Both the position numbers and the translations under genes were made by a program. Positions 1-64,000 of a stretch of 64,000 nucleotides of DNA are shown piece after piece (position 1 is the stretch's first letter; every line of letters begins with the position of its first letter). The notes below the pieces were generated by a model. The model searched no databases. It saw only the letters and a program-made list of their open reading frames with translations, and was not told where the DNA came from. The stretch lies in the UHGV virus genome UHGV-1519562. One strand, written 5' to 3'. This stretch comes from a virus.

Positions 1-9571: not shown

Positions 9572-10618
9572 TTAACCTCTTTTCTTGTTTCTACAACATT
9601 TACATATACTGTACCAACCATCTTTACTTGTTTTATTTTTTGAAAAGAAATCATTATGAGCTGGTTTAAGTTGACCACACTTTGAACATTTTTTCAAAGG
9701 TTTATTTAAAAGTTTATATTGCCAAAAAATAAAATCTTCTTTGGCAGCTTGCGCTATTAGCTTAGGAATTTTATTCCGCCATAAACTAGAAATATATTCT
9801 AAGCTATGTTTAATGCCAAATTCTGTTTGTAATAATTGCTGAATTTCAATGTTTTGCTTTCCATCAATTTTATATTCGACTAATCTTTCATACAAGGGAA
9901 AATTAGCTAAAGCTAACTCACTAATTTCATCAAAAGACTGAATTAAGTACCAAGTATCTCCTTCAAAATTATCATAACTATCTTGCTTTAATCGTGAATA
10001 GTTACATAAAATTGCAGAACATATTTCAGGGTTCATTAATGAAACTCCACTAATATGTACTTCTCCATTTTCATCAATAGTAGAATTATCCTCTAGTTTA
10101 ATAAAACCACTTAATGAACGAGTTAATTTATTAAAAATAATTGGACGTTGATATGCTTGTTTTATTATATATTGGTCTTTCCGCATATCTATTAAAGCCT
10201 TTTTCATAATATACGCATTTCTACCTGAAGTGCGTTTAAGGACGGCATCCCAATCATTAATTGTATTTCTTAATTGTTGCAAATAAGGTATATTTTCTAA
10301 ATCTTTTTTAGTAATTGAAATTTTAGGTTGAAAAATTGTATTTTTATTTTCAGAAATTAAATTATAAATGCCGTCTTCACCATTTTCTAACTGGCTGACA
10401 AGACCCTCAAAAGAAGTTTCACGTTTATTAACTGTAGTTAAACGATTTTCTGTTAAAATTTTCTTTTCTTTTTTCTCTTGTTTTTCCATACAAAGAATTA
10501 GATAATCCGCGAGCACTTCTAAATAAGAAGAATTTAGATCAGGGTTTTCTGCGATTATTTTTTCAACTAATTCTTTACGCTCTTCAGGAGATTCTAATGT
10601 ATAATCTAATTTAATCAT
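9572..10618 (-). CDS. hypothetical protein with C-terminal zinc ribbon
   Basis: 348-aa ORF; C-terminal CSKCG...CKCC resembles the zinc ribbon at the N-terminus of the next gene. Confidence 0.5.
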   Translation of the reverse strand: MIKLDYTLESPEERKELVEKIIAENPDLNSSYLEVLADYLILCMEKQEKKEKKILTENRLTTVNKRETSFEGLVSQLENGEDGIYNLISENKNTIFQPKISITKKDLENIPYLQQLRNTINDWDAVLKRTSGRNAYIMKKALIDMRKDQYIIKQAYQRPIIFNKLTRSLSGFIKLEDNSTIDENGEVHISGVSLMNPEICSAILCNYSRLKQDSYDNFEGDTWYLIQSFDEISELALANFPLYERLVEYKIDGKQNIEIQQLLQTEFGIKHSLEYISSLWRNKIPKLIAQAAKEDFIFWQYKLLNKPLKKCSKCGQLKPAHNDFFSKNKTSKDGWYSICKCCRNKKRG

Positions 10619-10843
10619 ATTATAATAATCATCTCCTTTATCTTATACTATTATTATACTACATCGCAACTACAAAAGTCAAAAAATTTTTAGATATATT
10701 AATTAAAAATGAAAAAAAATTTTAATAAAACTCGCCAAAGGCGAGTTTTATTAAAAGTAATTATTTTGACAAAACAGAAAAATAATGTTATAATAATTTT
10801 AAAGATTAAAGAAAATAACTTTTTAACAAAAGGAGAATTAACA

Positions 10844-11191
10844 ATGACTTATCAGGGTTTTGTCAAAGAAGATTTTCCGCAAGGAACGCATTTTTACTAT
10901 GGAATTGATATAGTAGAAATTATTTATAGAAAAACAAAAGATCAAAGAAATAAAATAATTGACTATTGGGATTTATCTAAAATTACTTCATTCGAGCCTT
11001 TTGCTGTTCATATGCGACAAGCGGATGATTCAGAATTCCGCAAACCTAATAAATTAATTAATGTGATAGGAAAACCTTTAATGGTTTTAGTTATTTATCC
11101 AGATAATTCTATAAATTATTTTTATCCAGAAGAAATTGAAAGTTCTTCTTTTGAAGAAGAGAATGAGGAGGATTTTGAAGATTATGAGTAA
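10844..11191 (+). CDS. hypothetical protein
   Basis: ATG at 10844 preceded by AAAGGAG; acidic C-terminus; track ORF extended upstream to 10709. Confidence 0.5.
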   Translation: MTYQGFVKEDFPQGTHFYYGIDIVEIIYRKTKDQRNKIIDYWDLSKITSFEPFAVHMRQADDSEFRKPNKLINVIGKPLMVLVIYPDNSINYFYPEEIESSSFEEENEEDFEDYE

Positions 11192-11735
11192 ACCTATTCC
11201 AACTTATCGCAATATTTTTCTAAGCGAAGATATTAAAGCAGAATCAGTTAAAAATATTATTGAGACAATTATGAAAATTAATTATGATGATGATTGTAAA
11301 GAAAAAGATTATAAAGACTGGAAGAGAGAACCTATTAAACTCTTTATCAACTGTTTTGGCGGTAGTGTTTATGATGGACTTAGCTTAGTAGATGTCATTA
11401 AGCAGAGTAAAACCCCAGTACATACTATTTCTATTGGTTCTAGTATGAGTATGGGTTTTTGGATTTATCTTGCAGGCCATAAGAGATATGTGGGTGAACA
11501 TTCAACTTTAATGTTCCATGATATTGCTTCGTGGATTTGGGATAAAACTGCGGGCATTAAGCAAGAGTTAGATGAAACACTAAGATTACAAAAAATTATT
11601 TGTAAAGAAATTACTTCTACTTCTGCTATTGAGCAAGAGACATTAGATGATTATATTAATAGAAAAGCTGAATGGTATATTCCTGCGGATAAAGCCATTG
11701 AGTTAGGCTTGGCTAACGGTTATTATAAAAATTAA
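11184..11735 (+). CDS. ClpP-like serine protease (S14 family), candidate prohead protease
   Basis: motifs INCFGGSVYDG, GSSMSMG (Ser), MFHDI (His) resemble the ClpP catalytic core; start ATG 11184 with GAGGAG RBS. Confidence 0.7.
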   Translation: MSKPIPTYRNIFLSEDIKAESVKNIIETIMKINYDDDCKEKDYKDWKREPIKLFINCFGGSVYDGLSLVDVIKQSKTPVHTISIGSSMSMGFWIYLAGHKRYVGEHSTLMFHDIASWIWDKTAGIKQELDETLRLQKIICKEITSTSAIEQETLDDYINRKAEWYIPADKAIELGLANGYYKN

Positions 11736-11748
11736 AGGAGAGAAATAA

Positions 11749-12321
11749 ATGAAAAGAAAGTTTCGACGATGCGGCCTCATTGCCGCGAGTATTTTTTGTA
11801 TTTTAACTATGTGCAGTTTCACTACTGCTGAAAAAGCAGCGCAATTAGATAAAGCACACAATATCGCAGAAACCGCACGTTCTATGGGATTGCCAGAAAG
11901 CGACCCCATTATAACAAGAGCCAAAGAAATTTGGTGGGAAGTATATAACACTAAAACTTATTCTGATGAAGATTTGCGGATTCTTGCCACTGTTATTCAT
12001 TATGAAGCCGGCAATTGCCCGGATCGCCATCAGCAATTAGTGGCGCAAGTAGTTTTGAATAGAGTTGCAGATTCCAGATTCCCCAATACTGTTAAGGCTG
12101 TTGTTATGCAGCCTCGGCAGTATGCCGCATGGTACGTAACTGCAAGACCGCAAATTTCGCAAAGATGTTATGATAATGCTAGATTGGCGCTTGAAGGCAA
12201 AGTTAATTGCCCCAAAAATGTAATTTATCAAGCGCAATTTCGCCAAGGAAAAGGAACTTATGAGGTGAGTAAAGTTGACACAGGTTGGTGGAAGTCTACC
12301 ACGTACTTTTGTTATGGATGA
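11749..12321 (+). CDS. secreted cell-wall hydrolase, SleB/CwlJ-like (candidate lysin)
   Basis: N-terminal signal/lipobox-like segment; VIHYEAGNC...VAQVVLNRV...PRQYAAWY resembles the Hydrolase_2 (SleB) domain. Confidence 0.65.
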   Translation: MKRKFRRCGLIAASIFCILTMCSFTTAEKAAQLDKAHNIAETARSMGLPESDPIITRAKEIWWEVYNTKTYSDEDLRILATVIHYEAGNCPDRHQQLVAQVVLNRVADSRFPNTVKAVVMQPRQYAAWYVTARPQISQRCYDNARLALEGKVNCPKNVIYQAQFRQGKGTYEVSKVDTGWWKSTTYFCYG

Positions 12322-12339
12322 AGCAAAGAAAGCTAGTCA

Positions 12340-12804
12340 ATTACATTTATTAATGACTTAGCTGTATTGTGGTGGAAAAATTAAAAGTCTTAAAGAATGG
12401 GAAGAAATTGTTAAGGAAAATAGTGCTAAAATAAGTATGTACTATAATAAAAATATTCAGCAAGAAAAATTAAGATTGATTAATGAAAGAATCAAAAAAC
12501 ACAATAAATCTATTTATGATTCTAAGGGAAGATTATTAAATATGACGATTAATAATATACTAAATTTTGCAAATATCTGATGAAGCTAGAGATGAATTAA
12601 TTACTATGCTTATTTTAAATGATAAAACTAAATTTAATACTACTCCTAATTAGGGCCAAGTGATAATATCATACAGAAAAATTTAAAATTATTATTACAA
12701 GGAAAAATGCCTTCTGCTAAAACTCAATTAGAAGGAGTTACAATAGCTTCATATGGATATAATAATGATAGACTGGCTGGAATTCTTTGTTTGAAGGATA
12801 GACT
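12340..12804 (+). pseudogene. decayed gene (several frameshifted protein-like fragments)
   Basis: three consecutive protein-like reading segments in different frames separated by stops; no ORF of 60 aa or more in the track despite the coding-like context. Confidence 0.35.
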
Positions 12805-13092
12805 ATGAAAATTATTTATAGATTAGAAGATTCCGCAGGCAATGGGCCATTCTTTTATAGAAATGGCCAAAATAGAATTTTTCCTGATTTATTTTTTGAA
12901 GAAGATAGAGGATTACATGGTTTTATTAATAAAAATAGATTTAAAGAACCAAGTTATATAGAATTTTATAAGAGTTCTGATTTTTATTTATATAAAATAA
13001 AAATATCAAAAAGTTTGTATGAAAATAAATATGGAGAAATTTTATTTAATGAAAATGATATAATAAGCAAAAGGAGAATTAGAAAATGGTAA
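12805..13092 (+). CDS. hypothetical protein
   Basis: 95-aa ORF, ATG with upstream purine-rich RBS. Confidence 0.5.
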   Translation: MKIIYRLEDSAGNGPFFYRNGQNRIFPDLFFEEDRGLHGFINKNRFKEPSYIEFYKSSDFYLYKIKISKSLYENKYGEILFNENDIISKRRIRKW

Positions 13093-13502
13093 TATGTGGT
13101 TTTCCAGGAATAGGAAAAACTTTTACAGTTCAAAATTGGATTTATTCAAATATAAAAATTTATGATTCAGATAGTTCAAATTTTTCATGGATTGATAAAA
13201 ATGACCACTCCAAAGATTTTCCCACAAATTATATCGAGTATATTAAATCAATAGGTAATGAAAATAGCGTTGTTTTAACAAGTTCGCATAAAGAAGTGCG
13301 GGATGCCCTTAAAGCCGCAGGAATTAACTACTATGTTGTGTACCCCAATTTGGAAAGTTTTGGCAAAGATTTTTATTTAGATAGAATCTGCGGAAGGGAA
13401 AACGGCATTTATCCTGGAGACATTCGTTTTAAAGTAAATGATTGTTTTTGTAAAAGAGATAATGTAATTTGGATAGAAAGGGGGAGTTTTGATGAGGGAT
13501 AA
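13086..13502 (+). CDS. P-loop NTPase / small nucleotide kinase-like protein
   Basis: N-terminal Walker A GFPGIGKT; 138 aa. Confidence 0.55.
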   Translation: MVICGFPGIGKTFTVQNWIYSNIKIYDSDSSNFSWIDKNDHSKDFPTNYIEYIKSIGNENSVVLTSSHKEVRDALKAAGINYYVVYPNLESFGKDFYLDRICGRENGIYPGDIRFKVNDCFCKRDNVIWIERGSFDEG

Positions 13503-13848
13503 TAAATATTTTAAAAATCTTAAAGAAATTCCTTTTCCCTATGCGGAAAAAACTTATGCAGGACTAGACCAAAGAGATTGTTTTAATTTGGATACTTCTT
13601 TAATTGCTTGGCTTTATGAACATTTACAAGCTTATTATGATGAGGCCAATGTTAGTATTGATTTAATGGAGCATAAATATAATATTAATGGTGAAGAACT
13701 GAATGAGAAAGAGTGTATTTTTAGAATGATTGAAGATTGTAAAATTATTCTTGACACTTGGGAATATGAAAATTTTGCTGAAAGGAACGCAGCAAAAAAT
13801 GATTTATTTGATGTTTTGAAGGAATGTATTTGGAGTTTATGGTATTGA
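13489..13848 (+). CDS. hypothetical protein
   Basis: 119-aa ORF overlapping the previous stop (operon-like packing). Confidence 0.5.
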   Translation: MMRDNKYFKNLKEIPFPYAEKTYAGLDQRDCFNLDTSLIAWLYEHLQAYYDEANVSIDLMEHKYNINGEELNEKECIFRMIEDCKIILDTWEYENFAERNAAKNDLFDVLKECIWSLWY

Positions 13849-14279
13849 TTTTAAATTTCTGCGAAATTTAAAATCAAAAAGAAAATTCGTTTTTTAAATT
13901 TAAAATTGACTTAACTCGTTGTTCAAATTTAAAAATGGTTTAGAGAGGGAAATGTCCAGGCCAAATGGTTTTTAATAACAAATATAATTTTTTTCCCGAA
14001 AACTACCCCGGAGTACGCCAAACCATTAAACTATCTTTCATTGGTAAATATCCATTGACCCCACAAAGGCCCCATCAAACAGCATCTTTTGTAAACAACC
14101 ATTCATTAATCAAAAGAGAAATGGTCTTGTCAATAGGCAAATTAAACAAAATTATTTTTCAGCAAAACGCATAAAGAAGAACTCTTAATTTCTTTTTCTT
14201 TTGTTTAATGCGTCAATAGACAAAAGACTATCTCAATGGTATAATAAATACAGAAATTAAGGAAAGGGGTCAATGACCT

Positions 14280-14627
14280 ATGAAAAAGTTCTTCTCTATC
14301 ATCGCTGTTCTGGCAATCGCTATCTCTGCTCTCACTACTTCTGCTTGCGCTCTCAACACTCCTGCTGAAAATGCCAGATACTGCGCAACAAACAGCATCC
14401 ACTATGGTATGAATACTGTTCGTCTGGTTCGCGCCACTGTTACTGCAACTCATGATGATGGATGTGTGACATTGAAAGACATGCGTGATGGCAACCTGTA
14501 CGCCATTGATGATGATGGCCTTGTGAAAGGTGAGGACGTTCTCATTGCTATTGACGACAATGCTACACCAGGTTTTGTCTATGATGACATGATTCTTGGC
14601 TTCTGGAATGGTTCTGCTCTTAAATGA
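14280..14627 (+). CDS. secreted protein / lipoprotein (hypothetical)
   Basis: N-terminal signal peptide with TTSAC lipobox-like cysteine; GGGG RBS; higher-GC codon usage than neighbours. Confidence 0.6.
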   Translation: MKKFFSIIAVLAIAISALTTSACALNTPAENARYCATNSIHYGMNTVRLVRATVTATHDDGCVTLKDMRDGNLYAIDDDGLVKGEDVLIAIDDNATPGFVYDDMILGFWNGSALK

Positions 14628-14677
14628 GCAGAACCATTTTCTTTTTTTATTTTATAAATAAATAAATGAAAAAGGTA

Positions 14678-14706
14678 TTGACATTCTGGTTGAAGTATGG
14701 TATACT
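14678..14706 (+). promoter_or_regulatory. sigma-70-type promoter (TTGACA N17 TATACT)
   Basis: TTGACA at 14678-14683, 17-nt spacer, TATACT at 14701-14706, followed by AAGGAGG and ATG 14734. Confidence 0.6.
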
Positions 14707-14733
14707 ATAAATAACAAAAGGAGGAAAGATCAA

Positions 14734-14937
14734 ATGAAAAAGACTTTTGAGTTCTATGCTTGCTCACCTGTTAAGACATGGCGGAACAACTACCAGGGAG
14801 AAAGTTGGCAGTGGGCTAAAGTTCAATGGTTTCGCTTCCCTTCTGGTCTGCGCAAGTGTTTAGTCTTTCCTGATGGTCAGGCAATCAAGATTGAACTTTG
14901 TAAGGTTAAAAACAAAAGAGAGGTTAAGAAAGTATGA
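14734..14937 (+). CDS. hypothetical protein
   Basis: 67-aa ORF with AAGGAGG RBS. Confidence 0.55.
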   Translation: MKKTFEFYACSPVKTWRNNYQGESWQWAKVQWFRFPSGLRKCLVFPDGQAIKIELCKVKNKREVKKV

Positions 14938-15164
14938 AAGAGTTGTACATGATGTATAATAAACGCTATGCAACAGGTATAAGTTTTTATACAAATTATG
15001 AAACTGCTTTGTTAGCAAGATACATTGCTTGTATAAAGATATCTAAACATGAAAAAGACAATGTAATGACAGAGTTTAGCACAAAAGAAGTAAGACAAAA
15101 ATATTGTAAAGATTGGTTTAACATTCTTAATATTAAACAGTTGATGTTGGTAGGAAGGAGATGA
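14934..15164 (+). CDS. hypothetical protein
   Basis: 76-aa ORF overlapping previous stop (ATGA). Confidence 0.5.
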   Translation: MKELYMMYNKRYATGISFYTNYETALLARYIACIKISKHEKDNVMTEFSTKEVRQKYCKDWFNILNIKQLMLVGRR

Positions 15165-15331
15165 AAAACTTCATCTCTTTCCTTTTGTTTAACATACTTG
15201 TTATAAACGAATGTCTTCGTTTTACAAGGCAACTTTCCGAATCAGTATACCACAAAGTCTGCTCAAAATCAATAGTCAAAATAGCTAAATTTAGAGGGAG
15301 AATTGGGATCCCGAATTGTGCAGTATGCCTA

Positions 15332-15360
15332 TTGACCTATTGCGGCAAGTGTGTTATTAT
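15332..15360 (+). promoter_or_regulatory. sigma-70-type promoter (TTGACC N17 TATTAT, extended -10)
   Basis: TTGACC 15332-15337, TG at 15352-15353, TATTAT 15355-15360; drives the gene at 15391. Confidence 0.55.
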
Positions 15361-15390
15361 ATAATTACAAAAGGAAAGGGGATAAAACAA

Positions 15391-15576
15391 ATGAAGAACA
15401 TCAAGAAGATCATTGGTGTCAAGATGGACAAAGCTAACAAGGCGATCCTTGACAAGTGGAAGGAATGGATCAAAGAAGAGGGCCGCGATGAAACCAGTAA
15501 GAATGACTTCGCTAACTATTACGCCAACTCTTATGAAGAGTATCAGCAGATTTGGGAAGTGGTTGAATGTTTGTAA
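15391..15576 (+). CDS. hypothetical protein
   Basis: ATG 15391 after AAAGGAAAGGGG; track ORF started further upstream. Confidence 0.5.
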   Translation: MKNIKKIIGVKMDKANKAILDKWKEWIKEEGRDETSKNDFANYYANSYEEYQQIWEVVECL

Positions 15577-15583
15577 AAAAGTC

Positions 15584-15612
15584 TTGACAAGAAGCTCAGT
15601 CTGTGGTATAAT
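15584..15612 (+). promoter_or_regulatory. sigma-70-type promoter (TTGACA N17 TATAAT)
   Basis: TTGACA 15584-15589, TGG-TATAAT 15607-15612. Confidence 0.6.
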
Positions 15613-15642
15613 AAGACCATAACAAAAGAAAGGATGATTTTT

Positions 15643-16008
15643 ATGTTGAAAAAGACAGTCTACTTCTGTGAGTATTGCAGTGAGGTTTTTGAGGACTATG
15701 ACAGCTGCAACTTGCACGAGATGGAAGAAATGGCGAAGCGTTGTGAGGATAGCTTCAAGCTGTATGATAAGCTCGGCGAAGTCAAGCTCAACCTTAAGCT
15801 AATCCTGCACCTATTATTGCTATCTTGTGCGATGGTAATAAAGAAGCCGTTGAATTGCTCAAGCGCTATTTCATTAGCTTCGACCATAAAGCCCCTTCTC
15901 TTGCTCCGGGAGAAGAAGCCCTCTTGGTGCTCAATGAACGCACTGGTAACTGGTGCAATATTGATGAAGCCATTCAACAGCTTCAAGATTTGTTCTAAAC
16001 AGCAATGA
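15643..16008 (+). CDS. hypothetical protein, possibly frameshifted
   Basis: N-terminal CEYC...C zinc-finger-like start; the C-terminal half reads more protein-like in another frame ending about 16000. Confidence 0.4.
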   Translation: MLKKTVYFCEYCSEVFEDYDSCNLHEMEEMAKRCEDSFKLYDKLGEVKLNLKLILHLLLLSCAMVIKKPLNCSSAISLASTIKPLLLLREKKPSWCSMNALVTGAILMKPFNSFKICSKQQ

Positions 16009-16149
16009 AAAAGGAAAGTTTTGCGGCCTTCCTTTTTCTTTTATTTGTATTGTGTAAGTTTTTATTCTTAATTTGTGCATTTTTACCTATTGACATCTTC
16101 CCAAAATTATGTTATTATATAATCAAGATAAAGAAAGGGGAAACAAAAG

Positions 16150-16482
16150 ATGATTAACAAGGAACTGTTCGACAGCCGGTACACCACAACCTACTATGAA
16201 AGCGCTTATGTGCTTCACGATGGAGACTTGACTCTCTACTATCCCAACTGCGGTTATGACCCTGAGAAAATCATGGTCTGGAAGATTACTGCTGAGGATT
16301 ACCGCTTTTATGGCAAAGGCGCTCTGAAAGAACTGCTGGAAGTTCTTTACAAGGAAGCTGCTCCTGAGTTGGTGGCTCTGGTTGATAGCAAACTCCGATT
16401 GGCAACTAACGACGAGGAATGTGCTACGCTTGTTAAGCACAAGTATCCCAACGACAAACAGCGCTACATTGACATGTGGTAA
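16150..16482 (+). CDS. hypothetical protein
   Basis: 110-aa ORF, promoter at 16087-16125 and GGGG RBS. Confidence 0.55.
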   Translation: MINKELFDSRYTTTYYESAYVLHDGDLTLYYPNCGYDPEKIMVWKITAEDYRFYGKGALKELLEVLYKEAAPELVALVDSKLRLATNDEECATLVKHKYPNDKQRYIDMW

Positions 16483-16503
16483 AAAGTAAAGGAGCTGATT
16501 AGA

Positions 16504-16725
16504 ATGATAACAATCTTTCACAAAGCAGGTATTGCTTTCAGGGGAGAATATCTCCGGGAAGCTTGCAGGAAGAACTACGATTGGCTTACTTTAATGTATG
16601 CCGTTGAAGATTATAACCGCGCTGTGAAGCGTTACTACAAGTATGTTTCTCGTCACCACGCAGTTATCCTTAACAAATATCCTTCTGGCGATGTTATCGC
16701 TCTTGAAGAAGGAGTAATTCTATAA
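16504..16725 (+). CDS. hypothetical protein
   Basis: 73-aa ORF with AAAGGAG RBS. Confidence 0.55.
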   Translation: MITIFHKAGIAFRGEYLREACRKNYDWLTLMYAVEDYNRAVKRYYKYVSRHHAVILNKYPSGDVIALEEGVIL

Positions 16726-16752
16726 GGGCCGCAAGGCCCTTTTTCTTTTTTG
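16724..16752 (+). terminator. intrinsic terminator
   Basis: GGGCCGCAAGGCCC hairpin followed by a T-run. Confidence 0.7.
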
Positions 16753-16860
16753 CTATATGCTTATATAGTGAAACTTCTAGGCTTCTAGCGAAAAAAAAAT
16801 AAATAAAAATTTTTTTGTTTAATTTACCTATTGACACCAAAGAAAAAGTATGGTATAATA

Positions 16861-16935
16861 ATTGCGGCGGCGCGCACACGACCATGGCTTTCCAATGCGC
16901 GCCGAAATTCTGTCAATACGCAAATTGCACAAAAA
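16861..16935 (+). other. GC-rich conserved element (family copy 1), transcribed leader
   Basis: GCGGCGGCGCGC...GCGCGCCGAAATT...TGTCAAT...TTGCACAAAAATTT starts right after the -10 of the promoter at 16835-16860; related copies at 19706, 21781, 23741, 25961, 63421. Confidence 0.5.
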
Positions 16936-17092
16936 TTTAGAGGAAAGTTTGGTGATTTTGCCCAGAAGTATTCATCCCGAAATGGTATTTGTTTATAAAA
17001 AGTATAGCGGCAAAACATTATCAAAATTGATTATTGAATTTCTTAAAAAATTTTGTTATAATAATTACAGAAAACAAAAGGAGGTCAAAAGT

Positions 17093-17254
17093 ATGGCTGA
17101 ATACCGTGACTGGCTGGTAGTTTTCCCCAATGGTGGGCAGATACATTTTGATAACAAGGGTATCGCAATGCAGAACGCAACCCGCAAGAAAGGCTTTGTC
17201 TATGAGTGTCATCTGGAAGAGAATGGGAATGAAACTCTCATTCATATCTTTTGA
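17093..17254 (+). CDS. hypothetical protein
   Basis: ATG 17093 after AAGGAGG; the track ORF 16862-17254 upstream part overlaps the GC element and is probably not coding. Confidence 0.5.
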   Translation: MAEYRDWLVVFPNGGQIHFDNKGIAMQNATRKKGFVYECHLEENGNETLIHIF

Positions 17255-17269
17255 TAGGAGGTATTGCGT

Positions 17270-17449
17270 ATGAAGCAGACTTATTCTATCTATCATGCAG
17301 GCGATGAAGAAATTATCGGGCCTTTTGATTCCTTTTCATTGGCAGAGGATTTCTTTCATAGGTTAGCTCAGTATGCTACTACAATGTATTACTTGGTAGA
17401 TGATTCTACTGGTGAAATTCTTCTTGATATTGAAGAAATTAAGGCTTGA
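17270..17449 (+). CDS. hypothetical protein
   Basis: ATG 17270 after TAGGAGG. Confidence 0.5.
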   Translation: MKQTYSIYHAGDEEIIGPFDSFSLAEDFFHRLAQYATTMYYLVDDSTGEILLDIEEIKA

Positions 17450-17473
17450 CATTTGGGCCTTACCGTGGTATAA
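17445..17473 (+). promoter_or_regulatory. sigma-70-type promoter (TTGACA N17 TATAAT)
   Basis: TTGACA 17445-17450, TGG-TATAAT 17468-17473. Confidence 0.6.
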
Positions 17474-17507
17474 TTACCATAGAAACAAAGGAAAGAGGTT
17501 GATACTT

Positions 17508-17963
17508 ATGACTGACAAAATGTTGGCTTTTGATATGGACGGCACTATTGCTGACCTGTATGGGGTTAATGGTTGGCTGTCTAAGCTGCGGAAGGAAGAT
17601 GCAAGCCCTTACCTGGAAGCTAAACCCATGTGGGATGTGGATAAGCTCAACGAGCTTATCAATAAACTAAAGCAGGCTGGTTGGGAGATTGCAATCATCA
17701 CTTGGCTTTCTAAAGAAAGCAGCCCTGAGTATGCAAAGACTGTGCGAGAAGCTAAAAAGGCTTGGCTCTTGAAATGGGGTTTCCCCTATGACCACTTTCA
17801 TGGTCTAAAGTATGGAGCCACTAAAGCGGATGCTGTTCGTAGAAAAGCATCTAAGGCAATTCTTATTGATGATAATAAGAAAGTTCGTGACAGTTGGCAT
17901 TTAGGAGAAACTGTTAATCCTGAAACTTGTAACATCATTGATTTTTTGGCTTCCCTGCTTTAA
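17508..17963 (+). CDS. HAD-superfamily phosphatase / nucleotidase-like
   Basis: FDMDGT motif I (DxDGT) near the N-terminus; ATG 17508 after GAAAGAGG. Confidence 0.6.
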   Translation: MTDKMLAFDMDGTIADLYGVNGWLSKLRKEDASPYLEAKPMWDVDKLNELINKLKQAGWEIAIITWLSKESSPEYAKTVREAKKAWLLKWGFPYDHFHGLKYGATKADAVRRKASKAILIDDNKKVRDSWHLGETVNPETCNIIDFLASLL

Positions 17964-17983
17964 GCAGGGAGTCAAAAAAGTTC

Positions 17984-18012
17984 TTGACAAATGAGAAAAA
18001 ATCTGGTATAAT
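17984..18012 (+). promoter_or_regulatory. sigma-70-type promoter (TTGACA N17 TATAAT)
   Basis: TTGACA 17984-17989, TGG-TATAAT 18007-18012, conserved leader ACAGAAATTAAGAAAGAGG. Confidence 0.6.
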
Positions 18013-18045
18013 GAGTACAGAAATTAAGAAAGAGGTAGATGCAAC

Positions 18046-18741
18046 ATGAGTATTGACAAGCGCAGACATTACGTTCTGCTTCTGGACACTGAGACAGCAA
18101 ACACCATCACTGACCAAAAAGGCCGATTAGACATGACCTCAGTTCTTGTCTATGATTGCGGGTGGTGTGTTATGGACACAAGAGGAAATATCTATAAGGA
18201 ACAATCCTTTGTTAATCGAGATATTTTCTTTGATGAAAGTGAGCTTATGAAATCCGCCTACTACGCGGAAAAGATTCCCCAGTATCTGGAAGATATTCGA
18301 CAGGGCATCCGACAAGTAGCTAACACTTACCAGATTCGACAGACTATGCTTGCAGACATGGCAGAATATGGTATTACAGAAGTAGTTGCCCACAATGCAA
18401 GATTCGACCTGAACGCATTGAATTTACTTCAACGCTGGACTACCAAAAGTAAATACCGCTATTGGTTCCCCTATGGTACCGATTTTTGGGATACTCTCAA
18501 AATGGCAAGAGATGTTATTCTAAAGATGCCTACCTATAAAAGGTTCTGTGAACAACACGGTTTTTTAACCAAAACTGGTAAACTCTCAGCAACAGCAGAA
18601 AATCTGTATAGATTCATCACCAAAGACCCTACTTTTCAGGAAGAACATAAAGGTCTTGACGATGTGCGGATTGAGCGGGAGATTATGATTTACTGCTATC
18701 GGCAAAAGAAGAAAATGCGGAAAAAACTTTTTGAAAATTAA
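18046..18741 (+). CDS. DEDDh 3'-5' exonuclease (DnaQ-like)
   Basis: Exo I LLLDTETA, Exo II VAHNARFDLN, Exo III HKGLDDV. Confidence 0.7.
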   Translation: MSIDKRRHYVLLLDTETANTITDQKGRLDMTSVLVYDCGWCVMDTRGNIYKEQSFVNRDIFFDESELMKSAYYAEKIPQYLEDIRQGIRQVANTYQIRQTMLADMAEYGITEVVAHNARFDLNALNLLQRWTTKSKYRYWFPYGTDFWDTLKMARDVILKMPTYKRFCEQHGFLTKTGKLSATAENLYRFITKDPTFQEEHKGLDDVRIEREIMIYCYRQKKKMRKKLFEN

Positions 18742-18862
18742 AAAACCGCTTGACAAAACAAAAGGAAAATGATATAATATAAGAGAAGTGAGGGAAAGAA
18801 AACCCTCTCCACTTCCTTAACAATTAGGGTAGCGACCTACCGCACAGAAAGGAATTGATATT

Positions 18863-19219
18863 ATGACTAACGAGAAGAAGATTACTAACAAGGGCGCCCT
18901 TCAGTATGTTCTGGACAACTGCGAGATTCCTGCCGACGTTCGTGCCAAGATTGAGATTCTGCTCCATCAGCAAGAGAACAAGAGCCGTGGTAGTGGTAAG
19001 CCTACTGCAACTCAGACTGAGAACGCACGTCTGATTGAAGTGATTGCCGACACTCTGCCCAAGGGCGAGGCTTTCACCATCTCCGACATTACCAAGACCA
19101 TTCCTGAGCTGAACGGCTTTACCCCTCAGAAGGTTGGCCCCATGCTCAAGAAGCTGGTTGAAACTGGCCGAGCCACCCGTGACACTAACAAGGGCAAGGC
19201 ATATTATACTATGGTGTGA
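18863..19219 (+). CDS. hypothetical protein, paralog of 22200-22616
   Basis: 118 aa; shares ...TENxxxxxxIAxxL...IPELxxxTPQ(K/R)(V/I)xPM.K.LV..G.A..DT.KG.A.. with the ORF at 22200; GC-richer codon usage. Confidence 0.6.
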   Translation: MTNEKKITNKGALQYVLDNCEIPADVRAKIEILLHQQENKSRGSGKPTATQTENARLIEVIADTLPKGEAFTISDITKTIPELNGFTPQKVGPMLKKLVETGRATRDTNKGKAYYTMV

Positions 19220-19278
19220 TAATTGAATAAAGAGGGGCATTAAGCCCCTCTTTATTTTCTCAAAAAGGATGGTGTTTA

Positions 19279-19641
19279 ATGATAGATGAAGCTAGGGTTA
19301 AACATCTTCAAAAGGTGTTAGACCTTGATAGAAAACAAGCTTTAGCGGTTATTGCCGATGATGAAGCAATAGATAAAGGTGCAGACCTTTTCCCACTTAC
19401 TGATGAACAAAAGAAAGTAGAAAAGAAAATGCGGTTATCCGGCAAAGAGAAAGGCAAGTACACTATGAATGCTCCCCGACAGCGCAAGGTTGACAATGAC
19501 AAACATCGCTTGATTGAGATTATTGCGGAATCTCTTGAACAGCTTGAAATTGAAACTACCATCAATAACCCAGAGCGAGAAATTGAGATAGTTTTTAATG
19601 AAAGACGTTTCAAAATTACATTAAGCGCTCCTAGAAAATAA
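19279..19641 (+). CDS. hypothetical protein, paralog of 22647-23030
   Basis: 120 aa; similar to the second gene of the 22.2-23.0 kb cassette (LTDEQKKV..K.. ; NPER.I...). Confidence 0.55.
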   Translation: MIDEARVKHLQKVLDLDRKQALAVIADDEAIDKGADLFPLTDEQKKVEKKMRLSGKEKGKYTMNAPRQRKVDNDKHRLIEIIAESLEQLEIETTINNPEREIEIVFNERRFKITLSAPRK

Positions 19642-19644
19642 TAA

Positions 19645-19684
19645 CAAAACCGGCTTATTTTTTATAAGCCGGTTTTGTTTTTTG
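19645..19684 (+). terminator. intrinsic terminator
   Basis: AAAACCGGCTTAT...ATAAGCCGGTTTT hairpin followed by a T-run. Confidence 0.7.
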
Positions 19685-19705
19685 TCTAATACTTCTTAAT
19701 GACAA

Positions 19706-19800
19706 ATGTTTGGCGGCCCGCGCATGGTCAAGCGCTGCCGCATTTCAATTATACCAGGTAATCCGACTTTTGTCAATGGGCAAACCGCACAATTATTTAA
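19706..19800 (+). other. GC-rich conserved element (family copy 2)
   Basis: TTTGGCGGCCCGCG...GCGCTGCCGCATTTCAATTATACC...TTTTGTCAAT...CCGCACAA; near-paralog of 21781-21880. Confidence 0.5.
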
Positions 19801-19894
19801 CCTTTTGTTTTCCCAAAATTGGTGATTCTACCTATTGATTTTTTTATTAAAATTTTATATAATATAATTGTTCCAAGGGAAAGGAGAAACAAAA

Positions 19895-20089
19895 ATGAAG
19901 ATTAATTACAAATCTTTCAGCGTGGAAGTTTTTGGTGAGAACATTTGGGGCCAAACCTATCTGAACAGAGTGGGCTTTGATTCTGAGGAAGAAGCCGATA
20001 AGTTTATTGAGTCTCTGGAAGAGGAAGAAGGAGTTTATTCGGCAATTAAAATTGTAAATACAAGTTATAATTTCAGAAAAAACCCTTGA
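19895..20089 (+). CDS. hypothetical protein
   Basis: ATG 19895 after AAAGGAG. Confidence 0.5.
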   Translation: MKINYKSFSVEVFGENIWGQTYLNRVGFDSEEEADKFIESLEEEEGVYSAIKIVNTSYNFRKNP

Positions 20090-20146
20090 CAAACAAACCA
20101 AGACGTGTTATAATAAATACAGAAATTAAGAAAGAGGTTGACAATT

Positions 20147-20257
20147 ATGAATGAAAATAAGACTACTCCTTGGTATATCTATCAGCCGGGCAAATGGAGC
20201 TACTTCTTATTTCTAGTTCCCTTGATTCTTCTCATTCTTATCTTTATAAGTACCTAA
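20147..20257 (+). CDS. small membrane peptide (36 aa)
   Basis: promoter TTGACA...TATAAT at 20086-20114, AAGAAAGAGG RBS, hydrophobic C-terminal half; below the ORF-track size cutoff. Confidence 0.4.
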   Translation: MNENKTTPWYIYQPGKWSYFLFLVPLILLILIFIST

Positions 20258-20348
20258 AAGATACTTATAAAAATCTGGATTGTCTTCAAAAAGGCTTGAC
20301 AAACGTCAAGCCGAGTGGTATAATAATAACAGAAAGAGGTTGATATAA

Positions 20349-20492
20349 ATGATTTCTACTATTGCTCTGGCTTCCCTGGCTGCCATTATGATGGTGAAGG
20401 TGTTCGTTGCGGTTGAGCGTGAGGATTACCGCAAAATGTTTGTCAGCGGATTTGAGTTTGCTCTTCTGCTTCTGACTTTAGCTAATATTTAA
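20349..20492 (+). CDS. small membrane protein (47 aa)
   Basis: promoter at 20293-20321, AGAAAGAGG RBS, two hydrophobic segments. Confidence 0.4.
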   Translation: MISTIALASLAAIMMVKVFVAVEREDYRKMFVSGFEFALLLLTLANI

Positions 20493-20505
20493 GGAGGTAA
20501 ATATA

Positions 20506-20754
20506 ATGAGAATTTATTCCATTAAACATCTGTTCGACAAAGAAGTTGCTGGTTTTTATCGAGAAATGAAAGAAAGCGTTGAAACAAAAGAAGAAGTAGA
20601 AAATGCTGTTTATCTGGTAACGGGTATGCAGGTTATGGCAAGTATTATTGCCGAAGGAAGTGATGAAGAGGTTCTTGCCATTGAACATGAAACTTGGGAT
20701 TATTGGGTTCCAAAGTTTAAGAAACTTCTGGAAAATCTTCCTGAAAAGGCTTGA
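20506..20754 (+). CDS. hypothetical protein
   Basis: 82-aa ORF, AAGGAGG RBS. Confidence 0.55.
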   Translation: MRIYSIKHLFDKEVAGFYREMKESVETKEEVENAVYLVTGMQVMASIIAEGSDEEVLAIEHETWDYWVPKFKKLLENLPEKA

Positions 20755-20810
20755 CATACGTCAAGTTCTATGATATAATAAAGCCATAATAAAGAAAGGA
20801 AGTCGATACT

Positions 20811-21011
20811 ATGACTAAAGAGGAATTCTTAGACACTTTGCAGGAGGTCGGCTATGAATGGAGCAGAACGCTCAATGAGCACAAGTATGACTACTCGGAT
20901 TTCGAGTGGAAGATGCTTGGTTGGTTAGCTGGTGAATTGATTGACCATTTCGACCAAGCAATTGATTCAATTCGTGATGAACTTCAGGAGGAGGAGGAAG
21001 AGGAAGAATGA
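20811..21011 (+). CDS. small acidic protein
   Basis: 66 aa, poly-Glu C-terminus, own promoter at 20749-20777. Confidence 0.5.
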   Translation: MTKEEFLDTLQEVGYEWSRTLNEHKYDYSDFEWKMLGWLAGELIDHFDQAIDSIRDELQEEEEEEE

Positions 21012-21256
21012 GAATGATAGAAAAGATTGAGAGATTCTTTCTTCTTGATGAAGAAGAAAGAACAATTCTCAAGAAAGCTGGAAGCATTTTGTATGACATG
21101 GGAGAAGCTATTGATAGCTCTGGAAGAGTTTCCTTATTCTATGCAAAATTTACTGAGCCGATTGAAAAAATCCGAAACTACGATGAAGGAAACTTTTATG
21201 ACCTTTCAGATTTATTGACTGTTCTTTCTAAAAAAGAAAGAATTGATATTGAATAA
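21008..21256 (+). CDS. hypothetical protein
   Basis: 82-aa ORF overlapping previous stop. Confidence 0.5.
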   Translation: MRMIEKIERFFLLDEEERTILKKAGSILYDMGEAIDSSGRVSLFYAKFTEPIEKIRNYDEGNFYDLSDLLTVLSKKERIDIE

Positions 21257-21271
21257 AGAAAGGATAGATAC

Positions 21272-21430
21272 ATGGAAAAGTATTGTTTTGTAGTTATGAC
21301 TACTGACGAAGGTATTGATGCTCCAGAGATGGTTTATCTTAATAAAGAAGCGGCTATAAAAGCGGCTGAGGCTCTTCAAAACGAAAGAGAAGAAGATTGT
21401 TGGGTAGAAAAAGTACAGTTTATTAAATGA
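21272..21430 (+). CDS. small hypothetical protein (52 aa)
   Basis: ATG 21272 after AAAGGA; ends just before the terminator at 21438. Confidence 0.4.
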   Translation: MEKYCFVVMTTDEGIDAPEMVYLNKEAAIKAAEALQNEREEDCWVEKVQFIK

Positions 21431-21437
21431 TATTAAA

Positions 21438-21466
21438 AATAAGGGCCTTTGGCCCTTATTTTTTAC
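21438..21466 (+). terminator. intrinsic terminator
   Basis: AATAAGGGCC TTT GGCCCTTATT hairpin followed by a T-run. Confidence 0.7.
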
Positions 21467-21520
21467 TTGACAGATTTTTCTTTCTATGTTATAATAACAA
21501 TAGAAAAGGAGTGAAGCAAA

Positions 21521-21724
21521 ATGACAGATTTTGCAAGAGCTGAAATTCTTCTTAAAGCTTTACAGGAAGCAGGAAGATATATGCGGAAATATTTACCCGC
21601 AGAAATGCCTCTGGGTGAAGATGCCGATATTACAAGATACTGTTTGATAAATGGTAATCAAGACCCAGAAGGCTCTAAGTTTGTAGAATACTTCATTCTT
21701 AAAGCATTTGACAGTTACAAGTAA
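21521..21724 (+). CDS. hypothetical protein
   Basis: 67-aa ORF with AAAAGGAG RBS, followed by terminator hairpin GGGCTAAAAGCCC. Confidence 0.55.
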   Translation: MTDFARAEILLKALQEAGRYMRKYLPAEMPLGEDADITRYCLINGNQDPEGSKFVEYFILKAFDSYK

Positions 21725-21780
21725 GGGCTAAAAGCCCTTACTTTTTTATTTTTATATTTGTTATAAACAAAAGTCAAGTG

Positions 21781-21880
21781 ATAGCAAAGTTTGGCGGCGC
21801 GTTGATGGCTGACATGCGCCGCAATTTAATTATACCCCAAGCCACGCCTTTTGTCAAGAGTTAAACTGCACAAAATCTAT
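21781..21880 (+). other. GC-rich conserved element (family copy 3)
   Basis: TTTGGCGGCGCG...GCGCCGCAATTTAATTATACC...TTTTGTCAAG...CTGCACAA; preceded by conserved TTGTTATAAACAAAAGT block shared with copy 4. Confidence 0.5.
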
Positions 21881-22199
21881 TTGAGGAAAATCCCGCTTTT
21901 TGTATAATTTGCCTATTGCAATTTGGGTGAAATCTGATATAATAAATAATGTCAGGAGGGAGTAGCCCAAGAAATCCTAGGGCGGCCGACCTGTGAGAAA
22001 GTATAGGAAGTAAACGAAATACATCAAGTGGTAAGTCTTATATCATGTGGTAATTGTTATTGCCCAACATGCTCTGGAAGCCGTAAATCTTGTGAAAAGT
22101 TTGCGAAACCTCTTGACAAACCCCAAGAAACGTGCTATAATAAGCATGTAATCAAGAGAAGGACAAACTCTTAAAAACCAGAAAGCGAGATAGGTGTTT

Positions 22200-22616
22200 A
22201 TGGAAAATACTAACAAGAGAATTACTAAGCGTGAGCGTTTCCAGTCTCTGATTGAGCTGGTGGAACTGTGCGAAGGCCGTGAAGACGAAGGCTTTGACTT
22301 TGAGGGTCTGACCGATTTCCTCTCCAACGAGATTCGCCTGCTGGAAGCTAAGAAGGGTTCCAATTCCCGCAAGCAGACTGTTCGCCAGACTGAGAATGAG
22401 CATTTTAAGGCTCTGATTGCTGAGCAGTTGACCGAAGAGGGCATGACCATTGCAATGCTCCGCAAGGCCATTCCTGAACTGGAAGATTTAACTCCCCAGC
22501 GTATTGCCCCTATGTGCAAGGCTCTTGTTTCTGAGGGCATTGCTTACAAGGATACCCACAAAGGTATTGCCCACTTTTACAAGGCGCAGGCCGTGGTAGA
22601 AGAGGAAGAGGGCTAA
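22200..22616 (+). CDS. hypothetical protein, paralog of 18863-19219
   Basis: ATG 22200; shared motifs with 18863 ORF; GC-richer codon usage. Confidence 0.6.
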   Translation: MENTNKRITKRERFQSLIELVELCEGREDEGFDFEGLTDFLSNEIRLLEAKKGSNSRKQTVRQTENEHFKALIAEQLTEEGMTIAMLRKAIPELEDLTPQRIAPMCKALVSEGIAYKDTHKGIAHFYKAQAVVEEEEG

Positions 22617-22646
22617 GGCCCTCTTCCCTAGAGGGGAGGTATATTT

Positions 22647-23030
22647 TTGGACAAAGCAAAAGAAGCAATCGCAAGAATCCAAGCCGGCATCAAGTGCAGT
22701 TATGAAAAAGCAGTAGAAATCTATAAGGCAGATTGCGAGGTTGATAAAGGCATCCCGCACGAATGGGATTTGACCGAGGAACAGCAAAAGGTAGCAAAGA
22801 AATACACCATTACCGGACAACACACCAAAAAGCATGACCGCAAGACCCCTATTAAAAGAGAAAGGAAGGAAAACCCCACTAAGGCAAATTTGATTGCGGA
22901 ACTTGCAGGTTTTCTTGAATCTTTGGGGATTTGTGACGTAAAAATTGCAAATCCTGAGCGACAGATTGCTTTTTCTGTTGATAATAACGCCTTTGAGCTG
23001 ACTTTAGTTCAGAAAAGGGCCAAAAAGTAA
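22647..23030 (+). CDS. hypothetical protein, paralog of 19279-19641
   Basis: TTG start after GAGGGGAGG; shared LTEEQQKV..K.. and NPER.I motifs. Confidence 0.5.
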   Translation: MDKAKEAIARIQAGIKCSYEKAVEIYKADCEVDKGIPHEWDLTEEQQKVAKKYTITGQHTKKHDRKTPIKRERKENPTKANLIAELAGFLESLGICDVKIANPERQIAFSVDNNAFELTLVQKRAKK

Positions 23031-23087
23031 AGTTTTTAGCCCTTTTCACTTAAAAAAGAGCTAATTTTGACGAAAAAGGTGATGTAA

Positions 23088-23432
23088 ATGCAACAAAAGA
23101 AAGAGTATTTGTATGTAGGCCACTATTTTGATATAGAGGGTAACTACATTCTTAAAATAGGTACTACTAATGATTTAGCCAGGAGACAGCAAGAGCATAC
23201 CAGAAATTATAAGCATTCACCTAAGTTTACTATGCCGAAATCCGCAAAGTTTGTCTATGATTGGTATCTGCCTTTGTCTAAATATTCGACTTTGCGGTAT
23301 GAGGATAAGAATCGTGCGGCATGGCAGGAATCTTCTATCGGTGAATTTGTCCGCAATGACAGATTTTGCTGTAAGCAAAAGCCCAAGAAAGTAAAGGTTA
23401 CTATCCGCAAAACCTATGAGATCGAGCTATAA
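23088..23432 (+). CDS. GIY-YIG-like (T5orf172-type) domain protein
   Basis: LYVGHY...(11 aa)...ILKIGTTNDLARRQQEH resembles the GIY-YIG/T5orf172 signature. Confidence 0.55.
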   Translation: MQQKKEYLYVGHYFDIEGNYILKIGTTNDLARRQQEHTRNYKHSPKFTMPKSAKFVYDWYLPLSKYSTLRYEDKNRAAWQESSIGEFVRNDRFCCKQKPKKVKVTIRKTYEIEL

Positions 23433-23445
23433 GGAGGAAGAGAAC

Positions 23446-23667
23446 ATGATTGTTATTAAAAAGCAATGCGAGGTTCGCTTATCCCAAGAAGAAATTGATC
23501 GTCTTGAGCAAGCCTCTGACATTCTTAATCAAATTTGGGAGGTGATGTCTGCTAGTAGTTATATTGGCAAATACGAAACCATTGATACCGCAAAAGTGGG
23601 AGAAGCATCAGATATTTTGCAAAACTTAGCAGAGATCGGCGAAAATATCGTAATTGAAGATGCTTGA
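23446..23667 (+). CDS. hypothetical protein
   Basis: ATG 23446 after AAGGAGG. Confidence 0.5.
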   Translation: MIVIKKQCEVRLSQEEIDRLEQASDILNQIWEVMSASSYIGKYETIDTAKVGEASDILQNLAEIGENIVIEDA

Positions 23668-23740
23668 TTATTAAAGGATAGTGGTTATTAACCACTATCC
23701 TTTTTTATCCCTATACTTGTTATAAGCAAAAGTAAAGTAA

Positions 23741-23815
23741 TAACAAAACTCGGCGGGCCGCGCTTGGTGGATGCGGCCCGAATTCGCGTCAATATACATT
23801 TTCCACAATTTTTCT
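23741..23815 (+). other. GC-rich conserved element (family copy 4)
   Basis: CGGCGGGCCGCG...GCGGCCCGAATTCGCGTCAAT...CCACAATTT after a terminator hairpin; shares upstream block with copy 3. Confidence 0.5.
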
Positions 23816-23987
23816 GCTTTTGATTTGTACAATTTTACTTATTGACATTTTCCCAAAATTATGTTATTATATAATCACAAAAGGAAAGGAGATTTAAAAA
23901 TTTCAAAAAAAAAATAAAAAAAGGTCTTGACAAACCAGGGCAAAGATGCTATAATGAATACAGAAATTAAGGAAAGAGGTTGATAGT

Positions 23988-24263
23988 ATGAATGAACGCA
24001 GAGACTTCATCGCAAAGAACTGGGGTGAGGATGTTCTTGAAGCTATTGATAGCTGTGAGCCGTTAAACATTACCTTTGGTCAGTTTTTGGACAAGTGCGT
24101 TGCTTGCGGTGGCAACTGGGACGGTATGCTTCTAACTGGCCTGAAGAAGTTGCGGCCTGAGATTTGGGAAGCCATTCCCCAAAATATGGGTCTTTATGCT
24201 TGGCAGTGCATCTGCAACACTTTAATTCTTGCTGGTGTAGTTATGGAAGAAGAAGAGGGCTAA
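23988..24263 (+). CDS. hypothetical protein
   Basis: 91-aa ORF, promoter 23925-23955, AAAGAGG RBS. Confidence 0.55.
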   Translation: MNERRDFIAKNWGEDVLEAIDSCEPLNITFGQFLDKCVACGGNWDGMLLTGLKKLRPEIWEAIPQNMGLYAWQCICNTLILAGVVMEEEEG

Positions 24264-24296
24264 AAAGCCCTCTTCCATAGAGAAAGGAAGGTAGAA

Positions 24297-24578
24297 ATGG
24301 AAATTAGAAAACCTACGAACTGGTTGAATGCTAAAGGGATGCTTGACAAAACACTACAAGCAAGATCTACAGTAATCACTGAAGCCCTTGGGCGAATTAT
24401 GTTTAATCTTCTAAATGCCGCGGAAGAAGGAAAATTTGCTACTACTATTAATCTTCGAGAAGATACAAAAATTATTACTCAAATACTTGAGGAAGCAGGC
24501 TATAAGGTTCAATTTCTTAAACCAAATGGTGAATACTCACAATATATTGTTTGCTGGGAAAAGGAGGATGAAGAATAA
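24297..24578 (+). CDS. hypothetical protein
   Basis: 93-aa ORF with AAAGGAAGG RBS. Confidence 0.55.
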   Translation: MEIRKPTNWLNAKGMLDKTLQARSTVITEALGRIMFNLLNAAEEGKFATTINLREDTKIITQILEEAGYKVQFLKPNGEYSQYIVCWEKEDEE

Positions 24579-24772
24579 TGATGAAAATCAAAATTGTTGA
24601 CCGCTATAATGGCGATTTCGCGAAGTTTGATTCTTTGCAGAAAGCCTATGACTACTTCATGGACTATGACAAAGAATGTGAGGGAGATTGGTGGCCATTG
24701 ATTACTATTGATGGAGCTTGGGTTCCTCTGGAAGAGTTCTTTGTGATGTGTAAAGAAAGGGGGTGTAAGTAA
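24578..24772 (+). CDS. hypothetical protein (truncated paralog follows at 24781-24885)
   Basis: 64 aa; next small ORF starts with the same MMKIKI... N-terminus. Confidence 0.5.
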   Translation: MMKIKIVDRYNGDFAKFDSLQKAYDYFMDYDKECEGDWWPLITIDGAWVPLEEFFVMCKERGCK

Positions 24773-24963
24773 TGATGAAAATCAAAATTACTGAACTGTA
24801 CAAAGATGATGTGGCGGAATTTAAGTTTCCGCCAGAAGCATGGGCTTATTTTTGCTATCGGGAAAAGGAATCTAAAGGAAAATGATTCCCATTGATATTC
24901 ATCAATAGAAAGATGATATCACCTGAAACGTTGCATAAAATGTGTAGAAAGGTGGGTATTTAA

Positions 24964-25431
24964 TTGTCTTTGCTCTTGTTATTCATTGGTCTTTCTATTG
25001 CCAATGTGGTTTTTTCGACAATCAAAAGCATTGTAACTATTAACGGCACACCATTTTCCGCAAGCATGATTTCTGCTCTGTACTATGGTTATTATAACAT
25101 AGTTCTTATTTACACAGTGGCGGATTTCCCTTTGTGGCAGAAGGTATTAGTTACCTTTGGCTGTAATCTGGTTGGCGTGTATGCGGTTAAGTGGGCGGAA
25201 GCAAAAGGAAGAAAAGAAAAGTTGTGGCGAATTGAGGTTACTGTCCCCGGTGAATTTACAAAACAACTTCACGAAAGACTAAACCCAATTCCGCACAACT
25301 ATATTGAAAATGTAGGTAAATATTCAATTTTTAATATTTACTGTGGTACACAAATGGAGAGTAGTCAAGTCAAGAAAATTTTGGTGGATTACAATGCCAA
25401 ATACTTTGTGACAGAAACTAAAGAACTCTGA
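24964..25431 (+). CDS. membrane protein (hypothetical)
   Basis: TTG start 10 nt after AGGTGG; two or three N-terminal hydrophobic helices. Confidence 0.5.
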   Translation: MSLLLLFIGLSIANVVFSTIKSIVTINGTPFSASMISALYYGYYNIVLIYTVADFPLWQKVLVTFGCNLVGVYAVKWAEAKGRKEKLWRIEVTVPGEFTKQLHERLNPIPHNYIENVGKYSIFNIYCGTQMESSQVKKILVDYNAKYFVTETKEL

Positions 25432-25714
25432 GAATACTCAGAGTTCTTTTTTGTTTTTTCTAAAAAATTATGTTATAATATATATAGAAATTAAGGAAAG
25501 GAGCTTTTCTAATGACCTGTGAATTATTAAAGGCACTTGCGGTGATTATTGAATACTGTTTAAAGCAGGATAATTACAAAGTTTGTGTTATGCGTGATTT
25601 CTGTTCTAAGATGCCTTGTGAGTGGTAAATTACTTTAAAGATTTTAGAGATAGAAAGGCCCATTTTAGGGTCGAAATTTCGCACGTCTAGGTCATCAAAA
25701 AAAAATATCTGGAT

Positions 25715-25915
25715 ATGTTGAAAACTGAATTTGCCAGAAAGCTGGACTCGACTGGTCGATTAGTTATTCCTTCTAAGCTAAGAGATTATCTAGGAATGGA
25801 AACCGGCCAGTTGTTTACTTTTTATGTTCAAAAAGAAGAAAATGGAGATGTGTATTTGTGTGTGAAGTGTCCTAGTAATAAAATAAAATTTACTTTTGGT
25901 GAAAATGCCGATTGA
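25715..25915 (+). CDS. AbrB/MazE/SpoVT-family DNA-binding protein (putative regulator)
   Basis: RKLDSTGRLVIPSKLRDYLGMETGQ matches the swapped-hairpin AbrB-N signature. Confidence 0.6.
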   Translation: MLKTEFARKLDSTGRLVIPSKLRDYLGMETGQLFTFYVQKEENGDVYLCVKCPSNKIKFTFGENAD

Positions 25916-25960
25916 CATAAGGCTGGTTTTATGGTATACTATATATAAGGAGTGGCGGGC

Positions 25961-26090
25961 TGTGGACAGTGGTCACAGCCCGAAATCCCCTTTCCACTAG
26001 CATATGGCGATTTTTCTAGACTTCTAGCGACCCTTCATATGGCCGGGGTTTTTCCCGAAAGTGGCTCACCCGCTCGGAAAAAATTTTTTT
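25961..26090 (+). ncRNA. candidate small structured RNA (GC-rich element family, long copy)
   Basis: starts right after promoter TTGACA(25904)...TATACT; GGGCTGTGG...CACAGCCCGAAAT stem, CTTCTAGCGA motif shared with other copies, ends in an A/T run; no convincing ORF. Confidence 0.4.
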
Positions 26091-26149
26091 TAATTTGTCA
26101 AGTCAAAGTCCGCATTTGACTTTTTAAAAATTTAAGGCATAAAAAAAAA

Positions 26150-26200
26150 TCAACTTGACTTTTCAAAAAACAAAAGAAAAAAATAAAAGTCAAGTTGATT
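26150..26200. promoter_or_regulatory. operator-like perfect inverted repeat (15-bp arms, TTGACT/AGTCAA half-sites)
   Basis: ATCAACTTGACTTTT ... AAAAGTCAAGTTGAT; further AGTCAAAG/TTTGACT repeats just upstream. Confidence 0.5.
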
Positions 26201-26293
26201 AATAATTAAAATTATTATATAATATTTATATAAACAAAAGGAAAAAGAAAAGAGAAGCACATATGCCCGCTCGGCTTGTTGAAAGTGGGAGTG

Positions 26294-26926
26294 TTATTTA
26301 CACTTCCATTTTTTAACTAAAACCGGTATATCATTATACTTTTCTTTAAATCTATTCATTGCGTTCTTGTAGAACTGCAGTTCGGTAGAGATATCTTCTC
26401 CTTGCGCTTGGCGGTAAAAAGCATTGGCTGCTTCTTCTTCACCAATCTTCTCTTCAGAGAGAATTGCGCGCCACTCAGTAACGATTGCTTCATCCATAAC
26501 CTCATAGGTTGAGTAAAAACACCAATACTGATTTCCATCGCTAATGCCAAATTTATTAAATGGCTCTTTGATGTATCTTTCAGTTACAGCTTTATAGGAT
26601 GTATGATTATATTTTTCATAACCAAAATCCGCAATAGCATCTCTAGCGATTTTACTCTTACTATTAGGTTTAAATTCAGTACCTAAAGCGGCAACAGTGA
26701 ATTTTTCGTAATCTTTTTTCTTTTGTTTAGTTTGGGCAGTTCTTAAAGAAGGGATTATATCGGGCATTTCACCTTTAATTTCATAAGTATATCTGCCTGT
26801 ACTGGACTTAGTTTCAGTTATATCCATATATTCTTGAAGATGAAGCATTAATTCATCATGTTTGTTAGCCCAAACATTATGTGAGATAGAATATCTTTTA
26901 TTAAGTTCTTTTCTAGTAATTATCAT
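26294..26926 (-). CDS. hypothetical protein on opposite strand (candidate regulator at a divergent control region)
   Basis: 210-aa ORF with AAGGAG RBS (complement of 26933-26938); only minus-strand gene inside the 10.7-63.9 kb plus-strand block. Confidence 0.6.
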   Translation of the reverse strand: MIITRKELNKRYSISHNVWANKHDELMLHLQEYMDITETKSSTGRYTYEIKGEMPDIIPSLRTAQTKQKKKDYEKFTVAALGTEFKPNSKSKIARDAIADFGYEKYNHTSYKAVTERYIKEPFNKFGISDGNQYWCFYSTYEVMDEAIVTEWRAILSEEKIGEEEAANAFYRQAQGEDISTELQFYKNAMNRFKEKYNDIPVLVKKWKCK

Positions 26927-27026
26927 TTTTGTTAAATCTCCTTAAATAAAATTTATAGAATTTTCATTCTACTACTAATATATAAATTTTAAATAAGAAA
27001 GATTTAACAGAAATGATCTAAAAAAA

Positions 27027-27094
27027 TTGATCTACTTTTTGTGTATGTGGTTATATATATTGGTATACACAAAAAATAGATCAAAAATCTTGTA
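27027..27094. promoter_or_regulatory. large palindrome (20-bp arms, 1 mismatch) in divergent intergenic region
   Basis: TTGATCTACTTTTTGTGTAT ... ATACACAAAAAATAGATCAA separated by 28 nt. Confidence 0.5.
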
Positions 27095-27337
27095 CTCATT
27101 GATGAACAGTACATTAAAACTGAACTAAAATTAGCTTCATTTTTATCCTACCACTTACACAAAAATGAAGCTAATTTTTTTTAAATACTTGTCTACCAAA
27201 ATTTACTCTAGTATATATACACAGTAAATTTTCGTAGATAACTTTGCCTTCTCAGATAATAAGTACACAATATTTAATTAAAAAAATGAATTTCTATTAT
27301 TTATTTCACTTCACTACTCTACTTATAATAACGTAAA

Positions 27338-27405
27338 TAAGTCATCCTTTGGATGACTTATTTACTAAGGAATAATAAATCGACCTTTGGTCGATTTATT
27401 ATTCC
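27338..27405. promoter_or_regulatory. two consecutive perfect 12-bp hairpins (insulator/terminator-like)
   Basis: AATAAGTCATCC TTT GGATGACTTATT and AATAAATCGACC TTT GGTCGATTTATT. Confidence 0.5.
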
Positions 27406-27514
27406 ATTAACTTTTCTCTCTCACTTTCAATTTTCCCTTCAGAAATTGTGAGTTCCATTCCCCAATTTTTTCCAAATGAAAATTCAAAATAACCACTCCC
27501 CTATATCCGCAATT

Positions 27515-27552
27515 GAAAATATTAAAAAATTATTATATAATATATATAGAAA
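27515..27552 (+). promoter_or_regulatory. AT-rich conserved promoter/leader (second promoter class)
   Basis: TATTATATAATATATATAGAAAAACAAAAGGAAAGG; TATAAT at 27536-27541; same block recurs about 20 times between 25.4 and 63.6 kb. Confidence 0.55.
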
Positions 27553-27578
27553 AACAAAAGGAAAGGAATTAAAAATTT

Positions 27579-28115
27579 ATGTCTACTTATAAGATTAATG
27601 ATTGCTGTAACGCCTCTACTGCCGAGCTTAACTCCTCTTGTAACTGCAAGACTACTATGAAGTTTGAGGATTATATCATGGATGAGCTGCGCAAGGGCAA
27701 GTCTATGGATGAGATTATGAAGTATATCTCTGAGCGAGTCAATGCCGTGGAGTCTACTTTTAAGGCAGAGCAGAATAAGAAGAAGAGTTTTTGGTTGGTG
27801 AAGACTCCTGTTGAGGGTGATAGAGATTTCATTTTTGGTAATCTGCATGTAAAGATTAATGATGCTCTTGTTCATTTGAGTAATGGTAAGATTACTACTG
27901 AGGATTTTATTATTCTTTTTATTGAGGGTCTTTATCAGATTGCTCCTGCTATGCGCCCTATGCTTGATGAGATTAGTCTTGATGATGATAGTATTAGTCT
28001 TTTGACTGAAAGCATGGATAAGGTGAATAAGCTTTTCTCTGTTGCTAAGGCTTTTAGCAATGAGATTGATGATGACGCAGAAAGAATTAATAAGTTTTTG
28101 GATTCTCTACTGTAA
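27579..28115 (+). CDS. hypothetical protein
   Basis: 178-aa ORF followed by terminator hairpin GGGGATAACCCC. Confidence 0.6.
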   Translation: MSTYKINDCCNASTAELNSSCNCKTTMKFEDYIMDELRKGKSMDEIMKYISERVNAVESTFKAEQNKKKSFWLVKTPVEGDRDFIFGNLHVKINDALVHLSNGKITTEDFIILFIEGLYQIAPAMRPMLDEISLDDDSISLLTESMDKVNKLFSVAKAFSNEIDDDAERINKFLDSLL

Positions 28116-28225
28116 AAGGGGATAACCCCTTTTACAGAGGTTGAAAATAAGCGAAAATTGAAGATTGGTGAATACATTAAGCGGGAATTAAAAAATTGCA
28201 TAGTGAGTTAGATGAGTGTTGCGCA

Positions 28226-28395
28226 GAGCACATCTCTATTTTTAATTATTTTATCTATATTTTATCTATATTTTAATTATTTTTAATAAAAAGCACATCT
28301 CTATTTTTAATTATTTTTAATTATTTTATCTCTATTTTTAATTATTTTAAGATATTTTAATTATTTTTAATAAAAAGCACATCTCTCTAATTCGT
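28226..28395. repeat. AT-rich tandem direct repeats (about 2.3 copies of a 65-85 bp unit)
   Basis: AGCACATCTCTATTTTTAATTATT recurs at about 28226, 28292, 28376; TTTTAATTATTTTTAATAAAA recurs at about 28271 and 28356. Confidence 0.6.
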
Positions 28396-28694
28396 AAACC
28401 CCTTCCTTTAATCTTCTTTATTTCCATTGAAAAAATAACTTTTAAGGTGATTTTAAATGAATAAAATAGTAATTTTCCCCACTAAGCCATTGCAAAAAAT
28501 CTTTCGATGAAGAAAAACGTTATATCACGAACCAACCGAGAGAATAAACATAAATACACCAATCCCATTCTACTAATGCAATTAATTTCCATTCTAAATA
28601 ATTAATTCTTAAAGACTTCTCAAAATGAGAAGTCTTTATTTTTTTAAAAAAATATTATATAATATATATAGAAATTAAGAAAGGGTTGAAAAAT

Positions 28695-28889
28695 ATGCGG
28701 GATGCACTATTTGGCGCTTATGCAAAACATGAACAAGAGAAAAAAGAAATTATTCAAATGATGGTTGCGGATTTGCGGGAAGGTAATACTTATTTCTCCT
28801 ATGGGTTCGATGATGATTTTTCCGAAGAAGAAGTCACGGAAATGATTAAAACCGCAAAGTCTATTTATAATGAATGGAGATATAGATAA
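28695..28889 (+). CDS. hypothetical protein
   Basis: ATG 28695; conserved AT-rich promoter at 28651-28690. Confidence 0.5.
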   Translation: MRDALFGAYAKHEQEKKEIIQMMVADLREGNTYFSYGFDDDFSEEEVTEMIKTAKSIYNEWRYR

Positions 28890-29173
28890 TGAATATTGAT
28901 GCCTATATTAACGAATACTTTGCCTATAATCCCAATGCAAGATATGTTCACCTAAATTTCCGCAATCACTACACAACCCTCGACCAAATTCGCCAAATCG
29001 CCAAAGAATACACTTACCACGGTTGGAGTTCTGTTATCGGCGAAACCTATAATTCTGCCTATACAGACCTTTGGATGTTTTGGAATAAAGCTCTTTATCA
29101 ACACTGCAAAGATTCTGCAAAACCTTTTAAGACTTGCGATCGCTACTATTATTATACGGAGGTAGATAATTAA
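28889..29173 (+). CDS. hypothetical protein
   Basis: 94-aa ORF, start overlaps previous stop. Confidence 0.5.
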   Translation: MNIDAYINEYFAYNPNARYVHLNFRNHYTTLDQIRQIAKEYTYHGWSSVIGETYNSAYTDLWMFWNKALYQHCKDSAKPFKTCDRYYYYTEVDN

Positions 29174-29382
29174 TGATGTACTATACTGCTGAATGGGTTT
29201 TTGACGATAAAACGCAAACTGACACTGGCCTAATTTCCGCCAATAATATGCGGGAAGCCGGTGAATGGGCGCAAAGCTTCTACGGTGATGATCTTATTTC
29301 CATTTGCTTTACTCCACTTGAAGACCCTTTTATGTTTCCTGACAAAGCCACCGCAGAAACTATTTTAAATTCTCAAGTTTAA
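29173..29382 (+). CDS. hypothetical protein
   Basis: 69-aa ORF, GGAGG RBS. Confidence 0.5.
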   Translation: MMYYTAEWVFDDKTQTDTGLISANNMREAGEWAQSFYGDDLISICFTPLEDPFMFPDKATAETILNSQV

Positions 29383-29665
29383 AGGAGATTATAATGGATA
29401 AATGGTATAATATTAATAAATAATTGTTTTTACATAACAGAAAAAGAATTAATTACTAATTATATACATTGGAACTATCATTTTGGTTTTACCATAAATA
29501 TTAATAAGGAGAAAAATATATGAAGAAAATCTTAATTGGACTTGGGATTCACTTATTATTGAACCAATCGCAGTTTTCTGGATATCATATTTCTTTGGCT
29601 GGATTGCTTCTTTTGTAATTGGTAATTCTCTTTGCTACGCCCTAAATGCTGCTTTTACCAAAGAT

Positions 29666-29962
29666 ATGATTCCTCTAATTGCCGGAGCTATTGGTTGGAT
29701 TGCTTCTTATTTTGCAATTTTCATTGGAATCCATAATAAAAAGGACAAAGCTATTAAAACTACTTATGATAATAATAATATAACACAATCTTATTATCTT
29801 GTTTGCCGAAATGGTGATAATAAATATCAATTAGTAGCTATTCCTTGGAGTAGAATTGATAATAGAATTTTTGATTCAGAAGAAGAAGCTTTTAATTATC
29901 TTACGCAAGTACTAATACAGAGAAATTGGGAAACCAATATCTTGGCGAGAACTAGAAGATAA
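29666..29962 (+). CDS. membrane protein (hypothetical)
   Basis: N-terminal hydrophobic helix; a small hydrophobic ORF at 29520-29618 upstream may belong to the same frameshifted gene. Confidence 0.4.
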   Translation: MIPLIAGAIGWIASYFAIFIGIHNKKDKAIKTTYDNNNITQSYYLVCRNGDNKYQLVAIPWSRIDNRIFDSEEEAFNYLTQVLIQRNWETNILARTRR

Positions 29963-30166
29963 TCAATAATCGAATATTATATTAGTAAAATTGAAGGAGA
30001 ATAATAATGATTTATTGCGCTTATGATACAATTAATCCTACTCTTGATTTCAAAACAAAAGAAGAAGTACATCATTGCCGAAAATGGGGTACCTATTTCT
30101 GTAATAAGTGCGCTTCTAGGTATGACGGCGATCGCGTTAAAACCTGTTCCAAGAAAGGAAAATTAA

Positions 30167-30349
30167 ATGACTGCTGATAATGGTATTTTTTATTGGAATG
30201 CTAATGTTCCATTTTCTGTAAATAAAAAGAAATTTTTGAGATTTATCGTAGAGAATGTAGAGGAAATTGAAAATTATCCCGATGTTTATGACAACTTATA
30301 TTTTAATTCAAGAAGGCAAAAGTCATCGTTGAACCAAATACACATTTAA
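30167..30349 (+). CDS. hypothetical protein
   Basis: 60-aa ORF; preceded by a Cys-rich about 56-aa ORF at about 30007-30177. Confidence 0.4.
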   Translation: MTADNGIFYWNANVPFSVNKKKFLRFIVENVEEIENYPDVYDNLYFNSRRQKSSLNQIHI

Positions 30350-30548
30350 TCGCCAAAGATAAAGATGGACATTTTTATACAAGGAGAACTGAGAAACATG
30401 AGGGCTATTATTAATTATTTTCATTCTCTATTCTGCAAGCATGATTTTGAATTAATCTTGCCGATTCCGCAAAAGCTATTATATAAAAATTTATAAATGT
30501 AAAAAGTGCGGCTATGAGAAAAAATATAAATGTATTTAAGGAGATATA

Positions 30549-30893
30549 ATGTGTAATTTATTTATTGTTGCTCTTGTTGGTATTATTAGACTGGTTTTAA
30601 TAGATAAAACTATCGTATATATAGATTTTTGTTATATTTCCATAGCTGGTTTTTTAATTGCTTTTCTTTTTATGCTCATTGGTTTTTTGCAAATTTTAGA
30701 ATATAATTGTTTTTATGCAGATAATTATGAACCTGCAAGAATTACTATTGCGGAAAATTATAAAACAGTTGAAAATTTAAATGAAATTAATGACAATTTA
30801 ATTCGTTTCAAATCTATAAAAACCGCGTGGGGAAATTGGTCACCAGTTCCAGATTCGGTCTTTGAACTAAAACTCTTAAAAAATAATAAATAA
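30549..30893 (+). CDS. membrane protein (hypothetical)
   Basis: two N-terminal hydrophobic segments; terminator hairpin after stop. Confidence 0.5.
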   Translation: MCNLFIVALVGIIRLVLIDKTIVYIDFCYISIAGFLIAFLFMLIGFLQILEYNCFYADNYEPARITIAENYKTVENLNEINDNLIRFKSIKTAWGNWSPVPDSVFELKLLKNNK

Positions 30894-31034
30894 TTTATAA
30901 GACTTAATGAGAAATCATTAAGTCTTTTTTATACTCAAAACCGCAATGCTCCAAAATCTTTTAATCAAAATTGAAAAAATAAAAAAAATATATTATAATA
31001 TATATAGAAAATAAGAAAGGAAGTTGAATTTTAT

Positions 31035-31754
31035 ATGATTCCTGGTCTTTATGCAAACTATCAAAAACAATGGGGTCAAAACACCATTTGGATTATTTCT
31101 GACCTTCACTTTGGCGATAAAGAATTGCGGAAAGGTATTGCTAAACGTCCTTCTGACGAACAGCTTTTAAAGAATATTAATTCTTGCGTTGGCAAGAAAG
31201 ATACTCTTATTGTTCTAGGTGATGTAGGCGACTTATCTTACGTCCGCAAACTTAAAGGTTATAAAGTTCTTATTAAAGGAAATCATGATGTAGGTTCTTC
31301 CCTCTATCAAAGAGAAATTTTTTATAAGCGTTATCCGCAAGACTACATTTCTTATGAAGGTGTAAAAGCAGAAGTAAGAGAAAAATTCCCTGAATATTCT
31401 TTTTCTATTAATGAAGGTCTTGGTTTTTACAGTCCTTTTGAATGGTGGGAAGTAACTTTAGATAATAGACTTTTTGATGAAGTTTATGAAGGTGCATTAA
31501 TTATTGGCGAAAAGCTCATTCTTTCACATGAACCTATTGCTGATATTAATTGGGCGCTAAACCTGCATGGCCACAATCATTTTGGTATTCCGCATCCTGA
31601 TAAATATCATTATAACTTCAATGCAGATGTGATTAATTACAAACCCATTAATCTAAACAAATTTATGAAAGAAGGTTACTTATCCAAAATTCCTTCTATT
31701 CATAGACTTACTATTGATTCAGCTATTGAAAAAACAAAAAGAAAAAACAAATGA
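31035..31754 (+). CDS. calcineurin-like metallophosphoesterase
   Basis: motifs ISDLHFGD, GDVGD, GNHD, GHNH. Confidence 0.7.
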   Translation: MIPGLYANYQKQWGQNTIWIISDLHFGDKELRKGIAKRPSDEQLLKNINSCVGKKDTLIVLGDVGDLSYVRKLKGYKVLIKGNHDVGSSLYQREIFYKRYPQDYISYEGVKAEVREKFPEYSFSINEGLGFYSPFEWWEVTLDNRLFDEVYEGALIIGEKLILSHEPIADINWALNLHGHNHFGIPHPDKYHYNFNADVINYKPINLNKFMKEGYLSKIPSIHRLTIDSAIEKTKRKNK

Positions 31755-31840
31755 TTACAAGATTTTATAATCAAAATTGAAAATTTAATAAAAATATATT
31801 ATAATATATATAGAAAGTTAAGGGAGGAAGAAATATTACT

Positions 31841-32104
31841 ATGAAAGAAAAGAAATGGTATATCGTAAATCAAAGTGCAGGTCGTGAAAGTAATCTATTC
31901 TATTTGATTAACGCGACTGAAAAAGAAGTGACAACCCTTCAATGTTTAATTGATAATGATGCCGATGAAAGTCCATATTGTTTGTACAGTGATTATCATT
32001 GGGGTACTATTCAAGTTGTATCTAATGGATTTAATACTAGAAAGGAAGCTATAGAATACTTTCAAACCGCAAAGGAATTTGAGAGTTACAACGAATGGAT
32101 GTGA
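31841..32104 (+). CDS. hypothetical protein
   Basis: 87-aa ORF with GGGAGG RBS and conserved promoter. Confidence 0.55.
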   Translation: MKEKKWYIVNQSAGRESNLFYLINATEKEVTTLQCLIDNDADESPYCLYSDYHWGTIQVVSNGFNTRKEAIEYFQTAKEFESYNEWM

Positions 32105-32334
32105 AAACTATGAAAATGTATACAAATTGGGATGAGCTTTGTGATTTAATCATTCACTTTGGTGGTGAATATGATATTGACGCAGATAAACCTGATGAAA
32201 ATCATTATTTTATCTGCCCTGAATGCGGAGAACCTATTTACAATGGCGATTTTGCTGAATCTGATTTTCTAAATAATAATAATCTTAGTTGTCCTGTTTG
32301 TGGAACTACTGCTGCTGATATGTTTGGAGGTTGA
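32095..32334 (+). CDS. zinc-ribbon protein (hypothetical)
   Basis: CPECG...CPVCG pair of CxxC motifs. Confidence 0.5.
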   Translation: MDVKTMKMYTNWDELCDLIIHFGGEYDIDADKPDENHYFICPECGEPIYNGDFAESDFLNNNNLSCPVCGTTAADMFGG

Positions 32335-32340
32335 TTATTA

Positions 32341-32799
32341 ATGAGTGTTGCTAAATCTTATGAAAATTTTACTAAACTGTCTGAACCTTATGAAGAAAAT
32401 GGCAAGATGTATATTCAACTTCAGAATCCTAAAACTGGTACTATCCGCAAAGCAAGATGGTATGAAGAAACAAAAGTAAAGAAAACTAATAGCGGAAATC
32501 CCAATCTGAAAAGAGTGCGCGGTTTCAGCAAAGGTCCTATTCTTGTAGTTCGCAATATTAAAACTCATGCGGATGAACTTTGGTGTAAAGAATCCAATGC
32601 AAGATACGCGGTAGGTATTGGTTGGCATTTTGTTTCTGAAGAAGAACTTCCCACAGAAATGCCCAAAAACCTCAAATATGTACTTCTTACTTGGGATGAA
32701 TTTAAAGGCAAAGATGATTTTCATTCTAAAACCTCTAAACAGCTCGCCGCAATCATTACCCGCAAACTTGAAGCTAATAAAACTATTACTTTTTGTTAA
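32341..32799 (+). CDS. hypothetical protein
   Basis: 152-aa ORF, GGAGG RBS. Confidence 0.55.
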   Translation: MSVAKSYENFTKLSEPYEENGKMYIQLQNPKTGTIRKARWYEETKVKKTNSGNPNLKRVRGFSKGPILVVRNIKTHADELWCKESNARYAVGIGWHFVSEEELPTEMPKNLKYVLLTWDEFKGKDDFHSKTSKQLAAIITRKLEANKTITFC

Positions 32800-33011
32800 G
32801 GAGGACTAAATGAATATTGCAAAAATTGTAACTGATTTTATCCAGTCTGGCGAAATTCAGGAATTGGCGAATAGCCAGCCTGAACATAAGGAAGCTTTTA
32901 TCACAGGCGCTACTTGGGCAGCTTGTATGATTGCTATGAAATGCGTTGAAACAGAACAGAAGAAGGAGGATAAAGAATGAAGGCTATTTATAAAACACAT
33001 TGTGTTGATTT

Positions 33012-33254
33012 TTGGGAATGGGTACAGCATGGGGCAAAGAAGAAGCTTTACAGTCTTTAAGAGATTTTTTTAAATCTATTAATCATAAGGCTATAATTTT
33101 TAGTTCTAATGAGCTTGAAGATGGTTTTTATATTAAATCTGAATATAGTTGGACTGCACATGTTTACTATGGCAGCATTTTAGTAATTGATAAGAATGAT
33201 AATTATTATTATCTTAAAGATAAATTCAAAAAATTTTTTGAGGTAATGGGATGA
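33012..33254 (+). CDS. hypothetical protein
   Basis: 80-aa ORF. Confidence 0.45.
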   Translation: MGMGTAWGKEEALQSLRDFFKSINHKAIIFSSNELEDGFYIKSEYSWTAHVYYGSILVIDKNDNYYYLKDKFKKFFEVMG

Positions 33255-33541
33255 AACATTCTATATTTGTTATCTGTGATACATCTGCTTCTCCAAAGCT
33301 GACTTATCTTACTCATAATGATAAAATTTGGACATCCGATTTAGAAGAAGCAGCAATTTGGTTTAATAAAACAAACGCTCAGTTATATATTGAAAAATTT
33401 GTTACAGATATTTTTCATCGCCAAATAGAAATAATCAATAGAGAAGGAATCAACAAATTTACATCAGTAAAATACAATACAGTTTATGAGAATTATTTTC
33501 GATTAAAGCGAATTTATAAACCTTTGGAGGTATCTGTATGA
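33251..33541 (+). CDS. hypothetical protein
   Basis: 96-aa ORF overlapping previous stop. Confidence 0.45.
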   Translation: MKHSIFVICDTSASPKLTYLTHNDKIWTSDLEEAAIWFNKTNAQLYIEKFVTDIFHRQIEIINREGINKFTSVKYNTVYENYFRLKRIYKPLEVSV

Positions 33542-33759
33542 GAACAAGATGTATTCTTTATAAAATTGATGAAAATTATAAAAACTCTTATTTGAGTTAT
33601 GATTTTCTTAATATGACTACATATTTTACGCCTTCTTCTTCTACTGCTTTTATTTTTAATTCTGTAAAAATTGCAGAAAATTACCTCAAAACGCACAATC
33701 TTCAGCTAAACATTCAGACTATTTATAATGAAAGGAATATTGAAAATGAGTGGTTTTAA
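33538..33759 (+). CDS. hypothetical protein
   Basis: 73-aa ORF overlapping previous stop. Confidence 0.45.
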   Translation: MRTRCILYKIDENYKNSYLSYDFLNMTTYFTPSSSTAFIFNSVKIAENYLKTHNLQLNIQTIYNERNIENEWF

Positions 33760-33967
33760 AACTATTGATAATCAGTCCACCTTGATTACAGTTTGCGGTG
33801 AATGTCCTTTTGCTTCCAAAAAGACATATGAATATACTAGAAAAAATCCTTATGACCCCTATGGAGATGTACAGTACATCTTTGAAAAGAAATGTGAAAG
33901 ATATAATACTATTGTACCTGATACTTTGCCGGTTTGTGAAGCTATGGAATTTTGTTATAATGATTAA
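33746..33967 (+). CDS. Cys-rich hypothetical protein
   Basis: ATG 33746 after AAAGGA; CGEC...C...C pattern. Confidence 0.45.
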   Translation: MSGFKTIDNQSTLITVCGECPFASKKTYEYTRKNPYDPYGDVQYIFEKKCERYNTIVPDTLPVCEAMEFCYND

Positions 33968-33974
33968 AAAAAAT

Positions 33975-34178
33975 ATGAAAATTTTTAAACTTTATAGAAT
34001 TGCACCTACTCAAGAAAAAGAATGGCTTCATATTAGAGGTATTCAATATCTTTGGGAAAAAGGAAATTATGCAGGCACTTCTTTTCCTTCTTTACACAAA
34101 GCATTAAAATGTAAAGAAAAATATTTAATAAATTTTGGTTTTCCTTCTTTTCAGATTTATATTGCAGAATTTTTTTAA
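33975..34178 (+). CDS. hypothetical protein (paralog of 34188-34343)
   Basis: shares (I/L)YR(I/V)...KEWL(H/N)I... N-terminus with the next small gene. Confidence 0.45.
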   Translation: MKIFKLYRIAPTQEKEWLHIRGIQYLWEKGNYAGTSFPSLHKALKCKEKYLINFGFPSFQIYIAEFF

Positions 34179-34187
34179 AAGGTTAAT

Positions 34188-34343
34188 ATGTATTATATTT
34201 ATCGAGTTATTGACAAGAAAAAAGAATGGTTAAATATTAAAATTTTAGATGGACAACTTATTTGGACTTGGAAAAAGCACTGCAATAAAGCTATTTCTTT
34301 TTTAAGTATGCGAGAAGCAATAGTCACAAAAGGATGTACTTAA
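34188..34343 (+). CDS. hypothetical protein (paralog of 33975-34178)
   Basis: 51-aa ORF below track cutoff; similar N-terminus to previous gene. Confidence 0.4.
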   Translation: MYYIYRVIDKKKEWLNIKILDGQLIWTWKKHCNKAISFLSMREAIVTKGCT

Positions 34344-34401
34344 AAGCTTTTAATGTTTCTTCTAAAGACGTTTATATTATATTTAAAAGGAGCTGGTAAT
34401 T

Positions 34402-34617
34402 ATGACTTATCAATATTATGAGTACAACATTGTATTGAAAAATAACGAAATTCGCCAAGGTATTATTAGTGCGGAAGATTATTATTCTGCTCTTGATGAC
34501 ATTATTCATCAGTATAATAATATTAAATCTATTCTATTGTCAGAAATTGATTCTCTTGGTAGTGTAAGTTTTTCTGAAGAAATTATTAATGAAATCAAAA
34601 GAAATGAGGTAGTTTAA
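34402..34617 (+). CDS. hypothetical protein
   Basis: 71-aa ORF with AAAAGGAG RBS. Confidence 0.5.
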   Translation: MTYQYYEYNIVLKNNEIRQGIISAEDYYSALDDIIHQYNNIKSILLSEIDSLGSVSFSEEIINEIKRNEVV

Positions 34618-34618
34618 T

Positions 34619-34861
34619 ATGGAAACTCATCACGGAATTATTAATCATACTGAGCATTATTCTCTTGAAATCAATAGATTTATGAACGCTCTTGATGCAG
34701 TAATTGAATCTGCTATTGATTATGGTCAAGCAGAAGAAACAGATGAAGAAAGATTAACTCTTAAAACTCTTGATGATAATATTAATCTTTTGTTTAGAAA
34801 GCTAGGGATTTCTGCTGATTGGTACGCTCGCAATGGGCATCTTATCAATAGGGTTAAGTGA
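34619..34861 (+). CDS. hypothetical protein
   Basis: 80-aa ORF, followed by terminator hairpin. Confidence 0.5.
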   Translation: METHHGIINHTEHYSLEINRFMNALDAVIESAIDYGQAEETDEERLTLKTLDDNINLLFRKLGISADWYARNGHLINRVK

Positions 34862-34956
34862 ATAAAACAAAGGTCAACAGATTTTGTAACACTGTTGACC
34901 TTTTAAAAATTTTATGATATAATATTTATAGAAAATAAAAAAGGAGTTTTAAAAGT

Positions 34957-36630
34957 ATGGAAGATTTTATGAACAAATTAAATCTTACTAAAGATGAAGA
35001 TTTGTTAAATTTTTATTTTCAAACTTACGGCGATGATGAAGCTATGCCCGCAAGAGACTATCTCAAATTTTGGCATGAAGCTAAAAGTGAATATCTACTT
35101 CCTATCTTTAAAAATCAACTTATCTACAAAAAAGAAATCAGTTTTGATGTAGATACTGAAATTCTTATTTCAAGAATTTACAGACTTTTTATTAAAGATA
35201 ATAAAAATTCTAATATCTATTACAAACTTAAAAATAGATTATTTGAAATTGTTGATAATTTATTTCCTAATGTAAGTAAAGATATTCGTATAAACAAAGA
35301 TGTTTCTTGTGATTCATACCTCTGGATAAGTTCTTGTTTAAATTTTCGCACTCTAGCTTTGAATAGAACTGCAACTACTTTTCAATATAATAATTTTAAA
35401 ATCCCGCAAGGTACAAAAGTTTTTAAAGCTCTTAAATCTTTTGTTAATTTTGCGTTAAAGAATAAACTTATTGAACAAATTGAATATGATGAAATAAATG
35501 ATCTTATTGAATATTTGCGGATTCAACATTCTCAAGTATTTAATCAAAAAAAGATTTCCGGCAATTTATGTATCTCAATTCATCCTATGGACTATATTAC
35601 CATGAGTGATAATAGTAATAACTGGGATTCTTGTATGCGCTGGGGCAATGACGGAGGGGATTATAAAGTAGGTACTTTGGAAATGCTTAATTCTCCTTCT
35701 GTTGTAGTTTGTTATCTTGAAAGCAAAAAACCTTGGAATATCAATGATGATTATTCCTGGAATAATAAAAAATGGCGGGAATTATTTATTGTTGATAAAG
35801 ATTTTATTTGTGGTGTCAAAGGCTATCCATATCCTAGTGTTTATCTGGAGACTATGTGTGCTAACTGGTTAGCAGATTTAGTTGAAGAATATTATCACAA
35901 TAAGTTTGATAGAACTAATTTCCGCTATGATAAAAAAATTACATTTGAAACTATTCTAATGTATAATGATATTAATGCAAATGGAGAATGTTTTTTATAT
36001 TATTCAGAGGATGCTATTGAAGCAGATGAAGAAATTGAATTTAATTATAGTGGATATGCAAGATGTTTAAGATGCGGTGAAATTATTTCTGAAGAATGGA
36101 CAGATTCAGATACTTTATTTAGTATGTTTCTTTGTCCTAGTTGCGCAGGTTTGATATTTTGTGCAGATTGTGGCGATTTAATTAATCCAGAAGATTATGG
36201 CGTTGAACACAATGGAAACTGGTATTGTGAAGAATGTATGTTAGATCATGGTTTCTTCTGCGGTGAGTGCGATGAATTTCATTGGAATGATGAAGATGAA
36301 AACACCGCGATTTATGTTGCGTACAAAGACAAAAATTCTGAACAAGTAGAATTAAGAATACTCAATTATTTGTGTCCTGATTGTATTAATGAAAATCTTG
36401 AATGTGGAAATATCGTTGAAGTAGAATATGAAAATCAAAAATATTATGTTGCTACTGTTGATTTTATTACTTCAGAATATGTTAGTCAAGTTTCTCGTTA
36501 TGGCGATAAAGATGGGCATAAAATGATTTCTACTTTTGCTTTTTACCATGATTTAACTTTTAATAAAACAATTTTGTATAATCCAGAATACTTTATTAAC
36601 AAGGAGTATTTAAATGAAGAAAATGACTAA
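34957..36630 (+). CDS. large hypothetical protein with C-terminal multi-CxxC zinc-ribbon region (paralog of 38736-40031)
   Basis: 557 aa; conserved block KISG.L..SI.P.....T.S.N..NW.SC...DG.Y..G shared with the 431-aa paralog; at least 6 CxxC pairs near the C-terminus. Confidence 0.65.
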   Translation: MEDFMNKLNLTKDEDLLNFYFQTYGDDEAMPARDYLKFWHEAKSEYLLPIFKNQLIYKKEISFDVDTEILISRIYRLFIKDNKNSNIYYKLKNRLFEIVDNLFPNVSKDIRINKDVSCDSYLWISSCLNFRTLALNRTATTFQYNNFKIPQGTKVFKALKSFVNFALKNKLIEQIEYDEINDLIEYLRIQHSQVFNQKKISGNLCISIHPMDYITMSDNSNNWDSCMRWGNDGGDYKVGTLEMLNSPSVVVCYLESKKPWNINDDYSWNNKKWRELFIVDKDFICGVKGYPYPSVYLETMCANWLADLVEEYYHNKFDRTNFRYDKKITFETILMYNDINANGECFLYYSEDAIEADEEIEFNYSGYARCLRCGEIISEEWTDSDTLFSMFLCPSCAGLIFCADCGDLINPEDYGVEHNGNWYCEECMLDHGFFCGECDEFHWNDEDENTAIYVAYKDKNSEQVELRILNYLCPDCINENLECGNIVEVEYENQKYYVATVDFITSEYVSQVSRYGDKDGHKMISTFAFYHDLTFNKTILYNPEYFINKEYLNEEND

Positions 36631-36991
36631 AAGAGATTATTATAAAAAAATTCTCCAACATTTTGGAGATAATTGCCCAGAGTCAGAAATGATTAGAAAT
36701 TTTCTTGAAAATGAAATTATGTTGCTTGATAGAAAAACAGAGTCTGCAAAGTTAAAAGCTATTGAAGCAAAAGAAAAAGGTGACGAACTGCGTGAACAGA
36801 TTTATGACATTTTACCTAGTTGCGAAGAAAATCCCATTCCTGTTTCTAAAATAAAAGAAATTTTAAATAATGATTTAATTACTTCTCAAAAAATTTCTGC
36901 GCGTTTGACTCAGTTGTTTAAATTAAACAAAATTGAGAAACAAGAAATTTCTTTTGAAGGTCAGAAAAAGACTGGATATAGAAAAATTTAA
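36614..36991 (+). CDS. small winged-helix-like protein (family with 18863, 22200, 59230 ORFs)
   Basis: 125 aa; C-terminal region resembles the putative wHTH of the paralog family. Confidence 0.5.
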   Translation: MKKMTKRDYYKKILQHFGDNCPESEMIRNFLENEIMLLDRKTESAKLKAIEAKEKGDELREQIYDILPSCEENPIPVSKIKEILNNDLITSQKISARLTQLFKLNKIEKQEISFEGQKKTGYRKI

Positions 36992-37158
36992 GAAGATAAA
37001 GAGGAGAATTTTTTCTCCTCTTTTTTATTACCATAATTATAATAACATATTTTTTGCTAAAAATAAAGTTTGAAACTTTTAGCTTAGCTTAGGCCGGGGC
37101 GGAGACGTGCGAATAAAAATGGCTTTAACAAATTTTTAAAAGATAAAGGAGAATAACA

Positions 37159-37935
37159 ATGTTATATAGTTTAAATACAAGATTAAAAAAACTAATGCCA
37201 GATGAAATCAAATGTCAAGTAAATAGATTGGGAGACATTTTTGATTTAATTAAAGAAAATCCAGATATTAGATGTAATATTCAATACACTAATATGGGCG
37301 AATTATCTGAAAAAAAATTAGATGAACAAATTGATTTTATTAAAGAAGTGGCAAAAGATTATACAATAGCTGTAATTAATTTCCAAGATTTGCGGAAATT
37401 AAAAGCAAAAGGCTATAATGTATATTTAGATTTGCCGGTTTCAGATTGGGAAACTTTTAATAATTTAAAAAATATTGGGGTTTCAGATATTTATATTGAC
37501 GGAGCTTTAGGATTCCAAATGGAAAAAATTGGAAAAGCAAAAGGAAAAATAAAGATTAGAGTTACTCCGCACATGTCGCCAAACGCGCAATGGTCATTTT
37601 CAGATAATGAAAATTCTTTTTATATTCGACCAGAAGATATAGATAATTATTCTAAATATGTAGATATTTTAGACTTTAGAGATAACAGTAAAGATGCAGA
37701 AGAAACTTTATTCAATATTTATAAAAGGAAGATTTTTCCTTTTGATTTAAATAATTTAATTAGACAATTGAATTTACCAACTAATAATATTTATATTGCA
37801 AATAGCTTTTGTTCAAACAGATTGAATTGCGGGCAAAGATGTCAAGAGCCAGATATTTCTTGCCATTTATGTAGAAACGCAATTTTAATTTCTAATAAAA
37901 TGAATGAATATATTAGTTTAACAGAAAAAAATTGA
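37159..37935 (+). CDS. hypothetical protein with C-terminal Cys cluster
   Basis: 258 aa; C-terminal CSNRLNCGQRCQEPDISCHLC. Confidence 0.55.
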   Translation: MLYSLNTRLKKLMPDEIKCQVNRLGDIFDLIKENPDIRCNIQYTNMGELSEKKLDEQIDFIKEVAKDYTIAVINFQDLRKLKAKGYNVYLDLPVSDWETFNNLKNIGVSDIYIDGALGFQMEKIGKAKGKIKIRVTPHMSPNAQWSFSDNENSFYIRPEDIDNYSKYVDILDFRDNSKDAEETLFNIYKRKIFPFDLNNLIRQLNLPTNNIYIANSFCSNRLNCGQRCQEPDISCHLCRNAILISNKMNEYISLTEKN

Positions 37936-38044
37936 TTTTTTTTAAAAAATATAATATAATATTTATATAATAAAAGAAATAATAAGTTTTATAAAACTCA
38001 CCTTTGGTGAGTTTTATAAAACAAATAAGAAAGATGGGGATGAT

Positions 38045-38770
38045 ATGAAACTAAATAATTATGATTATAGATTTTTAAAAAAGTTGTTACAGTCTACACA
38101 GCATGAACTATTAGAATTTTTGCCTAAAGCGCTTAATGCTATCTACCGCAAAGAAGATATTATTATTACCAACAATTATATTTGCGCTAAAGGTGATATC
38201 CCAGTAGCTTTAGTTGCTCATTTAGACACTGTATATCCAGAACCACCTAAACAGATTTTTCATGACCCAGAATATAATATTATTTGGGGAACAAGTGGTT
38301 TAGGTGCAGATGATAGAGCAGGCGTTTTTGCTATTTTAAATATTTTAGAATGTGGTTATAAACCTACTGTAATCTTTTGTTGTGATGAAGAAAATGGCGG
38401 TTTAGGTGCTTATCAACTGACTAAAGATTTTCCAAAACCTTTCACCAATTTTAAAATGCTTATTGAGCTAGACCGCCAAGGAACAAAAGATGCAGTATAT
38501 TATTCATTAAATAACACTGATTTTGAAAATTATATCAATAATTATGGATTTGAAACTGCGGTAGGTGTATTTACAGATATTTGTATTCTAGGTCCAATTT
38601 GGGATGTTCCCGCAGTTAATCTTTCTGTTGGTTATTTTAATGAACATAGTTATGCGGAAATGCTTTATTACCCGGCTTTATTTGATACTATTGATAAGGT
38701 TTGTTTAATTTTAGAAGAAAAGAGGACAAAAGACTTTGAATTTACAGAAATCACTGGAAGCAGCAATTAA
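38045..38770 (+). CDS. M20/M28/M42-type zinc metallopeptidase-like protein
   Basis: metal-ligand-like motifs VAHLDTV, GADDRAG, DEENGG. Confidence 0.6.
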   Translation: MKLNNYDYRFLKKLLQSTQHELLEFLPKALNAIYRKEDIIITNNYICAKGDIPVALVAHLDTVYPEPPKQIFHDPEYNIIWGTSGLGADDRAGVFAILNILECGYKPTVIFCCDEENGGLGAYQLTKDFPKPFTNFKMLIELDRQGTKDAVYYSLNNTDFENYINNYGFETAVGVFTDICILGPIWDVPAVNLSVGYFNEHSYAEMLYYPALFDTIDKVCLILEEKRTKDFEFTEITGSSN

Positions 38771-40031
38771 ATATTCTCAAAATTATTCTTTTCCTCTTGA
38801 TTGTAAAGAAATAATTACTTCTTGGGAAATTAATAAAGCTAAATTGAACAAAGAATATTTGAACGAAAAAATTACTTTACAATTAACTAATGAACCAGTA
38901 TCTATTACTCTTGATGAAACCTTTAGAAGAGATAGTTTTTTTGAATTTATTGATAAAGTTATGAATTTGTTGGAACCATCTGAAGATGCTCCAGATAGTG
39001 AAATAGAACTATATTACAATTTTTATGATTTTCTTAGTGATAATGTAAATAATTTTTATTCTAATATTGTTACTTCAGATTTTTTAAATATTGTAAAACG
39101 TGGAAGTAAAATTATTAAATCTTTTAAGTATTTTGTTAAAGATAAACAAAAGCTCAGAAAGATCCAGGATATGGCAAGTGAGTTAATTCAAACACAAAAA
39201 ATTTCTGGGTATTTATTTGCTTCTATTGATCCATTTGAATTTTTAACTTCTAGTGAGAATAATTGTAATTGGCGTTCTTGTCATTCATTGGATGGAGATT
39301 ATCGTGCAGGAAATATTAGTTATATGAATGATCCATCTACCATTATTGTATTTTTAGCAAATGAAGAAAAAATCAATGTAGAATGTTTACCAAAATCTAT
39401 CAAAGTCTATAATAAAAAATGGAGAATGTTAATTCATATAAATCAAAATGATAATATAATTTATTATGGAAGACAATACCCTTCTTATAATAAAAATTTA
39501 TTAGATTTAGTTTATAATAAATTGTTTTATGATAGAGGTTTTATGCCTCCTAAAGAAGTTACTTTTGACCAAATTAATTTAAATCAAGATAATTGTATTG
39601 ATTTAGACCATAATTATATGGCATTAAATAATAAAGTTTTTGATACTTTAGAATTAATTGATATTCCAGAAAATTCGTTGAATTATAATGATATTGTATA
39701 TTCTTCATTTCATCAAACACAGGTTAGTATTAACAAAAAATATAAATATTATTATAGCAAAGATAAACAAAAGACAATAGATTTATTTTTAACTAAAGTT
39801 GGTTATCCTGTTGCTTGCGCTTGTGGATGCGGCAGAAAAGTAAATAATTCGGCAAGCTTTATTTGTGATACTTGTGCAGAAAAATATAATGCTGAAGGAA
39901 ATTTATATCCAATTTGCTCTTGCTGTGGACAAAGAATAAATTTGAAAGATAAACAAAGTTATAAGCAAGAAGAAGAAGGTCTTTATTGTAATCTTTGTTG
40001 TGAGGAATTAAGTCATTTGAACGTCAATTGA
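38736..40031 (+). CDS. large hypothetical protein with C-terminal zinc ribbons (paralog of 34957-36630)
   Basis: 431 aa; shares core block with the 557-aa paralog; C-terminal CACGCG...CDTC...CSCCG...CNLCC. Confidence 0.65.
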   Translation: MNLQKSLEAAIKYSQNYSFPLDCKEIITSWEINKAKLNKEYLNEKITLQLTNEPVSITLDETFRRDSFFEFIDKVMNLLEPSEDAPDSEIELYYNFYDFLSDNVNNFYSNIVTSDFLNIVKRGSKIIKSFKYFVKDKQKLRKIQDMASELIQTQKISGYLFASIDPFEFLTSSENNCNWRSCHSLDGDYRAGNISYMNDPSTIIVFLANEEKINVECLPKSIKVYNKKWRMLIHINQNDNIIYYGRQYPSYNKNLLDLVYNKLFYDRGFMPPKEVTFDQINLNQDNCIDLDHNYMALNNKVFDTLELIDIPENSLNYNDIVYSSFHQTQVSINKKYKYYYSKDKQKTIDLFLTKVGYPVACACGCGRKVNNSASFICDTCAEKYNAEGNLYPICSCCGQRINLKDKQSYKQEEEGLYCNLCCEELSHLNVN

Positions 40032-40238
40032 ATTTTTAATAAAAATATATTATAATATATTTAGAAAATTAAGAAAGGAATAAAATATGACTGTAAAAGA
40101 GCATGAAGTAAAAGTTTTTAAATGGCATTATACTTTAGTTAAAAGTTCAGCCATTTTTATTTAAAAGATTTTATTAATCAAAATGTTTCAGATATTGATT
40201 ATTATATTGCTGATAATAATGAAAGTAATAAAATTATT

Positions 40239-40544
40239 TTGAATATTAATGGAGTAGAGTATCGTCTTTTGATTAATGATTATCTTCTTTATGATCCTTA
40301 TTATAATACTTTTGTCATATTAGAAAAATCTCCAGAATTTCTTTTTAAAGAATATGAAAAAGATTATGTTATTAAATTTTTAGATAATTATATTGGTAAA
40401 AATCTTCACGATATAACAACTATTTTTAGTTGTGCGAGACATTTTTCTTCTAAAGAAAAAGCTGAAAAGGTAGTAGATTTTTTGAGTAATAATTTTAACA
40501 CTGATAGAGCTTGTTTTAAAATTATTAACTTAAATGAGGAATAA
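40239..40544 (+). CDS. hypothetical protein (tandem paralog of 40547-40843)
   Basis: shared motif INGxEY.LL..DYL.YD.YY..F.I. Confidence 0.5.
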   Translation: MNINGVEYRLLINDYLLYDPYYNTFVILEKSPEFLFKEYEKDYVIKFLDNYIGKNLHDITTIFSCARHFSSKEKAEKVVDFLSNNFNTDRACFKIINLNEE

Positions 40545-40546
40545 TT

Positions 40547-40843
40547 ATGAGTAATACTATTGAACAAAAAGTTAAAATATTTTGTTGGAGTGTTCTTATT
40601 GACAAAAAATTATCTATTTTTTGTTTAGAAGATTTTTTGAATAATATTAACAATATTTCTTTTTATATTTTTATAAGCACTCATAATGATATTATTCATT
40701 TTAAAATTAATGAAAAAGAATATGTTCTCTTAATGGGAGATTATTTGGTTTATGATTCTTATTATGAGAATTTTGCTATATTTCATAAACTTCCAAAATA
40801 TATTCGTAAAATGCAACAAATTGAAAATTTAAAAAATAAATGA
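40547..40843 (+). CDS. hypothetical protein (tandem paralog of 40239-40544)
   Basis: same motif as previous gene. Confidence 0.5.
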   Translation: MSNTIEQKVKIFCWSVLIDKKLSIFCLEDFLNNINNISFYIFISTHNDIIHFKINEKEYVLLMGDYLVYDSYYENFAIFHKLPKYIRKMQQIENLKNK

Positions 40844-40884
40844 TATAATATATATACAAAGTTAAGAAAGGAATAAAAAAAATA

Positions 40885-41193
40885 ATGGCTAGACGCGGTG
40901 ACAAAGCAAGAGAACAGGTAATGCAGAAGATTGTTGATGTTTTTGGCGATGATTTCTGCTGTATTGATAATAAGAAGATTTATGTAAATGGTCACGAAGG
41001 TGGCGAAACTATTCAATTTGCTATTAGTTTGACAATGCCAAAGACACCTGTTACTGGTGGTTCTACTAATCGAAATATTACCACTGGTAATCCAAATGAT
41101 TGGACTGAGAAGGAAGTTAAGACTGCGGAAATTAGTGATGAAGACGCTGAGACAATCAAAAGATTAAAGGAAACTCTAGGTATTGTTGATTAA
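40885..41193 (+). CDS. hypothetical protein
   Basis: 102-aa ORF with conserved promoter and AAAGGA RBS. Confidence 0.55.
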   Translation: MARRGDKAREQVMQKIVDVFGDDFCCIDNKKIYVNGHEGGETIQFAISLTMPKTPVTGGSTNRNITTGNPNDWTEKEVKTAEISDEDAETIKRLKETLGIVD

Positions 41194-41441
41194 TTGATTT
41201 TATAAAAAAATTATGATATAATATTAATAGAAAATAAGAAATACAATATTTTCTATACTAACCAATCAAAATTACTTGAGAGATATTACTACCTAAACTT
41301 CACTCTTAAAAAGAAGGTTCACGGATGGGTCACAAGGCTACGGCTTAACCAAGAAGATAAAACGCCTTTCGCTGAAGAGCGAAACATAAATACTAAGGTT
41401 CAATGATTGGTGACTTCTAAAATCGAAAAAGAACCTTATAT

Positions 41442-42003
41442 AGTGTTGTAGCTCAGTAGGTTAGAGCCAGCGACTTATTTACGTTGATAATTAATATGAA
41501 AGAATTAACAGTTAAAAGAAAAGGTATTCTTACAGAAGAAAGATTAAAATTGTGGTTTTTGTTACAAGGATATTCTGTAAGTGTACCTATCGGAGATAAT
41601 GACAGGTATGATTTTATCGTAGATTTTGATGGTAAATTGATTAAAATGCAAAGTAAAACAAGTAATTTAACTAGAACAGTAGATTGCCTTAATTTTGCAT
41701 GTGCTTCAACTAAATATAATAGTACAGGTTCACATAGAACTAAATATACAAAAGATGATATTGATTATTTTTGTACTATTCATCCTGAAACAAATCAAGT
41801 TTATATTGTACCTGTTGATATTTGCGGAAATGAATGTAATTTAAGATTTGCCGCTCCAAAAAATAATAATTATAATGGAGTAAAAATGGCAAAAGATTAT
41901 GAAGGTGAAAAAATGATTGAAAGGATTTTAAATTCCTAATTAGTTAATTAGGAAAACGTAAATAAATCGCTAGACGTGGGTTCAAATCCCAACAGCACTA
42001 CCA
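41442..42003 (+). tRNA. tRNA gene interrupted in the anticodon loop by a 0.48-kb ORF-bearing insertion (anticodon ambiguous)
   Basis: 5' part 41442-41473: acceptor AGTGTTG, U8, D-arm GCTC/AGTAGGTTA/GAGC, anticodon stem AGCGA; 3' part 41967-42003: TCGCT, T-arm GTGGG/TTCAAAT/CCCAA, acceptor CAGCACT, A, CCA; flanking 9-nt inverted repeats extend the anticodon stem. Confidence 0.6.
41496..41939 (+). CDS. PD-(D/E)xK-like nuclease encoded inside the split tRNA
   Basis: motif RYDFIVDFDGKLIKMQSK similar to the small nuclease at 5034-5390 (RFDFAV...IEYQGKQH); ORF fills almost the entire insertion. Confidence 0.55.
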   Translation: MKELTVKRKGILTEERLKLWFLLQGYSVSVPIGDNDRYDFIVDFDGKLIKMQSKTSNLTRTVDCLNFACASTKYNSTGSHRTKYTKDDIDYFCTIHPETNQVYIVPVDICGNECNLRFAAPKNNNYNGVKMAKDYEGEKMIERILNS

Positions 42004-42233
42004 CTAATAATTTAAATATAATAAAAGTTTGATGTATACAAATGTTGCGTCATTTGAATCCCTCCCTTTGCTACAATCAACATTTGATTTACATTTGGAA
42101 AGAGTGATAGAAAATCACACAGAATTACTTTTAGCCAACCGAGTATCAATGTTATTAACTAAACTTTTTTACTTTTATATTAACATTTAAATTATATCTT
42201 TTAGTTTGCGGTCTAAATTGTAAAACCGCATAT

Positions 42234-42311
42234 GGCACTGTAGCCCAATTGGAAGCAGGCAGTAGACTTAAAATCTATTCAGTGTGGGTTCGAGTCCCAT
42301 CAGTGCTACCA
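42234..42311 (+). tRNA. tRNA, anticodon UAA, class I (short variable loop) - atypical for Leu
   Basis: acceptor GGCACTG/CAGTGCT, anticodon stem GTAGA/TCTAT, loop CTTAAAA, T-arm GTGGG/TTCGAGT/CCCAT, CCA encoded; D-arm irregular. Confidence 0.55.
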
Positions 42312-42458
42312 TCACAGATTGTTGTGCGATTTAACTGTGTTAAATAAATTAAAATCGCGTTGCACAGTTCTTCCTTTAAGGAGTAGTTATGTTATATAAC
42401 GAATGAACTAAAAAATTAATATTATGTTAAAATTGTATTAATTATTAAAAATTTTTGG

Positions 42459-42487
42459 TTGACTTTAATTAATAAATATGTTATAAT
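42459..42487 (+). promoter_or_regulatory. promoter for tRNA-Leu(UAG) (TTGACT N17 TG-TATAAT)
   Basis: TTGACT 42459-42464, TG 42479-42480, TATAAT 42482-42487. Confidence 0.55.
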
Positions 42488-42523
42488 ATTTATATAAGAT
42501 TAACCAAAGAAATGTTGGATTGA

Positions 42524-42605
42524 TGGAATGGTAGACATAGTAGCCTTAGAAGCTACCGCGTAAGCGTAAGAGTTCAAGTCTCTTATCCAACACCATTAGA
42601 CAGAC
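42524..42605 (+). tRNA. tRNA-Leu (anticodon UAG), class II
   Basis: acceptor GTTGGAT/ATCCAAC, anticodon stem GTAGC/GCTAC, loop CTTAGAA, long variable arm, T-arm AAGAG/TTCAAGT/CTCTT, CCA. Confidence 0.75.
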
Positions 42606-42720
42606 ACAGCAATCTTTATACAAGTAACGACATGCGGGTTCGATTCCTGTCTTTACGCATCTGTAAAGTAGCCTATTGGTAAGGTATTTATTTTGTTTAA
42701 AGCTGTCTAGTAAATCTCAA
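42606..42720 (+). ncRNA. tRNA-like element with permuted (Y-RNA/YrlA-like) topology
   Basis: order: stem strand AGACAG (42609-42614), T-arm GCGGG/TTCGATT/CCTGT (42644-42660), acceptor 3' strand CTTTACG, 4-nt loop, acceptor 5' strand TGTAAAG, UA, D-arm GCCT/ATTGGTA/AGGT, closing strand CTGTCT (42713-42718). Confidence 0.4.
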
Positions 42721-42852
42721 TTTGAAAAATAAAAAAAATTATGATATAATATTTATAGAAAGTTGAGGTTGATTTAATGTTTTACTGGGATTCCTTTGAT
42801 TGTGAAATTCAGTCTGATGAAATTGGTAGTATTACTAATCAGGAGAATGAAT

Positions 42853-43014
42853 ATGAAGAAACAGAAGAACAAGAATTTATGGGCGAAAAAGAGTGGCGAT
42901 GAACTTCAAGAGTATTTACAATTTCGCCGCAGAGGTAGTAAAGTAAAACCTAAAAAGGGCAAAGGTTCCTTTAAAAGAAAAAAAGAAATTTGGATCCATA
43001 GCGTAATTGGTTAG
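42853..43014 (+). CDS. small very basic protein (hypothetical); 3' end overlaps tRNA-Asn
   Basis: ATG 42853 after AGGAG; K/R-rich 53-aa product; overlap with the tRNA makes coding status uncertain. Confidence 0.3.
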   Translation: MKKQKNKNLWAKKSGDELQEYLQFRRRGSKVKPKKGKGSFKRKKEIWIHSVIG

Positions 43015-43058
43015 CGCAACGGACTGTTAATCCGTGGGTTGTTCGTTCAAGTCGAACT
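42982..43058 (+). tRNA. tRNA-Asn (anticodon GUU)
   Basis: acceptor GGATCCA/TGGATCC, D-arm GCGT/AATTGGTTA/GCGC, anticodon stem ACGGA/TCCGT, loop CTGTTAA, T-arm GTTCG/TTCAAGT/CGAAC, G, CCA. Confidence 0.85.
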
Positions 43059-43081
43059 GGATCCGCCATATATTTTAATTA

Positions 43082-43157
43082 GCTCCTATCGACAAGTTGG
43101 TTAAGTCATTAGCCCTTCAAGCTAGAGTCGCGGGATCGTAGCCCGCTAGGAGTACCA
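43082..43157 (+). tRNA. tRNA-like, anticodon UUC (Glu) with atypical T-loop and C33
   Basis: acceptor GCTCCTA/TAGGAGT, anticodon stem TTAGC/GCTAG, loop CCTTCAA, T-arm GCGGG/ATCGTAG/CCCGC, A, CCA. Confidence 0.45.
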
Positions 43158-43243
43158 TAATGAAAGACACATACAGCAATTTATTTAACATTATGAAAAA
43201 ATGGCAGAAAATTTTTATATAGGTGTCTTGTTTATATATTGCA

Positions 43244-43294
43244 GGCAGGTTAAAGCCCTGTGCGTCGCTGGTTCAAATCCAGCCTGTGATACCA
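43244..43294 (+). pseudogene. 3' two-thirds of a tRNA (anticodon arm, T-arm, acceptor 3' strand, CCA) without a cognate 5' part
   Basis: anticodon stem GCAGG/CCTGT, T-arm GCTGG/TTCAAAT/CCAGC, CTGTGAT-A-CCA; no D-arm or complementary acceptor strand within 60 nt upstream. Confidence 0.4.
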
Positions 43295-43295
43295 T

Positions 43296-43368
43296 TGCGG
43301 AGTAGAGAAACGGTTATCTCGCAACCCTCATAAGGTTGAGAAAGGTGGTTCGACTCCACCCTCTCGCA
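43296..43368 (+). tRNA. tRNA-like, anticodon CAU (Met/Ile2-type), acceptor stem poorly paired
   Basis: D-arm GAGA/AACGGTTA/TCTC, anticodon stem CAACC/GGTTG, loop CTCATAA, T-arm GGTGG/TTCGACT/CCACC; acceptor strands mostly non-complementary. Confidence 0.4.
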
Positions 43369-43490
43369 GAGACATAATCAACCACCTCCACGCGGTATGT
43401 CTTGGGTAAAGCGAACGGTTGAATGATTTTGGGTACATTTGGATAATTTAGTAGCCAAAAAAACTCCATAATATAATGGAGGGATGTATA

Positions 43491-43952
43491 ATGAGTTATA
43501 TTTATAGAATTATTAATAATATAAACGATAAGGTTTATATTGGAAAAACTGCTTTTGATATTTCAAAACGATTCAAAGAGCATTGTAATGATGCTTTTAA
43601 GAAAACAGAAGAAAAAAGACCATTATATGCGACAATGCGTAAATATGGGATAGAGCATTTTACAATAGAACAAATTGAAGAGTGCTCTGACGCTGCGGCC
43701 GCAGACAGAGAAGCCTATTGGATTAGTATGTATTCTGCTTATGAAAAAGGATATAATGCGACTCTTGGTGGCGATGGTAAATTTTTATATGACCACAAAG
43801 CAATTGCTTTGCGACTTCAAGAACATCCATATTCTCAAGATGTAGCAAAGAAGTTTGGATGTTGTGTTGATACAGTAAGAAATATTGCTAATCAATATGG
43901 TATTTCATTATTAGTCAATAATGGCCATAAAAAAAACTATTTCTGCTTATAG
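43491..43952 (+). CDS. GIY-YIG homing endonuclease (catalytic domain plus first DNA-binding module)
   Basis: YIYRIINNINDKVYIGKT...RFKEH...YN.TLGG GIY-YIG signature; ATG 43491 after GGAGGG. Confidence 0.8.
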   Translation: MSYIYRIINNINDKVYIGKTAFDISKRFKEHCNDAFKKTEEKRPLYATMRKYGIEHFTIEQIEECSDAAAADREAYWISMYSAYEKGYNATLGGDGKFLYDHKAIALRLQEHPYSQDVAKKFGCCVDTVRNIANQYGISLLVNNGHKKNYFCL

Positions 43953-44124
43953 TAAAAGCGGTGTTTTAATAAAAACTTTTGAATCTACCTCAGAAGCAGC
44001 TCAGTGGTGTTATGATAATCAAAAATGTGCCACTTTGCACTCTGGTGTTAGAAGCCATATAGCACAATGTGCTAATGGGATTCGTAAATCTGCATATAGT
44101 TATATATGGAAATATGAAAATTAA
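43921..44124 (+). CDS. C-terminal DNA-binding module of the GIY-YIG endonuclease, in a different frame
   Basis: ...IAQCANGIRKSAYSYIWKYEN resembles the C-terminal module of Seg/I-TevI-like endonucleases; frame changes at an A8 run around 43926-43933. Confidence 0.55.
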   Translation: MAIKKTISAYSKSGVLIKTFESTSEAAQWCYDNQKCATLHSGVRSHIAQCANGIRKSAYSYIWKYEN

Positions 44125-44157
44125 AAATATAGACTCATACAGCAAAAATTCTTTAAT

Positions 44158-44230
44158 TCTAAAATAGTCAAAAGGTTAAGACATCACTCTTGAAAAAGTG
44201 AAAATATGGGTTCGATTCCCATTTCTAGGT
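44158..44230 (+). tRNA. tRNA-like with 8-nt anticodon loop CTTGAAAA
   Basis: acceptor TCTAAAA/TTCTAGG (one A-C mismatch), D-arm GTC/AAAAGGTTAA/GAC, anticodon stem TCACT/AGTGA, T-arm ATGGG/TTCGATT/CCCAT; flanked by TAGACTC (44121) / GAGTCTA (44237). Confidence 0.4.
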
Positions 44231-44446
44231 TTAAAAGAGTCTAGTTAAAAATTAAATATAGAAAGGAGAGTTGCTTTATGGATTTGGATGATATGATTTT
44301 TTCTGATGAAGTAATTATTATTAGTGATAGATAATTATTTCTAATTTATATGGAAATGTACTCAATGTTGGCAAAGAGGACGATTTGCTAAATCGTTAGG
44401 TCTATGAGAATAGGCGAGTGGGGTCGGCACCCACCGTTTCCGCCAA

Positions 44447-44517
44447 GAGAATGTGGTGTAATCTGGTAACACGCTAACTTTGGGAGCTAGAGTCGCAGTT
44501 CAAATCTGACATTTTCT
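44447..44517 (+). tRNA. degenerate tRNA-like (anticodon UGG-like), weak T-stem
   Basis: acceptor GAGAATG/CATTTTC, D-arm GTGT/AATCTGGTA/ACAC, loop TTTGGGA; T-stem only 3 bp. Confidence 0.3.
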
Positions 44518-44760
44518 ACCATTTAGACACATACAGCAATTTTATAATACTGATATTATAATTTGTGGCTCGCTGTGGCCCTATTAACAGCTCCATTTAA
44601 TGAAAAAGTATGTCAATGATTTATATTATCTTTTGCGAAAATTTCTTTAATATAATGAGACTTACAAGAAATTTTTTGTGTCTAGTTTTTCTTATTTTAT
44701 CCTTTCTTTCTTCTTTATAAGATGCTTTCAGCAATAATTATTACAAATATATTTTATTAG

Positions 44761-44856
44761 GTTTATTAAAATAGTATATATTATAGCAAATATATTTCTA
44801 TAAAGTTTATTAAAATACTATATAGTAAATATATTTCTATAAGGTTTATTAATAGC
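44761..44856. repeat. AT-rich tandem repeat (about 2.5 copies of an about 40-bp unit) upstream of tRNA-Gln
   Basis: GTTTATTAAAATA(G/C)TATATA..AG.AAATATATTTCTATAA repeated from 44761 and 44805, partial copy from 44844. Confidence 0.6.
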
Positions 44857-44866
44857 ATCTTGATAT

Positions 44867-44942
44867 AGCGGCATAGTCAAGTGGTTAAGACATACGGCTT
44901 TGACCCGTATATCCGTTGGTTCAAATCCAACTGCCGCTGCCA
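44867..44942 (+). tRNA. tRNA-Gln (anticodon UUG)
   Basis: acceptor AGCGGCA/TGCCGCT, anticodon stem TACGG/CCGTA, loop CTTTGAC, T-arm GTTGG/TTCAAAT/CCAAC, G, CCA. Confidence 0.8.
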
Positions 44943-44989
44943 CTTAGCTATTTTAAGTAGCTTACTTTTAAAACTCCCCCTTTCTGAAA

Positions 44990-45024
44990 AATACCTCAAG
45001 TTTTAAACTTGAGGTATTTTTTTA
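44990..45024 (+). terminator. intrinsic terminator after the first tRNA block
   Basis: ATACCTCAAG TTTTAA ACTTGAGGTAT hairpin plus T7 run. Confidence 0.7.
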
Positions 45025-45177
45025 TGCAGAAAACAGGCCGGCGCGGGCACGGGCAAATTAAAATGGAGTTTAGTAATTTTTTTCTTGGTCAAAGATATTT
45101 TAAGAATTTACTTAAATTTTAAAAAAAATAGAAGGGATAAATTTAAACTAAACTTTTAAAAGAAAGGAGTAATTTAA

Positions 45178-45447
45178 ATGATTACTATAGATAGTAAATT
45201 TAATTTAGGTGGAAAAGCTTATGGAACTATTAGACTTCTTTGTGATACAAAAGCTGATATACCTAATTTAGATAATTATAAGAATTACGCCACAGGAAGT
45301 GAAGCTTTAGTTATCTCTACCTCAGAAAGATATATGTTAAATAGTTCAAAAGAATGGATTTTACAAAAAAATTCTGGCGGAAGTGGTGGCGGAGATTCAC
45401 CTTCACCTGACAATACTTACATATATGATGGTGGAGAAGTAACTTAA
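45178..45447 (+). CDS. hypothetical protein (Gly/Ser-rich C-terminus)
   Basis: 89-aa ORF with AAAGGAG RBS at the start of the tail-fibre block. Confidence 0.5.
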   Translation: MITIDSKFNLGGKAYGTIRLLCDTKADIPNLDNYKNYATGSEALVISTSERYMLNSSKEWILQKNSGGSGGGDSPSPDNTYIYDGGEVT

Positions 45448-45506
45448 CTTCTTTTCTATTTTACATATATTAACTATTTTTTAAAGAAAGGAGTTAATTA
45501 TATTAA

Positions 45507-46739
45507 ATGGCTGAAGTTATTTTAAATACTATTTTCCAAATTAGACGTGGTTCTAAAACTGCTTTATCTAATAAAAATTTATTATTAAGATATGGCGAAC
45601 CTTGTTATGAGTACCCTGAAAAAGCAGGAGAATCAGGAAAACTAAAAATTGGTGATGGTGTAACTCGTTATAATGATTTAAAATATATTACTGAGAATAT
45701 AGTTCTTCCAGAAGAAACGGCTAAATTTACTGGCGTACAAGAAACTTTACCAGATCCCGCAAGTGTAAAAGAAAATACTTTTTGTATTGTCAAAGGTGTT
45801 TTATATATACAAACAAAAGGCGACTGGGTTCCTGCAAGCGCGTCTCAAGAAGTTATAAAAGATTCTTCTGAAGAGCAAAGTTCTTGTACTATTGATGGTA
45901 AAAATTATGCAACAATAGAAGAAGCAATTGCGGCTGCCTCTCCTACTGATACTATTACTATTACAAAAAATTTATCTACTATTGAAATTAATAAACAAAT
46001 TTCTTTAGACTTAAATTCTGCTTATATTTTAAATAATGATAAAACACCAATAACAGTAGATAGCAATGGAATAGTAACTCTAAAAGGTGAAGGAACAGTA
46101 GAGTGCAATAAACATGCTACTCCTGTGTTATCTAATGATGGAACTACTATCATTGAGAATGGTTCTTATCTTAAATCTATTGATGAAAAAAACAATGGTT
46201 TTTATGTAGTAGTAAATCATGGTGATTTAAATATTAAAGGCGGCGTTTTTAGCTCTCCTGGCGATTTATCTAGCATGATAGAAAATGGCTATACTGATTA
46301 TAATGCCCAATATATAGAAGGAACTAATAAACAATATCCTTCTCTTACTATTGATGGTGGTACTTTTATTAGTAAATTTTATATTATCAAAAATGATGAT
46401 AATTCTAAAGCTATATTGAATAATGGTAACTTTTTTGGAACTATTTTACATAATGGTTTTGAATTAACCATTAATGATGGTGTTTTTTCTATTGATGATG
46501 GAAGTTATAATCTAAGAGTTAGAAAATTAAATGATAATATAAATAAAGCTACGACCTATATTAATGGCGGCACCTTTGATTCTAATGGAGAATCTAATTT
46601 TAAAATAGATGATGAAACCGCACAAATAATTATTAAAGGTGGTAAATTTAATCATCAAGTTCCTGAAAAATATTTGTTGGACGGATATGTTCAAAAATAT
46701 AAGGATGGATATTATATAATAAGTAAGGAAGGAGAATAA
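45507..46739 (+). CDS. putative tail fibre / receptor-binding protein
   Basis: 410 aa; N-terminal RRG...LL.YGEP.Y......KIGDGVT.YNDL.Y motif shared with the 47130 ORF; Gly/Asn/Thr-rich repetitive C-terminal part. Confidence 0.55.
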   Translation: MAEVILNTIFQIRRGSKTALSNKNLLLRYGEPCYEYPEKAGESGKLKIGDGVTRYNDLKYITENIVLPEETAKFTGVQETLPDPASVKENTFCIVKGVLYIQTKGDWVPASASQEVIKDSSEEQSSCTIDGKNYATIEEAIAAASPTDTITITKNLSTIEINKQISLDLNSAYILNNDKTPITVDSNGIVTLKGEGTVECNKHATPVLSNDGTTIIENGSYLKSIDEKNNGFYVVVNHGDLNIKGGVFSSPGDLSSMIENGYTDYNAQYIEGTNKQYPSLTIDGGTFISKFYIIKNDDNSKAILNNGNFFGTILHNGFELTINDGVFSIDDGSYNLRVRKLNDNINKATTYINGGTFDSNGESNFKIDDETAQIIIKGGKFNHQVPEKYLLDGYVQKYKDGYYIISKEGE

Positions 46740-46742
46740 CAT

Positions 46743-47108
46743 ATGGGTTTTAATGTTGCTTATGTTCCCAAAAACAAAATAAAAAGTAGTATCGCTCAAA
46801 ATGTTATTCCTAAAGAAACTCTTATTATAACAACAGATGAGAATACTGAAACTTTTTATTATGATGATAAAGGTAAAATAAAAAATATTTCAATTAGAAT
46901 GTCATTTAGTTCTTATACAGAAGCTAGAACTTGGATCGCGCAAAATGATTATTATATTGGAAAAGTTATTACTGTTTTAAATAATGGAAAATGGATTCCT
47001 TATTTAGTAGAAAAAAATCAAATTCTTTCTGAATTACCAATGAAAGCGGAAGTTATTACTACTAATGACACTGTTGTTTTAGATGGTGGTTCTGCTCCTA
47101 CAGAATAA
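46743..47108 (+). CDS. hypothetical protein (tail-associated by position)
   Basis: 121-aa ORF between fibre-like genes. Confidence 0.45.
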   Translation: MGFNVAYVPKNKIKSSIAQNVIPKETLIITTDENTETFYYDDKGKIKNISIRMSFSSYTEARTWIAQNDYYIGKVITVLNNGKWIPYLVEKNQILSELPMKAEVITTNDTVVLDGGSAPTE

Positions 47109-47129
47109 GTAAGGAGGAAAGAATAATTA

Positions 47130-47636
47130 ATGGAAAAAATAGTAAATTCAATTTTAAAGTTAAGACGAGATAATGACTATAATTATCAAAAGATAGGGAA
47201 TAAATTTATTCCTGAAAAAGGGGAAGTTTGCTTAGTAGACACAAGTAATAAAGGTTTGTGTGCTGTTGTTGGAGATGGACAAACTTCTTTTAATGAATTA
47301 GAGTATGTTAATACTATTTTTGAAATTGTTAAATTTATTAACAATAAAATTTATGATATTAATGATAATTCAATTGAATTAAAGCCTAATTCTAATAAAC
47401 TTTATATTGATGTTGATAATGTCAATGACTTATATTATTATAATGGCATTGATTTTATTATAATAAATTCTCAAATACCAAAAGCGTCTAGTGAAACTGC
47501 CGGTATATTAAAATTATATGAAACAACAGGCCAAAATACCGATGGTACTATGACGCAAAAGGCAATAACAGATGAACTTAAACATAAAATAAGTGCTTCT
47601 GTTAATTTAGAGAATGAAACTGTCATTTTTATATAA
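47130..47636 (+). CDS. putative tail fibre protein (paralog of the 45507 N-terminal domain)
   Basis: LRRDN...KGEVCLVDT...GDGQTSFNELEYV similar to the 45507 ORF N-terminus. Confidence 0.5.
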   Translation: MEKIVNSILKLRRDNDYNYQKIGNKFIPEKGEVCLVDTSNKGLCAVVGDGQTSFNELEYVNTIFEIVKFINNKIYDINDNSIELKPNSNKLYIDVDNVNDLYYYNGIDFIIINSQIPKASSETAGILKLYETTGQNTDGTMTQKAITDELKHKISASVNLENETVIFI

Positions 47637-47657
47637 TTATAGGAGGAAATAAAATTT

Positions 47658-48869
47658 ATGGCTACAAAAATTTTCAACCCCGTGAATATTCCTGTTATTT
47701 CTAAGTTGACTATCGGTGATAAGACCTATTACCTGAAGGACGCTGAAGTTCGTGCTCTATTAGAGACTCTTGGCAACGCTGCTCAGAAAGATGTGGCTGC
47801 TGGCGTTTCTGCTGAAGAGCAGGGCTTAGTCACTGGCGCTCAGGTTCAAGCTGCCATTGCTAATTTGACTGGTGCTATGCACTTCGTTGGTGTTAAGGAA
47901 ACTTTACCTGAGACTGCTAAAGATGGCGATGTTGTTATCATTGGTGTTAAAGAGTATGTCTATGCTAATAATGATTGGCATGAGCTTGGCGATGAGACCT
48001 TGTATGCTTTGAAGACCTTTAAGATTGGTACTCAGGATCTTTCTGGTACTTTCTCTTTGGATACTTTAAAGACTGATTTAGGTCTTGGTGCTTTAGCTTA
48101 TAAGAGTTCTGCCACTGGCACTGTTGCTGGTCAAACTATTACTGGCGTTAAGGCTACTGGTACTTCTGCTGGTAGTATTGAGGTTGGTTTAACCCAGACT
48201 TCTACTGCTGCTACTTTAACCAAGAGTGATTATACTCCTTCTGGTGATGTTACTGGTAGTGTGACTGCTGCTGGTTCTGTTAGTATTGCTAAGGATGCTG
48301 ATAATGGTACTCAGATTTCTGGTAGCGTTTCTGCTCCTACTGTGACTATTACTCCTAACACTGATACTATCAAGAAGGTTACTTCTGTTGGTACTTTGCC
48401 TACCAAGGCTGCTGACCTCTTTACTGCTAATGGTGATGATACCTTTACAGCTGGTTCTCAGGTTGCATGGAGTGCTAATGTCGATGATGCATCTGAGACT
48501 TTGAGTTTCTCCTTCACTACTAATACTCTACCCACCTTCAAGCAGGGCGCTAAAGCTTCTTATACTGAGGGTACTTTCGATGCAGGTACGCTTCCTGAAT
48601 TGGCAGCTGAAGGTACCACTGTTATGACTGGCGTTAAGAGTGCAGAGGCTTCTGCTCCTGTGTTCACTGGCGATAAGTTTGCAGCTTCCTTCGCTGGTGC
48701 TTCTGCTGATATTACTGCTACTTTTGCTGGTGAGAAAACCTCTGTGGTTTCTGGTGTTAATTACGATAAGGCTACTGTTGATACCTCTACGACTAAGTTT
48801 ACTGGTGCTGCTATGGAATTGGATGTTGGTGATATTGCAGTTGCCGCCAAGGATGTTACTGTCCAGTAA
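47658..48869 (+). CDS. putative tail fibre protein with Gly/Thr/Ala/Ser-rich repeats
   Basis: 403 aa; N-terminal ...TIGDKTYYLKDAEVRAL shared with the 48896 ORF; visibly GC-richer codon choice (GCT/GGT/ACT) than neighbours. Confidence 0.55.
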   Translation: MATKIFNPVNIPVISKLTIGDKTYYLKDAEVRALLETLGNAAQKDVAAGVSAEEQGLVTGAQVQAAIANLTGAMHFVGVKETLPETAKDGDVVIIGVKEYVYANNDWHELGDETLYALKTFKIGTQDLSGTFSLDTLKTDLGLGALAYKSSATGTVAGQTITGVKATGTSAGSIEVGLTQTSTAATLTKSDYTPSGDVTGSVTAAGSVSIAKDADNGTQISGSVSAPTVTITPNTDTIKKVTSVGTLPTKAADLFTANGDDTFTAGSQVAWSANVDDASETLSFSFTTNTLPTFKQGAKASYTEGTFDAGTLPELAAEGTTVMTGVKSAEASAPVFTGDKFAASFAGASADITATFAGEKTSVVSGVNYDKATVDTSTTKFTGAAMELDVGDIAVAAKDVTVQ

Positions 48870-48895
48870 TTAATTTTTAAAAGGATGGTGAGTAA

Positions 48896-49366
48896 ATGGC
48901 AAACAAGTTGATTTCTAAAATCAATGTCGGTGGCGCCATTTACTACCTTAAAGATGAAGAAGTTAGAGCTGCGGTTTCTACATTGCAAACCGCAGTTGCT
49001 TCTTCATTAGTTTTCAAAGGTGTAATATCAAGTGCTGCCGGAATCACTGGGTTAAAAAATTATAAAATTGGTTGGACTTATAAAGCAAATGCTGATTTTA
49101 CGATTACTTCTATTGGTAAAATAGAAGCGGGAGATATGATAATTTGTATTAGTGATTATAGTTCAAACTACAAAGCAAGTGATTGGACAGTGGTTCAAAA
49201 TAATGTGGATACTATGACTGGAGCGACTTCCTCTACAAACGGTACTAGAGGTTTAGTTCCAGCACCTACTAAAACTGATATTTCTAAATTTCTTCGTGGC
49301 GATGGTACTTGGGCAGATTCTAGTGCTGAATCAACATGGGGCAGAATTTCAGATTTATTAAATTAA
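48896..49366 (+). CDS. putative tail fibre protein (paralog of the 47658 N-terminus)
   Basis: ...NVGGAIYYLKDEEVRAA... N-terminus similar to the preceding gene; terminator follows. Confidence 0.5.
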   Translation: MANKLISKINVGGAIYYLKDEEVRAAVSTLQTAVASSLVFKGVISSAAGITGLKNYKIGWTYKANADFTITSIGKIEAGDMIICISDYSSNYKASDWTVVQNNVDTMTGATSSTNGTRGLVPAPTKTDISKFLRGDGTWADSSAESTWGRISDLLN

Positions 49367-49370
49367 TTTA

Positions 49371-49408
49371 ATGGGTAGAAGGTTAATCTTCTACCCATTT
49401 TTTTTATT
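49371..49408 (+). terminator. intrinsic terminator
   Basis: ATGGGTAGAAGG TTAA TCTTCTACCCAT hairpin plus T8 run. Confidence 0.7.
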
Positions 49409-49472
49409 ATTGGAATTTTTTAAAAATTTATATTATAATATATATAGAAAATTAAAAAAGGAGATAATAAAT

Positions 49473-49811
49473 ATGAAATATGGTCGGTATAAGATTTTTA
49501 GTAATTACACTGATATGGTGATTGCAGAATCCACTTTTGCTAAGCAGCCTGTTAGAGGTGTAGCACGATGTGATATTAAGAGTGGAGATGTTTTTGACTT
49601 GGAGAAGGGAATTGGCCTTGCTATTGCTCGATGTGATGCGAAGATCGCGGCTAAGAGACTTAAAACTGCAAAAGAGAAATTCGCAAATGCAAATTCTAAG
49701 GTTGAAGAAGCAGAAAAATTTATGAATAAAATGAAGGATTATTTCAATAAAAGCATGGGCGAATATGATGCTTGCATGGATATTCTTGCAGCGGTTGAAG
49801 ATAATATGTAA
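49473..49811 (+). CDS. hypothetical protein
   Basis: ATG 49473 after AAAAGGAG; conserved AT-rich promoter at 49415-49450. Confidence 0.55.
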   Translation: MKYGRYKIFSNYTDMVIAESTFAKQPVRGVARCDIKSGDVFDLEKGIGLAIARCDAKIAAKRLKTAKEKFANANSKVEEAEKFMNKMKDYFNKSMGEYDACMDILAAVEDNM

Positions 49812-49835
49812 ATAGGAGGGAGTTTCAGAAAAATT

Positions 49836-51080
49836 ATGAGTTATAATTATGATGAAACTTTTAAATATCCTATTAATGCGTGTTTGAATTTAACAGATAA
49901 TTGTAATCTACAATGCAAATATTGTTTCGTACATCAAAAGCCGCATTATATGGATTTAAAAATGGCTAAAAATGCGATAGATTTTTTAGCTAAAAATTTA
50001 GTAAAATATAAAGAGCTTACTGGAAAAGAAAATCAAAAGAATGAAGTAACATTTTTTGGTGGTGAACCAACTCTTTTGTGGGAACAAATTATTGTCCCTA
50101 TTGTTGAATATACCAAAGAGAAATATCCTAATACCTTTCATTTTGATATGACCACAAATGGGACTCTTCTAAATGAAGAAAGAGTTAAATTTTGTTATGA
50201 TAATGGTATTAAACTTCTTCTTTCTATTGATGGAATAAAAGAAGTACAGGATTATAATCGGCCTTGTCGAGATACAAATTTAAGTAGTTTTGATTTAGTT
50301 GGGAAGAATATTCCTATTATTCTTAAATATTTTCCTAATACTACTTTTCGCTCTACTCTTTACCAGCCAACAATAGATAAAATGTTTGAATCATTTTTGT
50401 TCGCAGAAAAGTGTGGTTTTAGACAAATTTTTATGTGTCCAAATGCTAGAGAAGAATGGTCAGAAGAAAATATTAAAATTTTAAGAGAAGAAATTGGGAA
50501 AATTATTACTTATACGACTATGAATTACATTGAAGGGAAAATTCCCATTCTTTATTCTAATTTAGATAGTGCTTTTGATGATATTATTGATATAGACCTT
50601 CAAACTTATACTAAAAATTTTTCTGATATATCCCCTTCTCGCGGAGTTCGCAGATGTGGTTTAGGAACAGGTTCTATTTCTATCGCTTATGATGGTAAAA
50701 TTTATGGATGTCAAGAGCAAGATTCAAGAGATGAAAATGATTATTTTTATATTGGGGATATTTTTGATGGTATCAATATAGAAAAACATAAGAAAATGCT
50801 AACTGATTATAATGAAGCAATAACTATAATTAGTTCTAAAAAAGAATTATGTAGTAATTGTAAGCTACGACAAGCTTGTATTCATAAAGTTTGTCCTTCT
50901 GTTTCGCATGATATGTTTAATAATTTTTTCATTAGACCATCTATTGATTGTATTTACAATCAAATTCTTCTTGAAGGTGGAATTTTAATGATGAAAATTC
51001 TTGTCGAACAAGAGAAAAATCAATTTTTTAAAGAATATTTAGATTATAAATTAGAAGGTGGTGAATCTATTGGGTTGTGA
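49836..51080 (+). CDS. radical SAM enzyme with SPASM-type C-terminal domain
   Basis: CNLQCKYC (CxxxCxxC) cluster near the N-terminus, TFFGGEPTL and TTNGTLL core motifs, C-terminal CSNCKLRQACIHKVC plus additional Cys pairs. Confidence 0.8.
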   Translation: MSYNYDETFKYPINACLNLTDNCNLQCKYCFVHQKPHYMDLKMAKNAIDFLAKNLVKYKELTGKENQKNEVTFFGGEPTLLWEQIIVPIVEYTKEKYPNTFHFDMTTNGTLLNEERVKFCYDNGIKLLLSIDGIKEVQDYNRPCRDTNLSSFDLVGKNIPIILKYFPNTTFRSTLYQPTIDKMFESFLFAEKCGFRQIFMCPNAREEWSEENIKILREEIGKIITYTTMNYIEGKIPILYSNLDSAFDDIIDIDLQTYTKNFSDISPSRGVRRCGLGTGSISIAYDGKIYGCQEQDSRDENDYFYIGDIFDGINIEKHKKMLTDYNEAITIISSKKELCSNCKLRQACIHKVCPSVSHDMFNNFFIRPSIDCIYNQILLEGGILMMKILVEQEKNQFFKEYLDYKLEGGESIGL

Positions 51081-51714
51081 AAAATGTAATTCAGGATGTC
51101 AATCTTGTAATAGTTGCGAATCATGTGATTCTTGTGAAAAATGTGATTCTGGTTGCATGAAAGGTGATAAATGCTCCGGCTGTAATGATTGTCAATCTTT
51201 TTGTGAAGATGGCCATCAAAGGGTAGGTAGTTTTAGTTGGGGAGCTTGTACTGCAAGAGGACAACAATTTTTTACATTAAGTACATGGAATAGTATTTAT
51301 AAATTTATTTGTAATGCTTATGCTAAAGGTACTAAAAAAAATGGTGGAAGTCCTGGTATCAGTAGTGGTGGAATTACTCAATCTTCTATGAGAGCAATAG
51401 ATTTTAATGCAGTTAGTAGAGCATTAAATGGTTTGGGCGACCATAGTGGTACTGCATCTAGTGTTTCTCCAGGAGATGACCTTTTAGGTTCTTATTTTTC
51501 TGGTTTAGAGACTGCGGCAAATACATTAAAATATAAAAAAGATCAATGTAATAAATGTAATGCAAATTGTGATGTTGCTTGTGATACTTGTGAAAGCTGC
51601 GATAGAGGTTGTGAAAAATGTAACAGAGGTAATTGTGGAAGATGTAATTCTGGTTGTCAAAGAAATTCAAGCACTTCGTGTGCCGATCCTCCTTCCTGTA
51701 CAAGTGGGCAATAA
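51058..51714 (+). CDS. cysteine-rich protein (candidate substrate of the adjacent radical SAM enzyme)
   Basis: 218 aa; about 14 Cys in C-x2-C / C-x3-C repeats at each end (CEKCNSGCQSCNSCESCDSCEKC..., ...CDTCESCDRGCEKCNRGNCGRCNSGC) around a Gly/Ser-rich core; overlaps the radical SAM stop by 23 nt. Confidence 0.6.
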   Translation: MVNLLGCEKCNSGCQSCNSCESCDSCEKCDSGCMKGDKCSGCNDCQSFCEDGHQRVGSFSWGACTARGQQFFTLSTWNSIYKFICNAYAKGTKKNGGSPGISSGGITQSSMRAIDFNAVSRALNGLGDHSGTASSVSPGDDLLGSYFSGLETAANTLKYKKDQCNKCNANCDVACDTCESCDRGCEKCNRGNCGRCNSGCQRNSSTSCADPPSCTSGQ

Positions 51715-51859
51715 TTGAAAATTTAATAAAAATATATTATAATATATATAGAAAGTTAAGAAAAGAGTAATAAAAATTTCTTGAACAAAATAAATTAATT
51801 TGAAAATTTAAAAAATAAATGATATAATATATATAGAAAGTTAAGAGAGGAGAAAATTT

Positions 51860-52054
51860 ATGAATAAGATTATTTTTAAAGCTAAGAATTGGACTATGAC
51901 TTTTAGAACTAGACAGCAGGCCCTTGATTTTATCCGTAAAAATTCCATTAATCCTTATACTGCCAATATTTTGGTTCTTATTGGTACTCAGGATGTATTT
52001 TATTTGGGTTCTCCTCGTGCAGATCAGTATTTTGGACTGAAAAGAAAAAATTGA
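51860..52054 (+). CDS. hypothetical protein
   Basis: 64-aa ORF with GAGAGGAG RBS. Confidence 0.5.
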   Translation: MNKIIFKAKNWTMTFRTRQQALDFIRKNSINPYTANILVLIGTQDVFYLGSPRADQYFGLKRKN

Positions 52055-52087
52055 AAATTTAAAAAAATATGATATAATATTTAAGGA

Positions 52088-52152
52088 AAGACTTATACAG
52101 CAAATAAAGCTTAAAAGCACTTGACTGGTAATCAAGAAGAAAAATGAGTCTT
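52088..52152 (+). repeat. conserved spacer hairpin (AGACNNATACAGCAA family)
   Basis: AAGACTT ATACAGCAA ... AGTCTT; related copies at 42607, 43166, 44119, 44519, 52806, 53030. Confidence 0.5.
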
Positions 52153-52166
52153 GCTTAAATATTCAT

Positions 52167-52252
52167 GTGGGCGTGATGAAACAGGAAAACATATCGCACT
52201 TAAAATGCGCTGCTAATCTAGCTTGTGGGTTCGAGTCCCATCGCCCACACCA
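52167..52252 (+). tRNA. tRNA-Leu (anticodon UAA), class II
   Basis: acceptor GTGGGCG/CGCCCAC, loop CTTAAAA, variable arm hairpin GCTA/ATC/TAGC, T-arm GTGGG/TTCGAGT/CCCAT, A, CCA; D-arm atypical. Confidence 0.6.
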
Positions 52253-52317
52253 TCTTTAAAACTGATACTCTTTACTATTAGTTTTGAAGATAACAATGAA
52301 CTTGAGTTTACTAATAT

Positions 52318-52394
52318 GCATCTGTAACTCAACTGGATAGAGTAACTGCCTTCTAAGCAGTAAGCCAGGGGTTCGAGTCCCTTCAGGCGTACCA
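52318..52394 (+). tRNA. tRNA-Arg (anticodon UCU)
   Basis: D-arm ACTC/AACTGGATA/GAGT, anticodon stem ACTGC/GCAGT, loop CTTCTAA, T-arm AGGGG/TTCGAGT/CCCTT, acceptor CAGGCGT-A-CCA (one A-C mismatch). Confidence 0.75.
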
Positions 52395-52579
52395 AGCAGA
52401 ATTATAATAGATAACAAAAGGAAATAGCTGATGTGAAAGGCATCTTGTCTTGCTGACATGACAATAAACTTTGAACGGACGTATAATGCGTATCGTGCCT
52501 GCGGGTGTAGAGTCAGAAAAGTAGGGGAATAATCGAGGAGCAGCTATAGGTGAGGCCCCACCTCCACCTTCCTTAATAT

Positions 52580-52668
52580 GGGGCAATGGCAGAGTTTGGC
52601 TTATTGTACTCGTCTTGAAAACGAGCAAACTAGCAATAGTTTCACTGGTTCAAATCCAGTTTGCCCCG
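52580..52668 (+). tRNA. tRNA-Ser (anticodon UGA), class II
   Basis: acceptor GGGGCAA/TTGCCCC, anticodon stem CTCGT/ACGAG, loop CTTGAAA, 18-nt variable arm, T-arm ACTGG/TTCAAAT/CCAGT; no encoded CCA. Confidence 0.75.
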
Positions 52669-52729
52669 CGGTATCAAGATAGTTACCTTCACGTGGTGAT
52701 ACTGTTTTTACTAAAACTATCAACTATTT

Positions 52730-52803
52730 GTAGATATAGTTTAATGATAGAATTCTGGACTTCCACTCCAGCGATGCGGGTTTGATTCCCGTTATCTACT
52801 CCA
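52730..52803 (+). tRNA. tRNA-Gly (anticodon UCC)
   Basis: acceptor GTAGATA/TATCTAC, anticodon stem CTGGA/TCCAG, loop CTTCCAC, T-arm GCGGG/TTTGATT/CCCGT, T, CCA. Confidence 0.75.
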
Positions 52804-52805
52804 TA

Positions 52806-52858
52806 AAGATACTCACAGCAATTTATTTTTTATAATGGGTATAAAAAAATAAAGTATC
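52806..52858 (+). repeat. conserved spacer hairpin (AGACNNATACAGCAA family)
   Basis: AAGATACT CACAGCAATTTATTTTTTATAATGGG... AGTATCTT; contains a TATAAT box that may serve the downstream tRNA-Thr. Confidence 0.5.
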
Positions 52859-52866
52859 TTGTATTT

Positions 52867-52942
52867 GCTAGTGTAGCACAATAGGTAGTGCAGCGGCCTT
52901 GTAAACCGCAGGTTAAGAGTTCAAGTCTCTTCGCTAGCTCCA
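52867..52942 (+). tRNA. tRNA-Thr (anticodon UGU)
   Basis: acceptor GCTAGTG/CGCTAGC, D-arm GCAC/AATAGGTA/GTGC, loop CTTGTAA, T-arm AAGAG/TTCAAGT/CTCTT, T, CCA. Confidence 0.8.
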
Positions 52943-52944
52943 AT

Positions 52945-53020
52945 GGTTCGCTAGTTCATTAGGTAGAACACTTGCCTTTTAAGCAAGATGTGCTGGGTTC
53001 AAATCCCAGGCGAGCCACCA
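52945..53020 (+). tRNA. tRNA-Lys (anticodon UUU)
   Basis: acceptor GGTTCGC/GCGAGCC, D-arm GTTC/ATTAGGTA/GAAC, anticodon stem CTTGC/GCAAG, loop CTTTTAA, T-arm CTGGG/TTCAAAT/CCCAG, A, CCA. Confidence 0.85.
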
Positions 53021-53395
53021 TTAGTCTTATCATACAGACGTAAAATAAATGAGTACCCCAGATAATGCTGAACTGGGTATCCGGGTATCGGGAGAATTAG
53101 TCTGGTAACTGTTGAAGCGACGATACTGCGTGACCAGGCATAAGGGCGACCTAAGTCGTTAGCTATGGGTAAACAGGTTGATAGCCGCATAGTAAAATGT
53201 TTCCTTGCGTCATTAAAATGCAAAGCGTTATAGGAGAGATGGCGGAGCATTACTCATCTCCACTCCTTCTACTACGAGAAGTAGAAAATCAAGGCTTCTG
53301 AGAAATGCTAATGAGAATGGTCAACCTCTGATTAAAAAAGGACTAAAGCTAGCTTGGGTTTTAGGTTATCCTCCTTACGAGGGAAAACCTTATTT
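53021..53395 (+). other. 375-nt non-coding, hairpin-rich region between tRNA-Lys and tRNA-Leu(CAA) (candidate structured RNA)
   Basis: no ORF longer than about 20 codons on the plus strand; GC-rich stems (CCCCAGATAATGCTGAACTGGG, GAGATGGCGGAGCATTACTCATCTC) and a GGTTATCCTCCTTA element; begins with the spacer motif variant AGTCTTATCATACAGACG. Confidence 0.35.
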
Positions 53396-53479
53396 GCCAG
53401 AATGTTGGAATTGGTAGACAAAGAAGCCTCAAAAACTTCCGCTTTATGCGTGCGGGTTCGAGTCCCGCTTCTGGTACCA
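53396..53479 (+). tRNA. tRNA-Leu (anticodon CAA), class II
   Basis: acceptor GCCAGAA/TTCTGGT, loop CTCAAAA, 12-nt variable arm, T-arm GCGGG/TTCGAGT/CCCGC, A, CCA. Confidence 0.65.
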
Positions 53480-53534
53480 TTAATATCTCTCTTGCCTAAG
53501 AGAGAAAACTAAAAAACAAAAGGAGAAAGTTATT

Positions 53535-55058
53535 ATGGAAAATAAGATGCTTAATATTTTGAAGGAAAAGAATACTCATTCTATCACTGAGAATAGCGGT
53601 TTGACTTATAATTCTACGATGAATGGAATTATGGATTTGTTTGCTCTTGGTGGCGCTTATCGAAATCGCTCAGATGATGATTGTATTTTTCTTTTTAAAA
53701 AGGCTTTTGAGGAAGATATTTCTTATGCCTTGAAGTGTCTCTTTTATTTGCGAGATGTACGTGGTGGACAGGGAGAACGCAGATTTTTTAAGGTTGTAAC
53801 TTCTTGGTTGGCAGTTAATCATATCGAGGAAATGCGTAGAAATCTGAAGTATATTCCTGAGTATGGTCGCTGGGATGATTTGTATGCTTTTGTTGATACT
53901 CCGCTTGAGGCAGATGCTTTTAAGACTATGTATCATCAGCTTGCTCTTGATGTTCAGTGTAAAACTCCTTCTCTTTTGGCTAAGTGGTTGAAGTCTGAAA
54001 ATACTTCTTCTGCGGAATCTCGTATGCTTGGAACTAAAACCAGAATGGCCTTTAATATGTCTCCTAAGCAGTATCGCAAAACTCTCTCTATTCTTCGTGA
54101 AAGAATTAGAGTTTTGGAAAGATTGATGAGTGAAAATCGTTGGGATGAAATTGAATTTGATAAGATTCCTTCTAAGGCAGGTCTAAAGTATCGCAATGCT
54201 TTCGCAAAGCACGATATTGAAAGAGAAAAGTCTAATAAGGTAACTTATGAAGAGTTTGTAAAGGATTCTAATACTAAGGTCAATGCTGATACTCTGAATC
54301 CCGCAGATGTAGTTCATGCTGTTATGTCTAAATTTCCTTATTATAGAGGAAATTTTAATGGAACCGATGTAGAGAGAGCTGCACTCAATAAGTATTGGGA
54401 TAATCTAAAGGATTATTTTAATAATGCTGTTTTTGACGGTGTTGCTGTCGTTGATACTTCTGGTTCTATGTGTGGTTTTTATGGTAGTGAGAAAACTATT
54501 GCACCTATTGATGTAGCTATTTCTCTTGGTATGTATTGTGCTGAGAAGTGTAATCCCAATTCTCCCTGGTATGGACATTATATTACTTTTTCTCGAACTG
54601 CAAGATTGGTGCCTGTTGAAGGTATTGATTTTGTTGATAAGGTGCGTCGAATTTATCAAAAGAATCTTTGTGAGAATACCGACATTAAAAGTATTTTTGA
54701 TTTGCTATTGAGTAATGCTATTAAATATAATATTCCTAATGAAGAAATGCCTAAAAACATTGTAATCATTAGTGATATGGAATTTGATTATTGCGCTGGT
54801 TATTATAATAGTGATGAATATAGATCTGAAATGGAAAAGATTATGCAGGTTTGGAACTCTCATGGTTACACTACTCCGCATTTGATTTTCTGGAATGTTG
54901 ACGCTCGAAATGATAATATTCCCATGAAGATGAAAGATGGTATTACTTTTATTTCTGGCTACTCTGCGGTAACTTATGAAATGTTGATGACTGGTAAAAC
55001 TGGTTTTGATTTGGTTTTGGAAAAGTTGAATAGCAAGAGATATGAAGTAATCAAGTAA
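53535..55058 (+). CDS. vWA (MIDAS) domain protein, DUF2828-like; possible Ro60/Rsr-like RNA-binding protein
   Basis: 507 aa; MIDAS-like VAVVDTSGSM in the C-terminal half after a roughly 300-aa mainly helical N-terminal region (architecture of TROVE plus vWA proteins); family assignment is from memory. Confidence 0.5.
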   Translation: MENKMLNILKEKNTHSITENSGLTYNSTMNGIMDLFALGGAYRNRSDDDCIFLFKKAFEEDISYALKCLFYLRDVRGGQGERRFFKVVTSWLAVNHIEEMRRNLKYIPEYGRWDDLYAFVDTPLEADAFKTMYHQLALDVQCKTPSLLAKWLKSENTSSAESRMLGTKTRMAFNMSPKQYRKTLSILRERIRVLERLMSENRWDEIEFDKIPSKAGLKYRNAFAKHDIEREKSNKVTYEEFVKDSNTKVNADTLNPADVVHAVMSKFPYYRGNFNGTDVERAALNKYWDNLKDYFNNAVFDGVAVVDTSGSMCGFYGSEKTIAPIDVAISLGMYCAEKCNPNSPWYGHYITFSRTARLVPVEGIDFVDKVRRIYQKNLCENTDIKSIFDLLLSNAIKYNIPNEEMPKNIVIISDMEFDYCAGYYNSDEYRSEMEKIMQVWNSHGYTTPHLIFWNVDARNDNIPMKMKDGITFISGYSAVTYEMLMTGKTGFDLVLEKLNSKRYEVIK

Positions 55059-55068
55059 ATAGTATTTT

Positions 55069-55098
55069 AAGAGAGGTAATTTTACCTCTCTTTTTTTA
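55069..55098 (+). terminator. intrinsic terminator
   Basis: AGAGAGGTAA TTT TACCTCTCT hairpin plus T7 run. Confidence 0.7.
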
Positions 55099-55112
55099 TA
55101 AGGAGGATTAAA

Positions 55113-56174
55113 ATGATATTATTAAATGATGATAATAGACATAGAGACTTTACAGGTGTAACTCGTTTCCATAATGCGGGCTATTTTGGAGAAAGAGTAA
55201 ATGCCGCAAGTGGAGAAACCTGGGATATTAATAGATATAATCCAGATAATTTAGTAAGAAATTGTTTAAAGGACAAACAATTTTCAGATGAACATCCAAT
55301 AAATACTGCGGCAACATTTTTTCAAGTAGCTCCAAAAGCTCATCTATTTATGCTTTATTCCATTGATGGCAGTTATGGCAGTAGAGATAATTATAACTCT
55401 AAATTTTTTAATGAATCAGTAGAAATTATTGAAAAATATAATATTACTAATATGTTTACCTCTTTAAATTGCAGTAGACATACTAAATTTTTTGAAGATT
55501 TAAAAAATTGGTATATTAAACATCCTAGTTTTAAACCCTTTTGGTGTGCAGGAAATGATTCTTCTAAAAAATATAATCCAATTATGGAAATTGAAGAAGT
55601 AATCGGCGTAGCCGCTTATACTTTAATGGTAGATGGTACAGTAAATCCTGCTTATTATTCTAGTATTAGTAGCTATGTAGATTTTTCTGCACCTAGTATG
55701 ATTTATTTAAATCCGCAAGCTACAAAACCAGACGCAGCAACTTATTCCAATTCTGGCACTTCTTTTTCTACACCTTGGTTATGTGGAATGAGCTGTCTGG
55801 TAGATGATTTCTTTATTGATAAAAAAGGATTACCTCTAACAAGAGAAGGAATGATTCAATTCTTCAAAGATAATTGTAAAGATATAGGCGATAAGGGAAT
55901 TGATCCAAAAACAGGATTTGGTGCGGTAATTTTACCTGAACCAAATTCTATTGATATTGATAAATATTATAATATTGGGAGGACAAATATGAGTACATTA
56001 GATAAATTTAAAGATAAAAATGATATTTCTAATTGGGCTAAAGCAAGTGTTGAATGGGCTGTTAATACAGGTATTCTTCAAGGTGATGATAAAGGCTATC
56101 TTTTACCCAAAGCTTACCTGACTAGAGAGCAAATGGCAGTTATGTTAGAGCGTTTTAAAAATATTATAAAATAA
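55113..56174 (+). CDS. S8-like serine peptidase with C-terminal SLH (S-layer homology) domain
   Basis: GTSFSTPWLCG resembles the subtilase catalytic-serine motif GTSMA.P; C-terminal W.KASVEWAVNTGILQGDDKGYLLPKAYLTREQMAVMLERF matches the SLH consensus. Confidence 0.5.
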   Translation: MILLNDDNRHRDFTGVTRFHNAGYFGERVNAASGETWDINRYNPDNLVRNCLKDKQFSDEHPINTAATFFQVAPKAHLFMLYSIDGSYGSRDNYNSKFFNESVEIIEKYNITNMFTSLNCSRHTKFFEDLKNWYIKHPSFKPFWCAGNDSSKKYNPIMEIEEVIGVAAYTLMVDGTVNPAYYSSISSYVDFSAPSMIYLNPQATKPDAATYSNSGTSFSTPWLCGMSCLVDDFFIDKKGLPLTREGMIQFFKDNCKDIGDKGIDPKTGFGAVILPEPNSIDIDKYYNIGRTNMSTLDKFKDKNDISNWAKASVEWAVNTGILQGDDKGYLLPKAYLTREQMAVMLERFKNIIK

Positions 56175-56262
56175 TTTTAAGGGAGTCATTTTGACTCCCT
56201 TTTTATTTTTTTAAAAATTTATATTATAATATATATAGAAATTAAGAAAGGAATTGATGTTT

Positions 56263-56597
56263 ATGAAATTATGGGTGGATGATATTCGGCCTGCGCTGCT
56301 GGTTATATTTGGGCTAAATCTGTTGAACAAGCGAAAACTATGATTTCTTTTGCTCAAAATGGTTTTTTAATTGGATTAACTGATGATATTTTTCTTGATT
56401 TAATATCTCTCGACCATGATGCTGGAGATTTTGCTTCTGATGGTGGTGATTATATTGAAATTTTAAATTGGTTAGAAAGGGTTCAAAATGCTTTTGCTTG
56501 GCCTCTTTCTTGTAAATTTCATCTTCATTCCCAAAATCCTGTGGGAGTTCAAAATATGAGGAGAATTATTCAACATAATCACTGGGAGGAGATTTAA
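56263..56597 (+). pseudogene. receiver-like (DD...D) small protein gene split by a frameshift into 56263-56343 and 56340-56597
   Basis: upstream frame encodes MKLWVDDIRPA...; downstream frame continues ...GYIWAKSVEQAKTMISF...ISLDHDAGDF; joined reading resembles a CheY-like acidic-pocket fold; the two frames overlap at ATGA. Confidence 0.35.
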
Positions 56598-56598
56598 T

Positions 56599-57495
56599 AT
56601 GAATAATTATCAAAATTTATATAATATTATTAAAACTATTTATATCCAAAAGCAAGAAGAAAAATCTACCAATTATCATTCTTATATCGAAATTCAAACA
56701 AGAGTAATGGAGCATTACCAAGAAGCTTTAAAAATTTTTCCTAAAGAAAATATTCTTGGTATTTTTTATCAAGGCGCCGCGAATTATGGTCTTGATACTG
56801 TAAATTCTGATGTTGATACTAAATGTCTTATTATTCCTACTATTGAAGATTTGGCTTTTAATAAAAAACCAGTAAGTTATACTCATGTTTTAAATAATAA
56901 TGAACACATTGATTTTAAAGATGTGCGGCTTTATATGAATGAGTTCCGCAAACAGAATATTAATTTTTTAGAAATTTTATACACTGATTATTGTTATGTA
57001 AATCCAAAATATCAATCTTTTTGGAATAAATTAATTTCTAAAAGAGATGAAATTGCTCATTATGATGAATTTAGAGCTTTAAATAGTATGCTTGGTATAA
57101 TGCAAAATGAGATTAATCGCATGTTTAAACCAACAGAGAGTCGAAAAGAAGTTGTAGAAAAATTTGGCTATGACCCAAAATGTTTTAGTCATTTAAATAG
57201 ACTTAGATTATTTTATAGTTGTTACTTGAATGATTCTTATTCTATTTGTTTAAAGTGTTATGATAGTTTTTGGAGAGAAAGATTAATCTTTTATAAAAAT
57301 GGATATGAAGATTTAAGTTTTGTAAAAATTTTTGTTGAAGATCAGCAAGAATGGGTAAAAAACCAGTATGAACGATTAAGTAATGAAAGAAAAAATTATT
57401 CTATCAATATAGAAATTTCTAATTACATGGATGAAGTATTATTAAATATTATTGAAAATTATTTGTGTTCATATTTTCAACCTACTGCTTTTTAA
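56599..57495 (+). CDS. nucleotidyltransferase (pol-beta superfamily NTase fold)
   Basis: GIFYQGAANYGLDTVNSDVDTK fits the hG[GS]x(9-13)Dh[DE]h NTase signature. Confidence 0.6.
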   Translation: MNNYQNLYNIIKTIYIQKQEEKSTNYHSYIEIQTRVMEHYQEALKIFPKENILGIFYQGAANYGLDTVNSDVDTKCLIIPTIEDLAFNKKPVSYTHVLNNNEHIDFKDVRLYMNEFRKQNINFLEILYTDYCYVNPKYQSFWNKLISKRDEIAHYDEFRALNSMLGIMQNEINRMFKPTESRKEVVEKFGYDPKCFSHLNRLRLFYSCYLNDSYSICLKCYDSFWRERLIFYKNGYEDLSFVKIFVEDQQEWVKNQYERLSNERKNYSINIEISNYMDEVLLNIIENYLCSYFQPTAF

Positions 57496-57507
57496 GGAGG
57501 AATTCTA

Positions 57508-58254
57508 GTGAAACAGTATTTTATCACTGGGGATACGCACGGTAAAAATTATCAACGTATTTGTCAAATGATTGAACAATATTCTTGCTCTCCTAAAAAT
57601 TCTTCTCTTATTATTCTTGGAGACGCAGGATTTAATTTTTGGTTAGATAAAAAAGAGCAAAAGTGGAAGAAAAGAGTAAATGATTTAGGATATTCGATTT
57701 ATTGTGTGCGGGGAAACCATGAAGAGCATCCTAAAAATTTACCTAATATTCAAGAAATTTGGGATGCAGAAATTCAAGGTTGGATTTATATTCAACCAGA
57801 TTTTCCTAACCTTAAATATTTGATTGACGGAAATACTTACTACTTTAATAGTCATTCTGCTATTGTTCTTGGTGGTGCTTATTCGGTTGATAAACATTAT
57901 AGATTAATGCAGGCTACTTTGAATCGTACCGATGATTGGACTGGTTGGTTTCCTGATGAACAATTAACACAGCAAGAGATGTTAGATATTAACAATAAAG
58001 TGATTAATCATCATTATGATTTAGTTCTATCTCATACTTGTCCTTTTGATTGGCGTCCTACTGCTTTATTTCTTCCTGGAATTGATCAATCTACTATTGA
58101 TAATACTATGGAAATTTGGATGAATGATTTAAAAGATAAGTTTTCTTGGAATAATTGGTTCTGGGGACACTTTCACGCAAATACAGATTACTATGATGGT
58201 AGATATATGTTATTTGAAAATATTTATAATTTAGAGGATTTAATTAATGATTGA
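57508..58254 (+). CDS. calcineurin-like metallophosphoesterase
   Basis: GDTHGK, GDAGFN, GNHEEH, WGHFH metal-binding motifs. Confidence 0.7.
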   Translation: MKQYFITGDTHGKNYQRICQMIEQYSCSPKNSSLIILGDAGFNFWLDKKEQKWKKRVNDLGYSIYCVRGNHEEHPKNLPNIQEIWDAEIQGWIYIQPDFPNLKYLIDGNTYYFNSHSAIVLGGAYSVDKHYRLMQATLNRTDDWTGWFPDEQLTQQEMLDINNKVINHHYDLVLSHTCPFDWRPTALFLPGIDQSTIDNTMEIWMNDLKDKFSWNNWFWGHFHANTDYYDGRYMLFENIYNLEDLIND

Positions 58255-58576
58255 TGGCGTTACAGTTTTAAAACAATATGATTTTACTTTGGACGCAAAT
58301 TTAATTATTATTCTTAGTATTTTAACTGGTATATTGTTTTTCTTTTTAGTTAAAATGCTTTGGTTTGATATGAAACCTGAAGGAAATTTAATACCTCTTA
58401 TATGGGGAGTAACGATTGGTTTATTAGCTGCTTTTTATTTAAAATCTGATGATTCTTCTCCTTGTCGTTATGATGTTATTATAGATGATTCTGTTTCAGT
58501 TAATGAATTATATAAAGATTATGAAATATTAAAAGTAGAAGGAAAAATTTATACAATTACTTTAAGGGAGAAATAA
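58247..58576 (+). CDS. small membrane protein
   Basis: two hydrophobic helices; overlaps previous stop. Confidence 0.5.
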   Translation: MIDGVTVLKQYDFTLDANLIIILSILTGILFFFLVKMLWFDMKPEGNLIPLIWGVTIGLLAAFYLKSDDSSPCRYDVIIDDSVSVNELYKDYEILKVEGKIYTITLREK

Positions 58577-58578
58577 TA

Positions 58579-59097
58579 ATGACTAATAAATATGAAGCAC
58601 GAATTTTCCCCAATGGACGTATCGCGTTTTATAAAAGCAAAGATTTAGAAGATGCCATCAAAGCTGATAAAGAATTGTTGATTGTATGTAATTGTCATAC
58701 TGGTGGAAGCACTTTAGCTATGGGCGCCCACAAAATGCCCGATCGGAATAATCCTGATGAAACTATCACATTTTTATACAACTCAAGCATCAGCCGTCAA
58801 GTATTTACAGGAGAAGAAATGAATCGTTTTTATAAGGTTATTTTTACTCCTGGCGAAAGGATTTTTGATAATAACTCTGACTATGCTACACGATATGACT
58901 ATGGCCACCATTGTTTCTATAATGGCAGCAAAAAAATGAAAGTAAATGAGGAAATGACTGCGCGTTATCTCAATAAAGAACAAGTAAAAGCAATGATTGG
59001 AATTGGTGTTTTTACTGAAAAGGCATTGGATTACTGTATTGAAGCAATAAGTAATAAAAATGCTATCGAAGATTCTGTAAACGAATGTTCTAGTTAA
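58579..59097 (+). CDS. hypothetical protein
   Basis: 172-aa ORF with GGGAG RBS. Confidence 0.55.
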   Translation: MTNKYEARIFPNGRIAFYKSKDLEDAIKADKELLIVCNCHTGGSTLAMGAHKMPDRNNPDETITFLYNSSISRQVFTGEEMNRFYKVIFTPGERIFDNNSDYATRYDYGHHCFYNGSKKMKVNEEMTARYLNKEQVKAMIGIGVFTEKALDYCIEAISNKNAIEDSVNECSS

Positions 59098-59229
59098 AAA
59101 GAAATTTATTTTAAATTTAAGGACAAAACTTTTAAAAGTTTTGTCATTAATTTATTTTTTTAAAAAAATATTATATAATATATATAGAAAGTTAAGGAAT
59201 AAATAAATAAGAAAGAGGTTGAAATTTTT

Positions 59230-59499
59230 ATGATTTATAGAAAAAGCAAATATAGTAAAGATCAGACTGCAATTTGGCAAGGTGAAACCGCGGTTATTCT
59301 TGCCCAATCAGCAGAAGCTATGACAATAGATGAAATTAAAAAGAATAGTATTCAATTAACAGGTGTTTCTACTCAAAAAATGGCTAGGATTCTTGGGCAT
59401 TTAATTGAAATGGGTATGGTAACAAAAGCAAAAAGCAAAAGTGGTAAAATGGTCTATAAATCTTTAGCAGTTATGGAAGCACAAGGCTATGAAATTTAA
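59230..59499 (+). CDS. small winged-helix-like protein (same family as 36614 ORF)
   Basis: MTIDEIKKN...TGVSTQKMARILGHLIEMGMVTKAKSKSGKMVYK. Confidence 0.5.
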   Translation: MIYRKSKYSKDQTAIWQGETAVILAQSAEAMTIDEIKKNSIQLTGVSTQKMARILGHLIEMGMVTKAKSKSGKMVYKSLAVMEAQGYEI

Positions 59500-59509
59500 A
59501 TAAAGGAGT

Positions 59510-60787
59510 TTGATATTTATGGCATACTATGGTTTAGTAACTAAAATTGAGAATGTAAGAAAAGACCCTAATTCTGATAGACTCTATTTAGCTGACTGTT
59601 TTAGAGAAGGAGTTATTGTAGGCCCTGATATAAAGGAAGGTGAGTTAGTTCTTTATCTTCCTACTGATGGAGCTATTGAGCGTTGGTTTGGTGATGAGTT
59701 TAAGCTTTTCCGCAAGAATTTAGATGGCACCGCACAAGGTGGTTATTTGGAAAATAATGCTCATATTAGAGCAATTAAGCTGAGAGGTAATGAATCTTCT
59801 GGTATTGTTATTTCTTATTCTGCTATTGTTGAGCATTTTGGTGAGCAAAATTGGAAAGACGGCGATCAAGTAACTGAAATTAATAATAAACTGTTTTGTT
59901 ATAAATATATTCCTAGACCTTCGGCTACTCCTCGCACTACTCCTAAGACTTCTTATAAAGGTCGTAAAGCAGCTGGAATTAAGTATCCTGATTTTGCTAT
60001 GCACATTGATACTGCTCAATTAGCTTACAATCTTGGAATCTTTAGACCTGGAGATAAAATTAATCTAACCCTTAAAATGCATGGAACTAGCCAGCGTAGT
60101 GCATATACTTGGGCAGAATATCCTATGTCTTGGTTTAGAAAACTATTTCATATGAAGCCTAAGAGAAAGTTACAGTATGTTTTAGGTACTCGTAGAACTG
60201 TTGTTACTACTGATGGGGCAGGTTATTATGGTAATGACAAATTTAGATTTAGTCATCATGAAGCTTTAAAACCTTATCTTGATGAAGGTATGGAGGTTTT
60301 TTATGAAGTAGTTGGTTGGTATGGAGCAAAAGAAAATGAAACTATTATGCCAATTGTAGATAATAGTAAAATTAATGACAAGAAATTTATGAAAAAGTTT
60401 GGTAAGTATACTACTTTTTCTTATGGTTGTACTCCTGGTCATTCTGCGATGTGGATTTATAGAATTACTTCTCACAATGGAGAGTATGAATATTCTCCAG
60501 AGGAAATTACTACTTGGTGTAATGAATATGGTTTTAATCGTGTTCCTATCATTGAGGATTTTGAATTTACTACTGTTGATGACTTGCTCGCTAAAATTGA
60601 CAAATATTTTGAAGATATTGTTGATCCAGTTGGTTTAACTCATGTTAAAGAAGGTGTAGTGGTTAGAATCGCTAATAGATGTACTTTTACTGCATTAAAA
60701 CAAAAAACCTGGGAGTTTAAAGTCCTTGAAGGTCTAGTTAAAGATACTGAAACCCAGCCCGATATGGAAGAAGCACAGGAGATTTAA
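59510..60787 (+). CDS. ATP-dependent RNA ligase (Rnl2-like nucleotidyltransferase motifs)
   Basis: motif I KMHGTS (compare T4 Rnl2 KIHGTN), motif IV HVKEGVVVR, motif V LKQKTWEFK. Confidence 0.65.
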   Translation: MIFMAYYGLVTKIENVRKDPNSDRLYLADCFREGVIVGPDIKEGELVLYLPTDGAIERWFGDEFKLFRKNLDGTAQGGYLENNAHIRAIKLRGNESSGIVISYSAIVEHFGEQNWKDGDQVTEINNKLFCYKYIPRPSATPRTTPKTSYKGRKAAGIKYPDFAMHIDTAQLAYNLGIFRPGDKINLTLKMHGTSQRSAYTWAEYPMSWFRKLFHMKPKRKLQYVLGTRRTVVTTDGAGYYGNDKFRFSHHEALKPYLDEGMEVFYEVVGWYGAKENETIMPIVDNSKINDKKFMKKFGKYTTFSYGCTPGHSAMWIYRITSHNGEYEYSPEEITTWCNEYGFNRVPIIEDFEFTTVDDLLAKIDKYFEDIVDPVGLTHVKEGVVVRIANRCTFTALKQKTWEFKVLEGLVKDTETQPDMEEAQEI

Positions 60788-60789
60788 AT

Positions 60790-61239
60790 ATGACTTTAGA
60801 AATTATGCACAATGACATGATGCAGGCTTTGAAGAATGGTGATACTCAAAAGAAGAATGTACTTTCCAATATGATTGGTGAAGTACAAAAAGCAGCAATT
60901 ACACCAAAAGGCAGAATTGAAATTACCGAAGAGCTTGTTAATAATACTTTAATCAAGTATCAAAAGATGATTCAAGAAATGATTGATACTTGTCCAGAAA
61001 ATCGCGAAGAGTTATTTATTCAATATAATCTTGATATGGCTGTTGTAAAGCAGTATGCACCACAACTTCTTACTGACAAAGAAGCAATTAAAACTCAAAT
61101 TGAAAAGATGCTTGCAGAAAATAAGCTCGATGCAATTAAGGCAAATAAAGGCAGAGCAATGAAACTTTTTGCTCCTGTTTTTAAAGGTAAAGCAGATATG
61201 AAAATTGTTAATCAAATTGTATCGGAGGTAATGACCTAA
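60790..61239 (+). CDS. GatB/YqeY-domain protein
   Basis: 149 aa; helical protein with ...KANKGRAMKLFAPVFKGKADMKIVNQIV... resembling the YqeY/GatB C-terminal domain. Confidence 0.5.
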   Translation: MTLEIMHNDMMQALKNGDTQKKNVLSNMIGEVQKAAITPKGRIEITEELVNNTLIKYQKMIQEMIDTCPENREELFIQYNLDMAVVKQYAPQLLTDKEAIKTQIEKMLAENKLDAIKANKGRAMKLFAPVFKGKADMKIVNQIVSEVMT

Positions 61240-61240
61240 T

Positions 61241-61420
61241 ATGTTTTATTTAATAATGACGATTATTTGGGGTATCTTAATGTGTGTTAATGGAGTTTTG
61301 CTATGCGAAACAATTTTACATAATAGATGTCAAGAAAAGAAAATGCGTATTTTCTGGTTCCTCTTTTGCGTATTTTGGTTTATTTTTGAAATCTTGCGGC
61401 TCGGAGGCTTTATTCTTTGA
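61241..61420 (+). CDS. small membrane protein (59 aa)
   Basis: ATG 61241 after GGAGG; highly hydrophobic; below track cutoff. Confidence 0.4.
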   Translation: MFYLIMTIIWGILMCVNGVLLCETILHNRCQEKKMRIFWFLFCVFWFIFEILRLGGFIL

Positions 61421-61635
61421 AAATTGTAATTGATAAAAAAGATTTTATGGAATATATTCGTGCTATGGTAGATAAGGATTTTGACAATTTTATGTTTGCA
61501 AATCCTTACGCGACAGAAGAAGATTATATTAATTTATATTATTCTTTTGATACAATTCATAATTTAGATGATATTTGTGAAGAAGAATATTGTAGAAGAA
61601 TTATTAATGGTGAAATAGAAGAAATTGAAGATTGA
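61417..61635 (+). CDS. hypothetical acidic protein
   Basis: 72-aa ORF, TTG start overlapping previous stop (TTGA), GGAGG 8 nt upstream. Confidence 0.4.
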   Translation: MKIVIDKKDFMEYIRAMVDKDFDNFMFANPYATEEDYINLYYSFDTIHNLDDICEEEYCRRIINGEIEEIED

Positions 61636-61735
61636 AAGAATTAAGGGCAAAGATTAAGATCTTTTGCCCTTAATTTATTTTTTTAAAAATTTATATTATA
61701 ATATATATAGAAAGTTAAGAAAGGAATTGATATTT

Positions 61736-61903
61736 ATGAATAAGGGTAAAGTTTATTGTTTTACTGACCTTCATGGCGATTCAAATTTGTTTAAGCAAAT
61801 TAAAAATTTCATTCAAGCAGAAGATAAAGTATTCGTGTTGGGTGATGTAATTGACAGAGGGACAGAAGGTTGTCAAAGCCTTTCTCTACACGAAAATATT
61901 TAA
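61736..61903 (+). pseudogene. truncated metallophosphoesterase (N-terminal fragment only)
   Basis: 56-aa product with TDLHGD and GDVIDRG motifs, then stop; downstream frame lacks the expected GNH motif. Confidence 0.4.
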
Positions 61904-62065
61904 CAGACAATAATATACGTATTATTTTTACAAATTATGTAGAAATGTTAAAATATAAAATTTGGAAAAAGACAGAAATTAAAAAAATAAATACAGAAAA
62001 AGAAAGAAAAGAACTTAAAGAATATTTTGAAATTGTAAAAAAACAAATTGAGGAGTTTGATAAAA

Positions 62066-62341
62066 ATGTCTAAAGACCCTAGAAAATATGAAATGCACGA
62101 TTTTTATTGTATGAATTGCGGAAAGAAGTCAATGTCAATTCCTCGATTAAGAGGACGTTTTAGAGAAGTTGGGCATAAGAAAGTTATGTATTGCCCTCAT
62201 TGTAAAGAAACTGTTAATATGGTAGAATGTAGAAACGATGAAGAAGCATATAATTTTAAACTAGATTTTGAAGAAGGTCTTTTTAAAGAAGAAGCACAAA
62301 ATAGTATTTCTTATGTAAAGGAGTTTGGTATTTATGATTAA
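62066..62341 (+). CDS. zinc-ribbon protein (hypothetical)
   Basis: CMNCG...CPHC pair; ATG 62066 after GAGGAG. Confidence 0.5.
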   Translation: MSKDPRKYEMHDFYCMNCGKKSMSIPRLRGRFREVGHKKVMYCPHCKETVNMVECRNDEEAYNFKLDFEEGLFKEEAQNSISYVKEFGIYD

Positions 62342-62837
62342 TTTGCATATTCTTTGTGGTATTCCTGCTTCCGGCAAATCTACTTGGGCAAAACAACAGA
62401 ATGGTAAAATTATTTCAAGAGATGAAATCCGTAAGAATTATGTAGGCGAAAATCCTGGAAAAAATTATTTTAGTAAAGAAAAACAAGTATATAAAGAAAT
62501 GATTACAAATATTAAAATTGCAATCAAAGAAAATATAAAAAATATTTATATAGATGCAACTCATATTGATGTTTCTTCAAGAGCTAAACTTTTAAACAAT
62601 TTTTTTAATCTAAAAGATAAGAATAATATTAATCTTACTTTTGATTATTTTCCTATTCTTTTAGATGTTGCTTTAAAAAGAAATTCTGAAAGAGAAGGTT
62701 TTGCTAAAGTCCCAGAAGAAGCAATAAAAAATTTTTATTTTAAATCTTCTATTCCTTCTAAGGATGAGATGAATAAATATCTTGATTGGGGTTTTCATAA
62801 TGTGAATACTATTTTGCATTATACTGAGGAGGTGTAA
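62325..62837 (+). CDS. polynucleotide kinase-like P-loop kinase
   Basis: Walker A GIPASGKST at the N-terminus; 170 aa; immediately followed by a phosphoesterase gene (Pnkp-like kinase plus phosphatase arrangement). Confidence 0.6.
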   Translation: MVFMINLHILCGIPASGKSTWAKQQNGKIISRDEIRKNYVGENPGKNYFSKEKQVYKEMITNIKIAIKENIKNIYIDATHIDVSSRAKLLNNFFNLKDKNNINLTFDYFPILLDVALKRNSEREGFAKVPEEAIKNFYFKSSIPSKDEMNKYLDWGFHNVNTILHYTEEV

Positions 62838-62839
62838 TA

Positions 62840-64000: not shown

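What the first reader, a model, noticed from the sequence alone, without database searches (positions are those of the whole stretch)
42606..42720. tRNA-like element with permuted topology resembling bacterial Y RNA (YrlA) modules
Reading 5' to 3': a stem strand AGACAG, a T-arm (GCGGG/TTCGATT/CCTGT), an acceptor 3' strand CTTTACG joined by a 4-nt loop to the matching 5' strand TGTAAAG, then UA and a D-arm (GCCT/ATTGGTA/AGGT), a weak A-U stem, and the closing strand CTGTCT. An acceptor-like helix capped by a loop with T- and D-arms, and the anticodon position replaced by a helix formed from the element's ends, is the topology I recall for tRNA-mimicking Y RNAs that bind Ro60/Rsr. A vWA/MIDAS protein with possible Ro60-like architecture is encoded at 53535-55058. 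It could also be a scrambled tRNA remnant.
Basis: inference. Interest (0 to 1): 0.7.

Follow-up and report, generated by a model that had tools for sequence, protein, structure and literature searches.

The report
Phage Y-RNA-like permuted tRNA mimic
The flagged sequence is a real, conserved small RNA gene: a tRNA look-alike with its parts in rotated order, mounted on a short helix carrying an invariant CAGCAA motif; it belongs to an apparently undescribed RNA family that travels with a Ro60-like (DUF2828) protein gene in phages of many bacterial phyla, much as Y RNAs travel with Ro60.

The parts
42459..42487 (+). Sigma-70-type promoter (TTGACT-17-TATAAT, TG-extended) driving tRNA-Leu(UAG) plus the element
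   Evidence: 11 of 12 consensus matches
42514..42595 (+). tRNA-Leu(UAG); its 3' end lies 1 nt before the element, so tRNA 3' processing would create the element's 5' end (inferred)
42596..42711 (+). The whole element: CAGCAA-handle RNA carrying a circularly permuted tRNA-like domain
   Evidence: R1 76.4 bits; leave-one-out R2 66.5 bits, E 5e-13; Rfam YrlA 24.9 bits, full length
42597..42603 (+). Closing helix, 5' strand UAGACAG (pairs with 42703-42709)
   Evidence: all 7 pairs covary in A4
42607..42612 (+). Invariant CAGCAA motif, unpaired, just 3' of the closing helix; proposed protein-binding signature
   Evidence: C, G, C and A invariant in A1 and A4; present in modules of all positive lineages
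42613..42633 (+). Variable-arm position ('hairpin X'); a clear 5-8 bp hairpin in relatives, degenerate here (3 bp CUU/AAG)
42634..42650 (+). T-arm GCGGG/UUCGAUU/CCUGU with a canonical T-loop
42651..42668 (+). Acceptor-like 7-bp helix (3' strand first) capped by the loop CAUC; no encoded CCA in this copy
   Evidence: all 7 pairs covary
42669..42685 (+). U8-A9 and D-arm GCCU/AUUGGUA/AGGU (A14, G18, G19 and A21 present)
42687..42701 (+). Weak 4-bp A-U hairpin with 7-nt loop UUUUGUU at the position where 12 of 57 relatives have a true anticodon-like arm
42703..42711 (+). Closing helix 3' strand CUGUCUA plus the conserved trailing GU
   Evidence: G invariant after the stem
42722..42750 (+). Next promoter (TTGAAA-17-TATAAT, TG-extended); marks the end of the tRNA-Leu + element unit
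43163..43231 (+). Short CAGCAA-handle module (no tRNA-like domain), starting 6 nt after tRNA-Glu
44129..44245 (+). CAGCAA handle enclosing a normal-order tRNA-like RNA with an 8-nt anticodon loop (ARAGORN tRNA-???, 'tgaa')
44523..44685 (+). Long CAGCAA-handle module (closing stem UAGACACA/UGUGUCUA), starting 2 nt after tRNA-Pro
44719..44862 (+). CAGCAA-handle module with an A/U-rich repeated body, ending 5 nt before tRNA-Gln
52087..52154 (+). Short CAGCAA-handle module starting at the predicted transcription start of the second tRNA cluster
52805..52862 (+). Short CAGCAA-handle module that fills the tRNA-Gly/tRNA-Thr spacer
53535..55058 (+). DUF2828/DUF7788 protein: helical-repeat ring plus vWA domain with intact MIDAS; Ro60-like fold; proposed protein partner
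56599..57495 (+). Nucleotidyltransferase (weak RlaP-like match), part of the RNA-repair neighbourhood
57508..58254 (+). Metallophosphoesterase, part of the RNA-repair neighbourhood
59510..60787 (+). RNA ligase (phrog_968, E 2e-47), part of the RNA-repair neighbourhood

Best explanation
The element is a phage non-coding RNA built like a bacterial Y RNA. Its two ends pair into a 7-9 bp helix. Next to that helix, on the 5' strand, sits an unpaired invariant CAGCAA. I call this helix plus motif the handle. The rest of the RNA is a circularly permuted tRNA mimic, opened between the anticodon-stem and variable-arm positions and closed at the acceptor end by a loop. Proposed mechanism: the RNA is transcribed with tRNA-Leu(UAG) from the promoter at 42459-42487 and freed by the tRNA-processing machinery. 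The Ro60-like DUF2828 protein (53535-55058) binds the handle, as Ro60 binds the CGAA-bulged helix of Y RNAs. The tRNA-shaped cargo is thereby presented to a tRNA-recognising host factor, either to tether it (as YrlA tethers PNPase) or to act as a decoy for it. Shown here: the structure, its conservation, the modular handle, the protein's fold, and the genomic coupling of RNA and protein genes. Inferred: transcription and processing, protein binding, and the tether or decoy function.
Against: There is no expression, end-mapping or binding data. In the window the element lies 10.8 kb from the protein gene, with unrelated genes between. The Ro60 link is structural only (TM 0.35-0.44; no sequence-profile hit) and rests on a model of moderate confidence (pLDDT 76). 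CAGCAA differs from the known Ro-binding signature, so binding cannot be carried over from Ro60. Two of 12 sampled lineages were negative or ambiguous within the DNA examined. The window copy is a somewhat degenerate member (weak variable-arm and anticodon-like hairpins, no CCA). Most loci were collected through the protein gene, which biases co-occurrence; the reverse test is limited by short flanks.
Confidence: 0.68

Rival explanations
1. The handle modules are cis-acting spacer elements of polycistronic tRNA transcripts. Their end-to-end helices would guide or protect processing (for example RNase III-type cuts or exonuclease stops), and they would have no specific link to the DUF2828 protein. 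The two would co-occur only because both belong to a phage 'tRNA module'.
For: In the window the modules fill inter-tRNA spacers almost exactly, starting 1-6 nt after one tRNA and ending 5-13 nt before the next. One handle brackets a whole tRNA like a leader-trailer processing stem. 34 of 35 true-module loci carry tRNAs.
Against: SEP9, Lolly9 and CP30A have 2-3 modules directly abutting the DUF2828 gene with no tRNA array there. An invariant hexamer across hosts from five bacterial groups is not expected for host RNase III or RNase E sites. The T4 and T5 tRNA arrays lack the handle. Elaborate tRNA-mimic cargo is unnecessary for a spacer.
Confidence: 0.15
2. It is a genuine circularly permuted or split tRNA gene. 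After RNase P cleavage and 3' trimming, two pieces held together by the acceptor and closing helices would form an aminoacylatable tRNA used in translation or recoding.
For: 7-bp acceptor stem; canonical T- and D-loops; 18 of 57 relatives encode NCCA right after the acceptor 3' strand and 12 of 57 have a proper anticodon-like arm with U33 and R37; an RNA ligase is encoded nearby.
Against: 45 of 57 copies, including in practice the window's, lack a credible anticodon arm. NCCA and the anticodon arm almost never occur in the same copy (1 of 12). The ends form a conserved helix with a sequence motif, not a bulge-helix-bulge splice site. Many handles carry no tRNA-like cargo at all.
Confidence: 0.06
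3. It is a scrambled tRNA remnant or pseudogene created by rearrangement within the tRNA cluster and has no function.
For: It lies in a tRNA cluster next to a GIY-YIG homing endonuclease gene. The single-sequence fold is not unusually stable. The window copy has degenerate sub-hairpins.
Against: The same permuted order, with compensatory changes in 22 of 23 pairs, is found in phages of different bacterial phyla. The descriptor gives 0 reverse-strand hits. The close orthologue's substitutions all preserve pairing.
Confidence: 0.02
4. It is a DNA-level element, such as a recombination, replication or endonuclease site formed by inverted repeats, rather than an RNA.
For: The closing helix is an inverted repeat in DNA, and homing endonuclease genes are common nearby.
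Against: All hits are on one strand. Helices tolerate G-U, which would be A-C on the other strand. T- and D-loop tertiary nucleotides are conserved. The spacing between the two repeat arms varies from about 50 to 160 nt while pairing is kept.
Confidence: 0.02

Closest known systems
YrlA-type bacterial Y RNAs with Ro60/Rsr (Rfam RF02553; Chen et al. 2014, PMC4201824)
   Same: The 5' and 3' ends pair into a helix. A conserved unpaired motif lies on the 5' strand next to it. The effector domain is a tRNA mimic with T-arm, D-arm and a loop-capped acceptor-like stem in the same permuted order. Several related RNAs occur per locus (YrlA plus YrlB). The gene is linked to a ring-plus-vWA protein. [quoted passage not shown]
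   Different: It scores 24.9 bits against a gathering score of 69 (34-48 bits for relatives). The motif is CAGCAA, not GNCGAAN0-1G. The partner protein is Pfam DUF2828/DUF7788, not TROVE, with no sequence-level similarity to Ro60. A variable-arm hairpin is present, and in some copies a separate anticodon-like arm, so the handle sits at the variable-region position rather than replacing the anticodon stem. The genes are embedded in tRNA arrays.
Thermus phage phiLo Ro60 with Yrl1/Yrl2 (PMC12135203; PDB 9KOP, 9L5Y)
   Same: A phage-encoded Ro60-type ring protein with two or more small stem-bulge-stem RNAs encoded beside it. It is the best structural match to the window's protein.
   Different: phiLo Ro60 is a canonical TROVE protein and its RNAs carry the CGAA motif. 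No permuted tRNA domain is reported for them in the passages I read.
Bas63 gp130 (Felixounavirus; PhageMaP preprint 10.1101/2024.10.10.617714)
   Same: It appears to belong to the same protein family as Felixounavirus DUF2828 proteins such as that of phage humlepung. It was noted as Ro60-like, lies directly upstream of the tRNA genes and counters the Ppl defence. The authors speculated that Y RNAs hide among the tRNA genes.
   Different: No RNA partner was identified there. Here a specific candidate family is defined, for example humlepung L084 11362-11490. I did not examine Bas63 itself.
Circularly permuted tRNA genes of Cyanidioschyzon merolae, and two-piece tmRNA from permuted ssrA genes (own knowledge)
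   Same: The 3' half of the tRNA fold is encoded upstream of the 5' half. In permuted tmRNA the tRNA-like domain is assembled from two processed pieces.
   Different: Those genes yield a functional tRNA (through a circular intermediate and bulge-helix-bulge splicing) or a functional tmRNA. Here there is no bulge-helix-bulge motif, usually no anticodon arm, and a conserved protein-type handle at the ends.
Stable RNAs of unknown function in phage tRNA clusters (T4 rnaC/rnaD; T5 RNA1, RNA2, RNA3 'tRNA-like stable RNA')
   Same: Small non-tRNA RNAs encoded between phage tRNA genes and released by tRNA processing. Some are annotated as tRNA-like.
   Different: Model R1 finds no handle in the T4 or T5 tRNA regions, only tandem-tRNA artefacts.

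Membership tests
YrlA (Rfam RF02553) | Score at or above the curated gathering threshold (69 bits) | tested here: not met
   24.9 bits for the window element; 34-48 bits for relatives in PBC2, TJE1 and Lolly9
YrlA (Rfam RF02553) | tRNA-like domain: T-arm, then a loop-capped acceptor-like stem, then a D-arm, enclosed by a helix formed from the RNA's ends | tested here: met
   Full-length alignment to the model; four helices supported by covariation
YrlA (Rfam RF02553) | Ro60-binding signature GNCGAAN0-1G on the 5' strand (PMC4201824) | tested here: not met
   The equivalent position carries an invariant CAGCAA
YrlA (Rfam RF02553) | Encoded near a TROVE-domain Ro60 orthologue | tested here: inconclusive
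   The partner candidate has a Ro60-like fold but is Pfam DUF2828/DUF7788 with no TROVE match. It is 10.8 kb away in the window and adjacent in 10 of 12 other lineages
YrlA (Rfam RF02553) | Bound by Ro60/Rsr in vivo; modified by TruB and DusA; cleaved by RNase P | not testable with these tools
   Needs immunoprecipitation, modification mapping and M1 RNA assays
Canonical tRNA | Cloverleaf in the standard 5'-to-3' order with an anticodon loop, detected by ARAGORN or Rfam RF00005 | tested here: not met
   No call at 42596-42711
Permuted tRNA gene (C. merolae type) | 3' half upstream of the 5' half | tested here: met
   The order is T-arm, acceptor 3' strand, acceptor 5' strand, D-arm
Permuted tRNA gene (C. 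merolae type) | Termini form a bulge-helix-bulge motif and rejoin into a complete anticodon arm or other tRNA region, giving a decoding tRNA | tested here: not met
   The termini form a plain covarying helix next to CAGCAA. 45 of 57 copies have no anticodon-like arm, and the window copy has only a 4-bp A-U hairpin with loop UUUUGUU
Ro60/TROVE protein family (for 53535-55058) | Helical-repeat ring followed by a vWA domain with MIDAS (fold) | tested here: met
Ro60/TROVE protein family (for 53535-55058) | Sequence match to Pfam TROVE or to solved Ro60 sequences | tested here: not met
   Pfam gives DUF2828 plus DUF7788 only; neither phmmer nor the profile search of PDB sequences finds Ro60

The most novel reading that the evidence does not exclude
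The CAGCAA handle is a general docking tag by which a Ro60-like ring protein, found in hundreds of cultured phages, displays interchangeable tRNA parts: elbow plus acceptor, isolated anticodon stem-loops, or whole tRNAs, some with an encoded CCA end. These would act as decoys or tethers that neutralise host tRNA-targeting defences or RNases. On this reading phage tRNA arrays hide a second, non-decoding class of tRNA-shaped counter-defence RNAs.
Probability: 0.25. Interest if true: 0.9.

Novelty: new variant of a known kind. Interest (0 to 1): 0.78.

Why it matters
Ro60-Y RNA particles are conserved from bacteria to humans, yet their function remains poorly understood. This analysis points to a second, sequence-unrelated branch of the system. 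A DUF2828 Ro60-like protein is encoded in at least 705 GenBank phage records, including Felix-O1-like, Listeria P100-like, staphylococcal, enterococcal and mycobacterial phages. It is paired with a modular RNA family that no Rfam model captures at threshold. This gives a concrete candidate for the Y RNAs that the PhageMaP authors could only guess at for the anti-defence protein Bas63 gp130. It may also assign a role to a DUF that is reported from plants as well. Finally, it shows that intergenic 'spacers' in phage tRNA arrays can be genes in their own right. The binding hypothesis is directly testable with model phages and hosts that are already in use.

Tried and rejected
- Single-sequence folding is not informative (MFE z -1.25).
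- blastn against GenBank phages found only a 78-nt tRNA match, so homologues had to be reached through the protein gene.
- Sequence searches of the protein and of its profile against PDB sequences found no Ro60; only fold comparison did.
- My first descriptor pre-selects for pairing, so I added a motif-only test and a leave-one-out model.
- A simple regular-expression census of 'CAGCAA plus 7-bp stem' has high background: 86 reverse-strand hits, 35-51 in shuffles, and hits in T4/T5 coding DNA. I used it only with controls.
- The 15-mer scan of IMG/VR returned more chance hits than true ones (45 against 35); the chance hits served as the control.
- I considered that the handle might be an HDV-like ribozyme, because a candidate HDV-like ribozyme nearby has a similar P1 (GAGACAU/AUGUCUU). 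I rejected this: the modules end right after the closing strand and lack P2, P4 and J4/2, and Rfam ribozyme models do not hit them.
- I considered a CAGCAA:CUGCUAA loop pairing; only 4 bp are possible and most modules lack that loop.
- The T4 and T5 stable RNAs are not members.
- The supplementary tables of Chen et al. 2014 and the 2020 Annual Review (PMC10870794) were not held. I could not check whether any DUF2828 phage was in their lists.
- The 375-nt gap at 53021-53395 showed no fold signal.

Full report
OBSERVATION. The order is:
- a 5' strand AGACAG (42598-42603);
- a T-arm GCGGG/UUCGAUU/CCUGU (42634-42650);
- an acceptor-like helix written 3' strand first (CUUUACG 42651-42657, loop CAUC, UGUAAAG 42662-42668);
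- UA, then a D-arm GCCU/AUUGGUA/AGGU (42671-42685);
- a weak A-U hairpin (42687-42701);
- the closing strand CUGUCU (42703-42708).
The only error is the start coordinate. The 5' closing strand lies 8-10 nt upstream of 42606, so the element spans 42596-42711. ARAGORN and the Rfam tRNA model and 15 tRNAs in the window but nothing here. The element starts 1 nt after tRNA-Leu(UAG). It is bracketed by two near-consensus, TG-extended sigma-70-type promoters at 42459-42487 and 42722-42750. Its thermodynamic stability alone is unremarkable (z = -1.25).

IS IT MORE THAN CHANCE? The Rfam YrlA model aligns over its whole length (1-114) at 24.9 bits. The E-value is 0.002 in a 221-nt search and 0.13 in a 14-kb search, and the gathering score is 69. 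No close DNA relative exists among GenBank phages, so I fetched 80 IMG/VR loci around homologues of the protein at 53535-55058.
- A strict descriptor for the permuted topology gave 45 hits in 1.46 Mb. All were on the strand of the protein gene. There were none on the reverse strand and 0-2 in shuffles, and about 35 did not overlap any ARAGORN tRNA.
- All of these share a 5' consensus AAGACNCAUACAGCAA, a small hairpin, the T-arm, the capped acceptor, the D-arm and a 3' strand complementary to the first seven bases.
- On a structure-blind MAFFT alignment of 24 copies, RNAalifold recovered four helices (23 pairs), 20 of them with compensatory double changes.
- Pair counts were 97.1% paired against 70.4% in shuffles (0 of 500 reached the observed value) and 30-42% when the partner is slid. 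Double-change cells numbered 148 against 44.
- Because the descriptor pre-selects for pairing, I repeated the test anchoring on sequence motifs only. 41% of sites where CAGCAA precedes a T-loop have all three helices, against 2% of other T-loops.
- I also built a leave-one-out covariance model from 28 other copies with no window sequence. It scores 42596-42711 at 66.5 bits, E 5e-13, full length. On that alignment 22 of 23 pairs covary.
- The orthologue in a 97%-identical relative differs at 8 of 116 positions and none breaks a pair.

THE FAMILY IS MODULAR. Model R1 found 190 hits in the 80 loci, all on the gene strand. In the window it also found shorter elements that keep only the ends. Together with the census and direct reading, the window holds at least seven modules:
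- the permuted tRNA mimic (42596-42711);
- three short rods (43163-43231, 52087-52154, 52805-52862);
- two longer ones (44523-44685, 44719-44862);
- one whose handle brackets a normal-order tRNA-like RNA with an 8-nt anticodon loop (44129-44245).
They fill inter-tRNA spacers almost exactly. One starts at the predicted transcription start of the second tRNA cluster, so tRNA processing would release them (inference). The shared grammar is: a closing stem of free, covarying sequence; 2-3 nt; an invariant CAGCAA left unpaired; the body; the complementary strand; then (U/A)G(U/A).

THE CARGO IS MADE OF tRNA PARTS.
- Among 57 unique permuted copies, the hairpin before the T-arm sits where a class-II variable arm would.
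- Twelve copies carry, after the D-arm, a 5-bp/7-nt anticodon-like arm. Its loops are CUGAUAA (8 copies), CUUAAAA and CUGUUAA, and U33 and R37 are present in 11 of 12.
- Eighteen copies encode NCCA directly after the acceptor 3' strand.
- Anticodon-arm-like hairpins are five-fold enriched in module bodies (72 of 244, against a mean of 13 in shuffles). One example is a CUGCUAA loop on covarying stems in Mycobacterium, Campylobacter, Vibrio and Klebsiella phages.
- The window's copy is a somewhat degenerate member. Its variable-arm and anticodon-like hairpins are weak and its cap loop CAUC has no CCA. U8, A14, G18, G19, A21 and the T-loop are all intact.

THE PROTEIN.
- The 507-aa product of 53535-55058 matches Pfam DUF2828 plus DUF7788 and phrog_850 'RNA-binding protein' (E 6e-111). 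It has no TROVE match and no sequence hit to solved structures, alone or as a profile.
- An AlphaFold2 model (pLDDT 76, pTM 0.66) shows an N-terminal helical repeat followed by an alpha/beta domain.
- The top 11 Foldseek PDB hits are Ro60/Rsr/TROVE structures aligned over the full length (E 2e-6 to 5e-3, TM 0.35-0.44).
- The MIDAS residues are invariant.
- Downstream lie a nucleotidyltransferase, a metallophosphoesterase and an RNA ligase (phrog_968, E 2e-47). The same set recurs beside the homologue in a Rhizobium phage.

RNA-PROTEIN COUPLING. tblastn finds the protein in 705 GenBank phage records, and some mycobacteriophage copies are annotated 'Ro-like RNA binding protein'. I sampled 12 lineages.
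- Handles, usually 2-4 with one or two of them tRNA-like, lie within about 0.5 kb of the gene on the same strand in ten: Bacillus PBC2, Enterococcus TJE1, Mycobacterium Lolly9 (59% GC, closing stem fully compensated to GGACCCC/GGGGUCC), Escherichia humlepung, Staphylococcus SEP9, Vibrio MS02, Listeria P100, Rhizobium RHph_I1_18, Campylobacter CP30A and Klebsiella phi1_175008.
- SEP9, Lolly9 and CP30A have no tRNA array at that spot. This separates the handle from tRNA arrays and ties it to the protein gene.
- Vibrio K571 was ambiguous, and Yersinia fHe-Yen9-04 was negative within 3 kb.
- In the reverse direction I scanned IMG/VR for AGACNCATACAGCAA. It returned 35 loci with a true module, of which 34 had tRNAs and 13 had DUF2828 within the few kb held. 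At least five more lie on contigs already known to encode it. It also returned 45 chance matches, with 0 DUF2828 and 3 with tRNAs.
- Some partner proteins are only 31-37% identical to the window's while the RNA 15-mer is exact.
- The T4 and T5 tRNA regions, which carry classical stable RNAs of unknown function, gave only tandem-tRNA artefacts.

MECHANISM (inferred). The arrangement parallels Ro60-Y RNA particles. In those, a helix formed by the RNA's ends, with a conserved unpaired motif on the 5' strand, is the protein-binding module, and the remainder is an effector domain that in YrlA mimics tRNA (PMC4201824). I therefore propose three steps. First, the DUF2828 ring binds the CAGCAA handle. 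Second, the RNA is excised from the tRNA precursor by the tRNA-processing machinery. Third, the tRNA-shaped cargo engages a tRNA-recognising factor. That factor could be tethered or inhibited, as reported for PNPase with phiLo Ro60-Yrl complexes (PMC12135203). Alternatively the cargo could be a decoy for tRNA-targeting nucleases. The decoy idea fits the neighbouring RNA-repair genes and the report that the Felixounavirus homologue Bas63 gp130 counters the Ppl defence (10.1101/2024.10.10.617714). The 7-bp acceptor stem makes RNase P cleavage before U42662 plausible, as shown for M. smegmatis YrlA. None of these steps has been observed for this RNA.

COMPARISON AND NOVELTY. The element works like a YrlA-type Y RNA but fails two defining features of that family: the Rfam threshold and the GNCGAA signature. 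Its partner is not a sequence-recognisable TROVE protein. It is not a C. merolae-type permuted tRNA gene, because it has no bulge-helix-bulge ends and usually no anticodon arm. Full-text searches found no description of DUF2828-associated RNAs, of the CAGCAA motif or of permuted tRNA mimics in phages. The nearest statement is the PhageMaP authors' speculation that Y RNAs hide among Bas63's tRNA genes. The library is incomplete, so prior description elsewhere cannot be excluded. I rate it a new variant of a known kind.

VERDICT. The finding extends to a widespread, modular RNA family coupled to a Ro60-like protein. The structured RNA family is essentially certain. The protein partnership is likely (about 0.7). 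The biological role is open.

Noticed in passing
window 43369-43422 (+): Directly after tRNA-Met lies a candidate minimal HDV-like ('theta'-type) self-cleaving ribozyme. It aligns to the full length of Rfam HDV-F-prausnitzii (19.7 bits, gathering 44, E 0.048 in a 96-nt search). By eye it has P1 GAGACAU/AUGUCUU, P2 CAACC/GGUUG and GCGAAC in J4/2. Its P1 resembles the handle's closing stem.
   Followed up: partly
window 44158-44230 (+), inside the module 44129-44245: A tRNA-like gene with an 8-nt anticodon loop (ARAGORN 'tRNA-???', anticodon tgaa; Rfam tRNA 51.4 bits) and no encoded CCA, bracketed by a CAGCAA handle. It could be a frameshift-type tRNA or another displayed tRNA mimic.
   Followed up: partly
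window 43232-43295 (+): A tRNA 3' portion (anticodon-arm-like hairpin, T-arm GCUGG/UUCAAAU/CCAGC, acceptor 3' strand, ACCA) with no matching acceptor 5' strand upstream, lying between a short module and tRNA-Met. Rfam tRNA scores only 21.2 bits at 43201-43291.
   Followed up: no
window 52396-52579 and 53021-53395 (+): Two comparatively G+C-rich non-coding gaps inside the second tRNA cluster with no Rfam match at E up to 10. The 375-nt gap has no significant fold signal (z -0.9). Their nature is unknown.
   Followed up: partly
window 43476-43952 (+): A GIY-YIG homing endonuclease gene sits inside the first tRNA cluster. Homing endonuclease genes also flank the DUF2828 gene or tRNA regions in PBC2, SEP9, Vibrio MS02, the Rhizobium phage, T4 and T5.
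   Followed up: no
L083 9672-9733, L207 7798-7864, L208 7499-7560, L213 4853-4972: Modules from Mycobacterium, Campylobacter, Vibrio and Klebsiella phages share a hairpin with covarying 4-5 bp stems and an invariant 7-nt loop CUGCUAA (anticodon-loop shape, GCU). Its UGCU could also pair with AGCA of the CAGCAA motif.
   Followed up: partly
L214 (Vibrio phage K571) 2942-3065: A good 5' handle half (UUAGACAUUAUACAGCAAAC) lies 35 nt upstream of the annotated DUF2828 start codon, and the only matching 3' strand falls inside the coding region. This could be chance, a mis-set start codon, or an autoregulatory site on the protein's own mRNA.
   Followed up: no
L085 (Enterococcus phage TJE1) 2793-3389 and 8306-8656: The tRNA region upstream of this phage's DUF2828 gene also encodes a ROOL RNA (261 bits) and a tmRNA (142 bits), neither annotated in the record.
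   Followed up: no
L081 (Bacillus phage PBC2) and L082 (Listeria phage P100), tRNA features: In the fetched loci the records' tRNA features are listed on the strand opposite to the one where Rfam finds the tRNAs. Rfam places them on the same strand as the DUF2828 gene. This looks like a strand annotation error in the records or a display quirk.
   Followed up: no
window 49836-51080 (+): A radical SAM protein (Pfam E 4e-15; phrog_1802) is encoded between the two tRNA clusters. It could be an RNA- or nucleotide-modifying enzyme.
   Followed up: no

Follow-up and report, generated by a model that had tools for sequence, protein, structure and literature searches.

We find that a hairpin-forming motif which recurs among the tRNA genes of the virus genome UHGV-1519562 is probably the handle of a new family of Y-RNA-like small RNAs, and we propose that this handle is the binding site of a Ro60-like DUF2828/vWA protein. 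The motif occurs in the window, that is, the whole stretch of 64,000 nucleotides that was analysed. Since the handle adjoins the DUF2828 gene across the lineages sampled, the elements are most likely RNA partners of the DUF2828 protein, and not tRNA processing or promoter/terminator signals. That the protein physically binds these RNAs we infer by guilt by association.

A search of the whole window for AGACWYATACAGCAA with up to two mismatches gave six matches, where 0.62 were expected, and none of 100 shuffled windows contained six or more. The preliminary description had made its motif depend on a count above base-composition expectation, and the count is clearly above chance. The real sites among these matches are 42598, 43165, 44131, 44525 and 52089, all on the + strand; the remaining match, at 49074, falls within an ORF, lacks a partner strand and probably reflects chance. 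Furthermore, the site at 52807 (AGATACTCACAGCAA), with three mismatches to the pattern, is real: the ACAGCAA core is present, and the changes in one helix strand are perfectly compensated in the other (AAGATACT/AGTATCTT). A candidate at 53030 (TAGTCTTATCATACAGACG) was rejected because it has neither the core nor a partner strand and was not recovered by the covariance model. Thus, of seven sites originally claimed, six stand and 53030 does not; some of the positions had to be shifted by 1-12 nt (44119 to 44131 and 44519 to 44525, for example). All six elements are on the + strand and inside the two tRNA clusters of the window. They span 55-163 nt, with an interior of 31 to about 135 nt.

The elements share a common anatomy. 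A closing helix of 7-9 bp, 5'-[A/U]AGRC-NNN / NNN-GYCU[U/A]-G-3', carries an unpaired ACAGCAA directly above its 5' strand, which gives the 5'-strand consensus [A/U]AGRC-N3-4-ACAGCAA. The two basal pairs (A-U and G-C) hardly vary, and on its 3' side the helix is followed by an unpaired G. The interior, or "cargo", is exchangeable and takes the form of a plain hairpin, a hairpin like an anticodon arm, a permuted YrlA-style module of T-arm, hairpin and D-arm, or a whole cloverleaf. A complementary strand downstream, which had been noticed for most sites, is present for all six, and the closing helix appears in six of six minimum-free-energy folds, while single-copy thermodynamic z-scores are weak (-1.0 to -2.05). 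The original picture of a conserved hairpin-forming motif that at times encloses tRNA-like modules is borne out.

Both enclosed modules were confirmed. E1 (42597..42710, +) starts 1 nt past the CCA of tRNA-Leu(UAG); its helix UAGACAG (42597-42603) / CUGUCUA (42703-42709) is followed by the 3' G, and its core lies at 42606-42612. Inside is a tRNA-like module in permuted order, with a T-arm (GCGGGUUCGAUUCCUGU), a hairpin and a D-arm-like part (UAGCCUAUUGGUAAGGUA), and the stretch 42604-42711 aligns end to end with the Rfam YrlA model (positions 1-114) at a sub-threshold 24.9 bits. E3 (44130..44244, +; helix UAGACUC / GAGUCUA, then G; core 44139-44145) encloses a complete cloverleaf at 44158-44230 (Rfam tRNA, 51.4 bits) whose anticodon loop has 8 nt (CUUGAAAA) and which lacks an encoded CCA. 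The elements are syntenic in a close relative, L121, in which the E3 ortholog shows compensatory changes in the anticodon stem.

The other four elements have no tRNA-like domain. E2 (43164..43230, +) starts 6 nt past tRNA-Glu and has a 43-nt AU-rich hairpin as its interior (helix AAGACAC / GUGUCUU, then G; core 43173-43179); it scores 57.6 bits in the covariance model R1, of which it is a training member. E4 (44523..44685, +; helix UUAGACACA / UGUGUCUAG; core 44533-44539) starts 1 nt past tRNA-Pro, contains several hairpins in an interior of about 135 nt and is kept in L121 at 990-1152. E5 (52088..52153, +; helix AAGACUUA / UGAGUCUU, then G; core 52097-52103) carries an anticodon-arm-like hairpin (cuugaCUGGUAAucaag) and ends 14 nt before tRNA-Leu(UAA). 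It starts about 9 nt past the -10 box of a strong sigma-70-type promoter (52051..52078, +; TTGAAA-16-TGnTATAAT), which, judging by its sequence, would give transcripts that begin at the 5' end of the E5 helix or only a few nt away from it. Finally, E6 (52806..52861, +; helix AAGAUACU / AGUAUCUU, then G; core 52815-52821) has a long AU hairpin as its interior and is flanked by tRNA-Gly (2-nt gap) and tRNA-Thr (6-nt gap), with both helix strands altered relative to the AGAC type. It has a z-score of -2.05 and reaches 54.2 bits in R1, where it is likewise a training member.

The proposed protein partner is encoded at 53535..55058 (+) and has 507 aa, with DUF2828 and DUF7788, the latter a vWA domain. 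A Pfam search with this protein returned only DUF2828 (1.9e-30) and DUF7788 (9.9e-39) and no TROVE match, and a phmmer search against PDB sequences gave nothing at E<=10. The predicted fold, on the other hand, is Ro60-like: a HEAT-repeat ring with a C-terminal vWA domain that has the DxSxS MIDAS motif, moderately similar to Ro60 (TM 0.4-0.5). Gp165 of Listeria phage P100 is 33% identical to it over 99% of the length. RNA-repair-type genes follow downstream on the same strand (57508..60787, +), namely a metallophosphoesterase (57508-58254, +) and an RNA-ligase-like protein (59510-60787, +; Pfam RNA_ligase at 26.3 bits, just below the 27-bit cut-off); we treat them as context, not as a proven part of the system.

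We then asked how widely the handle occurs. It is found beside homologs of the window DUF2828/vWA gene in most of about 115 metagenomic loci. A search in related phages, which had been suggested as a check on the motif, recovered it in nine of nine sampled isolated phage lineages, with Bacillus, Listeria, Mycobacterium, Enterococcus, Staphylococcus, E. coli, Campylobacter, Vibrio and Klebsiella as hosts. The handles can lie upstream or downstream of the DUF2828 gene, with or without tRNAs. They are immediately upstream in Oleincola and Ornithospirochaeta MAGs, Listeria phage P100, Campylobacter phage CP30A and Vibrio phage MS02, and as tandem copies in Enterococcus chromosomes, one of which offers a locus without phage context (neighbours dnaB, purA, degV, an ABC-F protein and a LevR-like regulator). 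They are immediately downstream in Mycobacterium phage Lolly9, Staphylococcus phage SEP9, E. coli phage VpaE1 and a Klebsiella phage, while in Bacillus phage PBC2 seven copies are scattered through the tRNA cluster. DUF2828 is the only neighbour common to all of the at least 12 lineages examined, and its linkage to the handle is independent of tRNAs and of phage context. Some DUF2828 loci, for example L128, L138, L191 and L206, had no element in the DNA examined. Phage T5, with 25 tRNAs, has neither a handle in its tRNA cluster nor a DUF2828 gene within the 50 kb examined.

These arrangements bear on what the handle might be instead. One reading, which we consider unlikely, is that the handle acts in cis, as an operator within the mRNA or operon transcript of DUF2828 (an autoregulatory site or attenuator, for example), and is not a stand-alone small RNA. 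This would suit the many genomes in which 2-3 copies follow a promoter and precede the DUF2828 start codon (L228, L235, L232, P100, CP30A, MS02), but not the downstream copies listed above, nor the tRNA-like cargo modules. Moreover, the window elements are 0.7-11 kb upstream of the gene, with tRNAs, promoters and ORFs in between, and in L228 a terminator-shaped hairpin parts the handle copies from the gene.

It is also quite improbable that the hairpins are punctuation or processing signals of polycistronic tRNA precursors, cut by a host or phage endoribonuclease and without any specific link to DUF2828. In the window, a tRNA 3' end does precede four elements by only 1-6 nt, and two are followed by a tRNA at a distance of 6-14 nt; similarly, among 207 elements from related loci, 44 begin no more than 10 nt behind a tRNA and 62 have a tRNA 3-20 nt beyond their end. 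However, over half of the elements in the related loci are more than 100 nt from any tRNA, and 2-3 tandem copies flank the DUF2828 gene with no tRNA nearby in Lolly9, SEP9, CP30A and the Enterococcus chromosomes. The T5 cluster lacks the motif, and a processing signal leaves the tRNA-like cargos unexplained. Of the tRNA processing role proposed at first, only release of the elements by processing of neighbouring tRNAs survives, as a plausible step.

We give a similarly small chance to recognition of the handle mainly by another factor (an RNA ligase, a repair enzyme, host PNPase or a nuclease, for example), with DUF2828 as a co-inherited neighbour in an RNA-repair island. The ligase and phosphoesterase genes of the window would fit, as would RtcB 1.3 kb downstream in Listeria phage CKA15, but no neighbour other than DUF2828 is common to the lineages examined, and the Enterococcus chromosomal locus has no adjoining repair genes.

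To see whether the handle is conserved as an RNA, we turned to the loci found through the DUF2828 protein. There, 165 of 247 distinct ACAGCAA sites are matched by a 7-bp partner of their own, compared with 36-58 of 247 when partners are swapped. These sites carry 102 distinct helix sequences. Pair 1 is found as A-U, U-A or G-C, pair 4 as A-U, G-C or G·U, pair 5 as C-G, G-C or U-A, and pairs 6 and 7 in all four types; by a formal count, five of the seven pairs are changed on both sides. The covariation score is 0.589, compared with 0.150 in shuffles (none of 500 reaches 0.589) and at most 0.151 in slid registers, although the sets were selected by requiring a helix, so that the percentage paired is true by construction and the independent tests are only the pair-type diversity, the swap control and the strand control. 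In the latter, motifs on the gene strand outnumber those on the other strand by 125 to 1 in 1.4 Mb, with 34 to 2 and 20 to 0 in other counts. Covarying arms, G·U pairs and strand bias together indicate that the motif works at the RNA level, on the gene strand, and not as a DNA site.

The suggestion that the arms are DNA-level inverted repeats, be it footprints of a mobile tRNA cassette, recombination sites (MITE-like or attC-like) or promoter/terminator cassettes, is thereby already largely refuted and, we think, very improbable: inverted arms do flank variable inserts, two of them tRNA-like, and the E6 interior differs from that of a 97%-identical relative with the same arms, but the arms covary to keep pairing and not sequence, the conserved bulge is asymmetric and on one strand only, no target-site duplications were seen, and the synteny with L121 also speaks against mobility. 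As for promoters and terminators, no terminator-like site of the window coincides with any of the six elements, which have no T-run, and the strong promoters lie outside them. The -10-like boxes reported in the loops are weak matches (9 of 12 positions), as frequent as in shuffles.

How do these RNAs compare with known ones? The handle family is absent from Rfam 15 and from the literature searched. Stable small RNAs in a phage tRNA cluster have a precedent in the species 1 and 2 RNAs of phage T4. T5 has RNAI, RNAIII, RNA1, RNA2 and others (NC_005859 annotation), likewise non-tRNA small RNAs, some of them tRNA-like, which lie between phage tRNA genes and are co-transcribed with them; unlike our elements, they come from a region with neither the ACAGCAA handle nor, in the 50 kb examined, a DUF2828 homolog, and no relationship is shown.

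The closest resemblance is to Y RNAs such as YrlA, D. radiodurans Yrn1 and Yrl1/Yrl2 of Thermus phage phiLo, in which the 5' and 3' ends also pair into a stem, which there holds the protein-binding site. The Y RNAs that go with Ro60/Rsr have a modular second domain, often a tRNA mimic of T-arm, hairpin and D-arm, and the elements likewise have an exchangeable cargo, which in some of them is tRNA-like. In bacteria and phages, Ro60 genes are accompanied by same-strand Y RNAs no more than a few kb away, frequently as 2-3 copies (PMC4201824; PMC12135203). In our case, too, a same-strand gene for a ring-shaped HEAT-repeat and vWA protein is a few kb away, the ring fold being predicted. Here the likeness to Ro60 is at the level of predicted fold only, and the family is DUF2828/DUF7788, not TROVE. 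The handle itself also differs: a basal A-U/G-C helix with unpaired ACAGCAA replaces the Ro60-binding motifs GGUCCGA of animals and GNCGAAN0-1G of bacteria (PMC4201824). It has no CGAA motif, and neither of the two motifs is found on the conserved 5' strand. In addition, unlike in Y RNAs, many handle copies have no tRNA-like domain at all (a T-loop is present in 63 of 169 distinct elements), and the copy number can be high, with six in the window and seven in PBC2, interleaved among tRNA genes. No element reaches the YrlA gathering score (RF02553, 69 bits); the E1 score is the best in the window, and E2 to E6 give no match at E<=10. In six related loci we were not able to find a YrlA match at the gathering score either, and a Lolly9 copy matches only the tRNA-like core of YrlA (model positions 23-89, 37.7 bits), not its Ro-binding stem.

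A parallel case is the P100-like Listeria phage CKA15, in which the top HHpred match of the DUF2828 ortholog CKA15_055 is Rsr (PMC12282133). Upstream of this gene, at a distance of less than 2 kb, are three non-coding regions with very high transcription, which the authors suspected to be Y RNAs (PMC12282133). CKA15 shares with the window both the DUF2828 family gene and the layout of tRNA cluster, non-coding regions and Ro-like gene. Three tandem handles map to 25,218-25,621, directly upstream of CKA15_055, and may well be among the expressed non-coding regions. The only published coordinates for the abundant RNAs, 26,236-26,727 (PMC12282133), lie outside the handle region and belong to another RNA, about 490 nt long; neither a motif nor a structure was defined in that paper.

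Taken together, we propose the following model for the window. The six copies would be transcribed together with the tRNAs, and RNase P and 3'-end processing of the neighbouring tRNAs probably release them as discrete small RNAs; where elements and tRNAs abut, 1-6 nt separate the CCA from the element, and 6-14 nt lie between the element and the following tRNA. For E5, transcription probably begins instead at a promoter of its own. The handle would then be bound by the Ro60-like DUF2828/vWA protein, whose gene closes the cluster. The resulting RNPs may act on RNA alongside the nearby RNA ligase and phosphoesterase genes, most plausibly in quality control, repair or protection of tRNAs or structured RNAs during infection.

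The preliminary description had reported at least seven hairpin-forming motif sites following tRNA or gene ends in the window and had proposed that they may be processing sites, terminator/promoter units or footprints of a mobile cassette. The observation has proved largely right, while the functional proposals are mostly unsupported. The window is AT-rich and phage-like, and ARAGORN finds 16 tRNAs in it, which form one cluster at 42.2-45.0 kb and another at 52.1-53.5 kb; all of them are encoded by the + strand. The pattern originally proposed (AGACWYATACAGCAA, with at most two mismatches) occurs 6 times, as compared to 0.62 occurrences expected, and none of 100 shuffled sequences reaches 6. 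A covariance model trained on short elements (R1) found zero extra copies in the window and matched elements with long interiors (E1, E3 and E4) only partially. Since this model is unable to bridge the variable interiors, we used instead a descriptor that requires ACAGCAA as the core, a 5' strand whose end lies 1-3 nt before this core and, no more than 260 nt away, a complement of 7 bp.

With this helix-plus-core descriptor we find six elements in the tRNA clusters, all on the + strand: E1 (42597-42710), E2 (43164-43230), E3 (44130-44244), E4 (44523-44685), E5 (52088-52153) and E6 (52806-52861). We call the closing helix, together with the unpaired core above its 5' strand, the handle. One further match per strand elsewhere in the window lacks the handle signature and was taken as chance. 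The seventh reported site (53030) had to be discarded, as the core and a partner strand are both absent there and the covariance model misses it. In RNAfold predictions, the closing helix is part of the minimum-free-energy structure of all six elements and ACAGCAA is largely unpaired; the z-scores of these folds are modest (-1.0 to -2.05). The arms of E6 are AAGAUACU/AGUAUCUU instead of AAGACAC/GUGUCUU, so both strands have changed together.

A hairpin that follows tRNA-Met at 43372-43407 (AGACAUA...UAUGUCUUG) was not counted. It has a handle-like helix and the trailing G, lacks ACAGCAA and is absent from the minimum-free-energy fold; it may be a decayed copy. The surrounding block (43236-44124), of which about 820 nt are missing from the close relative L121, contains this tRNA-Met (43296-43367), a GIY-YIG homing-endonuclease ORF (43476-43952, Pfam 1.8e-13) and a second, overlapping ORF (43921-44124). 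Just upstream of the tRNA, 43236-43295 is a remnant of a tRNA(CAU) in which an internal deletion of 18 nt removes the D-arm region relative to L121. The block looks like a homing-endonuclease insertion that carried in its own copy of the tRNA. Further downstream, just upstream of tRNA-Gln, there are AT-rich tandem repeats of about 38-40 nt (44740-44850; tatatttctataaRgtttattaaaatActatata).

Directly after the second tRNA cluster lies an ORF of 507 aa (53535-55058), which has Pfam matches to DUF2828 and DUF7788 only and no sequence match among PDB chains. Some of its homologs carry the depositor annotation "Ro-like RNA binding protein", and the top HHpred match of the ortholog from a Listeria phage is Rsr (PMC12282133). 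The family is large: a protein search returned more than 8000 homologs, and 705 records of isolated phage genomes contain one; among these are Felixounavirus phages as well as the P100/A511-like phages of Listeria that serve as biocontrol agents. In four phages from unrelated families (PBC2, P100, VpaE1 and phi1_175008) the DUF2828 gene lies inside the main tRNA cluster or at its edge. The GenBank records of PBC2 and P100 annotate the tRNAs of the cluster on the strand opposite to the one found by Rfam.

Our main result is that the handle accompanies the DUF2828 gene in very different genomes, with or without tRNAs. Upstream of the gene we find 7 copies in the tRNA cluster of Bacillus phage PBC2, 2 copies in Enterococcus phage TJE1, 2 in Campylobacter phage CP30A and 3-4 in Vibrio phage MS02, and Listeria phage P100 has 3 tandem copies between a promoter and gp165. 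Downstream of the gene there are 3 tandem copies in Staphylococcus phage SEP9, 4 copies among the tRNAs of the E. coli Felixounavirus VpaE1 and 1-3 copies in Klebsiella phage phi1_175008; in the GC-rich Mycobacterium phage Lolly9, 3 tandem copies directly follow gene 54 and are themselves followed by a terminator.

The handle is also present next to distant DUF2828 homologs (36-39% identity) in chromosomal and metagenome-assembled (MAG) loci. In Enterococcus sp. LJL51, two tandem handles lie immediately upstream of the gene, together with a promoter and a tRNA-like sequence; this locus is flanked by dnaB, purA and degV on one side and by ABC-F and LevR-like genes on the other, and is therefore not a prophage. 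In E. larvae and Enterococcus sp. BWR-S5 the handles are arranged in the same way. An Oleincola MAG contains three handles in tandem, of which the third has CCAGCAA as its core, an Ornithospirochaeta MAG contains three with ACAGCAA or UGCAGCAA cores, and Halobacillus rhizosphaerae contains five. In the latter locus (L227), a skipping-rope RNA (Rfam RF02924, 63.7 bits; 4088-4214) lies amid the tRNAs and handles upstream of the DUF2828 homolog.

As a negative control we used the first 50 kb of phage T5, a sequence with 25 tRNAs and no DUF2828 homolog, and its tRNA cluster contains no element. The T5 record lists eight "stable RNAs with unknown functions" between the tRNAs (28-41 kb), some of them tRNA-like and none with an ACAGCAA handle. 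A few DUF2828 loci lack an element in the sequence examined around the gene, and several that were first scored as element-free turned out to have variants with UCAGCAA or GCAGCAA cores.

Is the handle a selected RNA structure? For this question we took 80 viral-contig loci that had been obtained via the neighbouring protein. On the gene strand, the 7-bp closing helix is present at 208 of 303 ACAGCAA sites, and on the opposite strand at 19 of 107, which is about the chance level. Among 247 distinct sites, with 102 distinct helix sequences, 165 pair with their own downstream region, as compared to 36-58 when this region is swapped with that of another element. When sites are selected by sequence only (AG-N6-ACAGCAA), a perfect partner is present for most of them, and a G follows the helix in 92%. 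The pair tables include G·U pairs and double-sided changes at five of the seven positions, with positions 2 and 3 (A-U and G-C) nearly invariant. In 35 short elements, both sides have changed in 5 of 7 pairs (44 such cells versus 7.0 in shuffles), and the covariation score of 0.589 (0.150 in shuffles) is not reached in any of 500 shuffles, nor in slid registers (at most 0.151). Note that the sets were ascertained by requiring the helix, so that a figure of 100% paired is true by construction; the independent evidence lies in how diverse the pair types are and in the swap and strand controls.

When the signature is made stricter, the gene strand is favoured by 125:1, 34:2 and 20:0 in three sets of loci. 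This filter overlooks some elements, E1 and E4 among them, so that the proportion of loci scored with an element is a lower bound. An exact-pattern scan of viral contigs gave mostly single chance matches and was informative only after the helix filter. Could the conserved motif be a DNA site? An RNA on the gene strand is the better reading in view of the strict strand bias, the asymmetric conserved bulge and the G·U pairs.

The consensus of the element is 5'-[A/U/G]-A-G-[A/G]-[C/G/U]-N-N-(N)-N-ACAGCAA-[A/U]UU ... interior ... N-N-[G/C/A]-[U/C]-C-U-[U/A/C]-G-3', with interiors of 31 to about 135 nt in the window. In the interior of E1, a T-arm is followed by a hairpin and then by a D-arm-like stem, a permuted arrangement that is typical of YrlA in bacteria; E1 aligns to the full length of the Rfam YrlA model (1-114) with 24.9 bits, well under the threshold of 69 bits. 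E3 encloses a full cloverleaf (44158-44230; Rfam tRNA, 51.4 bits) without an encoded CCA and with an 8-nt anticodon loop (CUUGAAAA); in its L121 ortholog the loop is again 8 nt long, and the anticodon stem has changed in a compensatory manner (UCACU/AGUGA vs UUACC/GGUAA). E5 contains a 7-nt loop (CUGGUAA) on a 5-bp stem, and the interiors of E2, E4 and E6 are AU-rich hairpins. In L121, whose DUF2828 protein is 97% identical, the helix of E6 is exactly retained and the core is AUAGCAA, while the interior is swapped for a hairpin with an anticodon-like loop (CUUUUAA). A T-loop is present in 63 of the 169 distinct elements of the family, and in 18 of 66 short elements a 7-nt YU-NNN-RN loop is closed by a 5-bp stem; in the full set the shuffled expectation for such loops is about 5%, yet T-loops inflate the count. 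Anticodon-loop mimicry is real for a minority of the interiors, and we regard it as a lead and not as a finding. Taken together, this supports a fixed handle with an exchangeable and often tRNA-derived cargo.

The closest known RNAs are the bacterial Y RNAs. The terminal stem of YrlA contains GNCGAAN0-1G, the presumed binding motif for Rsr, and the RNA also has a tRNA-like T/AS/D domain; its genes lie at most 4 kb from Ro60 on the same strand, and the search that defined this covered only the surroundings of TROVE-annotated proteins (PMC4201824). The Ro60 of phiLo binds two upstream Y-like RNAs in which a CGAA motif occurs (PMC12135203). Our RNAs are like these in architecture and genomic logic, whereas the handle differs. 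For example, the middle element of Lolly9 matches only the tRNA-like core of the YrlA model (23-89, 37.7 bits) and not the stem positions. Because the Ro-binding motif is lacking and none of our RNAs reaches the Rfam threshold for YrlA, we do not assign them to that family. Searching both tRNA clusters of the window with Rfam, at gathering thresholds and at E ≤ 10, gave only tRNAs and one weak YrlA match, and no known ribozyme, riboswitch or phage RNA family. A literature search for DUF2828, Ro-like RNA-binding protein and the motif string did not find a description of this RNA.

As to expression, a promoter or terminator role for the elements is not supported: promoter-like matches in the loops occur at the shuffled rate, no element has a terminator-like site, and the strong promoters of the window (11 of 12 consensus positions) sit outside the elements. 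One of these ends at 52078, which would put the transcription start close to the first nucleotide of the E5 helix. A recurrent strong promoter, TTGAAA-N16/17-(TG)nTATAAT, is found at 42722-42750, 51715-51743, 51800-51828 and 52051-52078, usually followed by a conserved AT(A/T)TATAGAAAGTT box, and looks like a phage-specific early or middle class. E1, E2, E4 and E6 start 1-6 nt past a tRNA 3' end, and the next tRNA follows 14 nt after E5 and 6 nt after E6. Given these positions, RNase P cleavage and tRNA 3'-end processing would release these elements from tRNA precursors.

Three non-coding regions that precede the DUF2828 ortholog of Listeria phage CKA15 (OR088597) by no more than 2 kb rank with the most strongly transcribed parts of that genome, and the ortholog's protein was detected in virions (PMC12282133). 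The only region with published coordinates (26,236-26,727; PMC12282133) is a different RNA of about 490 nt. We find three tandem handles at 25,218-25,621, between CKA15_056 and CKA15_055, and infer that this block is one of the other two regions, which suggests that the abundant transcripts next to the gene include handle RNAs. In the window, two GC-richer stretches between tRNAs (52395-52580 and 53040-53390) have no ORF, look structured and have no Rfam match at E ≤ 10. Possibly they encode additional non-coding RNAs of a kind with the very abundant transcript of about 490 nt upstream of the orthologous gene in CKA15 (1895-2386 of locus L239, which is CKA15 22218-28621 in reverse complement). 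CKA15 also has an RtcB-type "tRNA splicing ligase" 1.3 kb downstream of the Ro-like gene, and in the window the DUF2828 gene is followed by ORFs for a metallophosphoesterase and an RNA-ligase-like protein (57508-60787). Such repair genes beside a Ro-like gene resemble the rsr-yrlBA-rtcBA arrangement of Salmonella.

We think that these elements probably constitute a new Y-RNA-like family of small RNAs, with the helix-plus-ACAGCAA handle as the proposed recognition element of the Ro60-like DUF2828 protein. A far more tentative idea, which we consider rather unlikely as it stands, is that handle and protein form a modular display platform, that is, that phages and some bacteria would present interchangeable tRNA parts on a common protein-binding handle, and that the resulting RNPs would counter host defences that target tRNAs, e.g. 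anticodon nucleases, by working as decoys, as sensors or as scaffolds for repair. The parts would be anticodon arms (with UUU, GUU or GGU as anticodon, for example), T/D-arm elbows and whole cloverleaves, and the cargo would be swapped rapidly among close relatives, as between E6 and its counterpart in L121. A decoy function in particular is speculation.

DUF2828 is a large uncharacterised family, and a covarying RNA partner leads to a concrete hypothesis for it, namely a Ro60-type RNP. If true, this would extend the Ro60/Y-RNA principle to a second, sequence-unrelated code of protein-RNA recognition, and it would explain the unannotated intergenic blocks in many phage tRNA clusters. The modular cargos made of tRNA parts may also be connected with the conflict over tRNAs in which phages face the defence systems of their hosts.

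Follow-up and report, generated by a model that had tools for sequence, protein, structure and literature searches.

A Ro60-like protein at the end of a phage tRNA block and ACAGCAA-stem RNAs as its likely partners

Introduction

Particles of Ro60 and Y RNA have been conserved in organisms as distant as bacteria and humans, and there is still no agreement on what they do. Considering that the viral genome UHGV-1519562 carries, directly after a block of tRNA genes, the gene for a 507-residue protein of possible Ro60-like type, and that the same block holds a 375-nt non-coding gap, this locus raises the question of whether the virus encodes a ribonucleoprotein of that kind and which RNA would be its partner. 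An initial annotation of the 64,000-nt stretch analysed here (the window, to which all positions refer unless another record is named) had proposed a phage-encoded particle and had pointed to the gap and to a permuted tRNA-like element. Phage versions of Ro60 are newly studied: the Ro60 of Thermus phage phiLo, reported in 2025, binds the phage-encoded Yrl1 and Yrl2 (PMC12135203; PDB 9KOP, 9L5Y), and gp130 of Felixounavirus Bas63, a Ro60-like protein whose gene adjoins tRNAs, was reported in 2024 to counter a defence system (PhageMaP; bioRxiv 10.1101/2024.10.10.617714).

The protein and its surroundings

The protein gene lies among the following features.

52051-52078, + strand, sigma-70-like promoter, TTGAAA-16-TATAAT with extended -10 TG (consensus match only)
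52167-53479, + strand, second tRNA block: Leu-taa, Arg-tct, Ser-tga, Gly-tcc, Thr-tgt, Lys-ttt, Leu-caa (ARAGORN, Rfam tRNA)
53021-53395, + strand, GC-enriched orphan non-coding spacer of 375 nt, from tRNA-Lys(ttt) 52945-53020 to tRNA-Leu(caa) 53396-53479
53535-55058, + strand, Ro60-like protein gene, 507 aa: N-terminal helical-repeat ring (DUF2828), C-terminal vWA with complete MIDAS (DUF7788)
55069-55099, + strand, intrinsic-terminator-like hairpin and T run directly 3' of the protein gene (consensus match only)
56340-63385, + strand, RNA end-healing/sealing gene island downstream of the protein gene (Pfam and PHROG matches), comprising the next seven entries
56340-56597, + strand, cREC_REC
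56599-57495, + strand, RlaP-like nucleotidyltransferase (Pfam RlaP 16.9 bits, cut-off 23; PHROG 388, E 5e-16)
57508-58254, + strand, metallophosphoesterase
59510-60787, + strand, RNA ligase (Pfam RNA_ligase 26.3 bits, cut-off 27; PHROG 968, E 2e-47)
60790-61239, + strand, YqeY-like
62325-62837, + strand, AAA_33 P-loop kinase
62840-63385, + strand, second metallophosphoesterase

The start codon lies 55 nt past the last tRNA, with AAGGAG ahead of it, and the motif DTSGSM occupies residues 307-312, in agreement with the initial annotation, which had placed a MIDAS protein directly after the last tRNA. Scoring the MIDAS pattern DxSxS...T...D, we found residues D307, S309, S311, T382 and D414 to be invariant across 122 homologs, for which the mean column identity is 35%. 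Pfam matches DUF7788 at 133.3 bits (cut-off 27.1) and DUF2828 at 106.5 bits (cut-off 29), and the protein belongs to PHROG 850, 'RNA-binding protein' (E 5.7e-111, profile positions 3-475 of 476). In a structure model built from a deep alignment, a HEAT-like ring of helical repeats is followed by the vWA domain in an arrangement superposable on solved Ro60 structures, and its top matches, which extend along the whole chain, are Ro60 proteins; this model replaced one from a shallow alignment (pLDDT 76.6), which also gave the right matches, with poor TM scores. DUF2828-type proteins occur in 705 of 50,697 GenBank phage records, and the mycobacteriophage homologs already carry the annotation 'Ro-like RNA binding protein'.

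The TROVE-plus-vWA, Ro60-like assignment made at the outset holds for the fold but not for the sequence. The Pfam comparison suggested with it gave the two DUF families above their cut-offs and left TROVE (PF05731) unmatched, and among 95 diverse members of the DUF2828 family none matched TROVE at E<=1, just two matched vWA_Ro60, weakly (E 0.085), and 74 matched VWA_2. Searches of the PDB with profiles of 32 and 122 sequences did not find Ro60 chains, and the protein fits no known defence-system model in PADLOC. That no TROVE or Ro60 link appears at the sequence level counts against the explanation developed below. We take the predicted fold to support a phage counterpart of Ro60, the RNA-binding protein that forms a ring. 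It seems very improbable that this is instead a vWA protein that does not bind RNA (for instance a co-chaperone of MoxR type, or a protein with a structural or adhesive role) in which a generic alpha-solenoid joined to a vWA domain mimics Ro60, although the missing TROVE signal would suit such a protein, vWA domains are widespread, and some homolog records say merely 'vWFA protein'.

The second tRNA block and the protein gene are probably co-transcribed, since they share a strand, a promoter-like site lies at 52051 and no terminator is predicted before 55069; promoter-like sites are no more numerous here than in shuffled sequence. In the downstream island the Pfam scores of the RlaP and RNA_ligase matches are below the curated cut-offs, and PHROG matches back both.

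The ACAGCAA-stem module

The two tRNA blocks of the window contain six copies of an RNA module with a previously unlisted signature of stem plus ACAGCAA. The two ends of the RNA form a 7-bp closing stem, a conserved single-stranded ACAGCAA follows on the 5' side after two to four nucleotides, and a G stands past the 3' arm; the enclosed cargo is a small hairpin, a permuted tRNA-like domain in the style of YrlA, or a whole tRNA-like RNA. The copies, which score 23.7-85.2 bits with R1, a module/YrlA-like model, are listed below.

42597-42710, + strand, YrlA-like Y RNA candidate: 7-bp stem, ACAGCAA, hairpin, T arm, closed acceptor-like hairpin, D arm
43164-43230, + strand, module with AU-rich small-hairpin cargo, YrlB-like in size (R1 35.0 bits, E 3.5e-5; arms AAGACAC / GTGTCTT, then G)
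44130-44244, + strand, module around a tRNA-like RNA (R1 30.7 bits; arms TAGACTC / GAGTCTA, then G)
44524-44685, + strand, module with cargo of ~130 nt (R1 23.7 bits; arms TAGACAC / GTGTCTA, then G)
52088-52153, + strand, module with small-hairpin cargo (R1 29.6 bits; arms AAGACTT / GAGTCTT, then G)
52806-52861, + strand, module with small-hairpin cargo between tRNA-Gly and tRNA-Thr (R1 26.4 bits; arms AAGATAC / GTATCTT, then G)

The tRNA-like cargo at 44158-44230 has an 8-nt anticodon loop and is called 'tRNA-???' (tgaa) by ARAGORN, and the copy at 52088-52153 comes first after the promoter predicted for the second tRNA block. The module is real: the scanner gave 125 matches on the strand of the gene as against 6 on the opposite strand and 0-8 in shuffles. 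Since counting covariation on arms pre-selected for pairing would be circular, an arm-swap permutation was used, in which the exact complement of a motif's own arm was present downstream for 92 of 119 5' motifs, compared with 12.9 +/- 3.4 after swapping. Many modules hold a short AU-rich hairpin as their sole cargo.

The copy at 42597-42710 bears out the permuted tRNA-like element that had been noticed at 42606-42720, and its features make it a candidate YrlA-like Y RNA. It shows the YrlA architecture of terminal stem, T arm (GGUUCGA-type loop), closed acceptor-like hairpin and D arm, and the Rfam model YrlA (RF02553) matches it over its full length at 24.9 bits, below the gathering score of 69 (E 0.0037 in a 411-nt search); the R1 score of 85.2 bits is that of a copy belonging to the R1 seed. 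Its relatives reach 34.8-37.8 bits with the Rfam model, also below gathering, and in four unrelated phages sub-threshold, mostly full-length YrlA matches lie beside the DUF2828 gene. An RNAalifold consensus of 10 phage copies of this subclass, in an alignment spanning phages of Firmicutes, Actinobacteria and Proteobacteria, has 23 pairs, 19 of them with compensatory changes. Canonical bacterial Y RNAs carry the Ro-binding motif GNCGAA by the terminal stem (PMC4201824); beside the terminal stem here GNCGAAN0-1G is absent, and all copies have ACAGCAA in that place. The lack of GNCGAA and the range of all YrlA matches, 24.9-37.8 bits against a required 69, weigh against reading these sequences as Y RNAs.

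Linkage of the module to the DUF2828 gene

The linkage between module and gene was seen in both directions. At least one module lies within 4 kb of the gene in 57 of 80 viral DUF2828 loci, and all 76 R1 matches in 87 loci share the strand of the gene; conversely, a search by the RNA pattern alone returned 120 viral stretches, 64 of which encode a DUF2828-type protein, on the same strand in every case (64/64). The seven GenBank phages examined all carry modules, with 2-7 scanner matches apiece, at about 20-560 nt from the gene in five phages and in the adjacent tRNA block in PBC2 and humlepung; up to seven modules were found at one locus. In the window the gene is separated from its closest module by 674 nt and from the YrlA-like copy by 11 kb; the case for associating module and protein therefore depends on a comparison with other phages and not on this locus alone.

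A different reading of the module, which we consider unlikely, is that of an RNA-processing signal, either a stem cleaved by an RNase III-like or phage nuclease or a site of ligation or circularisation at which the phage RNA ligase matures permuted or embedded tRNA-like cargo, the linkage to the gene then reflecting a shared island of tRNA metabolism. A processing role would fit the modules equally, because they also flank genuine-looking tRNAs (Tyr in locus L034, Ile in L070, Thr in L016, and 44158-44230 in the window); in other modules the cargo is a permuted tRNA-like RNA with CCACCA inside its closed acceptor hairpin (as in L063-L077), and genes for RNA ligase, kinase and phosphoesterase are close by. 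However, the many modules with nothing but an AU-rich hairpin offer nothing to mature, and Lolly9, SEP9, MS02 and CP30A have their modules immediately next to the DUF2828 gene, where there is no tRNA array (a single isolated tRNA gene 1-2 kb off at the most) and no annotated ligase gene in the vicinity. Further, ACAGCAA occupies the position of the Ro-binding GNCGAA of YrlA. The processing-signal and Ro-binding readings are compatible with each other.

The 375-nt gap

The gap had been described initially as non-coding, GC-enriched and rich in stems, and the first two properties were recovered. Every frame of its + strand is interrupted by stops, the sole ORF over it is antisense (83 aa) and begins within a tRNA, and a coding role is unlikely because the only variant sequence carries a 2-nt indel. 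Its GC content of 0.42 exceeds that of three other spacers of the tRNA blocks (0.16-0.29) and of the window (0.32); the Arg-Ser spacer (52395-52579, 185 nt) has 0.43, and the enrichment is therefore not unique to the gap. As to the stems, the minimum free energy of -97.1 kcal/mol compares with -91.9 +/- 5.7 in dinucleotide shuffles (z -0.9, and -0.5 for the opposite strand), whereas the sub-domains 53140-53195, 53195-53395 and 53355-53395 give z of about -2.1 to -2.4 against mononucleotide shuffles only.

The Rfam scan once proposed for the gap gave no family at the gathering score or at E<=10 (Rfam 15), returning the flanking tRNAs and chance matches on them only, and relaxed ARAGORN found no credible tRNA or tmRNA remnant. 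With filters off, the best R1 score was 3.0 bits, compared with 23.7-85.2 for the six true copies, and the gap has neither ACAGCAA nor a T-loop; judged by its sequence, it is outside the ACAGCAA-stem family. It begins TTAGTCTTATCATACAGACG, which resembles the module only loosely. A giant module in which the 5' TTAGTCTT would pair with AAGGACTAA (53341-53349) was ruled out by the R1 score; we estimate that a 7-8 bp match arises within 375 nt by chance about 1 time in 3. The anti-Shine-Dalgarno-like segment noted initially is present (GGTTATCCTCCTTA, 53364-53377), but its CCTCC is taken up in the stem of a small hairpin (CCTC/GAGG), it precedes no ORF and nothing else speaks for mimicry, which we reject.

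The gap has no homolog by blastn among GenBank phages, and a search of 80 related viral loci with blastn and nhmmer gave a single copy, 97.6% identical. Exact-word scans of IMG/VR yielded three chance 18-mer matches in unrelated GC-rich contexts and no 21-mer match, and look-ups through the exact protein and its 98% relative gave only 100% or 97% copies. The known homologs are thus just 100% or 97.6% identical and come from near-identical phages, and the gap is missing in all relatives whose protein is <=72% identical, which retain both protein and modules. The two variants differ by 7 substitutions and one 2-nt indel, all of which leave the pairs of the two-sequence consensus fold intact, with C:G converted to U:A in one case; this 2.4% divergence stands beside 97% amino-acid identity of the neighbouring protein.

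Ro60 proteins also take up large misfolded RNAs through their central hole, and the gap is a GC-enriched non-coding sequence that adjoins the gene, shares its strand and is probably transcribed together with it. That it is itself a structured, Y-like partner of the protein is nevertheless improbable in our view: the Rfam, R1 and motif searches were negative, the overall fold is no more stable than shuffles, the relatives keep protein and modules without it, and the compensatory change, for all that no pair is broken, is a two-sequence covariation from a method that rewards covariation. A more serious possibility, though short of the favoured one, is a non-functional spacer, that is, a decayed remnant of a tRNA, module or mobile element, or a recent insertion carried in the operon. 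Its restriction to one lineage with two near-identical variants and no family match, the non-significant folding energy and a divergence close to that of the neighbouring gene would agree with this; a GC content of 0.42 beside spacers of 0.16-0.29 is unexpected for drift in a phage of 32% GC, the sub-domains reach z of about -2.3 and no predicted pair has been lost to substitution. Most likely the gap represents a lineage-specific RNA excised from a precursor by tRNA-processing enzymes. The best analogy is with T4 rnaC and rnaD, small stable non-tRNA RNAs of a phage tRNA cluster that are freed by tRNA processing; the likeness meant is one of setting.

Discussion

Taken together, we regard the DUF2828 protein and the modules as a variant of the Ro60-Y RNA system; the initial annotation identified the protein correctly and the RNA incorrectly, and its phage-encoded particle survives in spirit, with modules linked to the gene in place of a gap that has no detectable relation to Y RNAs or modules. 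From sequence evidence, the likely RNA partners are the six small RNAs of the tRNA clusters and not the gap. On balance we favour the explanation that the 507-residue protein is a phage Ro60-like protein whose likeliest ligands are Y-RNA-like, ACAGCAA-stem transcripts, in a particle linked to RNA repair. The protein would be a ring of helical repeats closed by the vWA/MIDAS domain, and its gene would be the last of a tRNA operon, with the repair island downstream. ACAGCAA, two to four bases past the 5' arm, would stand where canonical Y RNAs have GNCGAA, and the closing stem would present variable cargo. What the analysis shows is the fold, the motifs, the covariation and the linkage in both directions; that the protein binds these RNAs is inferred. 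By analogy with Ro60-Y RNA particles and the bacterial rsr-yrlBA-rtcBA operon, the particle may, in infected cells, bring enzymes of RNA processing or repair to tRNAs or control their access, which could shield phage translation from host tRNA-targeting defences. The 375-nt RNA would be freed from the precursor by tRNA end-processing.

The system resembles Ro60 (TROVE2) and bacterial Rsr with their Y RNAs (YrlA, YrlB, Yrn1) in the ring of helical repeats with a vWA MIDAS, in the several small RNA genes that neighbour the protein gene and share its strand, and in RNAs with a terminal stem and a conserved motif in the 5' strand, one class of which mimics tRNA (T arm, closed acceptor-like hairpin, D arm). 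As in the Salmonella rsr-yrlBA-rtcBA operon, RNA ligase and end-healing genes are linked, although the ligase here is of the ATP-dependent Rnl type (Pfam RNA_ligase) and not RtcB. It differs from Ro60/Rsr in having no TROVE sequence match, in the RNA motif (ACAGCAA rather than GNCGAAN0-1G) and in having up to seven modules per locus inside phage tRNA arrays, with cargo from 30-nt hairpins to whole tRNAs; the phage elements also score only 25-38 bits against the Rfam YrlA cut-off of 69. The phiLo Ro60, in contrast, has a recognisable TROVE domain and RNAs with a CGAA motif, and lacks a comparable tRNA array or repair island.

A broader and more speculative proposal, to which we give a small chance, is that Ro-like proteins of the DUF2828 type make up, together with the ACAGCAA-stem RNAs, a widespread and as yet undescribed phage ribonucleoprotein system, in which one protein ring reads a universal handle (stem plus ACAGCAA) joined to interchangeable cargo, permuted, split and whole tRNA-like RNAs included. 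The particle would either pass these RNAs, or damaged tRNAs, to the adjacent ligase, kinase and phosphatase or serve as a decoy for host anticodon nucleases. In the extreme form of this handle reading, working tRNAs would mature from some of the permuted cargos, those whose closed acceptor loop includes CCACCA.

Should the DUF2828 branch have the ACAGCAA-stem RNAs as its ligands, defined and testable partner RNAs would become available for hundreds of cultured phages, among them Felix O1-like coliphages, Listeria P100, staphylococcal, campylobacter and vibrio phages and mycobacteriophages. A mechanistic annotation would then extend to the 705 GenBank records and to thousands of metagenomic proteins of the same fold, and the many 'pseudo-tRNA' entries and empty gaps of phage tRNA arrays would be explained. 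The link to the RNA-repair island would likewise make the action of Ro60 on tRNA-like RNAs testable in tractable phage-host pairs. For Bas63 gp130 and the mycobacteriophage 'Ro-like RNA binding protein' (for instance Lolly9 gp54) the publications consulted describe no partner RNA, whereas candidates are located here; unannotated candidate RNAs lie at about 42125-42383 in Lolly9 and, in coordinates of the humlepung record, at 10721-10790, 11275-11345 and 11362-11490.

The Ro60-like protein

The open reading frame at 53535-55058 (+ strand), referred to here as the DUF2828 or Ro-like gene, starts 55 nt past the last tRNA with AAGGAG ahead of its start, and encodes a 507-residue protein carrying DTSGSM at residues 307-312. 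Pfam assigns it DUF2828 (residues 149-290) and DUF7788 (302-492), and over its full length it belongs to PHROGs family 850, 'RNA-binding protein' (E 6e-111). This protein family is very large: a word-indexed search returned at least 8000 scored candidates, all at E ≤ 0.001, and an exhaustive search gave 7814 representatives at 50% identity. Using tblastn, we found the protein in 705 of 50,697 GenBank phage records, including Felix O1-like coliphages, Listeria P100, staphylococcal, enterococcal, campylobacter and vibrio phages, and mycobacteriophages, whose homologs are annotated 'Ro-like RNA binding protein' in GenBank.

The initial annotation had proposed a Ro60-like protein of the TROVE-vWA type. 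The top twelve Foldseek matches to the protein model are all Ro60, and the MIDAS residues D307, S309, S311, T382 and D414 are invariant in all 122 aligned sequences, yet the Pfam TROVE domain was not matched by any of the 95 panel members of the family at E ≤ 1, and no Ro60 was recovered when PDB sequences were searched with profiles. The proposal was therefore right for architecture and fold, while the protein lies outside the TROVE sequence family.

A recurring module with an ACAGCAA stem

Comparison of inter-tRNA gaps across related loci revealed a recurring module with the layout 5'-N-A-G-R-N-N-N, 2-4 nt, ACAGCAA, cargo, N-N-N-Y-C-U-N', G-3'. Its arms pair over 7 bp, and the variable positions of this stem change in concert from copy to copy (AGACTT/GAGTCT, AGGCTC/GAGCCT, AGAGCC/GGCTCT, AGGGGC/GCCCCT, AGATAC/GTATCT). 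A scanner detected 125 copies on the protein's strand, against 6 on the opposite strand and 0-8 in block shuffles. In an arm-swap permutation test, which provides a non-circular check of the pairing, 92 of 119 non-redundant 5' motifs were followed within 450 nt by a sequence exactly complementary to their own arm, compared with 12.9 ± 3.4 (maximum 23) in 1000 permutations.

The cargo held by this handle (closing stem, ACAGCAA and terminal G) comprises AU-rich hairpins (total length 50-85 nt), permuted tRNA-like domains with T arm, closed acceptor-like hairpin and D arm (110-140 nt), apparently normal tRNAs, and larger unclassified domains. An alignment of ten tRNA-like copies, drawn from viral contigs of gut and rumen and from Bacillus phage PBC2, Mycobacterium phage Lolly9 and Felixounavirus humlepung, gave a consensus of 23 pairs with compensatory changes in 19. 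The covariance model built from this alignment (R1) found 76 copies across 87 loci, all on the strand of the gene, and six in the window, without exception on the + strand:

42597-42710, +, R1 module copy
43164-43230, +, R1 module copy
44130-44244, +, R1 module copy
44524-44685, +, R1 module copy
52088-52153, +, R1 module copy
52806-52861, +, R1 module copy

The sequence at 42606-42720, initially described as a permuted tRNA-like element, aligns with Rfam YrlA over the full length of the model, but at 24.9 bits, below the gathering score of 69. Sub-threshold YrlA matches lie beside the DUF2828 gene in four unrelated phages, with 34.8-37.8 bits in PBC2, Lolly9 (model positions 23-89 only) and locus L012, the fourth being the 24.9-bit match of this window. 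The YrlA-like copy at 2602-2727 of PBC2 (L082) has ACAGCUAA in place of ACAGCAA, the sole clear motif departure seen in the tRNA-like class.

Several cargos are of separate interest. Within the module at 44130-44244, ARAGORN calls a tRNA at 44158-44230 (+; Rfam tRNA 51.4 bits) with a four-base anticodon, tgaa, in an 8-nt loop; it could be either a tRNA mimic of Y-like kind or a tRNA of the frameshift-suppressor type. A sub-family closed by GAGAGCC/GGCTCTC (L023, L032, L041-L049, L053, L055, L056, L061, L062, L068) has module lengths of 91-174 nt and cargos of about 70-155 nt, similar in close relatives (L047-L049, L053, L056), and may represent a distinct structured RNA on the same handle. Directly upstream of the DUF2828 gene in L063-L077 (about 3805-3943), the cargo resembles a whole permuted class-II tRNA-Tyr: an anticodon arm (loop CUGUAAA), long variable arm and T arm are followed by the acceptor 3' strand with CCACCA, a loop, the acceptor 5' strand and the D arm, the ends being connected by the ACAGCAA closing stem. 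In Vibrio phage vB_VpaP-MS02 (L085, 4664-4930), a stretch shortly before the Ro-like gene appears to interleave two tRNA-like units, with 3' half A (T arm and CTTCCCC-GCCA) and 5' half B (GGACAGT and D arm) ahead of a second ACAGCAA, and 3' half B (T arm and ACTGTCC) and 5' half A (GGGGAAG and D arm) behind it; the order resembles a split or permuted tRNA arrangement.

Linkage of the module to DUF2828 genes

At least one module lies within 4 kb of the gene in 57 of 80 viral loci, and in several lineages (L041-L045, L063-L077, L080) fewer than 100 nt separate the start codon from a copy upstream of it. Unannotated modules also occur in each of the seven GenBank phages examined, either beside the gene or within the neighbouring tRNA block:

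Lolly9: three modules, 43-300 nt downstream of the gene
SEP9: three modules, the first 20 nt downstream of the gene
Vibrio phage MS02: four or five modules, within 560 nt upstream
Campylobacter CP30A: two modules, within 175 nt upstream
Listeria P100: three modules, within 340 nt upstream
Bacillus PBC2: seven modules and one ACAGCUAA variant, upstream tRNA block
humlepung: three or four modules, downstream tRNA block

Since the module sites of Lolly9, SEP9, MS02 and CP30A lack a tRNA array, the module is tied to the protein gene and not to tRNA clusters per se. The reverse search, with the RNA pattern alone (AGACACNNACAGCAAN{30,60}GTGTCTNG), matched at least 120 viral stretches; 64 of the 120 among the matches listed hold a DUF2828 homolog, on the same strand in all 64 and in many within 100-200 nt of the pattern. 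Only a few chance matches are expected, by a rough estimate with an assumed, unverified collection size.

The linkage spans phages of Firmicutes, Actinobacteria, Gamma- and Epsilonproteobacteria. Phage Ro60-Y RNA particles are already known and some annotations record the Ro-likeness of the family; the handle, its modular cargo and the tight two-way linkage to DUF2828 genes appear undescribed. No Rfam 15 family covers the handle, and a full-text literature search of incomplete coverage returned nothing relevant, which is absence of evidence only.

The 375-nt region between tRNA-Lys and tRNA-Leu

The window is AT-rich (GC 32%), and the region at 53021-53395, initially put forward as the RNA partner of the protein, lies in the second of two tRNA blocks:

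42234-44942, +, first tRNA block
52167-53479, +, second tRNA block
52945-53020, +, tRNA-Lys(ttt), 5' flank of the gap
53396-53479, +, tRNA-Leu(caa), 3' flank of the gap
52051-52078, promoter-like site (consensus match only)
55069-55092, terminator-like hairpin (consensus match only)

The region is indeed non-coding, with no + strand ORF between the flanking tRNAs. Its reported GC enrichment is real (0.42 versus 0.16-0.29 in three other tRNA-block spacers) but not unique, the Arg-Ser spacer being comparable. The description 'full of stems' did not hold statistically for the region as a whole: the minimum free energy is -97.1 kcal/mol versus -91.9 ± 5.7 in dinucleotide shuffles (z -0.9; opposite strand z -0.5), and only sub-domains reach z of about -2.1 to -2.4, against mononucleotide shuffles. 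The GGTTATCCTCCTTA segment at 53364-53377 makes up one side of a small hairpin.

The 80 related viral loci hold one copy (97.6% identical), and other look-ups returned copies at 100% or 97% identity only; GenBank phages gave no match and IMG/VR exact-seed scans gave chance matches only. Relatives with a protein at most 72% identical have no detectable copy, and the tRNA-block gaps inspected there are occupied by other sequence or small ORFs. Seven substitutions and a 2-nt indel separate the two known variants; in their consensus fold every pair survives the substitutions, one of them switching from C:G to U:A, which is weak evidence given two sequences and a method that rewards covariation. 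No Rfam family matches even at E ≤ 10, and because R1 scores 3 bits with filters off, the region is not a member of that family. A role as the protein's partner RNA is not supported, and the region remains an orphan. It probably lies on a continuous transcript with both flanking tRNAs, so tRNA-processing enzymes should free it.

The Arg-Ser spacer (52395-52579, +) is itself a 185-nt non-coding stretch of GC 0.43 that contains CCACCTCCACCTTCC and a promoter-like site at 52458-52487; its fold z is -0.4, and it matches neither R1 nor any Rfam family at gathering threshold.

Proposed mechanism and the RNA-repair island

Canonical bacterial Y RNAs have a terminal stem bearing GNCGAAN0-1G, which is required for Ro60 binding, and YrlA has a tRNA-like domain in addition (PMC4201824). 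The modules are alike in layout but have ACAGCAA where Y RNAs have GNCGAA, and in the cmscan alignment both motifs fall on the same 5'-strand stretch. In the simplest reading, a divergent Ro60-fold protein would recognise a divergent handle as a cognate pair, and one protein would serve several RNAs that differ in their effector or cargo domains, just as Ro60 partners both YrlA and YrlB, or both Yrl1 and Yrl2 (PMC12135203). Alternatively, the handle may be a processing or ligation signal for the embedded and permuted tRNA-like cargo, a function that may coexist with protein binding.

Downstream of the Ro-like gene, beyond a subtilase/SLH protein (55113-56174), lies an island of RNA-repair genes:

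56340-63385, +, RNA end-healing and sealing island: cREC_REC (cyclic-phosphate-processing receiver domain), RlaP-like nucleotidyltransferase, two metallophosphoesterases, RNA ligase, YqeY-like protein and AAA_33 P-loop kinase

The bacterial rsr-yrlBA-rtcBA operon offers a parallel, as do jumbo phages, in which ROT/TROVE proteins have been noted to go with RNA repair (PMC7824862). The Ro60-like gp130 of Bas63, a Felixounavirus, reportedly counteracts the 'ppl' defence system, and the authors of that work guessed that the 'tRNAs' nearby include Y RNAs (bioRxiv 10.1101/2024.10.10.617714). Felixounavirus proteins fall in the DUF2828 family by tblastn, which makes gp130 a candidate member. Considering the island, these parallels and the gp130 report, we favour a role for a cognate protein-handle pair in tRNA surveillance, repair or protection during infection, in which binding, stoichiometry and role are inferred.

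Other observations in the window and its relatives

Directly after tRNA-Met (43297-43368), the stretch 43369-43422 (+) weakly matches RF02682, an HDV-like ribozyme family (19.7 bits, E 1.5, far short of the gathering score of 44); sites immediately 3' of a tRNA are where small HDV-like 'theta' ribozymes are reported in gut phages. Between the two tRNA blocks, a radical-SAM protein (49836-51080, +; Pfam E 4e-15; PHROG 1802) may be an RNA- or nucleoside-modifying enzyme.

The window has no suppressor tRNA; tRNAs with anticodon CTA (ARAGORN 'Pyl', an amber suppressor) occur in L002-L012, L016, L017, L023 and L028, which suggests stop-codon reassignment in those relatives. In L016 a tmRNA (946-1256, Rfam 72.3 bits) shares the tRNA block with the CTA tRNA. 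In Escherichia phage humlepung (L083), the tRNA block of Felix O1 type has an unannotated gap (7848-8153) that weakly matches permuted tmRNA (RF04321, 29.2 bits, E 0.04) as well as tmRNA (16 bits) and is followed at 8155-8233 by an unannotated tRNA-like match of 31.7 bits.
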